Part shown: positions 1 through 64,000 of the stretch, in pieces
How the letters are laid out: every line of letters begins with the position of its first letter
Position numbering within the stretch: the first letter of the stretch is position 1
From: a virus
Virus record (IMG/VR): IMGVR_UViG_3300021426_000096
Length of the DNA: 64,000 nucleotides
Reading direction: 5' to 3' (one strand)
The notes under the pieces: generated by a model
Told to the model about the DNA's origin: nothing
The model's input: only the letters and a program-made list of their open reading frames with translations
Database searches by the model: none
Program-made: the position numbers and the translations under genes

Positions 1-66
1 CATTTCAGGATCAATAACATCCTCATCAATGCAAGAAAAATGTTTAACAAATAAAAAGTAATTAAT

Positions 67-345
67 ATGTTTGGACTTATTTTAGCACTTATTGCAGTAA
101 TCTGTTGTACTGCTGCATCTATTATGGATTTTGTCAATGAGCAATATGGACTGGGTATTCTCTTTGCTTTCCTGGCCATTCTTAATGGTATCTTTTTAGT
201 TGAAGATATTAAGAAACTCAATGCTCCAAAGGAACTCCATAGGGAACAGATTGAAAATGTTGTGAAGTATGATATCGATTCCACAACTGTCATAAATGGT
301 ATTGATACTACCAAGACTTATACAATCTATTATTATAAGTATTAA
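67..345 (+). CDS. small membrane protein
   Basis: 92-aa ORF with two hydrophobic helices (LILALIAVICCTAAS, GLGILFAFLAILNGIFLV). Confidence 0.45.
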   Translation: MFGLILALIAVICCTAASIMDFVNEQYGLGILFAFLAILNGIFLVEDIKKLNAPKELHREQIENVVKYDIDSTTVINGIDTTKTYTIYYYKY

Positions 346-348
346 GAT

Positions 349-801
349 ATGAGACCTGAAAATAAGAATATATTACAAAAAGGTGTGAATGCTCTCAAAG
401 CACTCCACTTTAATCCAGAAAACATTATGGTGACTGGAAGTGTTGCCCTTGACATTCTTGGGTTACTTCCTCCAAACAGAATCTCACATGATGTTGATTT
501 TATCATCAAGACAGATGACACAACCTGGAAATGTATGAAACTCATTGAGGCAATGAATAATCCAGAAGAGGATAATATGAATAGTTATCCCGGAAGGAAG
601 AACATGATTTTTCTCAATGTAGATGGAACAATCATCAACATATGGAGACATACTACTTATAATTATGATTGGTCTACCATTAAAGATTCTGAAACTGGTG
701 TAATGGTTGCTTCAGTAAATCACATCATAAGGGCAAAAAAAGAATATGGAAGACCCAAAGACTTTTTGGACATCAATGAAATTGTAAAAAACCTATTATG
801 A
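349..801 (+). CDS. minimal Pol-beta-fold nucleotidyltransferase (uncertain subfamily)
   Basis: MVTGSVALDILGL...SHDVDFII matches the GS-x(n)-D-x-D nucleotidyltransferase head motif; 150 aa. Confidence 0.4.
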   Translation: MRPENKNILQKGVNALKALHFNPENIMVTGSVALDILGLLPPNRISHDVDFIIKTDDTTWKCMKLIEAMNNPEEDNMNSYPGRKNMIFLNVDGTIINIWRHTTYNYDWSTIKDSETGVMVASVNHIIRAKKEYGRPKDFLDINEIVKNLL

Positions 802-1049
802 ATAAGATAAATCCTAATGAAAGTGATTTTGTAAAAGATAAAAGAAAAAATCACTGTAAAGGATGTATGAATGAAAATGGATATTGTTCAGCATGTGAAG
901 TCCTTAACTGTTGGTTAAGAAAAACATATCTTCCCGAAGGAGAATGGTCCAGAGCAAATATGGATGACATAACCTGGAAGAATGTAAATGAACTTTCCAA
1001 TGAAGTTGATAAGAAAATAATGAAAGAACTTTCAAAAGATGAAGTTTAA
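798..1049 (+). CDS. Cys-rich zinc-finger small protein
   Basis: CKGCMNENGYCSACEVLNC; ATGA overlap with the upstream stop. Confidence 0.45.
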   Translation: MNKINPNESDFVKDKRKNHCKGCMNENGYCSACEVLNCWLRKTYLPEGEWSRANMDDITWKNVNELSNEVDKKIMKELSKDEV

Positions 1050-1254
1050 GTTCAATGGAGGACACGGTGCCATCCTTTGTGAAAGATGTGGTGTCATCCT
1101 CAAACAAGGAAAAGATATCCCAGAGTATGTCTGGGAAGCAGTAAAGAATGGGACAGTGAAAGACCTGCCCGGGATGTACTGTGAGGACAACTGTGAGAGA
1201 AGTAAAATGATTCTTGGTGACCTCTATACTGGTGACACAAAAGATGTTGAGTAA
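1039..1254 (+). CDS. zinc-ribbon small protein
   Basis: CERCG...MYCEDNCE Cys pairs; 71 aa. Confidence 0.45.
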   Translation: MKFKFNGGHGAILCERCGVILKQGKDIPEYVWEAVKNGTVKDLPGMYCEDNCERSKMILGDLYTGDTKDVE

Positions 1255-1266
1255 TAATCAGAAAGT

Positions 1267-1686
1267 ATGAATAAAAATTTGAAATGTGACCATAAGGACA
1301 GGATAAGACTTGACCTTGTTTCAGGAAATCCCAACTGGTGTCTTGCTCTTGGAGAAAATGGTGGGACAAGGATTACAGATAACAAACTTTGGGGATTTGG
1401 TAGAACTGTACACTCCATTACCATCTCCAGGGAAAGATTGAAACACCTCATTGAAGGAAAGGACAAAGTGACTTTTCAGTTTGTTGACTATGGCAGTAAA
1501 GGGGTTTATCTTGATGGTGTCAGGATTAGTGCAACAGGTAAGAAGACTGATTATGATTCCTATATTAAACTGAAAGAAGAACAACAGAGATTATTGAATA
1601 AGTGCTGGTCTAAAAAGAGATACAATGCTTTATGTGATGACACTTGGTTTGTTGTTAAAACTAAAAATATTAAAGAACTGTTATAA
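1267..1686 (+). CDS. hypothetical protein
   Basis: 139-aa ORF in the compact + strand series. Confidence 0.5.
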   Translation: MNKNLKCDHKDRIRLDLVSGNPNWCLALGENGGTRITDNKLWGFGRTVHSITISRERLKHLIEGKDKVTFQFVDYGSKGVYLDGVRISATGKKTDYDSYIKLKEEQQRLLNKCWSKKRYNALCDDTWFVVKTKNIKELL

Positions 1687-2492
1687 TGTATTTCAAAAAT
1701 CTAAAAGAAAAGTGCGAATTTTATCGTTCACTCACAGATTATAAGTTGATGCCAAACTCTTATGTTCTGGTTATGGTGGATGGTCACTGTTTCAGCAGAC
1801 TCATCAAGAATAAGTTTAAGAAACCTTTTGATGACAAGTTCATCCAGATGATGAATGAAACTGCCAAGTATCTATGTGAGGAGGTTCAGGGTGTCAAATT
1901 TGCATACACCCAGTCTGATGAGATTTCTCTTCTCATCACTGACTTTGAGACTCCTACCACAGACTCTTACTTCAGTTTCAGACTCTGTAAGATGCAGTCA
2001 CTCATTGCAGCAGCGGCCACTGCCAAGTTCAACCAGATGTACTACAAACTGGTTGATGGTGTGAAGGATGTACCTCTCTGCACCTTTGACTGTAAGGTAT
2101 GGACTGTTCCAAATGCCAATGAAGCATATGCCTGGTTCCTTTACAGGCAGAATGACTGTATCAAGAACTCAAAGGCACAGACTGCACAGACCTATATCCC
2201 TCACAAGCAACTGGTTGGTCTCACAGCAGATGAGATGATAACCAAACTCAAGAATGAGCAGGGTATTGACTGGTATGAGTTTGAAAATGGTAAGAAGTTT
2301 GGTAGACTCATCAAGAAAGTGGAGACTCCTATGGAGAAGGATCTTCCAAATGGTCAGCATGTCAAGTTTGTAAGGAATGTATGGACTCCTGTCTCTATGA
2401 CTGACATGAAAGAGGATGCATCACCGGTGAGGGAACTGATACCAGTGTTCCAGAGTCCTGTTTTAAGTCTTAATGATATTTTAGGAGAATGA
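1686..2492 (+). CDS. Thg1-like protein (tRNA-His guanylyltransferase family 3'-5' nucleotidyltransferase)
   Basis: Aligns with the Thg1 core by eye: SYVLVMVDGHCFSRL..FKKPFD (YVVVRLDGRNFHRF..FAKPND), AYTQSDEISLL (AYGQSDEYSFV), CTFDCKVWTVP (PGFDGRVVVYP), WFLYRQNDCIKN (WRQADCHINN). Confidence 0.8.
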   Translation: MYFKNLKEKCEFYRSLTDYKLMPNSYVLVMVDGHCFSRLIKNKFKKPFDDKFIQMMNETAKYLCEEVQGVKFAYTQSDEISLLITDFETPTTDSYFSFRLCKMQSLIAAAATAKFNQMYYKLVDGVKDVPLCTFDCKVWTVPNANEAYAWFLYRQNDCIKNSKAQTAQTYIPHKQLVGLTADEMITKLKNEQGIDWYEFENGKKFGRLIKKVETPMEKDLPNGQHVKFVRNVWTPVSMTDMKEDASPVRELIPVFQSPVLSLNDILGE

Positions 2493-2866
2493 TAATTGCA
2501 ATTGATTTTGACGGGACTTGTGTGAAGCATGCATATCCCAAGATTGGTGAGGACATTGGTGCTGTCCCTGTACTCAAAGAGTTTGTTAGACAAGGTCATA
2601 TGTTGGTACTCAACACAATGAGATCAGGTCAACTCCTGAAAGAGGCGGAACAATGGTTCAAGGACAATGGCATTCCGCTCTATGGATCCAACCATACACC
2701 TGGACAGGAATCCTGGACTGAATCAACCAAGGTCTATGCCCAACTCTACATTGATGATGCAGCACTTGGTTGTCCAACCAACTATGATGGAATCAACAGA
2801 CCTTATGTTGATTGGAGGACTATTGCTCAGGCATTTGGTTACAAGTATGATGAACTTCCTAAATAA
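2489..2866 (+). CDS. small HAD-superfamily phosphatase
   Basis: MIIAIDFDGTCV (motif I DxDGT), LNTMRSG (motif II), LYIDDAALG (motif IV DD); start overlaps the Thg1-like stop. Confidence 0.55.
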   Translation: MIIAIDFDGTCVKHAYPKIGEDIGAVPVLKEFVRQGHMLVLNTMRSGQLLKEAEQWFKDNGIPLYGSNHTPGQESWTESTKVYAQLYIDDAALGCPTNYDGINRPYVDWRTIAQAFGYKYDELPK

Positions 2867-2874
2867 TTTTAACA

Positions 2875-3528
2875 ATGGTTAACAGGTATTATAATTTGAT
2901 GCTTGATGTCATTGATGAACTCAAAGACATTGAGAACAGGAGGTTTGCAAACTCTATACTTAACAGAGTTCCTGATTACTTCTTCACTGTTCCTGCATCC
3001 TCATCTGGTAAATATCATCCCAAGAATGACCTGGGCGAGGGTGGATTGGTAAGACACTCAATCAGTGTAGTAAGGATGCTTGAACATCTTGTAGAACCAG
3101 AAGGATACTTTGATTTTGATGAGGAACAGCTTGACTGCCTCAAGATTGCTGCACTGTTCCATGACTGCATGAAGTCTGGTACACAGGAAGAGTATGAGAA
3201 GAACTCCTGCACAAAGTTCCTTCATCCACTCTATGCTGCCAACTTCATTATGACTGTTGCCATTGAATGTGGGTATCCTTATGAGAAGGCAATTTTCATC
3301 TATGATGCAGTCATTGCTCATATGGGTCAGTGGAACACCAACAAGAATGAGGTTGGTAGTAAACTTCCAACCCCAGTATCACCCGGACAGAGAATCCTTC
3401 ACCTGGCAGACTATCTTGCATCAAGGAAGGACATCAATATAACTGTTGAAGAGGATGATGATGAGAAACCAGATTCACCAGTGGAGACTGTTGAAACTGC
3501 AAATGAAGTTGTTGATGAAGGTGTTTAA
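2875..3528 (+). CDS. HD-domain phosphohydrolase
   Basis: SSGKYHP...LVRHS...AALFHDCMK...YDAVIAHMG give the H..HD..H..D metal ligand pattern. Confidence 0.65.
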   Translation: MVNRYYNLMLDVIDELKDIENRRFANSILNRVPDYFFTVPASSSGKYHPKNDLGEGGLVRHSISVVRMLEHLVEPEGYFDFDEEQLDCLKIAALFHDCMKSGTQEEYEKNSCTKFLHPLYAANFIMTVAIECGYPYEKAIFIYDAVIAHMGQWNTNKNEVGSKLPTPVSPGQRILHLADYLASRKDINITVEEDDDEKPDSPVETVETANEVVDEGV

Positions 3529-3550
3529 CCTTTGCGACGACGATGTACGA

Positions 3551-3584
3551 AAAAAGGAGAGTGAATAACTTCACCCTCCTTTTC
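3551..3584. terminator. bidirectional rho-independent terminator between convergent genes
   Basis: aaaaAGGAGAGTGAAtaacTTCACCCTCCTtttt hairpin flanked by A-run and T-run. Confidence 0.6.
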
Positions 3585-3587
3585 ATT

Positions 3588-3881
3588 TTAAGTACACTGA
3601 TTTTCTTCATCATATGGATCACTATCTGCATAATCCTCTCCTTTTGGAATTGGGTCTTTAAACCTTTTCTCAAACACACCTATACCCAAGAGAGCAAATG
3701 CACCAATCATCATAGTCATAATTGCTTCACCAAGCCAAACTGCCTGAACATCCCTGAATATACTTATTACAATAACTGTAAGAAGTGTAAGAAGTATCAA
3801 TACACCAAGCACACGCTTTGATGATATACGTCCATTGGCACCAGATAACATCGAGCCCCAAAAACTATTCTTCTTTTTCAT
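3588..3881 (-). CDS. small two-TM membrane protein (holin-like topology, speculative)
   Basis: Minus ORF taken from MKKKNSFWG; the upstream extension in the ORF table overlaps the + promoter. Two hydrophobic helices; only minus-strand gene in the first 45 kb. Confidence 0.4.
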   Translation of the reverse strand: MKKKNSFWGSMLSGANGRISSKRVLGVLILLTLLTVIVISIFRDVQAVWLGEAIMTMMIGAFALLGIGVFEKRFKDPIPKGEDYADSDPYDEENQCT

Positions 3882-3918
3882 ATTGTTATATATTTGTTTG
3901 AAATATTTATGAAAAAAA

Positions 3919-3950
3919 TTTGGATATATCAAAAAAATGTTGTATCTTTG
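3919..3950 (+). promoter_or_regulatory. Bacteroidetes sigma-A type promoter (-33 TTTG / -7 TAtcTTTG)
   Basis: TTTG 3919-3922, TATCTTTG 3943-3950, 20-nt spacing, ATG at 3978. Confidence 0.65.
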
Positions 3951-3977
3951 TAGTGTCAAATAGAAAGAATAAAGTTA

Positions 3978-4180
3978 TGACGAAAGAAGAAATTTTAAAT
4001 AAAGTAAGAAATATAACAACCACTACAGAAAGAAACAGTATGGGTTGTTCTGAGAACTGGTACAACTGGTTCTATGCTTTAAGGGAGACCTTTGGAATTG
4101 AGAAACTGGAAAAGATGTCAGAAGAGGAGTTGAATGACCTCTTGAAACTGGCAGAAGTATTAGCAGATGCATTTTATTAA
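3978..4180 (+). CDS. hypothetical protein
   Basis: Start set at MTKEEIL downstream of the promoter; the 5' extension in the ORF table runs through the promoter. Confidence 0.45.
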
Positions 4181-4195
4181 ACTGTACTAACTATA

Positions 4196-4468
4196 TTGTT
4201 GGATATGAAGACTGATAAAGAACTCTACCCTATCTTTCAGGTTGACACCTGTATCCAGTCATACTCCATTGAGTACACTCTGATTGGTGCCAAGGATTTG
4301 GAGGATCTCCTCCAGCATCTCCCCGACATCTTGAAAGAGATGGATAAACCTTACAAAGAAAGGAGACAGTTAATGAAGGAATACAAAACCTGGCCTCCTG
4401 AAATTATTGAAGGTGCTTACACAGACAATCCTTATGAACCTCTGTCCACCTTTGCCTATTATGAGTAA
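4196..4468 (+). CDS. hypothetical protein
   Basis: 90-aa ORF. Confidence 0.5.
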   Translation: MLDMKTDKELYPIFQVDTCIQSYSIEYTLIGAKDLEDLLQHLPDILKEMDKPYKERRQLMKEYKTWPPEIIEGAYTDNPYEPLSTFAYYE

Positions 4469-4471
4469 CTG

Positions 4472-4488
4472 ACGACTACGAACAACGA
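4472..4488 (+). repeat. RCGA-triplet intergenic motif (ACGA-ct-ACGA-aca-ACGA)
   Basis: Immediately 3' of the 4468 stop. Confidence 0.7.
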
Positions 4489-4505
4489 AAAAATACAGAG
4501 AGTTA

Positions 4506-4670
4506 TGTTTAACATTTTTGAAAAAGACATGAACACTGGTAAATCCAAGTTCTTTGTGAAGGTATCCAGCAGGAAAGAAGCAGAATCCCGGGTAAGGGAG
4601 ATGAATGCTGATTCCCTGTTTGAAGATAAGTTCTACTTCTTCAAGGAGGAAAATTCAAAAGATGAATAAC
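4506..4670 (+). CDS. small hypothetical protein (54 aa)
   Basis: ORF MFNIFEKDMNTGKSKFFVKVSS... below the 60-aa cut-off of the track; fills a gap. Confidence 0.3.
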
Positions 4671-4775
4671 TTCATACATATAATTTTTGTATTCTCCATT
4701 GTATGCTTTGGATGTGCTGTGTGGGTGTACTTCTATGCAAAAAACCATGACAAGCATTAAAAAAGTGTAAAAAAA

Positions 4776-4807
4776 TTTGGAATTATCATTTTTTTCTTGT
4801 ATCTTTG
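4776..4807 (+). promoter_or_regulatory. Bacteroidetes-type promoter repeat
   Basis: TTTG 4776-4779, TATCTTTG 4800-4807. Confidence 0.65.
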
Positions 4808-4827
4808 TATCAGAAAGTAATAATGAT

Positions 4828-5157
4828 ATGAAACAGACCAAAAAAGAAATTGAAGCAACACTTAGAAATAAGATTTGCAAACAATACACATCAAGGATTG
4901 ACAGCCTCAATGAAAAGATTAAGACGTTGAGTGAAAATCTTATTGATGAGAGGAAAAAGAGGATTGAAATCCAAAAGAAGTATGAGGAGATTGAGGATAA
5001 AGTCCAAAAGTATGAAGACTGGAACAGAAGACTCCAGGAATTTATGGATATGAATGAAGAGGACAGGGAACTTGCTTTTGCTGAAATGAAAACCAATAAG
5101 AAACTTGGTGAGTTTGCAGATATGTGCAAAAATCTTTTTGGAATTATTATGTTTTAA
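4828..5157 (+). CDS. coiled-coil protein
   Basis: Start MKQTKKEIE after the promoter; K/E-rich heptad-like sequence. Confidence 0.5.
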   Translation: MKQTKKEIEATLRNKICKQYTSRIDSLNEKIKTLSENLIDERKKRIEIQKKYEEIEDKVQKYEDWNRRLQEFMDMNEEDRELAFAEMKTNKKLGEFADMCKNLFGIIMF

Positions 5158-5172
5158 AAAAACAAAAGTATT

Positions 5173-5358
5173 ATGAATGACAAGCAACTTTTTATTGAGG
5201 TGTTCAAGAACTTCCAGGAGAACTACTATGGTCTGGAAATGAAGGGTACTCTTGTTTATTACAAGGGTGAAGCCCAGTTCAACACTGATGGATACAATCT
5301 CTGTTATAACCTCCTTCGTCTCACCAAGATGCTAGAAGAAGCTGGTGAACTGAAGTAA
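5173..5358 (+). CDS. hypothetical protein
   Basis: 61-aa ORF. Confidence 0.45.
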   Translation: MNDKQLFIEVFKNFQENYYGLEMKGTLVYYKGEAQFNTDGYNLCYNLLRLTKMLEEAGELK

Positions 5359-5373
5359 AAACCATAAATCATT

Positions 5374-5586
5374 ATGAAACTCATTTATGTAAAATCCACC
5401 GATGGGACTGAACACTATATCAATCCCATTCATGTAGAAGAGGTCAAGGTTGTCAAGTCTGATCTCAGCAAAGATTGGTGTATTGCAATCTCCAGTAATG
5501 GAAAGGTACACACAATCCTCTGTAAAACCCAGAAGGAAACTAATGAAAAACTGGCAGAAATCAAGTCTGCTATGGAATCTATCTAA
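5374..5586 (+). CDS. hypothetical protein
   Basis: 70-aa ORF. Confidence 0.45.
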   Translation: MKLIYVKSTDGTEHYINPIHVEEVKVVKSDLSKDWCIAISSNGKVHTILCKTQKETNEKLAEIKSAMESI

Positions 5587-5635
5587 TCAAAAATATTCCC
5601 ATCCTTGATTTCCACTTTGTTCGGATGGTGATGTG

Positions 5636-5663
5636 GTGGCCAGATGCAAGCTGGCCACTTTTT
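5636..5663 (+). terminator. rho-independent terminator
   Basis: GTGGCCAG-atgcaag-CTGGCCAC followed by TTTTT. Confidence 0.55.
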
Positions 5664-5677
5664 GTTATATTTAATGT

Positions 5678-6541
5678 ATGATAATACCTCCAATAAAGAT
5701 ACAGGGTAAGAAAACCAAACTGGTTCCAAGAATTATGGAGATTGCCCAAGAACAACTGGATGAGCATCCAGAGATTGACACCTGGGTAGAACCATTCCTG
5801 GGATCTGGTGTTGTTGCTTTCAACTGCCCAAACAGAATCAAGAATGTGATAGTGAATGACATCAATCCTCACATCATCAAGTTCTACAAAGGGATTGCAG
5901 ATGAGGTCATCACTCCTGAAAAAATAAAAGAGGTCTTCACTGAACACAGTAAGAAACTTCTCACTGGTGGGAATGACTACTACAATGAGGTCAAGAACAG
6001 GTTCAACCAGACCTTTGAAACAATGGACTTCCTCTTTCTTACCAGAACCGGGTTCAATGGTGTGATGAGGTTTAATGGTTCCGGAAAATGGAATGTTCCT
6101 TTCTGCAAACTTAATGACAGACTCTCAAACAAGGTAATAGATGAACTTTCCAGGTCCGTAGAAGAACTTTCTCATCTGTTTGGTACAAAGACCTTCACTT
6201 TCTATAACACTTCATTTGAGAAGGTTTTAGAGGTATCTCCTGCCAATTCAATTTTCTATTGTGATCCTCCTTACTATGGTTTACAGGTCCAGTACTTCAA
6301 AGGATGGGGGAAAGAAGATGAAATCAGACTCAACCAGATGTTAAAGGATAAGGTATTCATATATTCAACCTGGCTCAATGATGGTATCAAAGACAATCCA
6401 ATGATTGATGAGTATTGGAAGGACTTTGAGGTTGAGAGTAAAGCGCACAAATACAATGTGGCAGAGAAATCCAGTGAGAGAAACCAAGTGGTTGAAGGAA
6501 TAATATATAAAAAAGTTGACAATCCCTATTCCCTGTTTTAA
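5678..6541 (+). CDS. dam: DNA N6-adenine methyltransferase, Dam / D12 class
   Basis: EPFLGSGVV (FxGxG AdoMet motif), NPHIIKFYK, CDPPYYG (DPPY catalytic motif), FLTRTGFNG. Confidence 0.85.
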   Translation: MIIPPIKIQGKKTKLVPRIMEIAQEQLDEHPEIDTWVEPFLGSGVVAFNCPNRIKNVIVNDINPHIIKFYKGIADEVITPEKIKEVFTEHSKKLLTGGNDYYNEVKNRFNQTFETMDFLFLTRTGFNGVMRFNGSGKWNVPFCKLNDRLSNKVIDELSRSVEELSHLFGTKTFTFYNTSFEKVLEVSPANSIFYCDPPYYGLQVQYFKGWGKEDEIRLNQMLKDKVFIYSTWLNDGIKDNPMIDEYWKDFEVESKAHKYNVAEKSSERNQVVEGIIYKKVDNPYSLF

Positions 6542-6545
6542 CACT

Positions 6546-6562
6546 ACGACTACGATTTACGA
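6546..6562 (+). repeat. RCGA-triplet intergenic motif (ACGA-ct-ACGA-ttt-ACGA)
   Basis: 4 nt after the dam stop, upstream of promoter 6604. Confidence 0.7.
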
Positions 6563-6603
6563 AAGATGAAGAACAAAAAATTCTTCATCTTTTTTCATTT
6601 TTA

Positions 6604-6635
6604 TTTGGATAATTCAAAAAAATCCATTATCTTTG
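6604..6635 (+). promoter_or_regulatory. Bacteroidetes-type promoter repeat
   Basis: TTTG 6604-6607, TATCTTTG 6628-6635, ATG 6658. Confidence 0.6.
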
Positions 6636-6657
6636 TAGTGTAAAAAGAAAACAAGAT

Positions 6658-6981
6658 ATGAAGCACACTTACACAATCCTTCAACTTGATGATGAAAACA
6701 TCAATGTCCTCAAAGACCACAAACTCTTTGAGTCCTGGGATATGCTCAACAAGACTGCTGGTCTGAATAAGCATCAGTACAAGAAGGTGTATGATGGTGA
6801 GATTGAATGTGAAGGTCTCTGGTTAGTCCTTGAAGAACTCTTCAAAATCTTCAACACCAATCTTCCCGAAGATTATTCAGGAAGATCTATGTCTACCTCT
6901 GATATTGTCATCCTTGATGGTGTTGAATACTACTGTGATGACTATGGGTGGGTAAACATTGAAACTGGCAAGAAAATCTAA
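6658..6981 (+). CDS. hypothetical protein
   Basis: 107-aa ORF. Confidence 0.5.
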   Translation: MKHTYTILQLDDENINVLKDHKLFESWDMLNKTAGLNKHQYKKVYDGEIECEGLWLVLEELFKIFNTNLPEDYSGRSMSTSDIVILDGVEYYCDDYGWVNIETGKKI

Positions 6982-6993
6982 AAACACAACACA

Positions 6994-7500
6994 ATGAAAA
7001 AGATTAACATCAGGATTATGCTGATCCTTTTAGTTCTTGCGATTTCGCTGACCGCAAACTTCTATGGTGCTCTCACTATGAAGCATCTGAAGAATGAGAT
7101 GTCTGGAACTGTTACAGACAATGTGAATGTCTCTGTCCATGACACTCTCTCTGACTGGAACACTCTCCAACTGGCCATTGCTATGACTGAATCAGAGTTC
7201 AACCCCAAGGCCATTGGTACATGTAAGGACTATGGGATTTACCAGATCACCCCTATCTATGTGAAGGAGGTCAACCGACTCCTTGGTGAACAGATATACA
7301 CACACAACCAGGCCTTTGATATTGAGAAGTCTGTGGAGATGTTCAACATCTTACAGTCCTACAAGAATCCTAAACAGGATATTGAAAAAGCCATCTACTA
7401 TCACAACAAGGCATCTTGGTACAAGAAGAAGGTACTGAAGAACTATGAGACTGTGAAGAGGTATGAAGAGTTGAGGTATGTACTTAAAAATCAGATTTAA
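6994..7500 (+). CDS. lytic transglycosylase (SLT domain) with N-terminal signal-anchor; candidate endolysin
   Basis: MTESEFNPKAIG...DYGIYQITPIYV matches the SLT ES..NP.A / GLMQ(I) catalytic region; N-terminal hydrophobic segment. Confidence 0.65.
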   Translation: MKKINIRIMLILLVLAISLTANFYGALTMKHLKNEMSGTVTDNVNVSVHDTLSDWNTLQLAIAMTESEFNPKAIGTCKDYGIYQITPIYVKEVNRLLGEQIYTHNQAFDIEKSVEMFNILQSYKNPKQDIEKAIYYHNKASWYKKKVLKNYETVKRYEELRYVLKNQI

Positions 7501-7502
7501 TT

Positions 7503-7784
7503 ATGAAAACAGTAACAAGGCAAAAGATGGTAGACTACAATGTCTACATTGCAAAGGATGGCCAGGAGTTCACCTCTGAAAGAGCATGCCTGGATCATGA
7601 GAAAATACTTGATGGTACAAGAAAGGTATGTCCTGATTGTCATGGTCAGGGTTATCATGAAGGTAGATGGATTCCTGCATATGACAACTATGACATTGGT
7701 CATGTAGAAGGTCATTATGAACACAACACCTGTCAGACCTGTGGAGGCAAGGGATATCTGGATAAGAAAGTAACCTGGGAATAA
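7503..7784 (+). CDS. DnaJ-type CxxCxGxG zinc-finger protein
   Basis: CPDCHGQGYHEG and CQTCGGKGY repeats. Confidence 0.5.
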   Translation: MKTVTRQKMVDYNVYIAKDGQEFTSERACLDHEKILDGTRKVCPDCHGQGYHEGRWIPAYDNYDIGHVEGHYEHNTCQTCGGKGYLDKKVTWE

Positions 7785-7796
7785 AAATCAAACAAT

Positions 7797-8213
7797 ATGC
7801 AAAAGAAAATTAGACACTGGAAGGTCATCAAGTCTGAACTATCCTACAAAGAGGCAATGGATATTTTCAAAGCCCAAGCAATTCAGGGTAAACTCTATGA
7901 CAACCTATCTGTCCGTGTTGGAGACCGGCAGTTCTTCAAGGGTGAAGTCAATCCTGCAACCCAACAGTACTATCCTTCTGAACTCATCTATGACAACTGG
8001 GAGGTTCTGATTCCTGACACTGATGAAGAAACAAAGTGTGAGAAAATCCGCCAAATGGTAAAGGATTCCAGCTGCTCTGGTCTCACCAATGCCAAGATTG
8101 ACAATATGACTGTCCCTGAACTCTTCAAGAGTATTATGAATAATCTGAATGATGACCAGAAGTACAGGGTTCTTGTGGCCTTCTATGACCAGAAGATGTA
8201 CAAGAAAAACTAA
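7797..8213 (+). CDS. hypothetical protein
   Basis: 138-aa ORF. Confidence 0.5.
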   Translation: MQKKIRHWKVIKSELSYKEAMDIFKAQAIQGKLYDNLSVRVGDRQFFKGEVNPATQQYYPSELIYDNWEVLIPDTDEETKCEKIRQMVKDSSCSGLTNAKIDNMTVPELFKSIMNNLNDDQKYRVLVAFYDQKMYKKN

Positions 8214-8235
8214 TTAGAATAAACAGTTATAAAGT

Positions 8236-8460
8236 ATGATTTACAAACTTGCTATCGGCCTATTACTGCTGGCCACAGTACTCTACTACATTTTCTGTTT
8301 CCTGGAAATCTTTGAAGTGGTTAAGTTCACAGACAAGAACACCACCATCAAGATTCCCCAGATGTTCATCCCCTTCTATTACCTCCTTCACAATGACAAA
8401 CCTGTGAAGGAAGCACAAAAGAGGCACAGGGTAAAACCTATTATCAAGAATGACAAGTAA
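8236..8460 (+). CDS. small membrane protein
   Basis: LAIGLLLLATVLYYIFCFL helix. Confidence 0.45.
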   Translation: MIYKLAIGLLLLATVLYYIFCFLEIFEVVKFTDKNTTIKIPQMFIPFYYLLHNDKPVKEAQKRHRVKPIIKNDK

Positions 8461-8501
8461 TTAACAAATAATCTATTAACAATTTAAAAACCAAAAAAAT
8501 T

Positions 8502-9686
8502 ATGTTTGAACTTACTAAAGGTAAAGTGACCGCTATCATCTGCGGTGTGTTCGCTCTCATTGTCCTCTGCATGATGGGCAGTATCGGCGAGGATGTAAAG
8601 AATGAGAAGATTGTTGTCAATCAGTACCCCTTCTCTGGTAACATGGCATACTGGACCGAGCCTGGTTTCCAGTGGCAGTGGTTCGGTAAGACCACTGAGT
8701 ACTACAAGACCCAACAGTTCTGGTTTGGTGGTAAGGATGTGGATGGTGAATCCCATGGTAACCCCATCAAGGTAATCTTCAATGATGCTTCTGTCGGTTA
8801 CATCTATGGTTCCCTCCGTGTGGTACTACCTACTGATGTTGAACACCTCCGACTCATCCAGACTGCCTACAATGGAATGGATCGTCTGATGAATGACCTA
8901 GTTGCCCAGAATGTTGTGAAGGTTATCTATGCGTCTGGTCCTCTGATGTCAGCATTTGAGTCTTATGCAGAGAAGAAGAATGACATGGTATTCTACATTA
9001 CTGACCAGTTGACCTATGGTGTATACAAGACCACTATCCGTGAAGAGGATTCTGTTGACTCCTTCACTGGTGAGACCAAGAAGGTAAAGGTCGCATCGCT
9101 GGTCGCAGATGAGAATGCTCCTAATGGTTATGTCCGTTCTGAAAAGTCTCCTTTCACTTCCTATGGTGTGGTTATTGACCAGGTGTCCATCACTGAAATC
9201 ACTTATGATGAGAAGGTGAACCAGCAGATCCAGACCCAGCAGCAGGCTAATATGTCCATCCAGACTAAGAAGGCAGAAGCTCTGGCAGCCCAGCAGGATG
9301 CTATCAAGGCAGAGGCAGAGGGTAAGGCAGCAGCAGCCAAGGCCAAGTGGGACCAGGAGAGGATTAAGGCAACTGAGGTGACCAAGGCTGAACAGGAGAG
9401 GGAAGTAGCCCGTCTTGCGGCAGAGAAGGCTGAATTTGAGAAGAAGCGTGTGATTGCTGAAGGTCAGGCAGAGGCAGAGGCCAACCGCTTGAAGGTGGCA
9501 GCAGGTCTTACCCCCCAGGAAAAGGCAGAGTGGGATTACAAGACCAAGGTTGGTGTAGCAGAAGCCCTGTCCAAGACCGAGTGGCCTAAAATCGTGATGA
9601 ATGGTGGAGGCAATGGTGCCAATGGGGCTCTTGATGTCATCACCCTGGAGAGGATGAATGCTCTAGTTAAGTCTATGGCCAATTAA
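8502..9686 (+). CDS. SPFH / band-7 (HflC-prohibitin-like) membrane protein
   Basis: N-terminal TM, SPFH-like core, Ala/Glu/Lys coiled coil (QAEAEANRLKVAAGL resembles the HflK/C AEGEAEA region). Confidence 0.65.
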   Translation: MFELTKGKVTAIICGVFALIVLCMMGSIGEDVKNEKIVVNQYPFSGNMAYWTEPGFQWQWFGKTTEYYKTQQFWFGGKDVDGESHGNPIKVIFNDASVGYIYGSLRVVLPTDVEHLRLIQTAYNGMDRLMNDLVAQNVVKVIYASGPLMSAFESYAEKKNDMVFYITDQLTYGVYKTTIREEDSVDSFTGETKKVKVASLVADENAPNGYVRSEKSPFTSYGVVIDQVSITEITYDEKVNQQIQTQQQANMSIQTKKAEALAAQQDAIKAEAEGKAAAAKAKWDQERIKATEVTKAEQEREVARLAAEKAEFEKKRVIAEGQAEAEANRLKVAAGLTPQEKAEWDYKTKVGVAEALSKTEWPKIVMNGGGNGANGALDVITLERMNALVKSMAN

Positions 9687-9710
9687 GTAAGTACTATTAG
9701 CCTCCTTCAA

Positions 9711-9745
9711 AAGAGTCTATCCAAAAGGTAGACTCTTTTGTTATT
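9711..9745 (+). terminator. rho-independent terminator
   Basis: AAGAGTCTAtccaaaaggTAGACTCTT followed by a T-rich tract. Confidence 0.6.
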
Positions 9746-9790
9746 TTTATGGAGTATCCATAAATACTTATATAATGTATAGTCTCAAAA

Positions 9791-10054
9791 ATGGCTGGTA
9801 ATAATGAATCAATATCTTATATAAATTTAGGTGATGGTAATGAACATCCAATAGATGCTGTAACCATCAATGGTCAATCTCTACCAAATGAATCAGCATT
9901 CTTGCCATCTGTTTCTTCATTGGATAATGGTAAAGTATTAAGAGTGGTTGATGGGGCATGGGTTCTCATTGACCCCTCATTCATTTATTCTGGTGAAGGT
10001 AATCCAGACAACGCCAATGGTAACAATGGTGACTTTTATATAAAAACATCTTAA
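9791..10054 (+). CDS. tail-fibre N-terminal (virion-anchor) domain protein, 87 aa
   Basis: ESISYINLG..DAVTINGQSLPNES..PSVS..DNGKVLRVVDGAWVLIDPS is homologous to the first 70 aa of the giant minus-strand gene product; ends at TAA 10052-10054, in frame with the next ORF. Confidence 0.55.
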   Translation: MAGNNESISYINLGDGNEHPIDAVTINGQSLPNESAFLPSVSSLDNGKVLRVVDGAWVLIDPSFIYSGEGNPDNANGNNGDFYIKTS

Positions 10055-10063
10055 TCAAATATT

Positions 10064-12052
10064 TTGGCACAGTATATTAAAATAGGTGGGGTATGGAAAC
10101 CCATTGTTGGTGTTTATAAAAAGGTGAATGGATCCTGGGTTGAACAGGAGGTATATGCTTTTGAGAACACTGTTTATTTGTACAACTCATCAAAGATAGA
10201 TGTTGATGTGTTGTACATCATTGCTGATGACTCTTACACAGGTAAGCAGGCATATCTCATTGCCAAGCTCAACTCAACCAGGGTTTATCCAACATGGTCT
10301 ATTACATCAGGTGAACAGTATGCAACCATTAACAGTAATGGTAAACTGGATATAGAATCTGGTGCAAGTAATAACTCTGTGACTGTTCAGGCATCTTATG
10401 AGAATCTCATTGTTTCAAAAACCATTTCAGTATCCTATGACAACCAGTTGGTAATTGAATCACCTGATGTCATCACAGGTACAACAGGTAATGTGATTGC
10501 TGTTTACAACTCAACAGTTGTCAGTCCAGGTTGGACTATCATCTCTGGTGGTCAGCATGCAACTATTGATAGTAATGGTGAAATCACCATCATCAGTTCT
10601 GGTACGATACGAGTTCGTGCCTCTTATGACAACTACATCACAATGAAAGACATCAGACTTGAATATGATGCAACCAAGTCACAGCAGACTGTGGTGGATG
10701 AGTCTGGTACAATCACTACAACAGAGACAACCACCACCACTGATCCTGTCACTGGTACAACAACAGTTGAATCAATAGAGTCAGTTACCTATGAAGATGG
10801 TTCAACAGCCAACACAACATCTACAACAACTACCAACCTGGATGGTTCAACAACCACAACATCAGAAACAACCAATTCAGATGGTAGTTCTGTCAGCAGA
10901 GTCACATCAACATCAGCAGAAGATTCAGATGGTTCATACACTGTTGAGGAAAGTATAGAGATGACCAACCATGATGGTACTTCATCAGAGTCCTCATCAA
11001 CAACTGTCAATCATGAGGATGGTTCATCATCAAGTTCATCATCACTCATTATGTATGATGAAAATGGTGATGTGATTGACACCACCGAAACAACAAGTAC
11101 TACATCTGCACCAGACCAGGATGGTACAGTAACAACAGAAAGTACAACCACAGTAACAAATGCCGGAGGTACATCATCAGAATCAACATCAACATTGGTT
11201 GAAAGAACTGATGGTTCATCAACATCATCCACACAGTCAACAAATTATGATGAGAATGGTGATCCTACTGGTTCAATAACCAACACCACCAATATCTATG
11301 CAGATGGTTCATCACTGTCACAGACAACTAACTATGATGAGAATGGTGATCCAACCACAGGTACTAACTTTATGGGTGACACTGTCGGTAATGTGGATAT
11401 ACAGAGTCTGGAGTATGACTCCAATGGTGATCCTACTGTTACTGGTTATGTCATTGACACTTCTGCCAGTGATGGTGCTGGTAAAGACATCAATGCTGAT
11501 GGTGTTAACACTGACTACTATGCCTTTGATATCACTTATGGATTTGAACTCAATATTCACTTCACCATTAATTATTCTCAACAGCCTGCCAACCAGAATG
11601 AGAATCATCACAACATCCTTAATGCAAAGAGGGCAAGTCCATCTCCTTGGTATGGTTTCCAGTTGAGACAATCATCAACAAACAAGTATATACAATTAGG
11701 TGTACAGATGAATACTGGTAATAATCAAAATATAACAATCGAGGGTGTATCAACTGGTGTAACCAATGAAGGAGAGTTTGACTTGACTATTACTTATAAT
11801 CCTTTGGCATCTACCAATAAATTTGTATGTTATAATAACCTTACTGAATCAAATGTATATACAAAAAATGATACATTCCCAGACATAGAAGCATTAAAGT
11901 ACTTAAAGATAACAATTGGTTATGCAGTAGATGCAAATGGAGATCCTTACAGATACTCCAACATCAACTTGAAGAACTTCAGTGTATCCAGAATATATCC
12001 AACCTATGATAGTTCTGCATCTTGGGACACAAGTTCACAATGGGTATCATAA
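10064..12052 (+). CDS. tail-fibre-like protein with two Big_2 Ig-like domains, Thr/Ser-rich YDENGDP repeat linker and C-terminal beta-rich domain
   Basis: WSITSGEQYATINSNGKLDIESG..VTVQASY and WTIISGGQHATIDSNGEITIISSGTIRVRASY match Big_2; no ATG for 186 codons (track start is TTG), same frame as 9791..10054. Confidence 0.55.
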   Translation: MAQYIKIGGVWKPIVGVYKKVNGSWVEQEVYAFENTVYLYNSSKIDVDVLYIIADDSYTGKQAYLIAKLNSTRVYPTWSITSGEQYATINSNGKLDIESGASNNSVTVQASYENLIVSKTISVSYDNQLVIESPDVITGTTGNVIAVYNSTVVSPGWTIISGGQHATIDSNGEITIISSGTIRVRASYDNYITMKDIRLEYDATKSQQTVVDESGTITTTETTTTTDPVTGTTTVESIESVTYEDGSTANTTSTTTTNLDGSTTTTSETTNSDGSSVSRVTSTSAEDSDGSYTVEESIEMTNHDGTSSESSSTTVNHEDGSSSSSSSLIMYDENGDVIDTTETTSTTSAPDQDGTVTTESTTTVTNAGGTSSESTSTLVERTDGSSTSSTQSTNYDENGDPTGSITNTTNIYADGSSLSQTTNYDENGDPTTGTNFMGDTVGNVDIQSLEYDSNGDPTVTGYVIDTSASDGAGKDINADGVNTDYYAFDITYGFELNIHFTINYSQQPANQNENHHNILNAKRASPSPWYGFQLRQSSTNKYIQLGVQMNTGNNQNITIEGVSTGVTNEGEFDLTITYNPLASTNKFVCYNNLTESNVYTKNDTFPDIEALKYLKITIGYAVDANGDPYRYSNINLKNFSVSRIYPTYDSSASWDTSSQWVS

Positions 12053-12063
12053 CAATTTTTCCT

Positions 12064-12080
12064 GCGATGACGATATACGA
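12064..12080 (+). repeat. RCGA-triplet intergenic motif (GCGA-tg-ACGA-tat-ACGA)
   Basis: After the 12052 stop. Confidence 0.7.
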
Positions 12081-12082
12081 AT

Positions 12083-12116
12083 CACCTGCCCTTTAAGGGT
12101 GGGTGATTTTTTTTTG
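12083..12116 (+). terminator. rho-independent terminator
   Basis: CACCTGCCCtttaaGGGTGGGTG followed by T9. Confidence 0.5.
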
Positions 12117-12135
12117 CACTTTTTTGTAGAAAAAA

Positions 12136-12167
12136 TTTGGAATTGTCATTTTTTTCTTGTATCTTCG
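12136..12167 (+). promoter_or_regulatory. Bacteroidetes-type promoter repeat (variant -7 TATCTTCG)
   Basis: TTTG 12136-12139, TATCTTCG 12160-12167; a 165-nt leader precedes the sigma-factor ATG. Confidence 0.55.
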
Positions 12168-12210
12168 TAGTGGGAAATAAAATTAAAGATTATGTACAAT
12201 ATACTGTAAT

Positions 12211-12252
12211 CCTGTCAGTGACAATTTGTCATAAAACCTGACAACCTGACAA
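12211..12252 (+). promoter_or_regulatory. operator-like cluster in the sigma-factor leader: palindrome TGACAA-T-TTGTCA plus two direct CCTGACAA
   Basis: TGACAATTTGTCA 12220-12232; CCTGACAA at 12237 and 12245. Confidence 0.5.
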
Positions 12253-12331
12253 TGGTATAATTCTTGATAATTTAGTGAAAGAAATCAAGAACCAGGTAGT
12301 ATATATAAGTGTAACAAACAAAACAAAACAT

Positions 12332-13165
12332 ATGATCAACTACACCAACATCAATGAGAACATCAACATCTACTTCAAGGAGATTCGTAAGTTCTCTTCT
12401 CTCACCAGGAAGGATGAGATGATTCTGTTTACCCAGATTTCCAATGGAGACAAGAGGGCAGAGACAGAAGTGTTCAACAAGATGTCCAAGTTAGCAGTCA
12501 ACATTGCCAAGACATATACCTGTAACCCCGAACTCCTGGAGGATCTCATCCAGGAGGCCAATATGGGTATCCTTACTGCCATCAAGAAGTATGATATGGA
12601 TGCAGGTTACAGGTTCTCCTCTTATTCCCGTTGGTGGATGAAGGCATACATTGGTAAGTTCCTGGAAGAGATGGGTATTGTCCATCATTGTAACCCTGTC
12701 ATCATCAAGAAGGCCAACAAGATTCGGGAGCAGTTCTATATGGAAAACCATAGGGACATCTCCGAGTATGAACTGATGGATAAGCTTGAGGAGATGGGTG
12801 AGATTGTCAATGACATCTCCACCATCCTCAACATCACCAGTGTCAGGATTGATATGCCTGTGTCAGAGGATGATGTCATCACCAAGAAGGATATGGGTGT
12901 GTTCGCTGATCGCACCGCATCTACCAATTCCTTTGTGGAAGAGGAAGAGAATGAGACTCTCTCTTCTGACATTGCCAAGAGACTGGTCAAACTCACCCCC
13001 AGGGAGCAGCAGCTCATCCTGATGAAGTTTGGGTTTGTATCTGGATATGAGATGGATTACAAGTCCATTGCTGAAAAGTGGAATGAGGGTAAGTCTGAAA
13101 AGGAACAGCTCACCCAGGAAAGGGTTCGCCAGTTGGTGATTGGTGCTCTCAAAAAAATGAAGTAA
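12332..13165 (+). CDS. sigma-70 family RNA polymerase sigma factor
   Basis: Region 2: DLIQEANMGILTAIKKYD..GYRFSSYSRWWMKAYI (DLIQEGNIGLMKAV.KFD..GYKFSTYATWWIRQAI); region 4: LTPREQQLILMKFG...TQERVRQL. Confidence 0.85.
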   Translation: MINYTNINENINIYFKEIRKFSSLTRKDEMILFTQISNGDKRAETEVFNKMSKLAVNIAKTYTCNPELLEDLIQEANMGILTAIKKYDMDAGYRFSSYSRWWMKAYIGKFLEEMGIVHHCNPVIIKKANKIREQFYMENHRDISEYELMDKLEEMGEIVNDISTILNITSVRIDMPVSEDDVITKKDMGVFADRTASTNSFVEEEENETLSSDIAKRLVKLTPREQQLILMKFGFVSGYEMDYKSIAEKWNEGKSEKEQLTQERVRQLVIGALKKMK

Positions 13166-13166
13166 T

Positions 13167-13340
13167 ATGAGTAAAGACAAGAGTATGAGATACAGGGCTA
13201 TCTGTGCCAAGTGTGGTCAGCCCTTTGATTCCAGGAAAGGTATCCCCTTCCTCTTTGGATATGTGTGTTGTCCTGACTGTTATGAGAAGTACACCAGGTA
13301 TGCTACCCTGGAAGATTATGTAAGAAATGAATGTAAGTAA
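13167..13340 (+). CDS. zinc-ribbon small protein (57 aa)
   Basis: CAKCG...CCPDC; not in the ORF track (<60 aa). Confidence 0.35.
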   Translation: MSKDKSMRYRAICAKCGQPFDSRKGIPFLFGYVCCPDCYEKYTRYATLEDYVRNECK

Positions 13341-13342
13341 TT

Positions 13343-13843
13343 ATGTGTACACACTACATCCCTACTATGCTTCAGCAGAATGAAGAAGCAATCAGATTGA
13401 TCAAAGAGAATAAGACTATGGAGATGAAACCCATCATCTATAGTAATGACCGTAAGAACCTGTATGTTGCCTACAAGAGTGAGTACAAGGGAGTTAAGTA
13501 CTATATTGTTGCCGGCAGTATCCATCCCTGTGCCTATGTTATGTGTGATGAGAAGTTCATCCAGAATCACAAAACTGATTATGGTGGACTGGACTGCATC
13601 TGTGTGCATGGTGGTGTCACCTGGACAGGAGAGGTAGAGAGACTCCTGTGCCATCCTGAAGAGTACTCTGGTATGTGCTTTGGTTGGGATTATGGTCACC
13701 TGGATGACTGGGAGGGTTACTACACTGATGGGCAGAACCATATGTATGGTCATCACAAGTACACCACTATGGAGATTAAGGCAGAGTGTCTGGATGCCAT
13801 TGGTCAGTACCTGGAAGTATTGGAGAAGGATAAGAACAAATAA
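13343..13843 (+). CDS. hypothetical protein
   Basis: 166-aa ORF, His/Cys-rich. Confidence 0.5.
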   Translation: MCTHYIPTMLQQNEEAIRLIKENKTMEMKPIIYSNDRKNLYVAYKSEYKGVKYYIVAGSIHPCAYVMCDEKFIQNHKTDYGGLDCICVHGGVTWTGEVERLLCHPEEYSGMCFGWDYGHLDDWEGYYTDGQNHMYGHHKYTTMEIKAECLDAIGQYLEVLEKDKNK

Positions 13844-13844
13844 T

Positions 13845-14390
13845 ATGGAAGAGAAAGTAACAGAGTTCAACATCACTGTCCCCTGGTTGGAGAGGAAGAT
13901 TGTCAAGATCAACAAGGTTGGTAAGACTGAACTGACACTGGAACATTTTGATGAGAGGTGCTACCCATCCATTGACAATTTCAACTGTCCTTGGAGATTG
14001 TTGAGTAAAGAGGATAAGAATATCAAAAGATATGTGATTGGTAAATTCACAGATGTATGTGACAGATTGGAAATGAATGTCACTCCAGGCGTAGAGTACA
14101 TCTCTGATGAAAGGTCTAATAATACTCTCCACATAGAGGTCATTGGAATCAAGATAACTCCTGATACCAACAATGATGTCTATCGGAAATATGTCAATGA
14201 ACTGGGATATAAGAGATTTAACATCACCAGTCTCAATGAACGTTTTCCTGATGGGCATGGAGACTTTGAGTCTATTGACTATATCTATGATGAGAATGGT
14301 TACTTCCCCAAGGATGAAAATGGAAACAGTATCACCAAAACGTGGACTTACAGGTATGATAGTTATTACTATTTTTACAAAGAAATCTAA
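13845..14390 (+). CDS. hypothetical protein
   Basis: Start taken at MEEKVTEF two nt after the upstream stop; the longer 13680 start overlaps the previous gene. Confidence 0.5.
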   Translation: MEEKVTEFNITVPWLERKIVKINKVGKTELTLEHFDERCYPSIDNFNCPWRLLSKEDKNIKRYVIGKFTDVCDRLEMNVTPGVEYISDERSNNTLHIEVIGIKITPDTNNDVYRKYVNELGYKRFNITSLNERFPDGHGDFESIDYIYDENGYFPKDENGNSITKTWTYRYDSYYYFYKEI

Positions 14391-14392
14391 CT

Positions 14393-15034
14393 ATGAGAAG
14401 AGCGATTAAGAAGCCAAGAAAGAAGCAGGTCATCTTCACTTATATGATGACCATTGATAAAGTATACTCCTGGTTTCAAGAGCAGAAAAAGATTTACAAA
14501 TCATATCTCTATGGTGACTTCAATGGTGTGGAACTCAACTCTGATATGAGTGAGGATGAAATCTATCTTACTTACTTTGGCAGGACCAAGGAAGAAGAAC
14601 TCAAGTGCAGGGAAGAAGAACAAAGGAAAGCAGAAGAGGAAAGTATCCGGTTACATGAAGAACTGGAAGAGATAGAAAAGAAACACAAGGAATGGGCAGA
14701 GAAAACCTATGGATCAGTTGAGGCATATCACCAACATCTGATTGATGATCTCTGTCAACAGGGTGATGGGTTGATTCCAGATGATTTGAAATCAGATTGG
14801 AGAGGAACAGTCTCAAAAAATTATGATCAATTTGCCGTAAAGGAGGTTCTCCATTGTCTTGAGATATTGAAAGATAATGATGAGTCTGTCTTCCCTGAAT
14901 TGAAAGAGTACATAGACAGTTTCAATCACAGTGGTGCAGTTGCATGGTGGATTTTCAGTTGTATTGGTCACTATGGTGGTGAACCAGGAAAGAAATTGTA
15001 CAAATATTTAACAGGTAGAGATTATGAAGAGTAA
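14393..15034 (+). CDS. hypothetical protein
   Basis: 213-aa ORF. Confidence 0.5.
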   Translation: MRRAIKKPRKKQVIFTYMMTIDKVYSWFQEQKKIYKSYLYGDFNGVELNSDMSEDEIYLTYFGRTKEEELKCREEEQRKAEEESIRLHEELEEIEKKHKEWAEKTYGSVEAYHQHLIDDLCQQGDGLIPDDLKSDWRGTVSKNYDQFAVKEVLHCLEILKDNDESVFPELKEYIDSFNHSGAVAWWIFSCIGHYGGEPGKKLYKYLTGRDYEE

Positions 15035-15089
15035 CTTTACGGTTGCGATCTGCGAATAAAAAAAAATCTGCAAAAAAGTGTAAAAAAAT

Positions 15090-15120
15090 TTTGTAGTCTC
15101 GTTTTTTTATTGTATCTTTG
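15090..15120 (+). promoter_or_regulatory. Bacteroidetes-type promoter repeat
   Basis: TTTG 15090-15093, TATCTTTG 15113-15120. Confidence 0.6.
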
Positions 15121-15158
15121 TATCAAGAAAAGGAAACAAACTAAAAACAATACAAACC

Positions 15159-15773
15159 ATGAAGACCAATTACACTCACATGCTTGAATCTGACAAGATC
15201 CTCCACATCCTTGACCTTATGGGCGCTGTCTCCAAGGAGACTGGTGTCACCACTGAAGAGATGCTTGACAAAGCCATTGAAGAAGGTGCTACCAAGGACA
15301 TCTTCACTGATGGATGGCATGGTCACAAGGAAGGTGATCACCCCTGGTGGCTTCTCCTGGCTGCTATGTCCGGGACTGGTTCTGAGGAAGAGGTGGCCAA
15401 GTACAATGTACCCTATCTTCACAGGGAGAAGGTGTCAAGGAAGAAGAATGGTCGCAAGACCAATGTCTACATCTACTGGTATGATGAATCCTATACCCAT
15501 GAAGTGAACTTCACTGGGAAGAAATACCAGGAGAAGGTCCAGAAGGAAAAGGCCAGGAAGGAACTCCTTGACAGAATCAAGAATCTCCCTGGTTCCAAGG
15601 AGGAAGCTATGGTCCAGAAGGAGAATGATCCTGGTTATGTGAACATCTCTGGAAAGTACATCAAGAAGGAGTGGATGGTTTCACATCCTGATAAGGCCAG
15701 GATGTTGTATGGATGGTGGTTTGTCTCCAACCCTGACCAGTACAAGGATATCTTTGGTGAAGACTGGAAGTAA
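15159..15773 (+). CDS. hypothetical protein, GHPWW family (paralog of 39113..39796)
   Basis: DGWHGHKEGDHPWWLLLAAMSGTGS..VPYLHREKVSRKKNGRKTNVYIYW aligns with DYPRGRQDGHPWWPHTAVMMGVGS..EPYLHRNKMKKGNTRVRMYYW. Confidence 0.6.
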   Translation: MKTNYTHMLESDKILHILDLMGAVSKETGVTTEEMLDKAIEEGATKDIFTDGWHGHKEGDHPWWLLLAAMSGTGSEEEVAKYNVPYLHREKVSRKKNGRKTNVYIYWYDESYTHEVNFTGKKYQEKVQKEKARKELLDRIKNLPGSKEEAMVQKENDPGYVNISGKYIKKEWMVSHPDKARMLYGWWFVSNPDQYKDIFGEDWK

Positions 15774-15797
15774 TTTATTAACAATCAAATAACAGAT

Positions 15798-16013
15798 ATG
15801 GATAAGATTTATTTCATTGAGAATACTGTTGATGAAATGAGATCCAAGGTCTCTGGTTACTTCAAGTCTTATGAGGATGCCTATGAAGGTCTGAAGGAAT
15901 GTGCAGACTGGTGGAGAGAGAAAGGAACTGGAAAGATTTATGAAGTAACCTTTGGTCTCCATCAACAGAGGAAACTGGTCTATGACTCCTACAAGCAGGG
16001 TCCTGCCAAGTAA
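15798..16013 (+). CDS. hypothetical protein
   Basis: 71-aa ORF. Confidence 0.45.
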   Translation: MDKIYFIENTVDEMRSKVSGYFKSYEDAYEGLKECADWWREKGTGKIYEVTFGLHQQRKLVYDSYKQGPAK

Positions 16014-16016
16014 CAT

Positions 16017-16033
16017 ACGATAACGATTTACGA
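16017..16033 (+). repeat. RCGA-triplet intergenic motif (ACGA-ta-ACGA-ttt-ACGA)
   Basis: After the 16013 stop. Confidence 0.7.
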
Positions 16034-16076
16034 TATTTGTGGAACTGAAAAAAGATTGAAAAAAGTTCCCCAAATA

Positions 16077-16108
16077 TTTGGAATTGTCACAGAAAAACAT
16101 TATCTTTG
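16077..16108 (+). promoter_or_regulatory. Bacteroidetes-type promoter repeat
   Basis: TTTG 16077-16080, TATCTTTG 16101-16108. Confidence 0.6.
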
Positions 16109-16146
16109 TAATGTAATAAGAAATTAACCTCTAACACACAAAAGAC

Positions 16147-16401
16147 ATGAGCATCAAGAAAGTTACTAACGAAGAACTTCGTAAGATGATGATGGAAGGT
16201 CCGGTCACCTTCCAGTACAAGAAGAATGATGGGACTATCCGCCAGGCTGTGGGTACTCTCAAGTCCAGTCTTATCACCAAGAAACCGGCTGGTGGACAGA
16301 ACAAGGTAAAGGATGCTGGTTACTCCACCTACTTTGACATTGAGAAGGACTGGTGGAGGGCTTATGCAGAGTCCCGCCTTATTGGTGTGGTTGAACCCTA
16401 A
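16147..16401 (+). CDS. hypothetical protein, FQY(K/R)K...YFD(I/V)EK.(D)WRAY family
   Basis: Paralogous to the C-terminal half of 18241..18654. Confidence 0.5.
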   Translation: MSIKKVTNEELRKMMMEGPVTFQYKKNDGTIRQAVGTLKSSLITKKPAGGQNKVKDAGYSTYFDIEKDWWRAYAESRLIGVVEP

Positions 16402-16988
16402 TGCAAGAGCAGATGTCTGAACTTGTGAAAGATTCTATCTTTGGTGGTATCCTCATTGGGCTGGGTGCCTTTGGTTACCTGGCCCTTGGAGGAATCCCTG
16501 GGGCGATCATCTTCTCATTTGGACTCATTGGTGTTGTCCTTGGAGGATGTGACCTCTACACCGGTAAGGCAGGTGTCCTTAACAACCACTGGGAGATACT
16601 TTGTATCTGGTTCTTCAATGTCCTGGCCTGTGGACTCATTGGTCTGATGGTCTTGTATCTGGGCGGAGAACCTGTGGAGAGAGCGAAGGAACTGGTCGCA
16701 AATCGTCTCGCAGTAGATTATGGGAGAGTATTTGTCAAGGCCATTGGATGTGGACTCATCATTGATTTCTCCTGTTCCATTTACAGGGTGTCGAACAACA
16801 TATATGCCATCATCTTTGGTGTCCCTCTCTTCATCCTGTGTGGATTCTACCACTCCATTGCTGATGTGGTTTATATAGTGGCTGCCTGGAACTGGTCTGT
16901 TGATGTCCTCTGGTATTATCTTATGATTTTCCTGGGCAACTATGTAGGATGTAATGTAAAAAGATTTATTTCACTGATAATCAAATAA
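16401..16988 (+). CDS. polytopic membrane protein, possibly FNT (formate/nitrite transporter)-like
   Basis: 5-6 TM helices; LGGCDLYTGK and WFFNVLACGLIG loosely resemble the FNT signatures; shorter than canonical FNT. Confidence 0.3.
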   Translation: MQEQMSELVKDSIFGGILIGLGAFGYLALGGIPGAIIFSFGLIGVVLGGCDLYTGKAGVLNNHWEILCIWFFNVLACGLIGLMVLYLGGEPVERAKELVANRLAVDYGRVFVKAIGCGLIIDFSCSIYRVSNNIYAIIFGVPLFILCGFYHSIADVVYIVAAWNWSVDVLWYYLMIFLGNYVGCNVKRFISLIIK

Positions 16989-16993
16989 AGAAT

Positions 16994-17560
16994 ATGAACC
17001 AGACTATTATCATTGGCGTTTTTGCCTTTGAACCAAAAGAAAAGAAAGTCCCAAACTATGTAATCCCCCGTTACAACTTCTCTACAGGATCTCCTGATGG
17101 TGCATACCTGATTGGTGTCCCTTGTAAGGTGATTTCTGAACCTTACATCATCAAAAAGAAGAATGTCTTTGGTGAGATGAAGGACAGGGAGGTCTATGAT
17201 GTGAGGTCTATGGTGACCAACATCAAGTACACTATCCCTACTGGTTGGGCAGATGAGTATGACACCCTGGAGGAGGCCAACAAGCATGCTATCATCAAAG
17301 GAACTGAACATCCTTTCCCCACTGATCTCATTAGCAGGAAGTACTGGCCCCGTGACAACTCCTACATCAAGGACTCCCAGGGTAAATGGCATTCTCTCAT
17401 CAGGAAAGAGTGCAGAATTATCTCTGTCCCCTTCAAGGAGAAGACCTATGATGAATATCCTGTAGATGAAGACAAAGAGATGACATTCATCATGGTCATG
17501 TATGAAGGCAAGGTATACAGAGTTCTCTTTGAAGAATGGTCTCTGGTTGATCCCGAGTAA
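16994..17560 (+). CDS. hypothetical protein
   Basis: 188-aa ORF. Confidence 0.5.
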   Translation: MNQTIIIGVFAFEPKEKKVPNYVIPRYNFSTGSPDGAYLIGVPCKVISEPYIIKKKNVFGEMKDREVYDVRSMVTNIKYTIPTGWADEYDTLEEANKHAIIKGTEHPFPTDLISRKYWPRDNSYIKDSQGKWHSLIRKECRIISVPFKEKTYDEYPVDEDKEMTFIMVMYEGKVYRVLFEEWSLVDPE

Positions 17561-17577
17561 TAAAATTATCAAAACAT

Positions 17578-18177
17578 ATGAAGATTACTAATAAATTGGC
17601 AAAAGAAATGGGAAGTCTTCTCAAGAAGCAGGCTGCCCTTGCAAAAAAGACAGGAGTCAAGGTGATTCAGTCCAACCGTTTCAACCGTGACAGTGTTGTG
17701 GGTCATCTCATTGATGAGAACATTGATATGAACACCAATCTCCATGGTTGGGATGGTGTCCTGTCCAATGGGACTTATTTTGAGAACAAGAATATCAAAG
17801 CAGGTGTAAAGAGTGGAGCATCCTTTGGTCTCCGTCTCCAAGACACCTCCTTGGATAAGCTCACTGAACTGGAAGATGGTGTGTTCATTGCCAACTCCTT
17901 CTGGGACAATGGTGAACCGGCGTTCCTTATGATAGGAAACACCAGGAGTGTGAGTCATCACATCAATGCCTCCTACAATCCTCACTCCAGGAAGACCTCC
18001 ACTGTCAGTATGATGAACTGTATCAAGAATGGTTTCAAGATCGTGGCAGTCAACTACACCAAAAAGGAAGTCTGGGATACCATTTCCACCAAGTTCCCCA
18101 GCATCAGCAATATGATGTCCATCAATGACATCTGTACCAAGAAGGATCTTCCTGAACTGGTTGCAGAACTGTCCTAA
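17578..18177 (+). CDS. hypothetical protein
   Basis: 199-aa ORF. Confidence 0.5.
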   Translation: MKITNKLAKEMGSLLKKQAALAKKTGVKVIQSNRFNRDSVVGHLIDENIDMNTNLHGWDGVLSNGTYFENKNIKAGVKSGASFGLRLQDTSLDKLTELEDGVFIANSFWDNGEPAFLMIGNTRSVSHHINASYNPHSRKTSTVSMMNCIKNGFKIVAVNYTKKEVWDTISTKFPSISNMMSINDICTKKDLPELVAELS

Positions 18178-18240
18178 ATCCTGCGACTACGAAGTGGACA
18201 ATACCGTAAATATAGTATACAACTAAACAGCTTAATAACT

Positions 18241-18654
18241 ATGAGTGCATGGGGTGATATGATGAAAAGAGGTTCAGGTGAGGAAGAAAGAATAGAAGAT
18301 AAATCTATCTTCCTTGAAGTTACTGATGGTTTCAAACCTTCCACACTTGAAAATATGATGAAAGAGGGTATTGTTCACTTCCAATACAGAAAGAAACCCA
18401 AGAAAGGTCAGACAGTAGGTGAAATCAGAGATGCTTGGGGAACCAAGAATATGTCTGTTGTCTCCAAGATTCCTCACGGTGGAGACTGTCCACCAAAGAG
18501 AGTGGGTTATACCATCTACTTTGATGTGGAGAAGGCTGATTGGAGAGCCTACTGGGATGGAAATGTGATTGGTGCATGGAGTAAAGTATACACAGAAGAA
18601 GAGTTTCATAAAGAACTTGCCAAGGAATTGGAAGAAGAAACTCCCACAGAATAA
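18241..18654 (+). CDS. hypothetical protein (paralog family with 16147 and, N-terminally, 24719)
   Basis: MSAWGDMMKRGSGEE N-terminus shared with 24719 (MTAWGDMMKRGVGEG); C-terminus shared with 16147. Confidence 0.5.
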   Translation: MSAWGDMMKRGSGEEERIEDKSIFLEVTDGFKPSTLENMMKEGIVHFQYRKKPKKGQTVGEIRDAWGTKNMSVVSKIPHGGDCPPKRVGYTIYFDVEKADWRAYWDGNVIGAWSKVYTEEEFHKELAKELEEETPTE

Positions 18655-18682
18655 TGATCAATCCATTTGATCAATAACATCG
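18655..18682 (+). promoter_or_regulatory. palindromic operator-like site TGATCAA-N5-TTGATCA plus a 13-mer shared with window positions 9-21
   Basis: TGATCAATCCATTTGATCAATAACATC directly upstream of the 18710 gene. Confidence 0.35.
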
Positions 18683-18709
18683 ATGTTTAACCTTTAATTA
18701 TTTGTTGTC

Positions 18710-18949
18710 ATGAGAAAGAACAAGACTGTTCGTACTATTCTTCTTGACTTTGTTGAAGCAAACGGTCCTCAGACCTGGAATGACCTGAAGAAGGTTGTCC
18801 TTATCGCCTCCGGTCAGCCTCTCGACAGACATGAGTATGGCAGCTCCTACCTGGATCAGGTCTCTGGTTCATCTGTGTGCTTCCCTACCCGTAATGAGAG
18901 TCGCTATCTCGTCAAGAAGTCTGATGGTCTCTATCACCTTGTGAAGTAG
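18710..18949 (+). CDS. small putative DNA-binding (winged-helix-like) protein
   Basis: 79 aa, higher GC than its neighbours; lies between a palindrome and its own terminator; fold assignment is a guess. Confidence 0.4.
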   Translation: MRKNKTVRTILLDFVEANGPQTWNDLKKVVLIASGQPLDRHEYGSSYLDQVSGSSVCFPTRNESRYLVKKSDGLYHLVK

Positions 18950-18975
18950 ACTGAAAAAAGATGAAATTTTTTGAC

Positions 18976-19004
18976 CTCCTGGTGTAAAATCCCAGGAGGT
19001 TTTG
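18976..19004 (+). terminator. rho-independent terminator
   Basis: CCTCCTGGtgtaaaatCCCAGGAGG TTTTG. Confidence 0.6.
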
Positions 19005-19039
19005 TTATATTTACTATGTAAGTAATCAATGAATTAAGA

Positions 19040-19645
19040 ATGGATAAATTAAGTTATGCAATTGGTATGAGTATTGGTCAGAATATGATCAATGCAGGTA
19101 TTGACAATATTGAATTTGATGATTTCCTCAAGGGAGTGAAAGTCATCTTCAATGAAACGAAACCAGAGATTTCTGTGGAGTATGGTAACCAGATTCTTCA
19201 GACTTATTTTGAAAAGAAAAAGAAGGAAGAGGAGAAGAGACAGAAGGAGGAGAGTGAGAAGAGACTGAAAGAAGGTGAAGAGTTCCTCAAGAAGAACTCC
19301 AGAGAGGAAGGAGTGCAGGTGACTGCATCAGGACTTCAGTATAAAGTGATTTCCAAGGGGGATGGACAGCAGCCCGGTCCTCACGGCAGAGTGAAGTGCC
19401 ATTATGAGGGAAGGTTCATTGATGGACAGGTCTTTGACTCATCATATAAGAGAGGTGAACCCACAGTCTTTGGACTTGATCAGGTCATCCCTGGCTGGAC
19501 AGAAGGTCTGCAACTGATGAATGTTGGATCCAAGTATGAGTTCTACATTCCTGGAGATCTTGGATATGGTGAGAGAGGAATTCCTGGTCATATTCCTGGA
19601 AACACTGTTCTAATCTTCACAGTTGAATTGTTAAACATTGAGTAA
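19040..19645 (+). CDS. FKBP-type peptidyl-prolyl cis-trans isomerase (FkpA/FklB-like)
   Basis: GLQYKVISKGDG..P.....VKCHYEGRFIDGQVFDSSYKRGEPTVFGLDQVIPGWTEGLQLMNVGSKYEFYIPGDLGYGERGIPGHIPGNTVLIFTVELL matches the FKBP fold signature throughout. Confidence 0.8.
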   Translation: MDKLSYAIGMSIGQNMINAGIDNIEFDDFLKGVKVIFNETKPEISVEYGNQILQTYFEKKKKEEEKRQKEESEKRLKEGEEFLKKNSREEGVQVTASGLQYKVISKGDGQQPGPHGRVKCHYEGRFIDGQVFDSSYKRGEPTVFGLDQVIPGWTEGLQLMNVGSKYEFYIPGDLGYGERGIPGHIPGNTVLIFTVELLNIE

Positions 19646-19647
19646 TT

Positions 19648-20076
19648 ATGGAGATAAAAATCAATATAGATGAGTCCAAGTTCCAGGAAGTACTGGAAAA
19701 GGAACTAGCAGCCTTCTCCAATGAGGAGATACATGAAATCATGAAGGGTGCAATCAAAGAGTATCTCAACAAGGAGGAGGTTTTGAAAGATATGATTAAC
19801 AAACCACAGACTGATCGCTGGGGATGTTCTATCAAAGACACCAGTGTGTTACAGAAGTTTGTCAACAATGTGGATTTGTCTGACATCTTTGCAGAACCCA
19901 AGGAGAAGATCAAAGACATCATCTCCAATGATGAGACTCTGAAGAAAGCAGCAGTGGAGATTCTTGCCAATATATTCAAGGACAGGTTTATGAATGCCTT
20001 TACTCAAGATTATACTTTCTTGAACCAACTGGCAGACAGGGTGGCATATACATTGTCTTCAAGATCACAGCAGTAA
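19648..20076 (+). CDS. hypothetical protein
   Basis: 142-aa ORF. Confidence 0.5.
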   Translation: MEIKINIDESKFQEVLEKELAAFSNEEIHEIMKGAIKEYLNKEEVLKDMINKPQTDRWGCSIKDTSVLQKFVNNVDLSDIFAEPKEKIKDIISNDETLKKAAVEILANIFKDRFMNAFTQDYTFLNQLADRVAYTLSSRSQQ

Positions 20077-20109
20077 GTCATCATATGTCCAGATTCCAAC
20101 ATGTAATTG

Positions 20110-20176
20110 ACTAATCTGGACAATAATCTGGACAAAGTGTCTTGATTTTACTAATCTGGGCAAGTATCTGGACAAC
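20110..20176 (+). repeat. four direct copies of (TA)ATCTGGACAA (iteron-like)
   Basis: ATCTGGACAA at 20114, 20126, 20166; variant ATCTGGGCAA at 20154. Confidence 0.6.
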
Positions 20177-20185
20177 TTGATCTCT

Positions 20186-20202
20186 ACGATGACGATTTGC
20201 GA
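20186..20202 (+). repeat. RCGA-triplet intergenic motif (ACGA-tg-ACGA-tttg-CGA)
   Basis: Between the ATCTGGACAA iterons and promoter 20235. Confidence 0.7.
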
Positions 20203-20234
20203 CAAAAAGAAATTGAAAGATTTTTGAAGAAAAA

Positions 20235-20266
20235 TTTGGATATATCGGAAAAATGTATTATCTTTG
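20235..20266 (+). promoter_or_regulatory. Bacteroidetes-type promoter repeat
   Basis: TTTG 20235-20238, TATCTTTG 20259-20266. Confidence 0.6.
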
Positions 20267-20293
20267 TAGTGGAAACAAAAAGATAAACAAGAT

Positions 20294-20581
20294 ATGTCCA
20301 CCTTTGCAAACATCATCACCAACTGTGTGTTCTTTTTCGTCTTTGCCATCATTATGTTGGTATCCATCCTCATCTTCATCCAGGCGATTCTGGATCTCTG
20401 GGACAAGATTGGAAGGGATGTGTTCAGGAGTATCAATGATTGGTTCCGCCGCACTGATGCAGGTGCAAGGATGATCAATCTGAAGAATGGAATCACCATC
20501 CTTACTGATGATGAGTATGAAGAGATGCTCTATGGAGGGCAGATTAAGTACAATATCATCATTGATAATAAGGAGGAGTAA
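20294..20581 (+). CDS. small membrane protein
   Basis: CVFFFVFAIIMLVSILIFI helix. Confidence 0.45.
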   Translation: MSTFANIITNCVFFFVFAIIMLVSILIFIQAILDLWDKIGRDVFRSINDWFRRTDAGARMINLKNGITILTDDEYEEMLYGGQIKYNIIIDNKEE

Positions 20582-20586
20582 TTGAT

Positions 20587-20973
20587 ATGAGAATGAGTTT
20601 CTGGGAATCCATTAAACTGGCTCCGACATATGATCTCGTGTTCGCCGCCATTTCCATCATCCTTATCATTGGGGCGATTGTCTTCTTCACCTATGTGGGT
20701 ATCAAAGAACATAAGGCAAGGAAAGCTGTTGATGCCTTCATCTTTGAACACCTGGATAAGATTTCCAATATTCAGAATACTATCTATAAATGTAAGTATC
20801 TGGAAGAGTTTGATATGGTCAAGCGATGGGCGATCGCAAGCGCAGAGAATATGTATAATGAAATGGTCAGTATTTCAGAAAATGCTGGTCATGATGAAGG
20901 GAAAAAATTAGTATTAGATATTAAACATAGGCTTTCCATCAAAGAAGAGGAATTGTGTAAATCCGAACTTTGA
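20587..20973 (+). CDS. membrane protein
   Basis: FAAISIILIIGAIVFFTYVGI helix. Confidence 0.45.
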   Translation: MRMSFWESIKLAPTYDLVFAAISIILIIGAIVFFTYVGIKEHKARKAVDAFIFEHLDKISNIQNTIYKCKYLEEFDMVKRWAIASAENMYNEMVSISENAGHDEGKKLVLDIKHRLSIKEEELCKSEL

Positions 20974-21070
20974 TGATGTAGAAGAAAAGTTTTCGAGGCA
21001 GACTTTTTTCTGGGACACCCCAGGTTGCCAAAGAATACTTATGTTGTTTTCATGTTGTTATGTGTTTTTT

Positions 21071-21112
21071 GGGGTGTCAGAATGTTGTGAAATGTGCTGG
21101 CACCCATTTTTT
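21071..21112 (+). terminator. candidate terminator hairpin in a structured 155-bp gap
   Basis: GGGGTGTCAG...CTGGCACCC followed by ATTTTTTT. Confidence 0.35.
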
Positions 21113-21130
21113 TAAAAAGCAAGAACAGTT

Positions 21131-21367
21131 ATGAAAGATAAAATTGGATTAATATTATTACTGGTCTTTATGTTCTTTATGGAGGTTGTTCCTGCCATCT
21201 GGTATAGCAAGAAAGACAGGGAACTCATAGATTACATCAAAGAGAGAAACAAAGAGATGGAACAATGTGTCATCTTCTGTGAGGACAAGAATGATTCCTT
21301 ACAGTACCAGAAGTTCCTGGAAGCAGTAGAAGAAATTTATGGATATGATAGAGAAAACTTACAATAA
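21131..21367 (+). CDS. small membrane protein
   Basis: IGLILLLVFMFFMEVVPAIWY helix. Confidence 0.45.
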   Translation: MKDKIGLILLLVFMFFMEVVPAIWYSKKDRELIDYIKERNKEMEQCVIFCEDKNDSLQYQKFLEAVEEIYGYDRENLQ

Positions 21368-21689
21368 ACTTACCAAGATCGGTAAATGGATGGACAAGAA
21401 CAGTCTCATCCATAGGACTGTTGACAATATCAACAATGATCCTGAATGTGGTTGGTTGTTCCTGACCACTGTCCTCCTCCTTGGGGGATTTGGAGTGGCC
21501 TGTTGCCTCATTTGGTTCTATTTACTCATTGAGCAGGGAATGCCAATTGGGTGGATCATCTTCGACACCGCAATCGTGATCTTCTGTGGATGGGCTGTGG
21601 TCAAGTGTATTGTACCTATGTCCAAGGAGTGTTATAAAGAAATTGACAGAAAGAGAAAAGAACAAGAAAAGGACGTTCAAGAAAAATGA
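21339..21689 (+). CDS. membrane protein (start uncertain; could be 21390)
   Basis: Two TM helices; track start overlaps the upstream gene by 29 nt. Confidence 0.4.
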   Translation: MDMIEKTYNKLTKIGKWMDKNSLIHRTVDNINNDPECGWLFLTTVLLLGGFGVACCLIWFYLLIEQGMPIGWIIFDTAIVIFCGWAVVKCIVPMSKECYKEIDRKRKEQEKDVQEK

Positions 21690-22066
21690 TGTGTTCATTT
21701 TTTGTGAACAGCCCTAAAAAATTGAACAATATGTGGACTGAAAAAGAAATTAAAGACCTGAGGGGTCAGGCATATGATTTATTTAAGACAGAGATTCCCC
21801 TATCAGGTGAAATTGAAAAGATTCAGGTTTTCATCAACCAGAGTCAATATGGTTTCAGGAAGGCGAGTCCTAAACTGATCAAGACCATCAAGTCTGCCAT
21901 TGAGTGGATACCTAATTACTGGACGTTCCCTATGGAGATTGACATACCTGATTCTGTGATGGACATCATCCGCCAGCAGTGTACTGAAATGATGTATAGC
22001 AAGTGTGATGAACTGGCAACCCTCTGTAATTATCAACCTGACAAAATGGCAGAAGCAGAGGCCTGA
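21686..22066 (+). CDS. hypothetical protein
   Basis: 126-aa ORF; ATGA overlap with the upstream stop. Confidence 0.45.
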   Translation: MMCSFFVNSPKKLNNMWTEKEIKDLRGQAYDLFKTEIPLSGEIEKIQVFINQSQYGFRKASPKLIKTIKSAIEWIPNYWTFPMEIDIPDSVMDIIRQQCTEMMYSKCDELATLCNYQPDKMAEAEA

Positions 22067-22083
22067 CAGAATGACAGATTGTT

Positions 22084-22761
22084 ATGGAAGAGTATAACAC
22101 CAAATATCCCAGAACTTATCATGTTCCCTGGTCACCTGGGGCTACTTCTGATGACAAGAAGCAGCCCGATGACTGGTTCTATGCCTATGGATGGGCAGGG
22201 AGTGAGATAGTGATCACTGAGAAGTTAGATGGTGAGAATACAGCTTTCCAGAATGGAGATGTATACAGTAGGAGTCATGCTGTTCCTACCAGGTCTCCCT
22301 GGTCAAGGAATCTGTGGGACACTGATGGTCTCCTGTGGAAAGTGAAAAGTAAAATCACAGGAGATGAGATCATCTATGGAGAGAATCTCTATGGTGAACA
22401 CAGTATCCATTATGACAAACTGCCGGCATACTTCTTCGCCTTCGCATATCGTAGAGGAAATCATTGGTTTCCCTGGGATGATGTGGTGATGATGAGTGAA
22501 ATCCTGGATGTTCCCACTGTCCCGGTACTGTGGAGAGGGGTGATAGAGACTGAACCTCAACTGAGGAGACTGGCCGCACAGTTTATGGCAGAACCCTCCA
22601 CCTATGGTGACACCAAGGAAGGAGTGGTGATGAGGAAGGTTGAAGGGTTTGACAATGATGATTTCTCCAAGAATGTGGTCAAGTATGTCAGGGAGAATCA
22701 TGTACAGACTGACCAGCATTGGACAAGGAACTGGAAGAGAGCAGAATTGATAATAAAATGA
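22084..22761 (+). CDS. ATP-dependent RNA ligase, Rnl2-like / RNA_ligase family
   Basis: Motif I TEKLDGENTAF (KxDGxN adenylation lysine), motif IV EGVVMRKVEG, motif V NVVKYVREN; order and spacing as in T4 Rnl2. Confidence 0.6.
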   Translation: MEEYNTKYPRTYHVPWSPGATSDDKKQPDDWFYAYGWAGSEIVITEKLDGENTAFQNGDVYSRSHAVPTRSPWSRNLWDTDGLLWKVKSKITGDEIIYGENLYGEHSIHYDKLPAYFFAFAYRRGNHWFPWDDVVMMSEILDVPTVPVLWRGVIETEPQLRRLAAQFMAEPSTYGDTKEGVVMRKVEGFDNDDFSKNVVKYVRENHVQTDQHWTRNWKRAELIIK

Positions 22762-23288
22762 AGACATTATTCATACACCCGGCAGATCCATCAACCAGAT
22801 TCTGTGAAATCATTTACAAAGATTACCAGGATATGGATGATGTGACCATCATAACTGGTTCAAGGACTCCCAGATCCATCATCAAAGAGGAACTCAAGAA
22901 GAATGATAGGATAGTGTTTATGGGGCATGGTACAGAATCAGGTCTTCTTGATATATATGGTAACAGATATGTCATCACTTCAGAAGATCTTCAACTGTTC
23001 AGGGACAAACCTGTCATCTGTTATTGGTGTAATGCCAATATATTTGCAGAGAAGTATGACCTTAATGCATTTGCTACTGGTATGTTTGTATCAGAAATCA
23101 AAGAGGCAAGATGGTATAACCTGCCCTTGGATCAGAACCTCCTTGACAATTCCAATGAACTCTTCTGTAAGATTCTGTCAAGATGTGTGTTTGATGACCC
23201 CAAGACAATAAGAACCATCATTGAAAGAGGATATGTTGGTGACAATCCCATCATCAAGTTCAATAGACAGTGTATGGGATTTGAATAG
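22758..23288 (+). CDS. hypothetical protein
   Basis: Start at MKTLFIHP overlapping the ligase stop (ATGA). Confidence 0.45.
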   Translation: MKTLFIHPADPSTRFCEIIYKDYQDMDDVTIITGSRTPRSIIKEELKKNDRIVFMGHGTESGLLDIYGNRYVITSEDLQLFRDKPVICYWCNANIFAEKYDLNAFATGMFVSEIKEARWYNLPLDQNLLDNSNELFCKILSRCVFDDPKTIRTIIERGYVGDNPIIKFNRQCMGFE

Positions 23289-23309
23289 ATAATAATAAAT
23301 TAGATAATT

Positions 23310-23537
23310 ATGAATATTAATATTTTTAGACAGGAAGAGGGGAAGAAATTCCAAATCTCCTTTTCTGATGTTAACAGCAATGGACAGGAATTTGGAGGAT
23401 CCATCATCCTGGATGTTGAGGATGTGAAGATGCTCAATGAAAAGATATCAGAGGAACTCAAGAATCTGAACAAACCGGAAGAGGAGATTGTCTGGAATCC
23501 CAAGTCCCAGAGGCATGAGAAAGTAGTTAGAAAGTAG
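23310..23537 (+). CDS. hypothetical protein
   Basis: 75-aa ORF. Confidence 0.45.
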   Translation: MNINIFRQEEGKKFQISFSDVNSNGQEFGGSIILDVEDVKMLNEKISEELKNLNKPEEEIVWNPKSQRHEKVVRK

Positions 23538-23542
23538 ACATT

Positions 23543-23917
23543 ATGACCCAAGAAGAGATTAAAGAGTATGAAAGACTTGACTCCATCTTCCAGAATGATG
23601 CAATGAGAGTCAAGAAGATTCTCCTAGGATATGATGTGTATCGGGAACCCTGGTACAATTACATTGGATATGCCCATCACTTTGAGATCAGTGGAGAAGA
23701 AGTCCTATGGGAAGGGACTGATAATGATAATGATTCTGTCAGTGGTAGTTTCCCTGCCAAGTATCTGACAATGGATGAGGATGCTATCAGGAAAGAGTGT
23801 CAGGAAGCATCTGAAAAATATCACCAGGAGCAGAAGAAGAAAGAGCAGGAACGAGCGAAACGAGATCGTGAGTACAGATACAAAATGTATTTAGAACTGA
23901 AAAAAGAATTTAAGTAA
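23543..23917 (+). CDS. hypothetical protein
   Basis: 124-aa ORF. Confidence 0.5.
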   Translation: MTQEEIKEYERLDSIFQNDAMRVKKILLGYDVYREPWYNYIGYAHHFEISGEEVLWEGTDNDNDSVSGSFPAKYLTMDEDAIRKECQEASEKYHQEQKKKEQERAKRDREYRYKMYLELKKEFK

Positions 23918-23918
23918 T

Positions 23919-24356
23919 ATGAGTGAACTGAAATGGACAGATATCTGGCAGGCACCCTTCTGGTGTGATCGTTATGGATATGTGTGGAGTGCAGAAAACA
24001 TTATGACCTTCACTGTTGATGACCTGACAGAGGAGAATGACAAGTGGATACAGGAATTCTGTGCCAACCTTGTCAAGGCACTCAATGGTGAAGAGTGCCA
24101 GCAGTATGAGAACCTCCATATTGAGGATGGTTGTGATCTCTACTATGGTGACAGGATGATTGGATCCTTCAGGGGATGGGGTCATCTGACTGGTAGCGGG
24201 TCATCTGCATTGCACCTTTCTGAAGAGAAAGCAGCATCCATCCAGGACGAGTTGATCAATTATGTGATTGGAAAGATGTCCACTGGTTTTAAAAAGGTAA
24301 CTCACCAGGAACTGGAGAATCTCCGAATCCCTGTGTATGATAAAATGATAGAATAA
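23919..24356 (+). CDS. hypothetical protein
   Basis: 145-aa ORF. Confidence 0.5.
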   Translation: MSELKWTDIWQAPFWCDRYGYVWSAENIMTFTVDDLTEENDKWIQEFCANLVKALNGEECQQYENLHIEDGCDLYYGDRMIGSFRGWGHLTGSGSSALHLSEEKAASIQDELINYVIGKMSTGFKKVTHQELENLRIPVYDKMIE

Positions 24357-24706
24357 TGGACACATTAGTAGAAAAGATAAAGGACATTATCCTGGAGAAC
24401 AACTACTTTGACACCCTTGCCGGTCAGAGATTCCAGGAGTGGAATGGTGTCAATAGGTTCAGAGCAGTCATTGCCTTTGCTGGCAGATCCAAGGAGTTCA
24501 AGTCTTATGAACTTCACAATGCTGCATCTGACAGTGATGCCATCTATGTGACCCATTTGCTGTTGGATTACAATGACAACATCTTGGTGCAGATCAGTCC
24601 AGAGGATACTGATGACTTCAGTGTGATTCTCCGGCCTAATGTAGAACCCATTGATGACTTTGATGAGGAGATCATTGAAGAATGGGTGGATTTATTAACA
24701 TTTTAA
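24356..24706 (+). CDS. hypothetical protein
   Basis: 116-aa ORF. Confidence 0.5.
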   Translation: MDTLVEKIKDIILENNYFDTLAGQRFQEWNGVNRFRAVIAFAGRSKEFKSYELHNAASDSDAIYVTHLLLDYNDNILVQISPEDTDDFSVILRPNVEPIDDFDEEIIEEWVDLLTF

Positions 24707-24718
24707 AATTATTTAGTT

Positions 24719-25183
24719 ATGACAGCATGGGGTGATATGATGAAGAGGGGAGTAGGTGAAGGTATAAGAGGAGAAGATTTCTCACAAATCTACTACGACA
24801 ACGATGATGCGAAGAAACCAATAGTTGTTGAGGAGAAAGAGTATAAAAGTTTCTCTTATTTCATCTGCACTAATGGTGATTATCCTATCCTGGACATCAG
24901 GACAGATGGGCATGGTATATCTGTCTTCTCTGGATACAGTGTGGTCGCCCTGAAATTCCCTGACATTGGTAGTTATGAGTTGAAAAGGGAACTGTTGAAT
25001 GGTAATGAGACCAAGTATCTGTATGAGTTCAACAAGAATGGAGATTACATCCACAATACAGAGAACCAAACCAAAGATGGAGATGGTCATAAGTACACAG
25101 TCAAGGAACTGGAGGAATATGCAGAGAAATTCATTGACAGAATCATTGAATGTGAGGATGAGAAATTTAAGCACACTGATTAG
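24719..25183 (+). CDS. hypothetical protein (N-terminus paralogous to 18241)
   Basis: MTAWGDMMKRGVGEG. Confidence 0.5.
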   Translation: MTAWGDMMKRGVGEGIRGEDFSQIYYDNDDAKKPIVVEEKEYKSFSYFICTNGDYPILDIRTDGHGISVFSGYSVVALKFPDIGSYELKRELLNGNETKYLYEFNKNGDYIHNTENQTKDGDGHKYTVKELEEYAEKFIDRIIECEDEKFKHTD

Positions 25184-25319
25184 TGATGTGTCTGAAATTC
25201 ACTGACATAAGATGATCATGTAATGAACAGATATCTATAAATATAGTATGGTATATTATACAATAGACTGACGAACACGGACTGCGATAATAAAAAATTG
25301 CAAAAAAAGTTTAAAAAAA

Positions 25320-25351
25320 TTTGGAGATTTCGTTTTTTTGTTGTATCTTTG
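25320..25351 (+). promoter_or_regulatory. Bacteroidetes-type promoter repeat
   Basis: TTTG 25320-25323, TATCTTTG 25344-25351. Confidence 0.6.
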
Positions 25352-25386
25352 TACCAGGAAAGAATATATAATAAAACACAATAGCT

Positions 25387-26010
25387 ATGAAAGCCGTTAA
25401 AATTAGTAAAATCATTTGGAATCTTGATCATCTTAACCCCGCAGATAAGGGTAAGGCCAAAGCCAAGCTTCCTACTGCAAAAGGATTCCTTGCAAGTGAT
25501 GATTTTGAGGTTGTTGAGAAAGTTCCTAATCTTCTCAAAAAGAAATTCGGATATGACATCATCAACTTCAGTTATACAGAGGTCCATATTTCTGAAACCC
25601 TTGAAGCCCTCTTGAAGGCCTTTACTCCTAAGGGTGAGAAACCTGGAAAACTCTTCAATACCAAGGGTGAACTGTCAGATTTTGGTTCTGATTGCTATAA
25701 CAAGCTCATTGATTCCATCAATCGCCGTAAGGATTTGGAGGCAAAAGGCACTCCTGATGAGGATATGCCCAAGATTCTTGATAAGGTGATGTTCTCTATT
25801 GAGAAAATCACCGGTATGGACTGGGAAGGTACTTCCGCTGATGAGTTCAAAGCAGAAATTGACAGTATCCTCCAAACCAAGATCGAGGATTACATCAAAT
25901 CCAATGAGGTAAAGAAGGCACTCCGCAAAGAAGCCAAGAAATCCCTGAAAGATGAGATGAAGGCAATGGAAGATGAGGGTGATTCTGATTCTGATATTGA
26001 TGAAGAGTAA
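25387..26010 (+). CDS. hypothetical protein with acidic C-terminus
   Basis: 207 aa ending EDEGDSDSDIDEE. Confidence 0.5.
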   Translation: MKAVKISKIIWNLDHLNPADKGKAKAKLPTAKGFLASDDFEVVEKVPNLLKKKFGYDIINFSYTEVHISETLEALLKAFTPKGEKPGKLFNTKGELSDFGSDCYNKLIDSINRRKDLEAKGTPDEDMPKILDKVMFSIEKITGMDWEGTSADEFKAEIDSILQTKIEDYIKSNEVKKALRKEAKKSLKDEMKAMEDEGDSDSDIDEE

Positions 26011-26059
26011 TCCGCAATCCGCAATCGCCTGATGTTTGTTGCTTAATACTTATTAATAT

Positions 26060-26704
26060 ATGCCGACTGGATATACTGCATTTATTGAGAATGGAGAGGT
26101 GAAGACCGCCAAGCAGTTCCTCCACCTTTGTTTGAGGGCCTTTGGAATCTGTGTCAGAATGAAGGATGATTCCCTGGAAGTAGAGGATGACTATACCCAG
26201 AAGATCATTGATGGTTATCAGGCAAGCATTGATTACCATCAGGAACACCTGGATGAAGCCAAGAAGGATCTCAAAACTTATCAGGAGATGAGTGATGATG
26301 AGATGTGTGTCAAGTACATCCAGGAGACATCAGAGAGAATCAAGGATCTTCAGAAGAATATCACCAAGGAGTTTGTGGAGTATGGAGATTACCTGAGGAT
26401 TCAAGATCAAATCAAGAAATGGAACTGTGATGAGGAGTTCAGTGAGATCAAGGAATTTGCCCTTAACCAAATTAAGATTTCAATCCCTGATAATTCCTTC
26501 TATGAAGAGGAGTTGGCCAAGTGTGGCAAACCCACCAAGGAAGGATATGAGGAAAGGAGAGAAGAATATCGCAATTCGCTGATCAAGCATGCCCAGTGGG
26601 ATGTAGAGTATCACACCAATGAGATTGACAGACTCCTGAAATCCAAAGCAGATGCCCTGGCATTCTATCAGAGGTTTAAAAAAGAACTGGAAAAACTGAA
26701 ATAA
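26060..26704 (+). CDS. hypothetical coiled-coil protein
   Basis: 214-aa ORF. Confidence 0.5.
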   Translation: MPTGYTAFIENGEVKTAKQFLHLCLRAFGICVRMKDDSLEVEDDYTQKIIDGYQASIDYHQEHLDEAKKDLKTYQEMSDDEMCVKYIQETSERIKDLQKNITKEFVEYGDYLRIQDQIKKWNCDEEFSEIKEFALNQIKISIPDNSFYEEELAKCGKPTKEGYEERREEYRNSLIKHAQWDVEYHTNEIDRLLKSKADALAFYQRFKKELEKLK

Positions 26705-26705
26705 C

Positions 26706-27008
26706 ATGATCGGTACTACTGTAAAACAATCCAAGGAACTGTTGAAAGCAGGTGTTGCCAGTTCCACAGCAGATATGACTTATATCCTTAATCCAAAGGA
26801 TGGCGGATACACACTGATTGCCCAACCTCCCAAGTTTATGGAAGATATTCCCTGTTGGTCAATGGGGAGACTGTGGGAGATCTGTCAGGGAAGGAATATA
26901 GACCTGGAGTTCTTCACGGCTGGTGATTGTTTGGATACAGTCATTTCCACTATGGTGAAGGAGATTGTTAATGATATCAACGAAACCAAGAAATCTAATA
27001 TTAAGTAA
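26706..27008 (+). CDS. hypothetical protein
   Basis: 100-aa ORF. Confidence 0.45.
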   Translation: MIGTTVKQSKELLKAGVASSTADMTYILNPKDGGYTLIAQPPKFMEDIPCWSMGRLWEICQGRNIDLEFFTAGDCLDTVISTMVKEIVNDINETKKSNIK

Positions 27009-27010
27009 GT

Positions 27011-27451
27011 ATGAAGAGAAAAGAATATCATGAAATCTATGGCTTTCTGCCGGATTACATTGTTGACCGGTTCACTGAGTTTGACAAGCGTCGACTATTC
27101 ATTGAATGGTTGATGAGAAAACCCACTGCCACTGGTTGGTTCATCACCCGCAGTGTCGTCACCGCACTGGGAGATGGGTTTGTGGACTACATTCTGAAAG
27201 GGATCGTGAGTGACCTTGTTGAGGAAGGTACTCCTGTCACAAAGGAAACCCTTGTAGAGGAGCTCTCCACTATGATGGAGCATTTTGCTTCTGATTCCAA
27301 CTCCCTGGAAGAGTATGTCAGACTCTACAGGACTGAAGTACTGGGTCTGGATGACTATGACTTCAGTGAAGAGGCGGAAGAGAAGGAAAAGGAATCTAAC
27401 CATCCCAAGCAGCCGAGAGATTCCAATGGTCGTTTTGTAAAATCCAAGTAA
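27011..27451 (+). CDS. hypothetical protein
   Basis: 146-aa ORF. Confidence 0.5.
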   Translation: MKRKEYHEIYGFLPDYIVDRFTEFDKRRLFIEWLMRKPTATGWFITRSVVTALGDGFVDYILKGIVSDLVEEGTPVTKETLVEELSTMMEHFASDSNSLEEYVRLYRTEVLGLDDYDFSEEAEEKEKESNHPKQPRDSNGRFVKSK

Positions 27452-27454
27452 CTA

Positions 27455-27624
27455 TGAGTGACGATAAACTGATGAGAGTTCTCATCTTCATCCTTTGCTT
27501 TATGGTGAATGTTGTTCTCATGCTCACCATCCTTACAGGAATGCCTCTCCTTGGTCAGTTTGGAATCCTGATCATTGTTGACTTTGTTATCTATGGTCTG
27601 TCATATAAAGCAGAGATCTTATGA
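27455..27624 (+). CDS. small membrane protein (56 aa)
   Basis: MSDDKLMRVLIFILCFMVNVVLMLTILTGMPLLGQFGILIIVDFVIYG; below the track cut-off. Confidence 0.3.
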
Positions 27625-27896
27625 AGAATAAGTATCGAATCATCAAGATCTGGACAGACACTGTTGACCCTCTCACCAAGCAGGTCACTTCTTCTGACCC
27701 TATGTATGTTGTCCAGTACAAAAACTTCTGGTCACTGGGTAAGTGGAAGGATATGATGGATCTGGATGAGGACATCTTCTACTTCAATTACTTTGATGAT
27801 CTTGTGATGGCCAAGATTGCGCTTGAAGATTATCTTCGTAGGCGCAGATCTACCAAGATGGACAATTGTGAAACTGTGTATACTTTTGAAGAGTAG
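27621..27896 (+). CDS. hypothetical protein
   Basis: 91-aa ORF. Confidence 0.45.
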   Translation: MKNKYRIIKIWTDTVDPLTKQVTSSDPMYVVQYKNFWSLGKWKDMMDLDEDIFYFNYFDDLVMAKIALEDYLRRRRSTKMDNCETVYTFEE

Positions 27897-27902
27897 CAGA
27901 TC

Positions 27903-28442
27903 ATGAAATTGACAGACAAATATGTGTTCTTCTGGAAGGAACATCCGATGTGCAACTTCACCAAATGTAAGATAAGACTAGATGACCCGTATTTTGTAGC
28001 CCAAGATGAGGATCCACTAGAGTTCACATCTAGTGAGCAGTTGTTTATGTGGTTCAAGGCCAAGTACTTCAAGGATGAGGAGACAGCAGAGAAGATCTAC
28101 AAGAGTTCCTCTCCAGAGGAGGCCAGGCAACTGGGCAGACTGGTCAAGAATTATGATGACAGTAAGTGGGATGGAGTCAGAGTCTATTATATGAGGAAGG
28201 CAGTGACCTATAAGTTCCATCAGAACCCTAATCTCCAGGAGAAGCTCCTTGATGAGAAGTATGCTGGCAAGATGTTTGTTGAAGCTGCATACTATGACAA
28301 AATCTGGGGAATTGGGTTCAATGAGAATGAAGCGATAGGTAACGAGCAGAGATGGGGTCGCAATGAACTGGGCAAGATTCTGACAGCAGTCAGAAATACA
28401 CTGAAGTTGATGAAGGAATCAGGGAAATTTCCAAAAGTCTGA
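27903..28442 (+). CDS. NADAR (YbiA-like) domain protein
   Basis: Aligns with E. coli YbiA: F..C...FTSSEQLFMWFKAKYFKDEETAEKI..SSSPEEARQLGRLV..W...R...M..A...KF.QNPNL.EKLL.T....VEA...DKIWGIG......G.N.LGKIL..VR. Confidence 0.7.
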   Translation: MKLTDKYVFFWKEHPMCNFTKCKIRLDDPYFVAQDEDPLEFTSSEQLFMWFKAKYFKDEETAEKIYKSSSPEEARQLGRLVKNYDDSKWDGVRVYYMRKAVTYKFHQNPNLQEKLLDEKYAGKMFVEAAYYDKIWGIGFNENEAIGNEQRWGRNELGKILTAVRNTLKLMKESGKFPKV

Positions 28443-28490
28443 AAATCAAATTTCTATAAATACTATATATCCAAGATCTGTAATTAAATT

Positions 28491-29288
28491 ATGATGACTA
28501 TTGAGAATGCCATTAACAGACTGGAAGATATAGTATCAGGCTGTTACAAGAAGAAGTTCCCTAAATCAAAACTCAGAAGGAACACCGAAGAAGCAGTCAA
28601 GCTGATCAGGTTTGACTTTATGACTATGTCCAGGATTAACAATCCAAATGTGAAACTGGAATCCTTTACCAAGATAGTGGACATTGTCCTGGATGACACC
28701 CTGATGGCATCCAACAGTTCCCTGACTTACAAGGAGTACTGTAAGAACAAGGCTGAATCACACACCATCATGAAATACCCTGATGTCATTGATGAGTGTA
28801 TCAATTGTTGTGATGTAATTCAGAAGAGAATCTCTGAAGGAGCAGACATCATCAAGAATGACACAATGTCTGTCCAGAAGTTGTCCAAGAAGTATTACCA
28901 CAAGTACCTTTACTTCAAAGATGATCTTATCGGTTCACAGTATGTGTGGGTCAAGAACATCCACCTTGATGAGGAGGGTCACTTCCAGATTGATGGTGTC
29001 ATGCTTTACACTGATATCCAGAAGAGTATCTTTGGCTTAAAGGAGATAGAGAACTTCCCTGTTGAGGACTTCAATGACTTTGGAGATCCAAAGAATCCCT
29101 TCACCAAGTGTGAATACCTGGATGAAGCACTCAAGCAACCAATTGACAGGAGATTGAAGAGTCATATCGTCACACTTGATGAGGTAGCAGAAGACATATT
29201 GTTTGTCTTCACCTTGTTCAATGATATCCATCTTCCTCCGATGGGTAATCTGTTGAAGAGTATTAGGTCACATCAAAATTATAAGTAA
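28491..29288 (+). CDS. hypothetical protein
   Basis: 265-aa ORF. Confidence 0.5.
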   Translation: MMTIENAINRLEDIVSGCYKKKFPKSKLRRNTEEAVKLIRFDFMTMSRINNPNVKLESFTKIVDIVLDDTLMASNSSLTYKEYCKNKAESHTIMKYPDVIDECINCCDVIQKRISEGADIIKNDTMSVQKLSKKYYHKYLYFKDDLIGSQYVWVKNIHLDEEGHFQIDGVMLYTDIQKSIFGLKEIENFPVEDFNDFGDPKNPFTKCEYLDEALKQPIDRRLKSHIVTLDEVAEDILFVFTLFNDIHLPPMGNLLKSIRSHQNYK

Positions 29289-29561
29289 ATGAAAGCATAT
29301 CGTATTATTCGTAATGAGCATGAGAATGGGAAATCAACCTGGGGACTTCAGAAGCTGAAGAAATCCTGGTTGACTGGTAAAGATTACTGGGTCAATTATT
29401 GGTCAGACTCCTGGGAGTATGGTTGGTGCAGATCCGCTGACAAAGCTACTAGGTTCTGTACAGAAGAGGCTGCAATGAAAGTGCTCAATGATTTTCTAGG
29501 ATGTCTAGGCTGGGACATCACCAAAACTACTGTGGTGAAGGAATTCAAATATGAAGAGTAA
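29289..29561 (+). CDS. hypothetical protein
   Basis: 90-aa ORF. Confidence 0.45.
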   Translation: MKAYRIIRNEHENGKSTWGLQKLKKSWLTGKDYWVNYWSDSWEYGWCRSADKATRFCTEEAAMKVLNDFLGCLGWDITKTTVVKEFKYEE

Positions 29562-30351
29562 TATCAATACACTGATTATCCCTGATGTTCATGGCCGGAG
29601 CTTCTGGATGGATCCTGTGGTTGAGGTACTGGCCAATACTGATGCCAAGATTGTCTTCCTAGGAGATTACCTGGACCCGTATCCTGATGAGTGGGAAGAT
29701 GGTGTGGATTACAGGAGAGTCTCCATCCAACGTCTAGAGCAGATTCTTGAGCTCAAGAGACTTCACCTAGGGAGAATCGTTCTGTTGATTGGGAATCATG
29801 ATTGTGGATACTGTATCGGAGATGACATCTGTTCATCCAGGATGGACAGAAGGAATGCAAAAGAGATTGGTATCCTGTTTGAGGAGAATCAGGATCTGTT
29901 CCAATTGGCAGAGGAGACTGACATTGCAGGAAAGCACTTCATCTTCAGTCATGCCGGCATCCTGAAGGGTTGGGCTGACCGGGTCTGGGGTGAAGATGAG
30001 GTAGCAGGTCCTGCATTCAATGTGGTTGAGGAACTCAATGAGGCATGGAGGAGACAATCCTATGGAATCCTGAATTCCCTCGGCGATTACGATAGGTATC
30101 GTGGTTGGGGTGGATACCAGTATGGGTCACCAGTGTGGTCAGACATCAGATCCTGGATCTATGTGAAACCAGAGGATACATTTGGATACAATATTGTGGG
30201 TCATACCCAGTGTGGGTCACCGGTCATCCTGGACACCATTGCAGATCTGGACTGTAGAAAAGTATTCTATATAGATGACCAGGGTGAGATCAGAGACTTC
30301 ATCTCCGGAGAGAAGCAAGAGATGGGTGACCTGAAACCAGATGAATTCTGA
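29551..30351 (+). CDS. calcineurin-like metallophosphoesterase (PP-lambda / ApaH-like)
   Basis: IIPDVHGR (GDxHG), VFLGDYLD (GDxxD), LLIGNHD (GNHD/E). Confidence 0.65.
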   Translation: MKSNINTLIIPDVHGRSFWMDPVVEVLANTDAKIVFLGDYLDPYPDEWEDGVDYRRVSIQRLEQILELKRLHLGRIVLLIGNHDCGYCIGDDICSSRMDRRNAKEIGILFEENQDLFQLAEETDIAGKHFIFSHAGILKGWADRVWGEDEVAGPAFNVVEELNEAWRRQSYGILNSLGDYDRYRGWGGYQYGSPVWSDIRSWIYVKPEDTFGYNIVGHTQCGSPVILDTIADLDCRKVFYIDDQGEIRDFISGEKQEMGDLKPDEF

Positions 30352-30353
30352 AT

Positions 30354-30370
30354 GCGATGGCGAACTGCGA
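30354..30370 (+). repeat. RCGA-triplet intergenic motif (GCGA-tg-GCGA-act-GCGA)
   Basis: After the 30351 stop. Confidence 0.7.
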
Positions 30371-30374
30371 AAAA

Positions 30375-30406
30375 ACAGTGAACTGAAATTCACTGTTTTT
30401 TTTTTG
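30375..30406 (+). terminator. rho-independent terminator
   Basis: CAGTGAActgaaaTTCACTG followed by T11. Confidence 0.65.
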
Positions 30407-30424
30407 TAAAAAAGTGCAAAAAAA

Positions 30425-30456
30425 TTTGGTGGTTTCAAATAATTGTTGTATCTTTG
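30425..30456 (+). promoter_or_regulatory. Bacteroidetes-type promoter repeat
   Basis: AAATTTGGTGG...TTGTATCTTTGTAATGG. Confidence 0.6.
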
Positions 30457-30482
30457 TAATGGAAACAAAAAACAACAACACC

Positions 30483-30959
30483 ATGAAACCCAAAGATGTC
30501 AATCTCCTTATTGAGGAACTGAACTCTAAGATCAATCATTATGTTTATGAGCATGATCTCTTTGCAGGAGGATGCTGCTTCTCTGCCTATGCTCTTGCCA
30601 AGAATCTCCAGAGACTGGGAATCAAGTATAGGGTTGTCATTTTCCAGTATAAGGAAATCCTCAATGAGAGAGTCTTCACCAATGCCATCAATGGTTCTGG
30701 TGTATCCCATGTGGGTATTGAGGTGACCTATAAACATAGGAAAGTGATTATTGGTGATTGTTCTAACATCTACCGCTACTTCTACTTCACTGATGAGAAG
30801 TACAAGGTCAGGAAGTACTCTGACATCACCCCTGAAGAAATCCTGGAAGGTTATCAGAACAATGAGTGGAACTGGTGCTATGACAGAGCCTATAATGGTC
30901 CTCTGATGAGGGACATCAATCGCATTGTAGATCGTTTTATGAAAGAACACATTAAATAA
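30483..30959 (+). CDS. hypothetical protein
   Basis: Start at MKPKDV after the promoter; the track start is GTG inside the promoter. Confidence 0.5.
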   Translation: MKPKDVNLLIEELNSKINHYVYEHDLFAGGCCFSAYALAKNLQRLGIKYRVVIFQYKEILNERVFTNAINGSGVSHVGIEVTYKHRKVIIGDCSNIYRYFYFTDEKYKVRKYSDITPEEILEGYQNNEWNWCYDRAYNGPLMRDINRIVDRFMKEHIK

Positions 30960-30967
30960 GAAAATAT

Positions 30968-31204
30968 ATGAAAGCCTTTAATCTTGTAGGAATCGATGGA
31001 AATGCCTTCTCTGTGATGGGTTATGTACAGAGGGCGATGAGAACTGCTAAATTCTCCCAGGAGGAGAGAGACCAGTATCTCGCAGATGCGCAATCGTCAG
31101 ACTATAACCATCTTCTGTGTGTATCTGTGGAGATGGTTGAGAAAGTGAATAAGAAGCTCCGCCAGGAAGGTAAGATTGATGAAGAAGAAGAGGAGGAATG
31201 GTAA
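30968..31204 (+). CDS. hypothetical protein
   Basis: 78-aa ORF. Confidence 0.45.
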   Translation: MKAFNLVGIDGNAFSVMGYVQRAMRTAKFSQEERDQYLADAQSSDYNHLLCVSVEMVEKVNKKLRQEGKIDEEEEEEW

Positions 31205-31356
31205 TATGAAAGTTTACAACCAATCTGCTTTTATCCCGGACTTCCCTATCTGCATCAGTTCTTCCCACAGTAACATCTCCATGACATTGCAGGATGCCAA
31301 GAATCTGGCAGATCAGTTGAGAGAAGTAATCAATGACATTGAAAAGAAAAAGTAAT

Positions 31357-31563
31357 ATGACACAGAAAGAATTAGATAAATGGTTCAACAGCCTGGACTC
31401 CTTTGAGGTTGCCGAAATCTTCCCCAGTCTCTATGAAGAGGTGATGGAATCTGCTGATCCGGAAAGGAGTGACATCAACCACTTTGTCAAGGAGGCAAAA
31501 TCTGATTGGAAGGGTATGACCAAGGAGGAGAAGGAAAAGTATTACCATCTAGTGGAGGGTTAA
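31357..31563 (+). CDS. hypothetical protein
   Basis: Start at MTQKELDKW. Confidence 0.4.
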   Translation: MTQKELDKWFNSLDSFEVAEIFPSLYEEVMESADPERSDINHFVKEAKSDWKGMTKEEKEKYYHLVEG

Positions 31564-31581
31564 CAAAATCAATTTTATATA

Positions 31582-31848
31582 ATGGAAGTAAATTATATCA
31601 TACAACACCCTAACACCTGGATCCACCTTGGTGAGGTATCTGTGTACAACCACAACTACTACAGGAATCTTTCCACCGGTGAAACCATCCTGGAAGAGTG
31701 CAATGATGATGACCTGTTTGACTACTATCTAGTAGATGAGAACCTGAAAATCATCAGGTATCTAGGATCATATCTTTTCTATGAGTATGAGGAAGATGGT
31801 TGGATCTGGAATGGTTGTAGGGACATTCAATTGCATGAGGTGACCTAA
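31582..31848 (+). CDS. hypothetical protein
   Basis: 88-aa ORF. Confidence 0.45.
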   Translation: MEVNYIIQHPNTWIHLGEVSVYNHNYYRNLSTGETILEECNDDDLFDYYLVDENLKIIRYLGSYLFYEYEEDGWIWNGCRDIQLHEVT

Positions 31849-31851
31849 TAT

Positions 31852-31868
31852 GCGATAGCGAAGTGCGA
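31852..31868 (+). repeat. RCGA-triplet intergenic motif (GCGA-ta-GCGA-agt-GCGA)
   Basis: After the 31848 stop. Confidence 0.7.
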
Positions 31869-31902
31869 TGGTCTGAAATTCACTGAAAAAAGTGTAAATA
31901 AA

Positions 31903-31934
31903 TTTGGTAGTCTCATTTTTTTATTGTATCTTTG
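31903..31934 (+). promoter_or_regulatory. Bacteroidetes-type promoter repeat
   Basis: TTTG 31903-31906, TATCTTTG 31927-31934. Confidence 0.6.
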
Positions 31935-31957
31935 TAATAGGAAAAGAGAACAAGACT

Positions 31958-32368
31958 ATGTCCAAGTACAGCAGAACCCTGAAGAAAAAAGAACAGCTCA
32001 AACAGTTAAGGATTGAGAATCGTCGTTATGCTATGGAGAAGAAGGCAAAGATGTCTTCCATCAAGAATATCAAAGATGTGAGATCCAATCTGGATACCTT
32101 CCTTCTCTGGTGTGATGAATGTACGAACAACCAACTGTTCTATTATGATGGAATCCTTTCCTGCATGGGTTCTGATGGAATTGACCTTAATGAAAACAGA
32201 GTAGGACATGCTCCCATCAACAATCCTGTTGCCGTAGATACTGAACTCCAGGAAGAAGGATACTATGAAGATGACGAGGTGATGCTGGGACAATTTGATT
32301 ATCATGCTCCCAAGATCCACTACCTGGAATGGTTCAATAAGAAGTTCAATACCAACTATCAAAAATAA
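31958..32368 (+). CDS. hypothetical protein
   Basis: Start at MSKYSRTLKKK after the promoter. Confidence 0.5.
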   Translation: MSKYSRTLKKKEQLKQLRIENRRYAMEKKAKMSSIKNIKDVRSNLDTFLLWCDECTNNQLFYYDGILSCMGSDGIDLNENRVGHAPINNPVAVDTELQEEGYYEDDEVMLGQFDYHAPKIHYLEWFNKKFNTNYQK

Positions 32369-32549
32369 TGATTATGGATAAGAATGAACTTACTTGGATG
32401 GATCTCCAAATCATTGATGACATTCTTTGTGATATGGGGAAAGAGGGTCCGGAGTTATTTAATAAGCTTGGAGGTAATATGAACTATTACAAGGAGGTCC
32501 TCCGTAGGTTCAATGAACAAAAGAATAAAGAAAATAAATCGTAATCGCT

Positions 32550-32867
32550 ATGAACAGATATGTAATGGGATACTCCCAAGCAGATGGATGTAACATTATT
32601 GTCTTTGCTGATTCACAGGAAGAGGCAGAAGTCAAGTATGAGAATGGTGAGTTCACCCTTGAAGATGAAGAACCGGCTGATGAAGGCATTGATGTGGAAG
32701 ACCGTGTGGTCAGGGTCAACTGGGACACTGATGGGGAATCCCCCGAAGAGTGTGGTCTTCCTGAAGAGGTGACCATCCCCTGGTGGGTTCCTGATGAAGG
32801 AGTGGCAGACTATTGCTCCGACATCTATGGATACTGTGTTGAATCCTGGTTTAATGTGGAGGGCTAA
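32550..32867 (+). CDS. acidic hypothetical protein
   Basis: 105-aa, Asp/Glu-rich. Confidence 0.45.
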   Translation: MNRYVMGYSQADGCNIIVFADSQEEAEVKYENGEFTLEDEEPADEGIDVEDRVVRVNWDTDGESPEECGLPEEVTIPWWVPDEGVADYCSDIYGYCVESWFNVEG

Positions 32868-32871
32868 GACT

Positions 32872-33102
32872 ATGGCAAAGAAGAAGAAATCTGCAATGGA
32901 CGCCTATTGGGATGACATTGCAACCCTGGCCAAGTTGAGAGAGAAGATGTCTCCAGACAGGGAGATCTCCATCCCGGTGAGTCTGGCAGAAGACATCTGC
33001 CAATACTGTGAGAGTATGGCGATATACGACAAGCTCGCAGAGTATGGTGACTTCTACTACAAGTTGAAGATGATACTTGAAGAGAGTGACACTAAAGAAT
33101 AG
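32872..33102 (+). CDS. hypothetical protein
   Basis: Start at MAKKKKSAMD. Confidence 0.4.
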   Translation: MAKKKKSAMDAYWDDIATLAKLREKMSPDREISIPVSLAEDICQYCESMAIYDKLAEYGDFYYKLKMILEESDTKE

Positions 33103-33108
33103 ATCAAT

Positions 33109-33462
33109 ATGAGACACCCTAAAGTTTTCCATTGCAGGACCACCAAGACTGGTCCGACCACACCGGTGACAGTGAGGTTCACCAAGTACTCAAACAACAA
33201 CACCCTGGCAGTTCAACTGATCTGTGCCAAGGCTCCCTGGGAAACCTATGTCACCATCACTGTGAACCTGGGTGGATCTAATCCTTTTGCTGGTATGCAG
33301 TCTGATAAGAAAGCCTTTGTGGACACCAACAACTGTCCCTGGGTGAAGGAGTTCCTGGAAGACAACCATATTGCCAAATTCACTGGTTGGTCAGCACCTT
33401 CAGGATTCTGTGACTATCCTCTGTATGAGTTCTTCCCTGATGCAGTCTGGGAAGAGAAGTAG
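33109..33462 (+). CDS. hypothetical protein
   Basis: 117-aa ORF followed by a terminator. Confidence 0.5.
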   Translation: MRHPKVFHCRTTKTGPTTPVTVRFTKYSNNNTLAVQLICAKAPWETYVTITVNLGGSNPFAGMQSDKKAFVDTNNCPWVKEFLEDNHIAKFTGWSAPSGFCDYPLYEFFPDAVWEEK

Positions 33463-33482
33463 ATCTGACGTTCTGTCATCTC

Positions 33483-33517
33483 ACCACCTGACATTCTGTC
33501 GGGTGGTTTTTTTTTTG
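33483..33517 (+). terminator. rho-independent terminator
   Basis: CCACCtgacattctgtcGGGTGG followed by T10. Confidence 0.6.
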
Positions 33518-33551
33518 TTTTCCTGAAGTTCACCGAAAAAGTAAAAATAAA

Positions 33552-33583
33552 TTTGGAAAAATCAGAATGCTTTCTTTCCTTTG
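33552..33583 (+). promoter_or_regulatory. degenerate promoter-repeat copy with no ORF downstream
   Basis: TTTG 33552-33555, TTCCTTTG 33576-33583 (TA changed to TT); followed within 80 bp by another RCGA motif and a full promoter. Confidence 0.35.
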
Positions 33584-33672
33584 TAATAGAAAACATCAAA
33601 AAATATATACAACTTCCAACTGCGCTGACGATTGCGATAACCTGAAATTCACTGACAAAAAGTACAAAAAAA

Positions 33673-33704
33673 TTTGGTAGTTTAAAAAAAATGTTGTATC
33701 TTTG
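33673..33704 (+). promoter_or_regulatory. Bacteroidetes-type promoter repeat
   Basis: TTTG 33673-33676, TATCTTTG 33697-33704. Confidence 0.6.
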
Positions 33705-33736
33705 TAACAGAAAGAAATATTGTAAGAACAACTAAT

Positions 33737-34024
33737 ATGAACAAGATCCAGAATATCTGTAAGATGATGGAGGATGCCGGTCTACCGTTTGTGGATTTCT
33801 TTTACCACAAAACCAAGCCCACCATCCAGAAAGAGGGAATCAAATATAAAATCCTCTCCATTGACGATAATGAGGATGGTCGCATTCGCATCACTGGAAC
33901 TCCCAATTATGGTTGGTGCACCCAGACCTTGTATATGGATGAGACCTGGAACAAGAAGACCATTGACAAGATCACCAGACTGGTGAGGGAACAGTCTTAC
34001 AAGACAACTAATATTAATGACTAA
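33737..34024 (+). CDS. hypothetical protein
   Basis: 95-aa ORF. Confidence 0.5.
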   Translation: MNKIQNICKMMEDAGLPFVDFFYHKTKPTIQKEGIKYKILSIDDNEDGRIRITGTPNYGWCTQTLYMDETWNKKTIDKITRLVREQSYKTTNIND

Positions 34025-34035
34025 TCGCTATCGCT

Positions 34036-34254
34036 ATGAGAAAGATACTCTACTTGTTATTTGGGAAACCCAAGTACTACTATAACCCGACTCTGACCAA
34101 GGGTGATGGAGAGGATCCATTGTATATGGTCACTGCCTGTGAGTACTGGAGGGGAAAGAAGAGACCCGTCAAAGCCTTTGCTGGAAGGAATCCCATCAAG
34201 ATCCTCACCAAGGTCAGAGGATATGTTGACCGTATGAACCAAGATGTGAAATGA
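34036..34254 (+). CDS. hypothetical protein
   Basis: 72-aa ORF. Confidence 0.45.
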   Translation: MRKILYLLFGKPKYYYNPTLTKGDGEDPLYMVTACEYWRGKKRPVKAFAGRNPIKILTKVRGYVDRMNQDVK

Positions 34255-34688
34255 CAGACATCAACATCAAGAATCAGGTTGACCATCCTGTAATGGTTCT
34301 CCATCTCCTGGAAAGAGAGGATCTGGAATCCTTGAAGACCCAGCAGCTGATAGACATGCTCCGGTATGAGAAGATCCAATATGGAGGAGACTATGACTTC
34401 TGTGACCAGGTCTATGACAATGGATACAATACGCTCCAGTACAGGATGACAGAGTATGGACAGTATACCAGGGAGGAAGTCCAGCAGTACAGCAACTATG
34501 TTGAGGTGAAGAATTACCAGGAGAGCTCAGCCCTGTTGGAGTTCACTTATGCTGACAGGAATCAACTGAAAGAGATCCTCAAGAGTAGACCCCACATCCC
34601 TAACAAGATGGAGAGGAAGAATCTGACCCGGATGGAGATCCAGAAGAGTAAGGGTAAGACCAAGAGGAATATGAAATACAAACGATAA
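34251..34688 (+). CDS. hypothetical protein
   Basis: 145-aa ORF. Confidence 0.5.
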   Translation: MTDINIKNQVDHPVMVLHLLEREDLESLKTQQLIDMLRYEKIQYGGDYDFCDQVYDNGYNTLQYRMTEYGQYTREEVQQYSNYVEVKNYQESSALLEFTYADRNQLKEILKSRPHIPNKMERKNLTRMEIQKSKGKTKRNMKYKR

Positions 34689-34697
34689 CGATCGACG
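34681..34697 (+). repeat. RCGA-triplet intergenic motif (ACGA-ta-ACGA-tcg-ACGA)
   Basis: Spans the 34688 stop. Confidence 0.65.
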
Positions 34698-34699
34698 AT

Positions 34700-35116
34700 A
34701 TGGACATTAATGAAATCAGGCAGCGCATTGCAGAACTGGCCAAGGAAAAGGAACTCCTGGAAGGGAATCTCCAGGAAGCAATGGTCAATGCCATCCAGGA
34801 GATTGCCAAAGAGAATCCATATGATATCAAGAAGACATCAGGGTTCAAGATGATGACCATCTCCTCATCCCAACTAGCATCCAAACCCTGGTCTATGGAC
34901 TTCTTTGATTGGGAATCATCTGCGGCTGCGGTTCTGAAGTACCTGGAGAAGACACCCATCACCAACTGGAAGAAGAAGTTGGAGGAACTCCTGGAAACCA
35001 AGGGAGATGTAATTGAACTCAAGAGAAGAGGAACTGGTATCCTGGGATACAAAGGGATTGTCCAGCAGACACTCATTGACAGGAGGTTCATTGAGAAGAT
35101 TATTGAGAGGATATAA
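34700..35116 (+). CDS. hypothetical protein
   Basis: 138-aa ORF. Confidence 0.5.
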   Translation: MDINEIRQRIAELAKEKELLEGNLQEAMVNAIQEIAKENPYDIKKTSGFKMMTISSSQLASKPWSMDFFDWESSAAAVLKYLEKTPITNWKKKLEELLETKGDVIELKRRGTGILGYKGIVQQTLIDRRFIEKIIERI

Positions 35117-35120
35117 TCTG

Positions 35121-35137
35121 ACGACTGCGACATACGA
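35121..35137 (+). repeat. RCGA-triplet intergenic motif (ACGA-ct-GCGA-cat-ACGA)
   Basis: After the 35116 stop. Confidence 0.7.
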
Positions 35138-35170
35138 AATCTGAAATCCACTGAAAAAAGTTAAAATAAA

Positions 35171-35202
35171 TTTGGTGGTTTCAGATTTTTGTTGTATCTT
35201 TG
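35171..35202 (+). promoter_or_regulatory. Bacteroidetes-type promoter repeat
   Basis: TTTG 35171-35174, TATCTTTG 35195-35202. Confidence 0.6.
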
Positions 35203-35222
35203 TAATAGAAAAAGAGAGCAAT

Positions 35223-35402
35223 ATGAAACCCCAGAAGATAACCTGCACAGATTGCATCAACAAGTATTCTTGCCAAATGGGATTTCCTGCAAAACTCTGT
35301 CCTTACTTTGTTGGTAAGAAAGAAACATCTATTGATGAAAAAGTTGCCATCAGAAAAGAAGTTCAGAGGTTCAGGAAAAAAGTTGCAAAAATGTACAAAT
35401 AA
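35223..35402 (+). CDS. Cys-rich zinc-finger small protein
   Basis: CTDCINKYSCQ...CPYF; start after the promoter. Confidence 0.45.
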   Translation: MKPQKITCTDCINKYSCQMGFPAKLCPYFVGKKETSIDEKVAIRKEVQRFRKKVAKMYK

Positions 35403-35403
35403 A

Positions 35404-35435
35404 TTTGGTAGATTAGAAAAAATGTTGTATCTTTG
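35404..35435 (+). promoter_or_regulatory. Bacteroidetes-type promoter repeat, abutting the upstream stop codon
   Basis: TTTG 35404-35407, TATCTTTG 35428-35435. Confidence 0.6.
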
Positions 35436-35481
35436 TATCAGAAACAAGATAGATAATTAAACAAAATAAAAACCTACAATT

Positions 35482-35901
35482 ATGAGACACATCAGTACCA
35501 AGACTTCTGCCCGTTCCCCCAGAGCTAACTCCACCTTCAAGACCAGTGAGTCCAGAGAGACTTACAGGATGGTTGAGGAGATTCTTGACATTCTGACCAA
35601 GCAGGGCTTCAATGGGAAGTACCTCTCCACCAAGACCATTGTCAAGAGTGGTACCAGGAGAGGTTATTGCAGACCTTACTATGATGATGAGCGCATTGCT
35701 TGTGCCCACCCCTACTACAAGATCCTGTCAGAGATGACTGACCCTCAGTCTGTCCACTTTGTGAACAATCTGGAAGAGATTGAGACTGACAATGTGCTGC
35801 GCTATCGTCTTCGCACTGATGTGGTGAGGTCTTCCAAGACTGGCAACTGGAAGAGAGTGAGAGGATGTGAGAAGTTTTATGGACTTCCTGACAACAGGTA
35901 G
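35482..35901 (+). CDS. hypothetical basic protein
   Basis: 139-aa ORF; its stop TAG lies inside the first CTGACAACAGG repeat. Confidence 0.5.
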   Translation: MRHISTKTSARSPRANSTFKTSESRETYRMVEEILDILTKQGFNGKYLSTKTIVKSGTRRGYCRPYYDDERIACAHPYYKILSEMTDPQSVHFVNNLEEIETDNVLRYRLRTDVVRSSKTGNWKRVRGCEKFYGLPDNR

Positions 35902-35990
35902 TCTTTGGACAGTCTGACAACAGGTTGTCTATGGGTTGCCTGACAACAGGTTGTCTATGGGTTGCCTGACAACAGGCAACCCACCTCTCC
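35887..35990 (+). repeat. four tandem 26-bp units, each containing the palindrome GACAAC-NN-GTTGTC
   Basis: CTGACAACAGG at 35887, 35913, 35939, 35965; units 2 and 3 identical (CTGACAACAGGTTGTCTATGGGTTGC). Confidence 0.8.
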
Positions 35991-36034
35991 TCCTCCTGAA
36001 ATCCACTGAACAGTAATCTGAAATTCACTGACCT

Positions 36035-36253
36035 ATGACTGAACAGCAGAAAAGACAACTGGATAACCACAACAAGCAGGTGGTTAAGCATGTTATCATT
36101 GCCCTTGTGGAATCCAATATGGCAGACCCCATCAGGCTTTTGACTGACACCGATTATGCATCCCAGATGGTATCCACTTACCTGGAGGCATCCAACATTG
36201 TAAGGGAATCTATGAACCTTCCTCCTTTGGTCATCTATGACATCAAGGATTGA
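36035..36253 (+). CDS. hypothetical protein
   Basis: 72-aa ORF. Confidence 0.45.
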   Translation: MTEQQKRQLDNHNKQVVKHVIIALVESNMADPIRLLTDTDYASQMVSTYLEASNIVRESMNLPPLVIYDIKD

Positions 36254-36269
36254 CGACTGCGATTTGCGG
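36253..36269 (+). repeat. RCGA-triplet intergenic motif (ACGA-ct-GCGA-ttt-GCGG)
   Basis: Overlaps the 36253 stop. Confidence 0.65.
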
Positions 36270-36295
36270 TCAATTGCAAAAAAGTGAAAATAAAT

Positions 36296-36326
36296 TTGGA
36301 TAATTCAGAAAATTGTTGTATCTTTG
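36296..36326 (+). promoter_or_regulatory. Bacteroidetes-type promoter repeat
   Basis: TTTG 36296-36299, TATCTTTG 36319-36326. Confidence 0.6.
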
Positions 36327-36362
36327 TAATGAAGAAAGGAAACAACTAAAAAACCAAAGAAT

Positions 36363-36623
36363 ATGAAACTCATATTTGAAGACAACAACATCTCCTCCTC
36401 CATCAAGGACACTGTAAAGGACATCATTAAGAACTGCAAGGGTGGTGCTCTCCACAAGGGCATCCTGGTTGAGGAACTCTCTGAAGAAGACCTTGACCTC
36501 TATGATGACCCTGAAGGATTCATCCAGAAACATAAGGACACTGATGACATCTATATGGTGTATCAGAGTGTGGCAGGTGCCTGGAACCAACCTTTGACGA
36601 TGGTCGCTGTCGTAGAGTACTGA
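36363..36623 (+). CDS. hypothetical protein
   Basis: 86-aa ORF. Confidence 0.5.
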   Translation: MKLIFEDNNISSSIKDTVKDIIKNCKGGALHKGILVEELSEEDLDLYDDPEGFIQKHKDTDDIYMVYQSVAGAWNQPLTMVAVVEY

Positions 36624-36715
36624 CACAGCAAGACCCCCAGATATGGGCGAAATATCCAAAGCCAGACGAGAGCGGGAAGTGGCATAGTGAGGTGATGAGC
36701 TATTCCTCACATTAT

Positions 36716-36790
36716 GGTCTCATAGTTCAACGGATAGAACAGCAGTTTCCTAAACTGTAGATCTGGGTTCGATTCCCGGTGAGACTACCA
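36716..36790 (+). tRNA. tRNA-Arg (anticodon CCU), CCA encoded
   Basis: Cloverleaf GGTCTCA/TGAGACT acceptor, GTTC-AACGGATA-GAAC D arm, GCAGT-TTCCTAA-ACTGT anticodon arm (CCT), AGAT variable loop, CTGGG-TTCGATT-CCCGG T arm, discriminator A, then CCA. Confidence 0.8.
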
Positions 36791-36810
36791 AGTATTAAAG
36801 AACAGTAATT

Positions 36811-36990
36811 ATGAAATTCTGTAAGATTGCCCTGATTGTTCTCCTGTCCATCAAAAGTCTGAAGATGATTGTTGACACTTTCAATAACCTTGGTGATTCC
36901 GATCATCCCATGGAAGACATCCTCTCCACCCTGATTGTGATCACTGTAGGTTGGAGTCTCTACTATGGAGCAGGTATCCTTGATGTATAA
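36811..36990 (+). CDS. small membrane protein (59 aa)
   Basis: MKFCKIALIVLLSIKSL...LIVITVGWSLYY; below the track cut-off. Confidence 0.3.
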   Translation: MKFCKIALIVLLSIKSLKMIVDTFNNLGDSDHPMEDILSTLIVITVGWSLYYGAGILDV

Positions 36991-37050
36991 TATGAAATTA
37001 ACTGTTCAAAAACATATCTCTGGAATCACAGATTAGTCAAAAAAATAATT

Positions 37051-37428
37051 ATGAAACACAATTTCAAATACACCCTCTCATTGGACACCATCTCCATTAT
37101 GATAACTGGGTCTCCCAGTGATGAACTGGAAAAGCAGGATCAGGATATGGTGGTCAATGCCTTCACTGACATCAAGAATGGAATCATTAAAGAGGTGTCC
37201 AACTTCCTTCATTATGAAGAGACTTGTGATGAACTCATCCTAACTGTACCTACCTCCGCTCTCTATGATGTGACAAAGATTATCATCAACAACATCTCCC
37301 TGGCCAACACTGTCTATATGGATGACATCACATCCATCATACCATTGAGTGACATCAGGGAAAAGCTTGCCGGCACTGAAGTCCTGACAGATCTGGAAGA
37401 ACTCCTCAACTCTGAAGTAGAAGAATAG
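37051..37428 (+). CDS. hypothetical protein
   Basis: 125-aa ORF. Confidence 0.5.
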   Translation: MKHNFKYTLSLDTISIMITGSPSDELEKQDQDMVVNAFTDIKNGIIKEVSNFLHYEETCDELILTVPTSALYDVTKIIINNISLANTVYMDDITSIIPLSDIREKLAGTEVLTDLEELLNSEVEE

Positions 37429-37432
37429 ACAT

Positions 37433-37861
37433 ATGAAACACCTCATCTACATTGCGCTTGCGCTCATCGCACTCCTCTTCATCTCTTGTAGTGTGGATAC
37501 CAATTCACCCACCAAGGTGATGAACCATGACACCGGTATGAAGTTGACTGAAAACCTTGGAGTCTACTCCATCACCGGTCCCAAGGGAGTTCTCGTCCTC
37601 GGTGACATCAAGGAATCCCGTGACCTCCTGTGGCAGATGGAGAAATGCTTTGTTGCCACCAACCTGGAGTCACTCCTCACCATCACCATCAATGGTCAGA
37701 AGTATGAGGTGAAATCTGATGATCAAGGACTCTATATCATCAAGGTGGGACTTGGTGCTGTCAAGCTCCGCCAGTCTGATGTGAATCAGTTCCTCTACTA
37801 CCTGGAATCCAAGATTGCCAAGGATAAGACCAAGAAGATCTGGTCTGTTATCACTGAATAA
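37433..37861 (+). CDS. putative lipoprotein
   Basis: Signal peptide MKHLIYIALALIALLFISC with lipobox Cys. Confidence 0.5.
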   Translation: MKHLIYIALALIALLFISCSVDTNSPTKVMNHDTGMKLTENLGVYSITGPKGVLVLGDIKESRDLLWQMEKCFVATNLESLLTITINGQKYEVKSDDQGLYIIKVGLGAVKLRQSDVNQFLYYLESKIAKDKTKKIWSVITE

Positions 37862-37883
37862 ACCATTAATTAAATTATTTAAT

Positions 37884-38153
37884 ATGAAAAGAATTATCCT
37901 GATTTTTGCTGCACTCTTCTGCATTGTCCTGACTTCCTGCACCAAGCAGCAGGTGACCCGTCAGTTTGGAGGCCAGATGGAAATCAAGCTCCCGGCTGGA
38001 CAGGAACTGATGGAGGTGACCTGGAAAGACAATGACCTGTTCTATCTGACCCGCCCTATGGCCACCGACTACGTCCCTGTTACCAAGATCTTCCAGGAGA
38101 GCTCAGCCTGGGGTGTGATGGAATCCACTGTACTCTTCATTGAAACCCGCTAG
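37884..38153 (+). CDS. putative lipoprotein
   Basis: MKRIILIFAALFCIVLTSC signal plus lipobox; start at the second Met of the track ORF. Confidence 0.45.
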   Translation: MKRIILIFAALFCIVLTSCTKQQVTRQFGGQMEIKLPAGQELMEVTWKDNDLFYLTRPMATDYVPVTKIFQESSAWGVMESTVLFIETR

Positions 38154-38394
38154 TACTATGACAACAATCACTATCTTCATCCTGCCGGCCCTGGCCCTGG
38201 TCATCTACATCCTTCTTCTCCAGTGGATCTCCACTTCACTCAAGACCAGACACTCTGCCTTCTGGTGGATGTTCTTCCTGACCATCCCTCTGGGTGTGAT
38301 CATCACTCTGTTGCTGGACATCAAGGACAACACCTACCCTATGTATGAGGTGGACTCCACTGATGACCCTACCCAATATGACCATCTGCGGTAG
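38140..38394 (+). CDS. small two-TM membrane protein
   Basis: ITIFILPALALVIYILLL and WWMFFLTIPLGVIITLLL. Confidence 0.45.
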   Translation: MKPASTMTTITIFILPALALVIYILLLQWISTSLKTRHSAFWWMFFLTIPLGVIITLLLDIKDNTYPMYEVDSTDDPTQYDHLR

Positions 38395-38423
38395 CGCCAC
38401 CGCCAATTAGACCTATAACCTTT

Positions 38424-38948
38424 ATGAATGCCATTGCAGTCTACCACCATCCCCAAGAATGTGGATCCCCTTACCTCACCTTCATCTCCCAGGAGACAGG
38501 TGAGGTGGTGGAGACTGTTGACATCCCTGATGGGTATTATGACTCTGGACTCAAGACACTGGACATCTATACTCCTGTCTACTCCTTCACAGAACAGGTA
38601 AACCAATCACCCAAACCCACAGTGGACAATGTCAGGCTCAACTGTTCCTTCTACCCTAACCCCAAGAGGTATGTCTTCAAGGTGACCAAGGTGGACAACA
38701 TCAAGTATGACCCTAAGATCATACCCACCTGGACAGCAGATGTGCATGTTGATGCATGTACCCATACCACCAAGTGGCAGTACTCAACCAAGAGAGACTC
38801 ATTCAGAAAGCAGCTCCAGAAAGCAGGATTCAATATGAAACCCTGGACACTGACCAAGAGGATGAAGACTCCCTTTATGGACTTCCTCAAATCTGTTGCC
38901 TCCTCCTATAAAGATTACCATCTGGTCAACCTGATTCAGATTGGATAG
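38424..38948 (+). CDS. hypothetical protein
   Basis: 174-aa ORF followed by a terminator. Confidence 0.5.
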   Translation: MNAIAVYHHPQECGSPYLTFISQETGEVVETVDIPDGYYDSGLKTLDIYTPVYSFTEQVNQSPKPTVDNVRLNCSFYPNPKRYVFKVTKVDNIKYDPKIIPTWTADVHVDACTHTTKWQYSTKRDSFRKQLQKAGFNMKPWTLTKRMKTPFMDFLKSVASSYKDYHLVNLIQIG

Positions 38949-38951
38949 ACT

Positions 38952-38979
38952 CACAGTGATATTACTGTGGGTTTTTTTG
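38952..38979 (+). terminator. rho-independent terminator
   Basis: CACAGTgatattACTGTG followed by GGTTTTTTT. Confidence 0.6.
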
Positions 38980-39036
38980 TTTTGCGGTGGCGACCTGCGG
39001 TTTCTGAAATTCACTGAAAAAAAGTGTAAATAAATT

Positions 39037-39066
39037 TTGTAGATTAAAATCTTTTTTGTATCTTTG
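39037..39066 (+). promoter_or_regulatory. Bacteroidetes-type promoter repeat
   Basis: TTTG 39037-39040, TATCTTTG 39059-39066. Confidence 0.55.
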
Positions 39067-39112
39067 TATCAGAGATAAAGAAAGAAGTTAAACCAATAAA
39101 ATTATAAGTGAT

Positions 39113-39796
39113 ATGAATCCTCAGATGTTTGCTGCCACTGAAAATGAGAAGATTATGTATGTTGTCAATGATGTGCTTGGTGCCACCTCTCCCAAGACAG
39201 CTGTTGACATGAGAACCATTGTTGACAAAGGTATTGACCTTGGTCTGACCCATGATTACCCCAGAGGCAGGCAGGATGGTCATCCCTGGTGGCCTCACAC
39301 TGCTGTGATGATGGGTGTGGGTAGTCCCACTGCTGTGGAGAACTTTGAAGAACCCTACCTCCACAGAAACAAGATGAAGAAAGGGAATACCAGAGTCAGG
39401 ATGTACTACTGGGTTGACAAATCCCACAGACATGAGATGGTAACCAAGGATGCCAAGGCAACCAAGTATGGTGAATCCACTACAAATAAGGTACACATCC
39501 CCAGAGTCAAGGTGTCCACTGACCCTGCTCTTATGACCAAGGTATGTGACTACCTTGACAAGAAAGGATACAAGTATCTCTTTGGTATCCAGGGAAGCAC
39601 CCACATCCTCACTCTCAACCTGTGTGGTGAATACTTCCTTCACATCCCTGTCACCACTGAAACTGCTGACAGAGTACTGGGACTCATCCCTTACTTCTTT
39701 CACAGACCTGATTATGCCAAGGAAGAAATCCCTGGCGCATACATCAAGAAGAACTGGAAGCTCAAGAATATCTGGAACACCTGTACTTCCAAGTAA
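39113..39796 (+). CDS. hypothetical protein, GHPWW family (paralog of 15159..15773)
   Basis: See 15159; the 261-aa antisense ORF 39044..39829 is rejected. Confidence 0.6.
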   Translation: MNPQMFAATENEKIMYVVNDVLGATSPKTAVDMRTIVDKGIDLGLTHDYPRGRQDGHPWWPHTAVMMGVGSPTAVENFEEPYLHRNKMKKGNTRVRMYYWVDKSHRHEMVTKDAKATKYGESTTNKVHIPRVKVSTDPALMTKVCDYLDKKGYKYLFGIQGSTHILTLNLCGEYFLHIPVTTETADRVLGLIPYFFHRPDYAKEEIPGAYIKKNWKLKNIWNTCTSK

Positions 39797-39814
39797 ACCA
39801 AACACCTCCTTACC

Positions 39815-39852
39815 AAGAGACTCTCCCAACCAAGGAGGGTCTCTTCCATTTT
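39815..39852 (+). terminator. stem-loop terminator candidate
   Basis: AAGAGACTCTCCCaaccaaGGAGGGTCTCTT. Confidence 0.4.
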
Positions 39853-40407
39853 AACATGGTTGTCAGCCCGGTGGAGATTCTCCAGCAGCTGGACCTTGGT
39901 CCAGGACCTGATGACCATGGGTCACCAGCATGGGTCACTCCTATCCAACCACTCTCCATCTCCTCTCATCTCATTGCGACCTGCGCCAATCGCATCCAAA
40001 AATTTTTCCATCAGGATGTTTCATCTCCATCAGAGTTCTCATCAGGATAATTATCTCCTCATCTGATTCCACTCTTCACTCTTTTCTATACTATAGTCTT
40101 CTACTTCCAGGAATTCTTCCAGGAAAAGATCTACTTCTGTTAAATTTCCACCCCTGTATATTCATTTTCACCAAAAAACACCCAATTTCATCTTTTTCCC
40201 CAGTACAGATATTCCTGGAAATACTGTATTTCCCCATTTTTAACCAATATGACAAAATGTCAGAAAATCACCTTTTTTGACATTTTTCACAAGATCTGTC
40301 AAAATCACACTTTTCCACTTTTCCCCATTTTTCCAAAAAACCAAAAAATCACCTTTTTTCACTGCGATGGCGATTTTTGCAAAATACCCAATTTTCCCAT
40401 TTTCCCC

Positions 40408-40600
40408 AAAATGCCCATTTTTGGGATATCCTGGATTTTGGCTATTTTGGGGATATCCTGGAAAATGGGGTTTTCCAGAAAATGGCCATTTTTGGGGTTT
40501 TGGAGGATCTTCCAAAAATGGCCAATTTTGGGGTTTTTGGGAAAATGGTCAAAAATGGGGTTTTCTGGGGATACCCCCAAAATGGTGATTTTTGGACGAT
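40408..40600. repeat. degenerate 27-35 bp tandem units carrying CC(A/T)6GG boxes in both orientations
   Basis: CCATTTTTGG (40412, 40482), CCAAAAATGG (40512), CCAATTTTGG (40522), CCAAAATGG (40577); GGGATATCCTGG twice. Confidence 0.7.
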
Positions 40601-40905
40601 CACGATGTGCGACTTCCCCCACACGCACTATATGGAGGGGAGTATCTTACAAACTCCTGGGGAGTCTTTCTATATTTTTTTAATATATATATTTTGATAA
40701 TCCATTTTGTGTAATTTGTAAGTCATTGATTTTCAGTCTATTTCATATAAGTTATTGGTACACAAAGTGGAAGAAAATGGAAGAAAGTGGTAAATATAGT
40801 AAGTGGATGTCAGAAATTAAGGTAGATCACCCAAATTATATGCAAAATACAGACATTGTATGACCACTTTTGTTATATTTGTATATAGAGATATAATAGT
40901 AATAT

Positions 40906-41145
40906 ATGAAGAAGATCAAGATTGGTACATCCTCATTGCATGGGGACATATTGGAAGATTATGATAAGGCAAGAGCTTGTAATTTCTGTACTCACTTTTG
41001 TGGGTATGGGTTGCATGCTTGTTGTGGTCATTGTGATTATAAGGGTGAAGATATAGAGGGAGGATACATTGGTAATTATAGGAAGGTAGGAAAGGATTGT
41101 GAAGGGTTTGATTGTAGGAAAGAATTTCTTGTAGTGGAGGAGTAA
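40906..41145 (+). CDS. Cys-rich small protein
   Basis: CNFCTHFCGYGLHACCGHCDY; start of a lower-GC module with AGG/GGG/ATA-rich codon usage. Confidence 0.45.
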   Translation: MKKIKIGTSSLHGDILEDYDKARACNFCTHFCGYGLHACCGHCDYKGEDIEGGYIGNYRKVGKDCEGFDCRKEFLVVEE

Positions 41146-41324
41146 TATATGTTTAAGAACTGCAAGAACAAGTATGATGCCTGTGACAGGGCGATCACAT
41201 TCATATATGGTAAGGATTATTTGGACAGTCTTGGTGAGGATGAGTATCTTCGTCTTGTAAGGATTGCCAAGTTCTTGTTTGAATCTGGTATGAGATGGCA
41301 GAGAGATAATGGAAAGGAGGAAAT

Positions 41325-41519
41325 ATGATGAGAGATTATGTATTCCCTATTGGGATAGATAAGAATGGTAAGAAGTTCCAATGGGTTGAAGATTGGGATG
41401 TAATTGATTGTAGTGAGTGTTGTTTTTGGGAAGGGAGATGTATGTACAAGGAGCTTAACAACAACAAGAAGGGAGAATGTATAGGAACCGGATATTTCAG
41501 GAGGGTAGTGAGTATATAA
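41325..41519 (+). CDS. Cys-rich small protein
   Basis: DCSECCFWEGRC...GECIG. Confidence 0.4.
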   Translation: MMRDYVFPIGIDKNGKKFQWVEDWDVIDCSECCFWEGRCMYKELNNNKKGECIGTGYFRRVVSI

Positions 41520-41715
41520 GATAATAGTAATATATGGAAAAGGCATTAGAGTATCTTAACAGTCATATGATTGTGAAACATAGGAGGGAGACTGAATCTT
41601 CATCCATTGCTGACAGGTATAATTATGTTGAGTGGGATGAGTATTATGTAAGTAAGGAGGATGCTATCAAGGCGATTGAGATTGCATTGAGTGATATAAA
41701 ATAATAATTGGGTAT

Positions 41716-42228
41716 ATGTGTTTGTTTAGAAAGAAGGAAAAGAACAATCTTCCTATTGGGAAACTGGCTTTTTTTGATGGTAATAATGATTATGAGTTTG
41801 TTGATCTTGGGTTGAGTGTGAAATGGGCCAATAAGAATATTGGTTCAGAATATGAGGACAAGATTGGTACTTATTTCAATTATGATGAAGCGGAAGACAG
41901 GTATTATGATCTGCCCACTGTTGATGAGGTGAGGGAGTTGTTTGAGAAATGTAAGATCAAGTATGACAAGAAGAGGAATGGGTTCATTGTTGTTGGGGTG
42001 AATGGGAATAGGATATTCATTCCTGTGAGTGGAGAGAGGGATGGTAATGCCAGGTATGAAGGAGGATACTTCTGGACTAATAGTGATCATGAGGAAGGAT
42101 ATATGGAGGGGTATAAGTATTATGGTTGTGTCTATTTGAAGAGTAAGGTTCTGAAGAAGGTCAAGACAGAAGTGAATCTGTTGAAAAAGGATGGGTTCTG
42201 GATCAATGTGAGGGAAGTGGAAAGATAA
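41716..42228 (+). CDS. FISUMP / DUF1566-like (Fibrobacter succinogenes major paralogous) domain protein
   Basis: FVDLGLSVKWANKNIG...LPTVDEVRELFE...NGFIVVGVNGNRIFIPVSG.RDGNARYEGGYFWTNSD.EEGY...GCVYL follows the domain layout seen at the C-terminus of the 2153-aa protein (GWRLPTKDEWDYI...). Confidence 0.5.
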   Translation: MCLFRKKEKNNLPIGKLAFFDGNNDYEFVDLGLSVKWANKNIGSEYEDKIGTYFNYDEAEDRYYDLPTVDEVRELFEKCKIKYDKKRNGFIVVGVNGNRIFIPVSGERDGNARYEGGYFWTNSDHEEGYMEGYKYYGCVYLKSKVLKKVKTEVNLLKKDGFWINVREVER

Positions 42229-42246
42229 TAAAAAAATTAAATAATT

Positions 42247-42483
42247 ATGGAAATAGTTTCAACAACACCTCCAAGGAAAACCAAGGAAAAGAAGTATATG
42301 TTTGTGTGTAAAACTTGCCAAAAGGAAGAAAACGGATTTAATTACAGTAAGACCAAGTTCATTGCCGATTATCCAAAAGATTTCTTTACTGGTATCACAC
42401 TGGAATATTGTAAATGTCCTCTATGTGGAGCATTACATTCAAAATCTATTATAGCAAGACTCCGCTACCTGTTATATAAATAA
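42247..42483 (+). CDS. zinc-ribbon small protein
   Basis: CKTCQ...CKCPLCG. Confidence 0.45.
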   Translation: MEIVSTTPPRKTKEKKYMFVCKTCQKEENGFNYSKTKFIADYPKDFFTGITLEYCKCPLCGALHSKSIIARLRYLLYK

Positions 42484-42495
42484 GGAGGTTTAAAG

Positions 42496-42981
42496 ATGAA
42501 GAAGTTATTATTTATTTTCTGTTTATTGTTTTGTCTGTCTTGTAAGTGCCAGGTGGTGTCATCATCCATTGGTGATATTACCGACATTATGCTGTTGGAT
42601 CCTGTATGTGATGATGAGGAATTGGTTGGAGATCATTATATATGGGGTTATGTTGTCATTGACAGTACTGCATGTAATAAAGATATGAGTAATGGGATAA
42701 GCAGTATCATCAACAATCCTGATTATATATACTCATTGGATGAAGACACTGTATGTTATTGTGAGTTTTTGCCTGACATCTGTATAAGGTGTGAGAATGC
42801 GGATATTTTTATTGAGTTCAGTACATACAGTATATTATACAAGTTCTGTGATGGGAGTGAGGCTGATGATTATTATTTGAATATTGAGGGATACAGTAGA
42901 TTATTGGATTATTGTATTGAACTGTTTCCTGGAGATGATATATTGAAGGAGTACAAGAAAAAGTTGGAAAATATAAAATAA
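42496..42981 (+). CDS. putative lipoprotein
   Basis: MKKLLFIFCLLFCLSCKC signal plus lipobox. Confidence 0.5.
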   Translation: MKKLLFIFCLLFCLSCKCQVVSSSIGDITDIMLLDPVCDDEELVGDHYIWGYVVIDSTACNKDMSNGISSIINNPDYIYSLDEDTVCYCEFLPDICIRCENADIFIEFSTYSILYKFCDGSEADDYYLNIEGYSRLLDYCIELFPGDDILKEYKKKLENIK

Positions 42982-43373
42982 ATCATTATATTTGTAATAG
43001 GTATAATTGACAGATGTCTTGTTTGATCGTTGCTAAATACCGGGATGAAGTTGCCTGGGGTCGAGACTAACAGTAGAGGTGTTCACTGCTTTGGGGATGA
43101 TAACCAACTACCCTGTTACACAAGAGCTGAGACAAGGCGCTCTTATAGACAAAAGGATGTACGCAAAAGCAGATATGATACATCTGTCATTTTTTTAATA
43201 AGTTATAAATATGATTTGGATTTTGATAATTTTTATGTTGTATTCTCTGATTGGTGCATTGGTTTGTAACAAGATTAATGCATTATATGGGAGTGATGAT
43301 ATTGTTGAATTGATTGTTGATAGTATACTGATAGTCTTCTGGCCTATCACTGTAATGTGTCATTTTTTATTGG

Positions 43374-43856
43374 ATGATTAATATGATTAGTGAAAAGGAA
43401 AAGAGAAGATTGTTATTGATGGATCTTGGCATGCGCTTGGGTTATGGTGTAATGATATTGGATATACCTGCCAAGCGTGATGGCAAGATATTCATTTTAA
43501 GTACATTGGATGATTATCAGTATGACACTGATGAGGATTCTCATTATCAGAGTGTTTATAACATCCTGCCTTATCTCAGACCTATGGAGAGTATGACTAA
43601 AGAGGAGGCATCCGAGATGTTCAGACTGATGTATACTGACAGGAATCTAATCAGTGTGGATATTGAAAAGGATGGCATGAGGTTTGGTTATACCAAAGAT
43701 GGTGTATTCTGTCATGTGTTTCTTTTATTCAATGAGATTTACTCATTGAAGCAGTTGGATTGGTATAACAAGAAGATGTTTGATTACAGGGGTTTGATCC
43801 CTATGGGGATTGCCCTGGAAGCAAAAGAAGGAATGTATAATATAAAGGAGAAATAA
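43374..43856 (+). CDS. hypothetical protein
   Basis: 160-aa ORF. Confidence 0.5.
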   Translation: MINMISEKEKRRLLLMDLGMRLGYGVMILDIPAKRDGKIFILSTLDDYQYDTDEDSHYQSVYNILPYLRPMESMTKEEASEMFRLMYTDRNLISVDIEKDGMRFGYTKDGVFCHVFLLFNEIYSLKQLDWYNKKMFDYRGLIPMGIALEAKEGMYNIKEK

Positions 43857-43858
43857 TT

Positions 43859-44059
43859 ATGACACAAGAAGTACAGATACAAGTATTGGAGGATGTCATT
43901 AAGGTGCTTACCAATTCAGACACAATTGATGAAGCCCTTGATAAATCCTTACAAATCATAAGAGAAGAAAAAGAAAAGGTATATCAAGAGGAAATTCCAT
44001 ACTCTGCTTATGAAAGATTAGAGGTATATGTTGAAAATCTTAAAAAAGACTTAAAATGA
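43859..44059 (+). CDS. hypothetical protein
   Basis: 66-aa ORF. Confidence 0.4.
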   Translation: MTQEVQIQVLEDVIKVLTNSDTIDEALDKSLQIIREEKEKVYQEEIPYSAYERLEVYVENLKKDLK

Positions 44060-44538
44060 TCGCAGAAGATTTCGTTAGTTTAGAGACTGCCAAACTCCTG
44101 AGAGAGAAGGGGTTTAAGAAGTGGTGTTATAAATGTTATGGTACTGCTGTATATCATAAAGGAGTACCCATCAGTTTTGATGAGGAATGTGAACTGAAAG
44201 ATGAAGGACATGGAGATGAAATTGAATATGTTGAAGGTGGGCATCTTTATGATTTCGGGTGTAATAACAGTGAAAAGGAAACAAATTTATGGGCTGCACC
44301 AACACTATGGGTGGCAATGAAGTGGATAATGGAGAAAGGGTTTTACATCTTTGTCCCCCTGGAAATTGATTATGATGAGGATGAGAGAGGAACTAAGTGG
44401 TATCATAATGCTACATATTATCCTGAAATAAGAAGGGTCTCTGACGGAAAGATAATGTATGATGATGGCAGACTTTATGCAAAACCAGAACAAGCATATG
44501 AAGTGGCGATAAGGTATTGTCTTGAAAATCTGATTTAG
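44056..44538 (+). CDS. hypothetical protein
   Basis: 160-aa ORF; ATGA overlap. Confidence 0.5.
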   Translation: MIAEDFVSLETAKLLREKGFKKWCYKCYGTAVYHKGVPISFDEECELKDEGHGDEIEYVEGGHLYDFGCNNSEKETNLWAAPTLWVAMKWIMEKGFYIFVPLEIDYDEDERGTKWYHNATYYPEIRRVSDGKIMYDDGRLYAKPEQAYEVAIRYCLENLI

Positions 44539-44650
44539 TTATGAGTGAGGAAGAAAAACAGCTGCTGCTTAAAGACCTTTGTGGAAGATATCCATATGTG
44601 GCTTACCCTATAAGCAAAGGAAGGAATGTATAACAAATAAGTACTAAAAT

Positions 44651-45157
44651 ATGAAAAAAGAAATAGAAATACCGGAAGGTTATGAGGCCAGAATTGAAGG
44701 GAACAAGGTTGTAATTGAACCAAAGGAAAGTGAGGATGAGAGGATAAGGAAGATGCTCATTGAGCAAATGAAGAGATGGAAAAAATGTGCAGAGGATAAT
44801 AATGTTGAACAAGATGTCAAAGATGCTACTGATGCTATAGCCTACCTTGAAAAACATAAAGAACAGAATCTGGTAGAGTGGAGTGAGGAAGATGAGAAAA
44901 AATTAAAGACTGTCATATCTTTAATGAAGTCAAGCCGTGCGGTGGATCCGTTTTATGATAAGATGTACCTTGAAGGTTGGCTCAAATTACTTCCAGAAAG
45001 GTTTAATTCACAGTATCATTGGAAACCTAGTGAGTATCAGATGAAAGCTCTGAAAGATGTGATTGACAGAGTACTTTTGACTTGCAGACAACAGGTCCCA
45101 TTAGAATCACTCTACAATGACTTAAATAAACTATTTGAGAATGAAAATACAATATAA
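44651..45157 (+). CDS. hypothetical protein
   Basis: 168-aa ORF. Confidence 0.5.
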   Translation: MKKEIEIPEGYEARIEGNKVVIEPKESEDERIRKMLIEQMKRWKKCAEDNNVEQDVKDATDAIAYLEKHKEQNLVEWSEEDEKKLKTVISLMKSSRAVDPFYDKMYLEGWLKLLPERFNSQYHWKPSEYQMKALKDVIDRVLLTCRQQVPLESLYNDLNKLFENENTI

Positions 45158-45479
45158 ATCACGCAAACAAGATATAGAATCAGACAAGAGATATCTTTGT
45201 TATAGGATAGACCCTTCTGAATTATCATAGTGGGAAAGGATTTTTAAAAATCCTTGGAAGAGTGTTTTTACATCATATCGTATTGTATTCAAGTATGATA
45301 AGGATGTAAATGATTGCCTGTGTTTTTTATTTTCTTTAAAAGAGGCACAGGAAATTGTTAAAAAATATGATACCTATGAAAAATTAACTGATTTCTTGAC
45401 AGATGAATATAATAAGGCATCAGACAGATTTCATAGAGCCCAGGAAAACTATAATAATAATTGGACTTTTTAATATATT

Positions 45480-45665
45480 ATGAAGAAGACATATGTTGTA
45501 CCAAAATCTGATTTGATTGAAATTGGATGTGAAGGAATTATTGCAAGTAGTGGTAGTAGTGTTGATGAACATTATTGCAGGTGTGATGAAAACTGCGGAA
45601 TCTGGCACACTTGCTTGGATAGGCAACTGTATAAGACCTGCTTTGATAAAAAAAGAAAATATTAG
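45480..45665 (+). CDS. Cys-rich small protein
   Basis: 61 aa, HYCRCDENCGIWHTC; followed by a terminator. Confidence 0.35.
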   Translation: MKKTYVVPKSDLIEIGCEGIIASSGSSVDEHYCRCDENCGIWHTCLDRQLYKTCFDKKRKY

Positions 45666-45677
45666 TTGATTATGAAT

Positions 45678-45710
45678 AAAAAAGGAGACTCTTGATTGAG
45701 TCTCCTTTTT
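45678..45710. terminator. bidirectional rho-independent terminator between convergent genes
   Basis: aaaaaGGAGACTCttgattGAGTCTCCttttt. Confidence 0.7.
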
Positions 45711-45772
45711 CTGTATAGAATTGAGATTATGTGTTATCAACAACGGTCCAACCAGATGGGATACCATTCATA

Positions 45773-48700
45773 TTAGTTGTCAGCAAGTCGGACTGTCCAA
45801 TTAACAGGAATACCATTCTCATTAGTTGTCCAACCAGACATACCCGATTTCTTTACAAATGTACCAACAGAAGCAACTCCAGACACCCAACTAGTAGTAC
45901 AGGCGCCTGCAGATACACTTGTTGCAAGACATTTGATGTAATTAAGACTTCTACAATTTTGGAACATATATCTATAACAATATGTTACTAAAGTAGAAGC
46001 AAGGAGATCAGGCGCTGTAGTCAATGTAGTACAACCTTTAAACATACTATAATAACATGCATTAACCAATGTAGTTGCCGGAAGTGCAGGTGCCGTAGTC
46101 AATGCAGTACAACCTTCAAACATGCTACAATAACAGTATTGTTTGAGTGATTTTGCTGGGAGTTCTGGCGCTGTAGTCAATGCAGTACAGCCAGAGAACA
46201 TATAATAATAGCAAAAATCTGTCATAGAGGTTGCTGGAAGAGTTGGTGCTGTAGTCAATGCAGTACAGCCAGAGAACATATATGCATAACAATATTTAGC
46301 TAATGTAGTTACAGAGAGAGTTGGTGCAGTGGTTAAACTAGTACAATTTTGGAACATACAATAATAAGCCTGATATCCAACACTACTTGGCATTATTAAA
46401 TTCTTCGCAGATACCACAGGAGTTCCCTTAAACAAATAAGGTTGAGATTCATTGGTACTGCGATATATTGAAGATAAATTACCACCTACTTCAAAACTGG
46501 CAGTTGTTCCTTGGAATGAACTATATAAATCTACATTGTTATCATATATACCCGCTCCAAACTTGAACTGCACAATGTCTCCAGCAACAACACTGATGGT
46601 GGTTCCATTGTCAGAAGAAACAATATTTGTCCAGGTTCCACCATTTTTAGAATATTTCAATGTTTTTATGCCACCAGAATTATATGGATCTTCTGAAGTA
46701 TTTATACAGTAATACTTCCAAGAGATATTACCATCACTTGTTATCTCAAATGTGAGAGGTTCATTAGAATAATCAACTTCAGCAGTCCATCCAGTTGGGA
46801 TACCACTTGTACCAGTAGTCCATGAGGAACTCAAAACTTTTACAAATGTACCCGTTGCTGCAACTCCATCTACCCAATCTGTTAATCCTGAACTGTAGCT
46901 GAGGTCCGTAGCTGAACACTTAATATAATTCAAATTACTGCATCCCTTGAACATATAAGAATAACAATTACTTGCTAATACAGCAGCAGGAAGTACTGGA
47001 GCTGTTGTTAATCCGGTACAACCATAGAACATGTTACAATAACAGTATTGTTTGAGTGATTTTGCTGGGAGTTCTGGCGCTGTTGTTAATCCGGTGCATC
47101 CGTAGAACATACTTCTATAGCATGCCATAAATAAATTAGTAGCTGGGAGTTCTGGAGCTGTTGTTAACGATGTACAACCTTTAAACATACAATCATAACA
47201 GTATTGATTAAGTGTAGTAGCAGGAAGTTTTGGTGCTTTAGTTAAATTAGTACAACCTTCAAACATATTTTCATAACAACCCCATTTTAGTGATGTTGAT
47301 GGAAGAATAAGATGCTCCGCTGATATTAATCCATCACAATCAACAAACAAACATGCATATTCCAAATTTGATGCATCGGCGGACATAAAATCATCCCCAG
47401 CAGTTAACGACATTATGTTTCCATAAACATCTACTTGGATAGATGACGATTTTATGTAAAAATAATTATAATATGATGTGTTACCACCAACATAATTACC
47501 TTTAACTCTTACTTTATCACCGGTAAGAACATCAATAGAGCCAGCAGCATATTTATTTGGGGTTATTTTCTGCCATTCGCCATTATTTACAGAACAATAT
47601 ATTGGATAAGCAGTTGCACCATTATCATTAATTTTCCATGTGATTCTTCCACCGGATTTAACATCAAATGTAAGATACTGCTGTGTATACTCATATTCAG
47701 TTTCACTATAAACATTCCAGCCTGAAGGAATACCACTTGCCCCAGTTGTCCACGAATCTATATTGTCTGCTTTAACAAATGTGCCTGTTTCTGCTACTCC
47801 ATATACCCATTTACCTGTGCAACTATCAGCAGATATATCTATTGCAAGACATTTGATATAATTAAGGTTAGTACAACCATTGAACATATAATAATAACAA
47901 TATTTTGTCAATGTAGTAGCAGGGAGTTCAGGTGCTGTTGTTAGACTTGTACAATTAGAGAACATATATCCATAACAATAACCTACCAATGTAGTAGCCG
48001 GAAGCTCAGGTGCTGTGGTTAGACTTGTACAATTAGAGAACATATAAAAATAACAACATGTTGCTAATGTAGTAGCAGGAAGAACTGGTGCTGTAGTTAG
48101 ACTAGTACAACCATAGAACATATATTCATAACAATATTTTGTCAATGTAGTAGCAGGAAGAACTGGTGCTGTAGTTAGACTAGTACAACCATAGAACATA
48201 TATTCATAACAATAGTCTGCCAATGTAGTAGCTGAAAGCTCAGGTGCTGTTGTTAGACTTGTACAACCAAAGAACATACTGGAATAACAATAGTCTGCCA
48301 ATGTAGTAGCAGGGAGTTCAGGTGCTGTGGTTAGACTAGTACAGCCATCAAACATAGACCGATAACAATAATCAACTAATGTAGTAGCAGGGAGTTCAGG
48401 TGCTGTGGTTAGACTTGTACAACCAAAGAACATACCGGAATAACAATAACTCACCAATGTAGTAGCAGGGAGTTCAGGTGCTGTGGTTAGACTAGTACAA
48501 CCATTGAACATACCCAAATAACACCCAGTTGCTAATATAGTAGCAGGGAGCGTAGGTGCTGTTGTTAGACTAGTACAACCATTGAACATATACCGATAAC
48601 AATAGTCTGCCAATGTAGTAGCAGGGAGAATAAGGTTTTCTGCTGATAATAATCCAGTACAATTATAGAATAAATATGCAAACGTATAAGATGATGATAA

Positions 48701-50926
48701 TGCAATTAAATTAGAGAAATTATCACCACCAATCAAAGACATTATATTACCATCTGTATCAAATGTGGCTGTTCCGCCAAATGAATTAGTATATCCATAT
48801 GAGTCACGTGTTGAATAAGCTGAGTTATTACCCTTGAATCTCACTTTATCTCCTGTGACAACAGGTATAGATACACCTTCTGTTGTAGATGTTATATCCG
48901 TCCATTCACCATCATTCTTTGAATAAGATATGGTTTTTGCAGTGGCTGAACTGGAATTCATCTTCCAAGTGATATTACCACTTGATTTAATGTTAAATGT
49001 AAGATAATTTAAAGGTATATTAAAGATATCATTAGTACTATTACTAACAACTTTGATTTCATCACCAGGATCAAAACCCCTTGCTGTAAATGTTGCAATA
49101 TTATTTGTCACATTCACAGTCTCAATCTCTGTATTATTGACATAAAGTGTCAATGAATCACCATCATTGGTGTAACACTTGATAACCCTATTTTCATATT
49201 TCTCATAATCCTTTCCACAGATATGTACAAACTTATCTGTCTGGTTCCACCAAGCCTTATAAAGATAGAATGTATCTTTCTTTGTCCTGTGGTCTCTCTC
49301 AATAAGACCCTTGTTATTGAGTCTTCTCAACTCATCATCAGTATATGAGTTCTCACCATCAAGACATACTGTATAACCCTCATTTCTGTTGGACACAGCA
49401 ATATCAAAGAACTGCCATTCACTTGTAAACAACAATTGAGGGAAGTTCTTGATCGCTGCGATATGTCCTTCGTGAAGCCACATCTGGTATTCAATGTCAT
49501 GTCTCTCATGGTTACCCCTTGTTGTGGTAGACATATAGTTTTCAGAGTGGCAGTGTTGTGTACCACCACAACCATATTCAGAATAAGCAATAGGTCTGTC
49601 AGGCACATTGTTAAGACGGGTATTAAGTTGTGATGTTGGGTTATTTGAAGATGTGTTTGAATACCAACCAACATAGATATTACAACCATACCAATCCATA
49701 TCAGCACCACCAACAGTTGACCTTGGATTACTACTACTAGCATTAAGCACACAACCAACCATACGTTCAGTATCATATTCCTTGATGATGTCCCTGAAGT
49801 GTTCAAGTTTAGTACAGGCAAATGCTCCACCATCACTATCCATCTGTGCATTGAACTCATTACCAAGTCCCCAGAACATAATACAAGGGTGGTTATAATG
49901 CTGTGTAACCATATCATAATACTGATCTTCAAGATGGGTATAATAATCTTCCGGTTGTGTTGATTTGATATTATTCACCAATGGGACTTCTGTCTGTACA
50001 ATGATACCCAATCTGTCACACCAATCATATACCTCCTTTGGGTGTGGATAGTGTGCAAGACGGATGAAGTTACAACCAACCTCATTAATCATTGCAAACT
50101 CCTGTGTGTAATCAGCATCATCAAGAGCATTGGCCTTTTCTTCAAGGTCATCATGCATACATACACCCCTCAATAAGTATGGAGAACCATTGAGAAGGAA
50201 TCCTGTGTATGTTTCATTATTAGGAAGAGTATAATTATATACATATGAATAATACCTTATACCATATCCTCTCTGGAATCTATGATAAAGGTCACCATTC
50301 TTATAGATTTCAAGAGTAACATCATAAAGATGAGGATTAATCTTACCATTCCAAAGGGTAGGATTGGTGATAGTAGTAATGAATGACATCTCCTCACCAG
50401 TACTTGGTTTCTCATCATAGTAGTGATAGTTACTGTCATCATCATCAATCTTACATACAACTGTTGCTCCAACAGGAACACTGGTCTTGATAGTAAGTGT
50501 TGCTGCTGCTGAAGACACATTAGTTGCTGTTATATGGAAACCATCATATCCATAAAACATATCAGGCATCACTGGACTGGTTATGACCTTCACCTTACCC
50601 AATGTGGCATTGAAGTTAAAGTCTGCTGAACAAGGGGCAAGGGTGCTCCTGGTTGTATTACACAATATAACCTTTATCTCATTTTCACCTGCATGTACAT
50701 ATTCACTGATATCTGTGAAGAATGCATTATATCCTCCCCAGTGGGTTGTTACCTTTACATTATCAACATAGATATCTGCTGATTGGTCAGCATGCTGAAA
50801 CCACAAATAGGTTGGCTGAACCTTTGGCAGATTGATTGTTGTTGTAAATGTGTAATTACCCTTTGAATAAGATGATGAATGTCCATCAATTCTATTAACT
50901 GAATAAGGTACTGTTATATTACTCAT
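45773..50926 (-). CDS. giant modular protein: N-terminal GH2 glycoside hydrolase + beta-sandwich units + BspA-type LRR arrays (candidate tail fibre / depolymerase)
   Basis: First ATG at 50926 (the track start at 50971 is TTG and overlaps the upstream stop). GH2 acid/base HYNHPCIMFWGLGNE and nucleophile PIAYSEYGCGG; then repeated MF.GCTSLTTAPELPATTL..YCY 26-aa units and NYIKC...GIP.GW caps. Confidence 0.8.
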   Translation of the reverse strand: MSNITVPYSVNRIDGHSSSYSKGNYTFTTTINLPKVQPTYLWFQHADQSADIYVDNVKVTTHWGGYNAFFTDISEYVHAGENEIKVILCNTTRSTLAPCSADFNFNATLGKVKVITSPVMPDMFYGYDGFHITATNVSSAAATLTIKTSVPVGATVVCKIDDDDSNYHYYDEKPSTGEEMSFITTITNPTLWNGKINPHLYDVTLEIYKNGDLYHRFQRGYGIRYYSYVYNYTLPNNETYTGFLLNGSPYLLRGVCMHDDLEEKANALDDADYTQEFAMINEVGCNFIRLAHYPHPKEVYDWCDRLGIIVQTEVPLVNNIKSTQPEDYYTHLEDQYYDMVTQHYNHPCIMFWGLGNEFNAQMDSDGGAFACTKLEHFRDIIKEYDTERMVGCVLNASSSNPRSTVGGADMDWYGCNIYVGWYSNTSSNNPTSQLNTRLNNVPDRPIAYSEYGCGGTQHCHSENYMSTTTRGNHERHDIEYQMWLHEGHIAAIKNFPQLLFTSEWQFFDIAVSNRNEGYTVCLDGENSYTDDELRRLNNKGLIERDHRTKKDTFYLYKAWWNQTDKFVHICGKDYEKYENRVIKCYTNDGDSLTLYVNNTEIETVNVTNNIATFTARGFDPGDEIKVVSNSTNDIFNIPLNYLTFNIKSSGNITWKMNSSSATAKTISYSKNDGEWTDITSTTEGVSIPVVTGDKVRFKGNNSAYSTRDSYGYTNSFGGTATFDTDGNIMSLIGGDNFSNLIALSSSYTFAYLFYNCTGLLSAENLILPATTLADYCYRYMFNGCTSLTTAPTLPATILATGCYLGMFNGCTSLTTAPELPATTLVSYCYSGMFFGCTSLTTAPELPATTLVDYCYRSMFDGCTSLTTAPELPATTLADYCYSSMFFGCTSLTTAPELSATTLADYCYEYMFYGCTSLTTAPVLPATTLTKYCYEYMFYGCTSLTTAPVLPATTLATCCYFYMFSNCTSLTTAPELPATTLVGYCYGYMFSNCTSLTTAPELPATTLTKYCYYYMFNGCTNLNYIKCLAIDISADSCTGKWVYGVAETGTFVKADNIDSWTTGASGIPSGWNVYSETEYEYTQQYLTFDVKSGGRITWKINDNGATAYPIYCSVNNGEWQKITPNKYAAGSIDVLTGDKVRVKGNYVGGNTSYYNYFYIKSSSIQVDVYGNIMSLTAGDDFMSADASNLEYACLFVDCDGLISAEHLILPSTSLKWGCYENMFEGCTNLTKAPKLPATTLNQYCYDCMFKGCTSLTTAPELPATNLFMACYRSMFYGCTGLTTAPELPAKSLKQYCYCNMFYGCTGLTTAPVLPAAVLASNCYSYMFKGCSNLNYIKCSATDLSYSSGLTDWVDGVAATGTFVKVLSSSWTTGTSGIPTGWTAEVDYSNEPLTFEITSDGNISWKYYCINTSEDPYNSGGIKTLKYSKNGGTWTNIVSSDNGTTISVVAGDIVQFKFGAGIYDNNVDLYSSFQGTTASFEVGGNLSSIYRSTNESQPYLFKGTPVVSAKNLIMPSSVGYQAYYCMFQNCTSLTTAPTLSVTTLAKYCYAYMFSGCTALTTAPTLPATSMTDFCYYYMFSGCTALTTAPELPAKSLKQYCYCSMFEGCTALTTAPALPATTLVNACYYSMFKGCTTLTTAPDLLASTLVTYCYRYMFQNCRSLNYIKCLATSVSAGACTTSWVSGVASVGTFVKKSGMSGWTTNENGIPVNWTVRLADN

Positions 50927-50958
50927 ATATATTAATTTTTTTCCTTTATTATATTTAT

Positions 50959-57420
<6,462 letters not shown>

Positions 57421-57508
57421 AACAGTTTATTATTTTTATAAATTATATAAGTTATTTATGGGTTTTAGTAATTTTTGTTATTTTTGTATTAGGATAAAAG
57501 ATTAAATT

Positions 57509-58330
57509 ATGGGTAAGATTTTTAGTAAAGTAGATTATGGTAATGGTTCAAAATATTGGTTCTTCTTTAATAGGGTGATAGCCAAAAAGATGGATACCTG
57601 TTTCTATCTATTGAAGAAACCAAAAGAAGGTGAATATATAGGTGATGATTGGTATGCTGGTTGGCATGACTGGAAGTTTGACATCTCTTATGAAGAGTGT
57701 GGATATGATTCAGGAAATGCTGAATTGAATATTAGTATTCTGGGGTGGCATTCTGTATTCAAACTCCCATGGAAGAGTAAGAGATTTCCTGACGGCGATT
57801 GCGATGCACCAAAGTGGGGTATCGCAATTCATAATGCAACACTCTGGATTTATAAAGGTGGTAATGGAAACTGGGGAGGAGGATCCAAGTGGTGGACCTG
57901 GGACATACCATTCTGGACAAAGATACATGTAAGACATGATGTACAATGTAATGTTGGAGATTATGACAGTGACCCTACACTCATAATGGTACCTTATGAT
58001 AACCTGGAGAGATATGTTGATGATAAATATATTCCTCTTGAACAGAATGAACTGGTCTATAAGTACCACTATGATTACACAGACAAGTATGATGGTAAGG
58101 TCATTCCTTGTACTTTCTGGGTTGAAGAAAGGGAATGGAGACCAAAGTGGTTGACATGGACAGGAAGATGGAAAGAGGTTGACAGATATATTGAGATTGT
58201 TTTCTCTGATGAGGTTGGAAGTAGAAAAGGATCTTGGAAAGGTGGTTGTATTGGATGTAGTTATACACTCAAAGAAGGTGAGACCCCTATGGACTGCATC
58301 AAGAGGATGGAAAAAGAAAGAAGTTTTTAA
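57509..58330 (+). CDS. Trp-rich hypothetical protein
   Basis: 273-aa ORF, diverges from the giant gene. Confidence 0.5.
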   Translation: MGKIFSKVDYGNGSKYWFFFNRVIAKKMDTCFYLLKKPKEGEYIGDDWYAGWHDWKFDISYEECGYDSGNAELNISILGWHSVFKLPWKSKRFPDGDCDAPKWGIAIHNATLWIYKGGNGNWGGGSKWWTWDIPFWTKIHVRHDVQCNVGDYDSDPTLIMVPYDNLERYVDDKYIPLEQNELVYKYHYDYTDKYDGKVIPCTFWVEEREWRPKWLTWTGRWKEVDRYIEIVFSDEVGSRKGSWKGGCIGCSYTLKEGETPMDCIKRMEKERSF

Positions 58331-58331
58331 T

Positions 58332-58706
58332 ATGGAAAGTGAATACACCAAAAGAATCAAGAAAAGGATTGGTGAAAATGTAGATGGTAGGACAGATTAT
58401 TTTGACCTTGACCATGAACAAACTATAAATACGATTAAGGAAAAACTTGCTGCTGGCAATTTTTCCTGTACATTTTGGACATTTGAATGGGGAGAAAAAC
58501 AACTTGCACAGGTTGATGAAGAACTAACAAAAGAAGGTATTGTCCATTGCTGGGATGAAGTGATGGATGCCTTTGTCTGCTTCAACTCTGTTGAGGATAT
58601 GAAAAACTTCTATATAAAATTGAGGATTGAAACCCCAGTTGAGAAACTGAGAGAGATTGCAGAGAAAGGATATAATACACCAGTAATAAAATTCTTTAAA
58701 AACTAA
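58332..58706 (+). CDS. hypothetical protein
   Basis: Start MESEYTKRIKK immediately after the upstream stop. Confidence 0.45.
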   Translation: MESEYTKRIKKRIGENVDGRTDYFDLDHEQTINTIKEKLAAGNFSCTFWTFEWGEKQLAQVDEELTKEGIVHCWDEVMDAFVCFNSVEDMKNFYIKLRIETPVEKLREIAEKGYNTPVIKFFKN

Positions 58707-58740
58707 TGTGTCCAAAATCATACAATGAAAAATAAAAGTT

Positions 58741-58923
58741 ATGAATAAATTTGATATAGACTCATTATTGATAGGATTGTCAGTGATCATACTGATCCTT
58801 GGTATTGTCCTGAATTTTTCTGTCCTATTTATCATTGGAATAATTGGTACACTTGTTGTCAGTGTAATTGATTTTAACAAGATGCCTGTTCCAAGAATTG
58901 ATGATGGTGATTCTGATGAATAA
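58741..58923 (+). CDS. small membrane protein
   Basis: LLIGLSVIILILGIVLNFSVLFIIGIIGTLVVSVI. Confidence 0.4.
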   Translation: MNKFDIDSLLIGLSVIILILGIVLNFSVLFIIGIIGTLVVSVIDFNKMPVPRIDDGDSDE

Positions 58924-58944
58924 ATTATTAAATATCAATTAATT

Positions 58945-59223
58945 ATGAAGAATTATACTATTGGTACATTCCTTTATGGAATACCTTCTAATGAAGTAGT
59001 TGCGAGTTATCATCCAGAAGACCAGAGGGTATTCATCTATAATGGTTACACTTCTGGTGATGGATATGGTATGTTGATTGGATGGGAAGATGGCAAACTG
59101 GTACACAGTACAGGTTGGGGAAACTTCTGCTGGGGTGGTGATGTTCGTCTTGCCACAGAAGAAGAGATTAAACAGTTTATGAACCAGGTCTACAACAATG
59201 ATGCAATTCATTATAGAATGTAA
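58945..59223 (+). CDS. hypothetical protein
   Basis: 92-aa ORF. Confidence 0.45.
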   Translation: MKNYTIGTFLYGIPSNEVVASYHPEDQRVFIYNGYTSGDGYGMLIGWEDGKLVHSTGWGNFCWGGDVRLATEEEIKQFMNQVYNNDAIHYRM

Positions 59224-59397
59224 TGGGACTCTATTTTAAATGTCACAAATGTGGTAAATATTTCATTGACCAGCAGGGTGAAAATGAAATTGATTATGAA
59301 AAAGGACTGTATAGATGTCCTGAATGTGATACAACACTTTCAGTAGATTCTGATAGTGTTGAATATGATTATGACTTGTTCAATAAGAAATAATTTT
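59224..59397 (+). CDS. zinc-ribbon small protein (57 aa)
   Basis: CHKCG...CPECD; below the track cut-off. Confidence 0.3.
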
Positions 59398-59426
59398 GGA
59401 ATTATCAGAAAAAGCAATTATATTTG
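59395..59426 (+). promoter_or_regulatory. Bacteroidetes-type promoter (variant -7 TATATTTG)
   Basis: TTTG 59395-59398, TATATTTG 59419-59426. Confidence 0.55.
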
Positions 59427-59433
59427 TAGTACT

Positions 59434-60096
59434 ATGAAGACATACAAAGAATATTACCAGATTGGATTGAGTCATCACCTTGATTGGAAATCAAAACAGG
59501 ATGAAGAGTGGTGGAAAAATAAGAATGATTTTGGTTACCTTGAATTAAAAGGTGATTTTATTGAGACTGTCAAGTTCCTCTCCATTGATGAGAAGAATGA
59601 TGCATCACTGTTCATCAACACAACCAATGTGAAGAACAGTGAGTGGGGCATACTTTTTTCCATGCTTGGTCAGGCACTTGTTGACTGGTGTGTGGAGAAT
59701 GTAAGTTGGAAAAACCTCTGGTCTATACATTTTCAAATAAAAAGGTCTATTGATGAGAATGGTATGAATTTCTATGTTCCTACCATCTCTGTGGAAAATT
59801 TCAAGATAGAAAAGAACGGAAAGTTCAAATGGAAAAAGTCTGAAAAAGAAACCAATGAGAGGAAACTCAAGAAGTTTGAGGAATGTAATGATTTCCTTTG
59901 CAAACTTGTTGTGGAGTTCATTGAGAGTCATGGAGTTGATATTCCCAATGACTGGAATGATTTTAGTTTTGGACTTGACTCACTCTGTGAAAGTTGTAAG
60001 TGGGGCGAGTGGGTTTGTGCATCTGATGGTTATATGAATCTTGGTAACTACAATGTAGAAGAAGGGGAGTATGACCAGTTTGTAGAATGTATGTAA
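59434..60096 (+). CDS. hypothetical protein
   Basis: Start MKTYKEYYQ after the promoter. Confidence 0.5.
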   Translation: MKTYKEYYQIGLSHHLDWKSKQDEEWWKNKNDFGYLELKGDFIETVKFLSIDEKNDASLFINTTNVKNSEWGILFSMLGQALVDWCVENVSWKNLWSIHFQIKRSIDENGMNFYVPTISVENFKIEKNGKFKWKKSEKETNERKLKKFEECNDFLCKLVVEFIESHGVDIPNDWNDFSFGLDSLCESCKWGEWVCASDGYMNLGNYNVEEGEYDQFVECM

Positions 60097-60097
60097 T

Positions 60098-60409
60098 ATG
60101 GGAATGACATATACATATAGTACTGGAAAGATTGAAAGAGATTTTGTCCTGAAGAAGGTAGATGGTAATTGTAATGTGGACAAAGAACACAACAAACCCA
60201 TTGGTGTGATGTGCCAGACATGTCCACACTTCATCAAGATGGAGACCTTCTATCATTCTCCAAAAGACCAATACATCCTGAATCTTGATTCTTATGGTAC
60301 ATTTGTGTTCTGCAAATACTATAAGGAGGATGATGAGGGTACACAAGATGTACTCTATAAACTGTATAATGATTTCAAGCATGAAGCATTGTGTCACTTT
60401 GATGATTAA
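60098..60409 (+). CDS. Cys-containing hypothetical protein
   Basis: 103-aa ORF; CQTCPHF. Confidence 0.45.
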   Translation: MGMTYTYSTGKIERDFVLKKVDGNCNVDKEHNKPIGVMCQTCPHFIKMETFYHSPKDQYILNLDSYGTFVFCKYYKEDDEGTQDVLYKLYNDFKHEALCHFDD

Positions 60410-60414
60410 GTAAT

Positions 60415-60930
60415 ATGCCAGAAGAATTAGAACAAGCAAAACAAGAATATCTTGATAAGTACAAGATATATAAAGATAAGTATATCAACTGGTTAAAGGA
60501 ATCAAAAGGTACAATATTTAAAATAAATGTACCTCCTTCTTTTCATATGTGTGATGGTTTTGAAGGTGATAGTGGTACAACATACTATGGTGGATATTGT
60601 AAAATAATTGGAGAAAATGATGGTAATCCAATTTTAAGACATATGCATATGGATTTTGTTGTACATCAAAACCTACGATTCCCAGATCAAAAGATGTTGA
60701 ATTATGCAAGATATTATGTGAACATCCATAACTTCACAGGATATACATATGAATCTCTTATTGATGTTATTGACAGACCTGCTAACAAATCAGAATTGAT
60801 TCCATTCATAAAAGATATTATGGATGATGATTATGAATTAAGAGGTTATATGGTTGATTCAAAAGATATAGAAAACAATACACCTCCTTGGTGGAAAAAC
60901 CATTCAAAGGATGAAAAATATATAGGGTAA
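60415..60930 (+). CDS. hypothetical protein
   Basis: 171-aa ORF. Confidence 0.5.
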   Translation: MPEELEQAKQEYLDKYKIYKDKYINWLKESKGTIFKINVPPSFHMCDGFEGDSGTTYYGGYCKIIGENDGNPILRHMHMDFVVHQNLRFPDQKMLNYARYYVNIHNFTGYTYESLIDVIDRPANKSELIPFIKDIMDDDYELRGYMVDSKDIENNTPPWWKNHSKDEKYIG

Positions 60931-60931
60931 T

Positions 60932-61561
60932 ATGGAAAGATTAGAAGAATACAAACCAATTGGTTCAGACTCCACCAAGATATATGGATTCAGGTTTGGT
61001 AGATACAGATACCAGGTTGAACACTTTGACCATAACAAATGTAAGGACATTTCTCCCACAGATGATGGTAACACAAGAACCATCAAATCATTATACTACT
61101 GGGATACTTTTTGTGGGACCAGGATTTACAGATTTCTTGATTGGGAATATGAACATACTATTCACTCTGCAATCTTTTTTGATATTTATATTGAAAAAGA
61201 TAAACTGAAGGAAATGATTCTCAATGATGTGATTGATTGGAAACTTGAAGATCCATATGATTTCAAGGACAGATTCATTGAACCTAACAAATATGGTTGG
61301 AATTTCAGTACCCTCTTCCAATCAGAAAAAGAACAAATTAAACTTCCATATCCCGAATGTGAGAATCCTCTTGATATACACCCAAAATGTCCACACTGTG
61401 GTGGTGAACTTGATGGTTCTATCCTGGAGATAGAATGTTGTGAAGATATTTTCAATTCAAAAGGTGGATATGGATATGAGGGTGAACCCTGGGGATGTTG
61501 GGATGAGGTACACAGGTGTCCACATTGTGATAAGTTGTTTTATGTAAAAGAGGAATGTTAA
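60932..61561 (+). CDS. zinc-finger-containing hypothetical protein
   Basis: CPHCGG...CPHCDK pairs. Confidence 0.5.
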   Translation: MERLEEYKPIGSDSTKIYGFRFGRYRYQVEHFDHNKCKDISPTDDGNTRTIKSLYYWDTFCGTRIYRFLDWEYEHTIHSAIFFDIYIEKDKLKEMILNDVIDWKLEDPYDFKDRFIEPNKYGWNFSTLFQSEKEQIKLPYPECENPLDIHPKCPHCGGELDGSILEIECCEDIFNSKGGYGYEGEPWGCWDEVHRCPHCDKLFYVKEEC

Positions 61562-61712
61562 TATGAAACTCATAGAACTGAAAGTCAGGATTAGAGTACC
61601 TGATGATTATGAATGTGATTATCCATTTGATACTCTGATTGATGCCAATCACAGAGATGATATGGAAATATATGATGTTGAAAAGATTGATGAGTATGAT
61701 GATTAAAGAAAA

Positions 61713-61740
61713 TGGTAGGTAATTTTACCTACCATTTTTT
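61713..61740 (+). terminator. rho-independent terminator
   Basis: GGTAGGTAAtttTACCTACC followed by ATTTTTT. Confidence 0.6.
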
Positions 61741-61768
61741 GGAATTATCAAAAAAATTCATTATCTTT
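61737..61768 (+). promoter_or_regulatory. Bacteroidetes-type promoter repeat
   Basis: TTTG 61737-61740, TATCTTTG 61761-61768. Confidence 0.6.
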
Positions 61769-61789
61769 GTAATGTAAAAAGAAACAACT

Positions 61790-62050
61790 ATGACATTTGA
61801 AGAATTTTTAAATAAAGAAACACCAAAGGAAGGTGGATGTATGGTCTGTCTGGCAAAGTACCCAGAAAGCAAATTTGACCGTAATAAAAAGGACTTTGTC
61901 CCTGTAATGAAAGAAGAATATATGCTTGTTGAAAGATATAAAATTGCCAATGGTGATATGATCTATATCAACAAGAGGTTCTTCTATGACTATGACTTCA
62001 CCTGGGATGATAAAACACCTTGGGAAATTCTCTACAAGAAAGAAGCTTAA
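61790..62050 (+). CDS. hypothetical protein
   Basis: 86-aa ORF. Confidence 0.5.
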   Translation: MTFEEFLNKETPKEGGCMVCLAKYPESKFDRNKKDFVPVMKEEYMLVERYKIANGDMIYINKRFFYDYDFTWDDKTPWEILYKKEA

Positions 62051-62052
62051 TT

Positions 62053-62274
62053 ATGGGAAGATTATCTTATGAAGAGATGATAAAGGTATGTGATTCTCTA
62101 ACTGTATTGGAGAAACCTTATCAACCATATCCAACAATCTCAACCTGGTGGAGAACCGGGGAAAATGACAGGTATGCTTATGAAAGTAATTCTTGGACAG
62201 GAGATCACAGGATTATAGACAAGAAGACAAACAAAGAAGTTTGGAGTTATTACACAGATTTTTATACAGGATAA
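62053..62274 (+). CDS. hypothetical protein
   Basis: Start MGRLSYEEM. Confidence 0.4.
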   Translation: MGRLSYEEMIKVCDSLTVLEKPYQPYPTISTWWRTGENDRYAYESNSWTGDHRIIDKKTNKEVWSYYTDFYTG

Positions 62275-62275
62275 T

Positions 62276-62941
62276 ATGATTATAGACAACACAGAACAAA
62301 TCAAGAAACTCATTGCCGGTTGTGGTAAGGATGAGTTCTATATGCTCCAAATCATCCACAGGGTGAAAGATGGACATACTAAATATGAACCACAGGACAA
62401 GAAGTCCAGGGAACAGGTCATCAAGACTTACTTTGTGTCTGGTCCTGATTATCTTGACAAGAAGATGGAGGAGATTAAAGACCTCTGTCGGATGTTCAAT
62501 GCCCGGGCAATGTTCAACCTCAACAGGAAGTCTTGGAAACAGATTTCACTGAAGTCTCTTGAACTGATGGCTCAGGCAATTGGAAAGGAAGGATATGAAG
62601 AGAACTGGTGGAAACCAGTCAGGTCTGTTGTTGAATCTGCCTGTGGTCAGACTGGCGCTTGTGACAAGAACAAGACCTGGGTCCTGGATGTTGATACCAA
62701 GGATGAAAAAGAACTCACCTTGGTGAAAGGTATCATTGATATGTGTGAACCCTTTGACACTGAAAAGGTTGTTGATGTTCTTCCTACCATCCATGGTTAC
62801 CATGTGATTTCCAAACCTTTCAACAAGCAGAAGTTTATGGGTCTCTATGAGACTGCTCATAAAGCAGCCAATGAACCAGTTGAAGACATCATCAAGGATA
62901 ACAATCCTACTATCCTTTATGCTGAATCAAAAGATGAATAA
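62276..62941 (+). CDS. hypothetical protein
   Basis: 221-aa ORF; its stop overlaps the smpB start. Confidence 0.5.
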   Translation: MIIDNTEQIKKLIAGCGKDEFYMLQIIHRVKDGHTKYEPQDKKSREQVIKTYFVSGPDYLDKKMEEIKDLCRMFNARAMFNLNRKSWKQISLKSLELMAQAIGKEGYEENWWKPVRSVVESACGQTGACDKNKTWVLDVDTKDEKELTLVKGIIDMCEPFDTEKVVDVLPTIHGYHVISKPFNKQKFMGLYETAHKAANEPVEDIIKDNNPTILYAESKDE

Positions 62942-63392
62942 CAAACCTAACATATTCATAGACAACCGTAAGGCCAATTACAACTACTTCCTTCTGGATG
63001 AGTATGTTGCTGGGATTGTCTTGAAGGGATGTGAGATCAAATCCATCAGGGAGAGAGAAGCAAATATGTCTGACTCTTATTGTACATTCATTGACAATGA
63101 GTTGTATATTAAGAACTTACATATCTCCCCCTATAAGAATTCTGGATTTGCTTACAGTGATTATGACCCCAAGAGAGACAGGAAACTTCTTCTCACCAAG
63201 AGAGAACTCAGGAAACTCCAGAATGAAGTAAAGACAAAGGGTATCACCATTGTCCCAGTCAATATGTTTGTGAACAACAAATCTGGTCTTGTGAAACTTA
63301 CGATTGCGGTGGCGAAAGGTAAGCACACTTATGACAAGTCCCAGACCATCAAGGAAAGGGATTTGGATAGAGAAATGAAAAATGTTGAATAA
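62934..63392 (+). CDS. smpB: SsrA-binding protein SmpB
   Basis: Full-length alignment to bacterial SmpB: NRKANYNYFLLDEYVAGIVLKGCEIKSIR...NMSDSYC...PYK....F.....DP.RDRKLLL.KRELRKL......KG.TIVP.......G..KL.IAVAKGK..YDK...IKERD. Confidence 0.85.
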   Translation: MNNKPNIFIDNRKANYNYFLLDEYVAGIVLKGCEIKSIREREANMSDSYCTFIDNELYIKNLHISPYKNSGFAYSDYDPKRDRKLLLTKRELRKLQNEVKTKGITIVPVNMFVNNKSGLVKLTIAVAKGKHTYDKSQTIKERDLDREMKNVE

Positions 63393-63443
63393 TGGAAACA
63401 TTGATCCATCTATTGGTTCATTTCTAATTTAAAAAACTATTTT

Positions 63444-64000
63444 ATGGAATCTGATTTAATGATTTATAAGCCAAAACCTTGTGTAATTGTTGAACCAAAT
63501 ACTGAAATTATTAAACCATGTACAGCAGTTGATATGCATAGTGAATCTATGTCTTTTCAACAATATCTTGAATTATCTTTAAATAATCCACAAATTCTGG
63601 ATCTTCAAGATTGTAGTCTTCTTCAAGTTGTAGAAGAATGTATCAAACACAAATTAAGGATGCATCCTCATTATGCAGAACAGATGTCATGCTTACTTAA
63701 TAATCTTCGGTTAATTGAACAACAATTCAAGGTTGTACTCCAACCTATTCAAATATCTGATATCTTTTGGAATTACTTTATCAATTTCTGTCAAGAAAGA
63801 GGTCTTGCATCATCAACTATCAACACAATGATTAACCAGTTAAGAGCAATTCTTACCTGGGGTATGAAATATGGTGTAAAAGTTGTTCCTTCTTATAGGG
63901 ATGTTATCCTTCTCCGTGAAGCAAACAATGAGATTGCACTTACTGCTGATGATGTATCAAGGATTACATATTTTGATATTCAAAGGACTTATTCAAACAG
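63444..64000 (+). CDS. int: tyrosine recombinase / phage integrase, N-terminal part (truncated by window end)
   Basis: SAM-like core-binding region DIFWNYFINFCQERGLASSTINTMINQLRAILTWGMKYGV...; AT-rich codon usage. Confidence 0.55.
   Translation, partial: MESDLMIYKPKPCVIVEPNTEIIKPCTAVDMHSESMSFQQYLELSLNNPQILDLQDCSLLQVVEECIKHKLRMHPHYAEQMSCLLNNLRLIEQQFKVVLQPIQISDIFWNYFINFCQERGLASSTINTMINQLRAILTWGMKYGVKVVPSYRDVILLREANNEIALTADDVSRITYFDIQRTYSN

What the first reader, a model, noticed from the sequence alone, without database searches (positions are those of the whole stretch)
62934..64000. SmpB encoded inside the phage-like gene array, immediately followed by an integrase
A complete SmpB (the tmRNA partner) is translationally coupled to the upstream phage-like ORF (overlap ATGAATAA). 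It shares the local composition, so it appears to be part of the element rather than a host gene at an insertion boundary. 50 nt downstream begins a tyrosine integrase N-terminal domain with different, AT-richer codon usage. ssrA/smpB loci are classic integration hotspots, so an alternative is that the window crosses a host-prophage junction here. No tmRNA-like sequence (5' GGGG acceptor plus T-arm GGUUCGAUUCC with tag ORF) was seen in the window.
Basis: partly seen in the sequence, partly recalled or inferred. Interest (0 to 1): 0.6.

Follow-up and report, generated by a model that had tools for sequence, protein, structure and literature searches.

The report
Phage-borne SmpB beside a mobile integrase
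A complete ribosome-rescue gene (smpB) here belongs to a clade of very large phages of Bacteroidota, a kind of cargo already reported for huge phages, and the integrase next to it is a separately mobile cassette found only in this lineage.

Summary
A full-length SmpB (152 aa, window 62934-63392) overlaps the upstream ORF by 8 nt (ATGAATAA). A tyrosine recombinase starts 51 nt downstream. No tmRNA is in the window.

SmpB is a phage gene, not a host gene at a junction. Its 74-99 % relatives form a clade made only of viral or metagenomic contigs, many 248-416 kb, with conserved synteny upstream. The best match among 185,579 bacterial and archaeal species genomes is 60 % (Bacteroidales). dN/dS is 0.03-0.15.

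The integrase is real by fold and by its catalytic hexad, but it is not part of the conserved module. Eight related loci carry a Ro-like RNA-binding gene after smpB instead. The 95 %-identical relative diverges exactly at the smpB stop codon. The integrase cassette recurs at 95 % nucleotide identity in a different context. Its family otherwise sits in ~101 kb phages.

The junction is genuine: three assemblies carry it, one of them 98.6 % identical. The upstream partner has an AEP-primase-like fold.

Phage SmpB is already reported for huge phages, so this is a new member of a known kind. Open points are whether the clade has its own tmRNA, and what the clade-wide DKR-to-DKS tail change means.

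The parts
62276..62941 (+). Upstream partner ORF (221 aa), PHROG 14949, with an archaeo-eukaryotic primase (AEP)-like fold. Its stop overlaps the smpB start by 8 nt.
62934..63392 (+). smpB: complete SsrA-binding protein, 152 aa, phage-clade allele with the tail GKHTYDKSQTIKERDLDREMKNVE.
   Evidence: Pfam 4.2e-52. NCBIfam equivalogs above cut-off. PHROG 6791 at 3.2e-47. Full-length alignment to PDB SmpBs. Phage-only clade in the tree. dN/dS 0.03-0.15. Tail motif shared by 120 of 120 cloud members.
63393..63443 (.). 51-nt spacer that holds the homology breakpoint. Relatives lose similarity right after the smpB stop (63394). The integrase cassette shared with L100 begins by 63415.
   Evidence: L094 (95 % nt identity) aligns only to 63394. 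L100 aligns from 63415. L237 spans the spacer at 98.6 % identity. No flanking direct repeats.
63444..64000 (+). N-terminal 185 codons of a 352-aa tyrosine recombinase (integrase). The gene runs to position 64502 on the source contig, beyond the window, and two hairpin terminators follow it.
   Evidence: Pfam Phage_int_SAM_5 at 6.8e-5 (above cut-off) and Phage_integrase at 1.6e-3. Invariant R210, K233, H313xxR316, H339, Y348. Foldseek gives 43 PDB hits at or below 1e-3, all tyrosine recombinases. The cassette ext 63415-64637 is 95.4 % identical in L100 with different flanks. No counterpart near smpB in relatives.
57509..62274 (+). Conserved phage gene block upstream of the pair: an Acb3-like CBASS inhibitor at 57509-58330 and small ORFs. 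It is syntenic with the huge viral contigs.
   Evidence: Pfam Acb3 at 9.6e-35. tblastn synteny with L002-L004 at 45-84 % identity.

Best explanation
The window is a fragment of a very large phage genome. Its close relatives are 248-416 kb, and the host is probably a Bacteroidota bacterium. smpB is a vertically inherited gene of that phage clade, captured long ago from a Bacteroidota donor.

smpB is co-transcribed with an AEP-primase-like gene upstream and is translationally coupled to it in this lineage. In relatives a Ro-like RNA-binding protein gene follows it.

The most likely function is the canonical one. The phage SmpB binds the tRNA-like domain of tmRNA and keeps ribosome rescue running during infection. 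At that stage host gene expression is shut down, and RNA damage by host defence nucleases or phage-induced mRNA decay produces non-stop messages. The tmRNA would be the host's, or a phage copy encoded elsewhere in the unseen part of the genome.

The integrase is not part of this module. It is a self-contained tyrosine-recombinase cassette (gene plus terminators, about 1.2 kb). It occupies a hypervariable slot right after smpB in this lineage only, and it moves between unrelated phages.

Shown: the identity, integrity, phage ancestry and purifying selection of smpB; the fold and motifs of the integrase; its lineage-specific position; and the reality of the junction.

Inferred: the tmRNA partner, the benefit to the phage, and what the integrase recombines.
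For: SmpB family membership and completeness.

Close relatives sit on IMG/VR viral contigs of 248, 345, 412 and 363 kb. Cloud members at 81-90 % identity include some on metagenome contigs up to 380 kb. The best GTDB species genome reaches only 60 %.

The phage clade of 25 is monophyletic and lies next to Bacteroidales. It shares their GKHTYDK motif.

Synteny runs Acb3-like ... PHROG 14949, then smpB. dN/dS is 0.03-0.15.

About 75 kb of this phage holds no capsid, portal or terminase Pfam hit. It does hold Thg1, RNA ligases, RlaP, HD, NADAR, a sigma factor and Acb3.

Homologues of the upstream partner occur only in phages of Bacteroidota.

Huge phages are reported to carry tmRNA and SmpB (PMC7162821). 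A 290 kb viral contig carries a tmRNA 460 nt from its smpB.

For the integrase: it is absent next to smpB in eight related loci, which carry DUF2828/DUF7788 (PHROG 850, 'RNA-binding protein') there instead. The 95 % relative L094 diverges at the smpB stop. The cassette is 95.4 % identical in L100 with different flanks. Its 64 % relatives lie on ~101 kb phages that share nothing else with the window. The junction is present in scaffold_302, in NODE_238 and in AUXO013744685.1 at 98.6 %.
Against: No tmRNA was found in about 75 kb of this phage, nor within 10 kb of smpB in four huge relatives. The RNA partner is therefore unidentified.

In all 120 sampled clade members the Arg of the essential tail motif DKR is Ser. 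The tail is also 2-3 residues shorter than the bacterial mode. Mutation of the conserved KGKK or DKR residues, or tail truncation, abolishes tmRNA activity in vivo without loss of tmRNA or ribosome binding (PMC4151336). Canonical activity is therefore not guaranteed.

The contig is only 96 kb and ends 1.25 kb beyond the window. Neither the genome size of this particular phage nor what lies beyond the integrase has been seen. No expression or functional data exist.
Confidence: 0.72

Rival explanations
1. The phage SmpB is an altered-function or dominant-negative factor. It binds host tmRNA and ribosomes but does not support tagging. It thereby blocks host trans-translation, or a tmRNA-dependent host response, in favour of the phage.
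For: The change of the essential DKR tail motif to DKS is fixed in 120 of 120 clade members, while 78 of 80 bacterial SmpBs have R or K at that position. The tail is 23-24 residues against a bacterial mode of 26. Mutants of the conserved KGKK or DKR tail residues, and tail truncations, still bind tmRNA and the ribosome but lose activity in vivo (PMC4151336). No phage tmRNA was found nearby.
Against: Only one of the three DKR residues is changed, and 2 of 80 bacterial SmpBs also have Ser there. The rest of the tail is conserved: KGK, an aromatic residue at the His136 position, and IKERD. Deeper phage branches (L005, L006, L009) keep Lys at that position. Strong purifying selection fits either reading.
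Confidence: 0.12
2. The integrase is this phage's own lysogeny integrase, with attP in an int-flanking spacer. The huge phage is then temperate, and contigs break near int because integrated and free forms coexist in the sample.
For: The recombinase is intact, with all catalytic residues. Our contig ends about 750 bp after the int stop codon, about 610 bp beyond the end of the cassette. Contig L100 starts 30 nt upstream of int.
Against: Eight related loci lack it at this position, including a 95 %-identical one. The same cassette occurs in another context, and its family sits beside fibre-like genes in unrelated ~101 kb phages. No att-like repeats and no tRNA or tmRNA fragment lie next to it. 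No bacterial DNA was seen on either side.
Confidence: 0.2
3. smpB is a host gene, and the window crosses a host-prophage junction between smpB and the integrase. This is the classic ssrA/smpB hotspot scenario.
For: Integrases often lie at prophage ends, and homology with relatives breaks exactly at the smpB stop. Some 'phage' database records do include a host smpB at their edge, for example Staphylococcus phage StauST398-5 at positions 28-462.
Against: In relatives smpB is internal to 248-412 kb viral contigs, with phage genes for 10 kb on both sides. No bacterial species genome exceeds 60 % identity. smpB overlaps a phage-only gene. ssrA is not linked to smpB in 27 Bacteroidota loci.
Confidence: 0.03
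4. The smpB-integrase adjacency is an assembly chimera.
For: Metagenomic contigs break at the spacer in L100, and relatives differ downstream.
Against: Two assemblies of about 96 kb contain the junction. An independent GenBank metagenome contig that is 98.6 % identical, so not the same sequence, spans the smpB 3' end, the spacer and the whole integrase.
Confidence: 0.03

Closest known systems
SmpB (and tmRNA) genes of huge phages (Al-Shayeb et al. 2020, PMC7162821); PHROG 6791; SmpB of Prevotella Lak megaphages
   Same: A full-length SmpB encoded inside a very large phage genome, among translation- and RNA-related accessory genes. Lak and the 635-735 kb 'uncultured phage' records are the best hits in the phage database, at 44-51 % identity. 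Lak-B1 also has no tmRNA within 20 kb of its smpB.
   Different: This clade is distinct, at 51 % identity or less to any deposited phage SmpB. It has its own conserved neighbourhood: an AEP-like gene upstream and a Ro-like RNA-binding gene downstream. It carries a fixed DKS tail variant. In Lak the PHROG 14949 homologue lies far from smpB.
Bacterial SmpB of Bacteroidales/Bacteroidota (chromosomal trans-translation factor)
   Same: Same family by equivalog score, same length class and the same GKHTYDK tail signature. These are the nearest cellular relatives, at 53-60 % identity.
   Different: It is encoded by a phage, is at most 60 % identical, has a shorter tail and has Ser in place of the R/K of DKR. 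Its tmRNA partner is unidentified.
Phages with a linked tmRNA + SmpB (IMG/VR 290 kb contig L008); phages with tmRNA only (mycobacteriophages, Bacillus phage G; PMC4131195)
   Same: A phage-encoded component of the trans-translation system.
   Different: L008 has a tmRNA (tag ARPCMCAA) 460 nt upstream of smpB, inside a 30-tRNA array. Here there is one tRNA in 64 kb and no tmRNA.
Tyrosine recombinases / phage integrases (lambda Int, Tn1549 Int, IntI, Xer, Cre)
   Same: The two-domain fold and the R-K-HxxR-H-Y catalytic hexad.
   Different: The sequence is very divergent. The catalytic domain scores below the Pfam cut-off, and there is no sequence hit in the PDB. No att site is recognisable. The gene behaves as a roughly 1.2 kb cassette shared between unrelated phages, usually beside fibre-like genes.

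Membership tests
SmpB (SsrA-binding protein) | Sequence scores above the curated family cut-offs over the full length | tested here: met
   Pfam PF01668 at 176 bits (cut-off 27), covering residues 9-150. NCBIfam equivalogs NF003843 at 178 bits (cut-off 130) and TIGR00086 at 168 bits (cut-off 119).
SmpB (SsrA-binding protein) | Beta-barrel body with the central loop, alignable to solved SmpB structures | tested here: met
   phmmer against the PDB: 7ljp at 3.4e-39 over residues 7-149; Thermus 1j1h at 3.8e-33 over residues 9-147. Only a 2-residue indel.
SmpB (SsrA-binding protein) | Basic C-terminal tail of about 25-30 residues with the conserved KGKK and DKR stretches (PMC4151336) | tested here: inconclusive
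   The tail is present and conserved (KGKHTYDKSQTIKERDLDREMKN). DKR is DKS in 120 of 120 clade members. The tail is 23-24 residues against 25-31 in most of the 80 bacterial sequences (4 are 24 or shorter).
SmpB (SsrA-binding protein) | A tmRNA partner encoded in the same genome | tested here: inconclusive
   None in the window, in the 9.7 kb upstream or in the 1.25 kb downstream. None within 10 kb of smpB in L002-L005. The rest of the genome, probably more than 150 kb, was not available.
SmpB (SsrA-binding protein) | [quoted passage not shown] | not testable with these tools
   Needs biochemistry or genetics.
Huge (jumbo/mega) phage genome | Genome larger than 200 kb | tested here: inconclusive
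   The source contig is 96.3 kb and incomplete. Syntenic relatives are 248, 345, 412 and 363 kb. Family members occur on contigs up to 416 kb.
Huge (jumbo/mega) phage genome | Phage hallmark genes (capsid, portal, terminase) | tested here: not met
   None among the precomputed Pfam hits for about 75 kb. Viral identity rests on PHROG hits, on Acb3, on the IMG/VR relatives and on the absence of any bacterial housekeeping gene.
Host gene at a prophage/ssrA integration junction | The allele is shared with a bacterial chromosome and is flanked by bacterial genes and ssrA | tested here: not met
   The best bacterial match is 60 %. The flanks are phage genes in all relatives. ssrA is unlinked to smpB in 27 Bacteroidota loci.
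Tyrosine recombinase (phage integrase) | Catalytic residues R, K, HxxR, H/W, Y in order | tested here: met
   R210, K233, H313, R316, H339 and Y348 are invariant in 26 family members.
Tyrosine recombinase (phage integrase) | Core-binding domain plus catalytic domain fold | tested here: met
   AF2 model of the 97 %-identical P0121, pLDDT 75. Foldseek gives 43 PDB hits at or below 1e-3, all tyrosine recombinases, with Tn1549 Int best at 6.7e-7. Pfam SAM_5 is above its cut-off; the catalytic domain is below (18.7 against 27.1 bits).
Tyrosine recombinase (phage integrase) | Recognisable att or recombination sites next to the gene | tested here: not met
   No flanking direct or inverted repeats beyond chance, only two terminator hairpins. 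No tRNA or tmRNA fragment.
Archaeo-eukaryotic primase (AEP) superfamily (upstream partner ORF) | AEP fold with the DxD and sGxGxH-type motifs | tested here: inconclusive

The most novel reading that the evidence does not exclude
The clade-wide SmpB variant (DKS tail, shortened C-terminus, no linked tmRNA) is not a plain helper. It is a phage-tuned factor that captures host tmRNA, either to shut down host tagging or to redirect rescue towards phage messages. It would work within a conserved RNA quality-control module that includes the adjacent Ro-like RNA-binding protein. In this lineage a roaming integrase cassette has split that module.
Probability: 0.1. Interest if true: 0.65.

Novelty: new member of a known kind. 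Interest (0 to 1): 0.3.

Why it matters
This instance shows that smpB is a stable, selected gene in a widespread clade of 250-416 kb phages from gut or rumen-type metagenomes. It is not a one-off capture and not an annotation artefact at a prophage edge.

The clade offers a clean system for one question: does a phage SmpB cooperate with host tmRNA or subvert it? The fixed Arg-to-Ser change in an essential tail motif could be tested directly.

The integrase result is a caution. An integrase beside smpB need not mark an ssrA-type integration site. Here it is a small recombinase cassette that moves among unrelated phages.

Tried and rejected
Megablast of 58-64 kb against 50,697 phage records found no match.

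A scan of IMG/VR with a generic tmRNA 3'-end pattern was meant to find a tmRNA on the four huge relatives.

The listing of cluster members on five cloud SmpBs with NCBI sources returned no names or accessions.

Sequence and profile searches of the PDB gave nothing useful for three proteins. The upstream partner had no hit. The integrase had none as a single sequence and only spurious kelch-repeat hits as a profile. The DUF2828 protein had none. NCBIfam has no model for the integrase or the DUF2828 protein.

Repeat and terminator scans around the integrase found no att-like repeats.

A GC-rich stretch at 37.9-38.4 kb that the source gene caller left uncalled was checked as a possible hidden RNA. 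It encodes a lipoprotein-like ORF and a membrane ORF, and it folds no better than shuffles (z = -0.57).

Composition as evidence for a foreign origin of the integrase was rejected as weak. Its GC3 of 0.22 matches the phage's own giant ORFs.

The 'Jug phage' paper on 360-402 kb gut phages mentions neither tmRNA nor integrase.
Full report
**Observation**

The ORF at 62934-63392 (+) encodes a 152-aa protein. It scores 4.2e-52 against Pfam SmpB. It is above the curated cut-offs of both NCBIfam SmpB equivalogs. It aligns from residue 7 to 149 with solved SmpB structures, C-terminal tail included.

Its ATG overlaps the TAA of the upstream ORF 62276-62941 by 8 nt, ATGAATAA. A new ORF starts at 63444, 51 nt after the SmpB stop, and runs off the window.

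ARAGORN finds one tRNA-Arg(CCT) at 36716 and no tmRNA. Rfam finds the same, both at gathering score and at E<=1.

**Source and extension**

An exact-protein look-up places the window on ENA scaffold_302, which is 96,329 bp. The window covers roughly 31.1-95.1 kb of it, and the contig ends 1.25 kb beyond the window (L001). A second assembly, NODE_238 (96,008 bp), has the same start and ends 321 bp earlier.

L001 gives the whole integrase (352 aa). Two strong hairpin terminators follow it. After them comes the 3' end of a convergent gene ('gene X'), which the contig end cuts.

**Is smpB phage or host?**

Five results answer this.

- The closest SmpBs in IMG/VR lie on viral contigs of 248, 345, 412 and 363 kb, at 86, 82, 74 and 57 % identity.
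- The protein database holds a dense cloud at 81-99 % identity. Some members lie on contigs of 263-380 kb.
- A scan of one genome for each of 185,579 bacterial and archaeal species found 414 SmpB relatives. The best is 60 % identical, in a Bacteroidales MAG. One of the search peptides, KGKHTYDK, is present in 119 of 120 cloud members. A bacterial copy of this allele would therefore have been caught.
- In a neighbour-joining tree, the window, the viral loci and the cloud form a monophyletic group of 25. No bacterial member is in it, and it lies next to Bacteroidales/Bacteroidota.
- Pairwise dN/dS against eight clade members is 0.03-0.15 wherever dS is not saturated.

Synteny agrees. The Acb3-like gene (57509), several small ORFs and the gene upstream of smpB are conserved in order in L002-L004. 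L005 keeps the upstream gene plus smpB.

About 75 kb of this phage has no capsid, portal or terminase Pfam hit. It is full of small same-strand ORFs. Its annotated genes include Thg1, three RNA ligases, RlaP, an HD domain, NADAR, a metallophosphatase, a sigma factor, a Dam methylase and an Acb3 CBASS inhibitor. There are also two giant ORFs of 1732 and 2153 aa.

This is what an accessory arm of a very large phage looks like. I conclude that smpB is a vertically inherited phage gene acquired from a Bacteroidota donor. The window does not cross a host junction at this point.

**The upstream partner**

The 221-aa ORF hits PHROG 14949 at 5e-30 and no Pfam family. Its 275 relatives lie on contigs up to 416 kb. 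In deposited phages it occurs only in phages of Bacteroidota: Cellulophaga phi17:2, Tenacibaculum pT24, crAss-like cr116_1 and the Lak phages. In Lak it lies far from smpB.

It is therefore most likely a replication-type enzyme. Its coupling to smpB looks operonic rather than functional. In L002-L004, small ORFs or a gap separate the two genes.

**The integrase**

The protein is a real tyrosine recombinase.

- Pfam Phage_int_SAM_5 is above its cut-off. The catalytic domain scores below cut-off, at E = 1.6e-3.
- R210, K233, H313xxR316, H339 and Y348 are invariant in 26 family members.
- An AF2 model of the 97 %-identical P0121 (pLDDT 75) gives 43 PDB matches at or below 1e-3. All are tyrosine recombinases: Tn1549 Int, IntI, XerA/H, lambda Int and Cre.

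It is not part of the conserved neighbourhood.

- In L002-L005, L090, L091 and L093, smpB is followed directly by a 513-528 aa DUF2828/DUF7788 gene. In L095 a 100-aa ORF comes first. That gene is PHROG 850, 'RNA-binding protein', at 2.8e-121.
- L094 is 95 % identical to the window over 1.8 kb. It loses similarity exactly at the smpB stop and has another gene there.
- Neither the integrase nor gene X has a counterpart within 10 kb of smpB in any relative.
- Conversely, the stretch 63415-64637 (integrase plus terminators) is 95.4 % identical in contig L100, where different genes follow it.
- The 64 %-identical relatives sit on ~101 kb phage contigs that share nothing else with the window. A 56 % relative also lies beside a fibre-like gene.
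- Gene X matches the C-terminus of a 1041-aa protein on other viral contigs.
- No att-like repeats flank the cassette.

The adjacency is not an assembly artefact. A 26-mer across the spacer finds GenBank metagenome contig AUXO013744685.1. That contig is 98.6 % identical from inside smpB through the whole integrase.

Composition is weak evidence either way. The integrase has GC3 0.22 against 0.50 for smpB, but the phage's own giant ORFs have 0.22-0.25.

**tmRNA**

None is present in the sequence available for this phage, or within 10 kb of smpB in four huge relatives. This need not mean much.

- 27 Bacteroidota chromosomal smpB loci have no ssrA within 6 kb. The donor lineage would therefore have supplied smpB alone.
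- Lak-B1 also has no tmRNA within 20 kb of its smpB.
- A different 290 kb viral contig has a tmRNA 460 nt from its smpB, inside a 30-tRNA array.

Whether this clade encodes a tmRNA elsewhere could not be tested.

**The SmpB tail**

The tail carries the Bacteroidales signature GKHTYDK. In all 120 cloud members the next residue is Ser, giving DKS. Of 80 bacterial sequences, 78 have R or K at that position. The tail is 23-24 residues, against a bacterial mode of 26.

[quoted passage not shown] Binding to tmRNA and to the ribosome is retained.

A single conservative-looking change fixed under purifying selection most likely leaves function intact. It does keep open a minority reading in which the phage protein sequesters tmRNA.

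**Comparison with what is known**

Al-Shayeb et al. list tmRNA and SmpB among the translation genes of huge phages (PMC7162821). PHROGs has an SmpB family. Lak megaphages and the 635-735 kb phage records carry SmpB at 44-51 % identity to this one.

The finding is therefore a new member of a known kind. Its clade-specific features are the AEP-like and Ro-like neighbours, the DKS tail, and a lineage-specific integrase cassette.

**Verdict**

The host-junction alternative is not. The integrase belongs to a separately mobile module.

Interest is modest. The testable points are the tmRNA partner and the effect of the tail variant.

Noticed in passing
L002:10521-12095; also L003:10522-12090, L004:10667-12253, L005:10538-12103, L090:1821-3362, L093:1614-3197: In eight related loci smpB is followed by a 513-528 aa DUF2828/DUF7788 (+weak vWA) protein, directly in seven and after one small ORF in L095. 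It is PHROG 850, 'RNA-binding protein', at 2.8e-121, and is Ro-like by annotation. This makes a conserved SmpB plus RNA-binding-protein pair, and it is missing from the available part of this contig.
   Followed up: partly
L001:10482-11704 (window 63415 to beyond the window end); L100:1-1249; L101:10001-11011; L226:5956-6960: This divergent integrase family repeatedly sits beside large fibre-like or structural genes in unrelated phages. Contigs tend to break next to it. That could mean an invertase or shufflon-like role rather than lysogeny.
   Followed up: partly
window 57509-58330 (+): A 273-aa protein matches Pfam Acb3 (CBASS inhibitor) at 9.6e-35. It is conserved at 63-73 % identity in the huge-phage relatives.
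   Followed up: partly
window 45773-50971 (-) and 50959-57420 (-): Two giant ORFs of 1732 and 2153 aa. One has a GH2 glycosidase domain and BspA-type leucine-rich repeats. The other has Fn3_assoc and CHB_HEX_C domains. Both have many internal repeats and PHROG 9915 hits, and both have low GC3 (0.22-0.25). They are probably host-surface-binding or virion proteins.
   Followed up: partly
window 1686-2492, 2875-3528, 22084-22761, 27903-28442, 29551-30351; L097:3770-4447, 8390-9706: A dense set of RNA repair or modification genes: Thg1-like, HD, RNA ligases, NADAR, a metallophosphatase and RlaP. This fits a phage that counters RNA-targeting host defences, and it is a plausible setting for a ribosome-rescue gene.
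   Followed up: no
window 12275-13165 (+): A phage sigma factor: Pfam Sigma70_r2 (precomputed) and PHROG 351 at 4.7e-37.
   Followed up: no
L008:9185-9540 and L007:9185-9540: A 290 kb IMG/VR contig carries a tmRNA (tag ARPCMCAA*) 460 nt upstream of its SmpB, inside an array of about 30 tRNAs. Its SmpB is 40 % identical to this one. It is a phage with both partners linked.
   Followed up: no
window 37884-38394 (+): The GC-richest stretch of the window (0.50-0.54) was left uncalled by the source gene caller. It holds a lipoprotein-like ORF (signal peptide plus lipobox Cys) and a small membrane ORF. It has no RNA-structure signal (z = -0.57).
   Followed up: yes
L094:1832-1951; L095:968-1270: The slot right after smpB is hypervariable across the clade. 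It holds nothing in most relatives, a different small ORF in L094, a 100-aa ORF in L095, and the integrase cassette here.
   Followed up: partly
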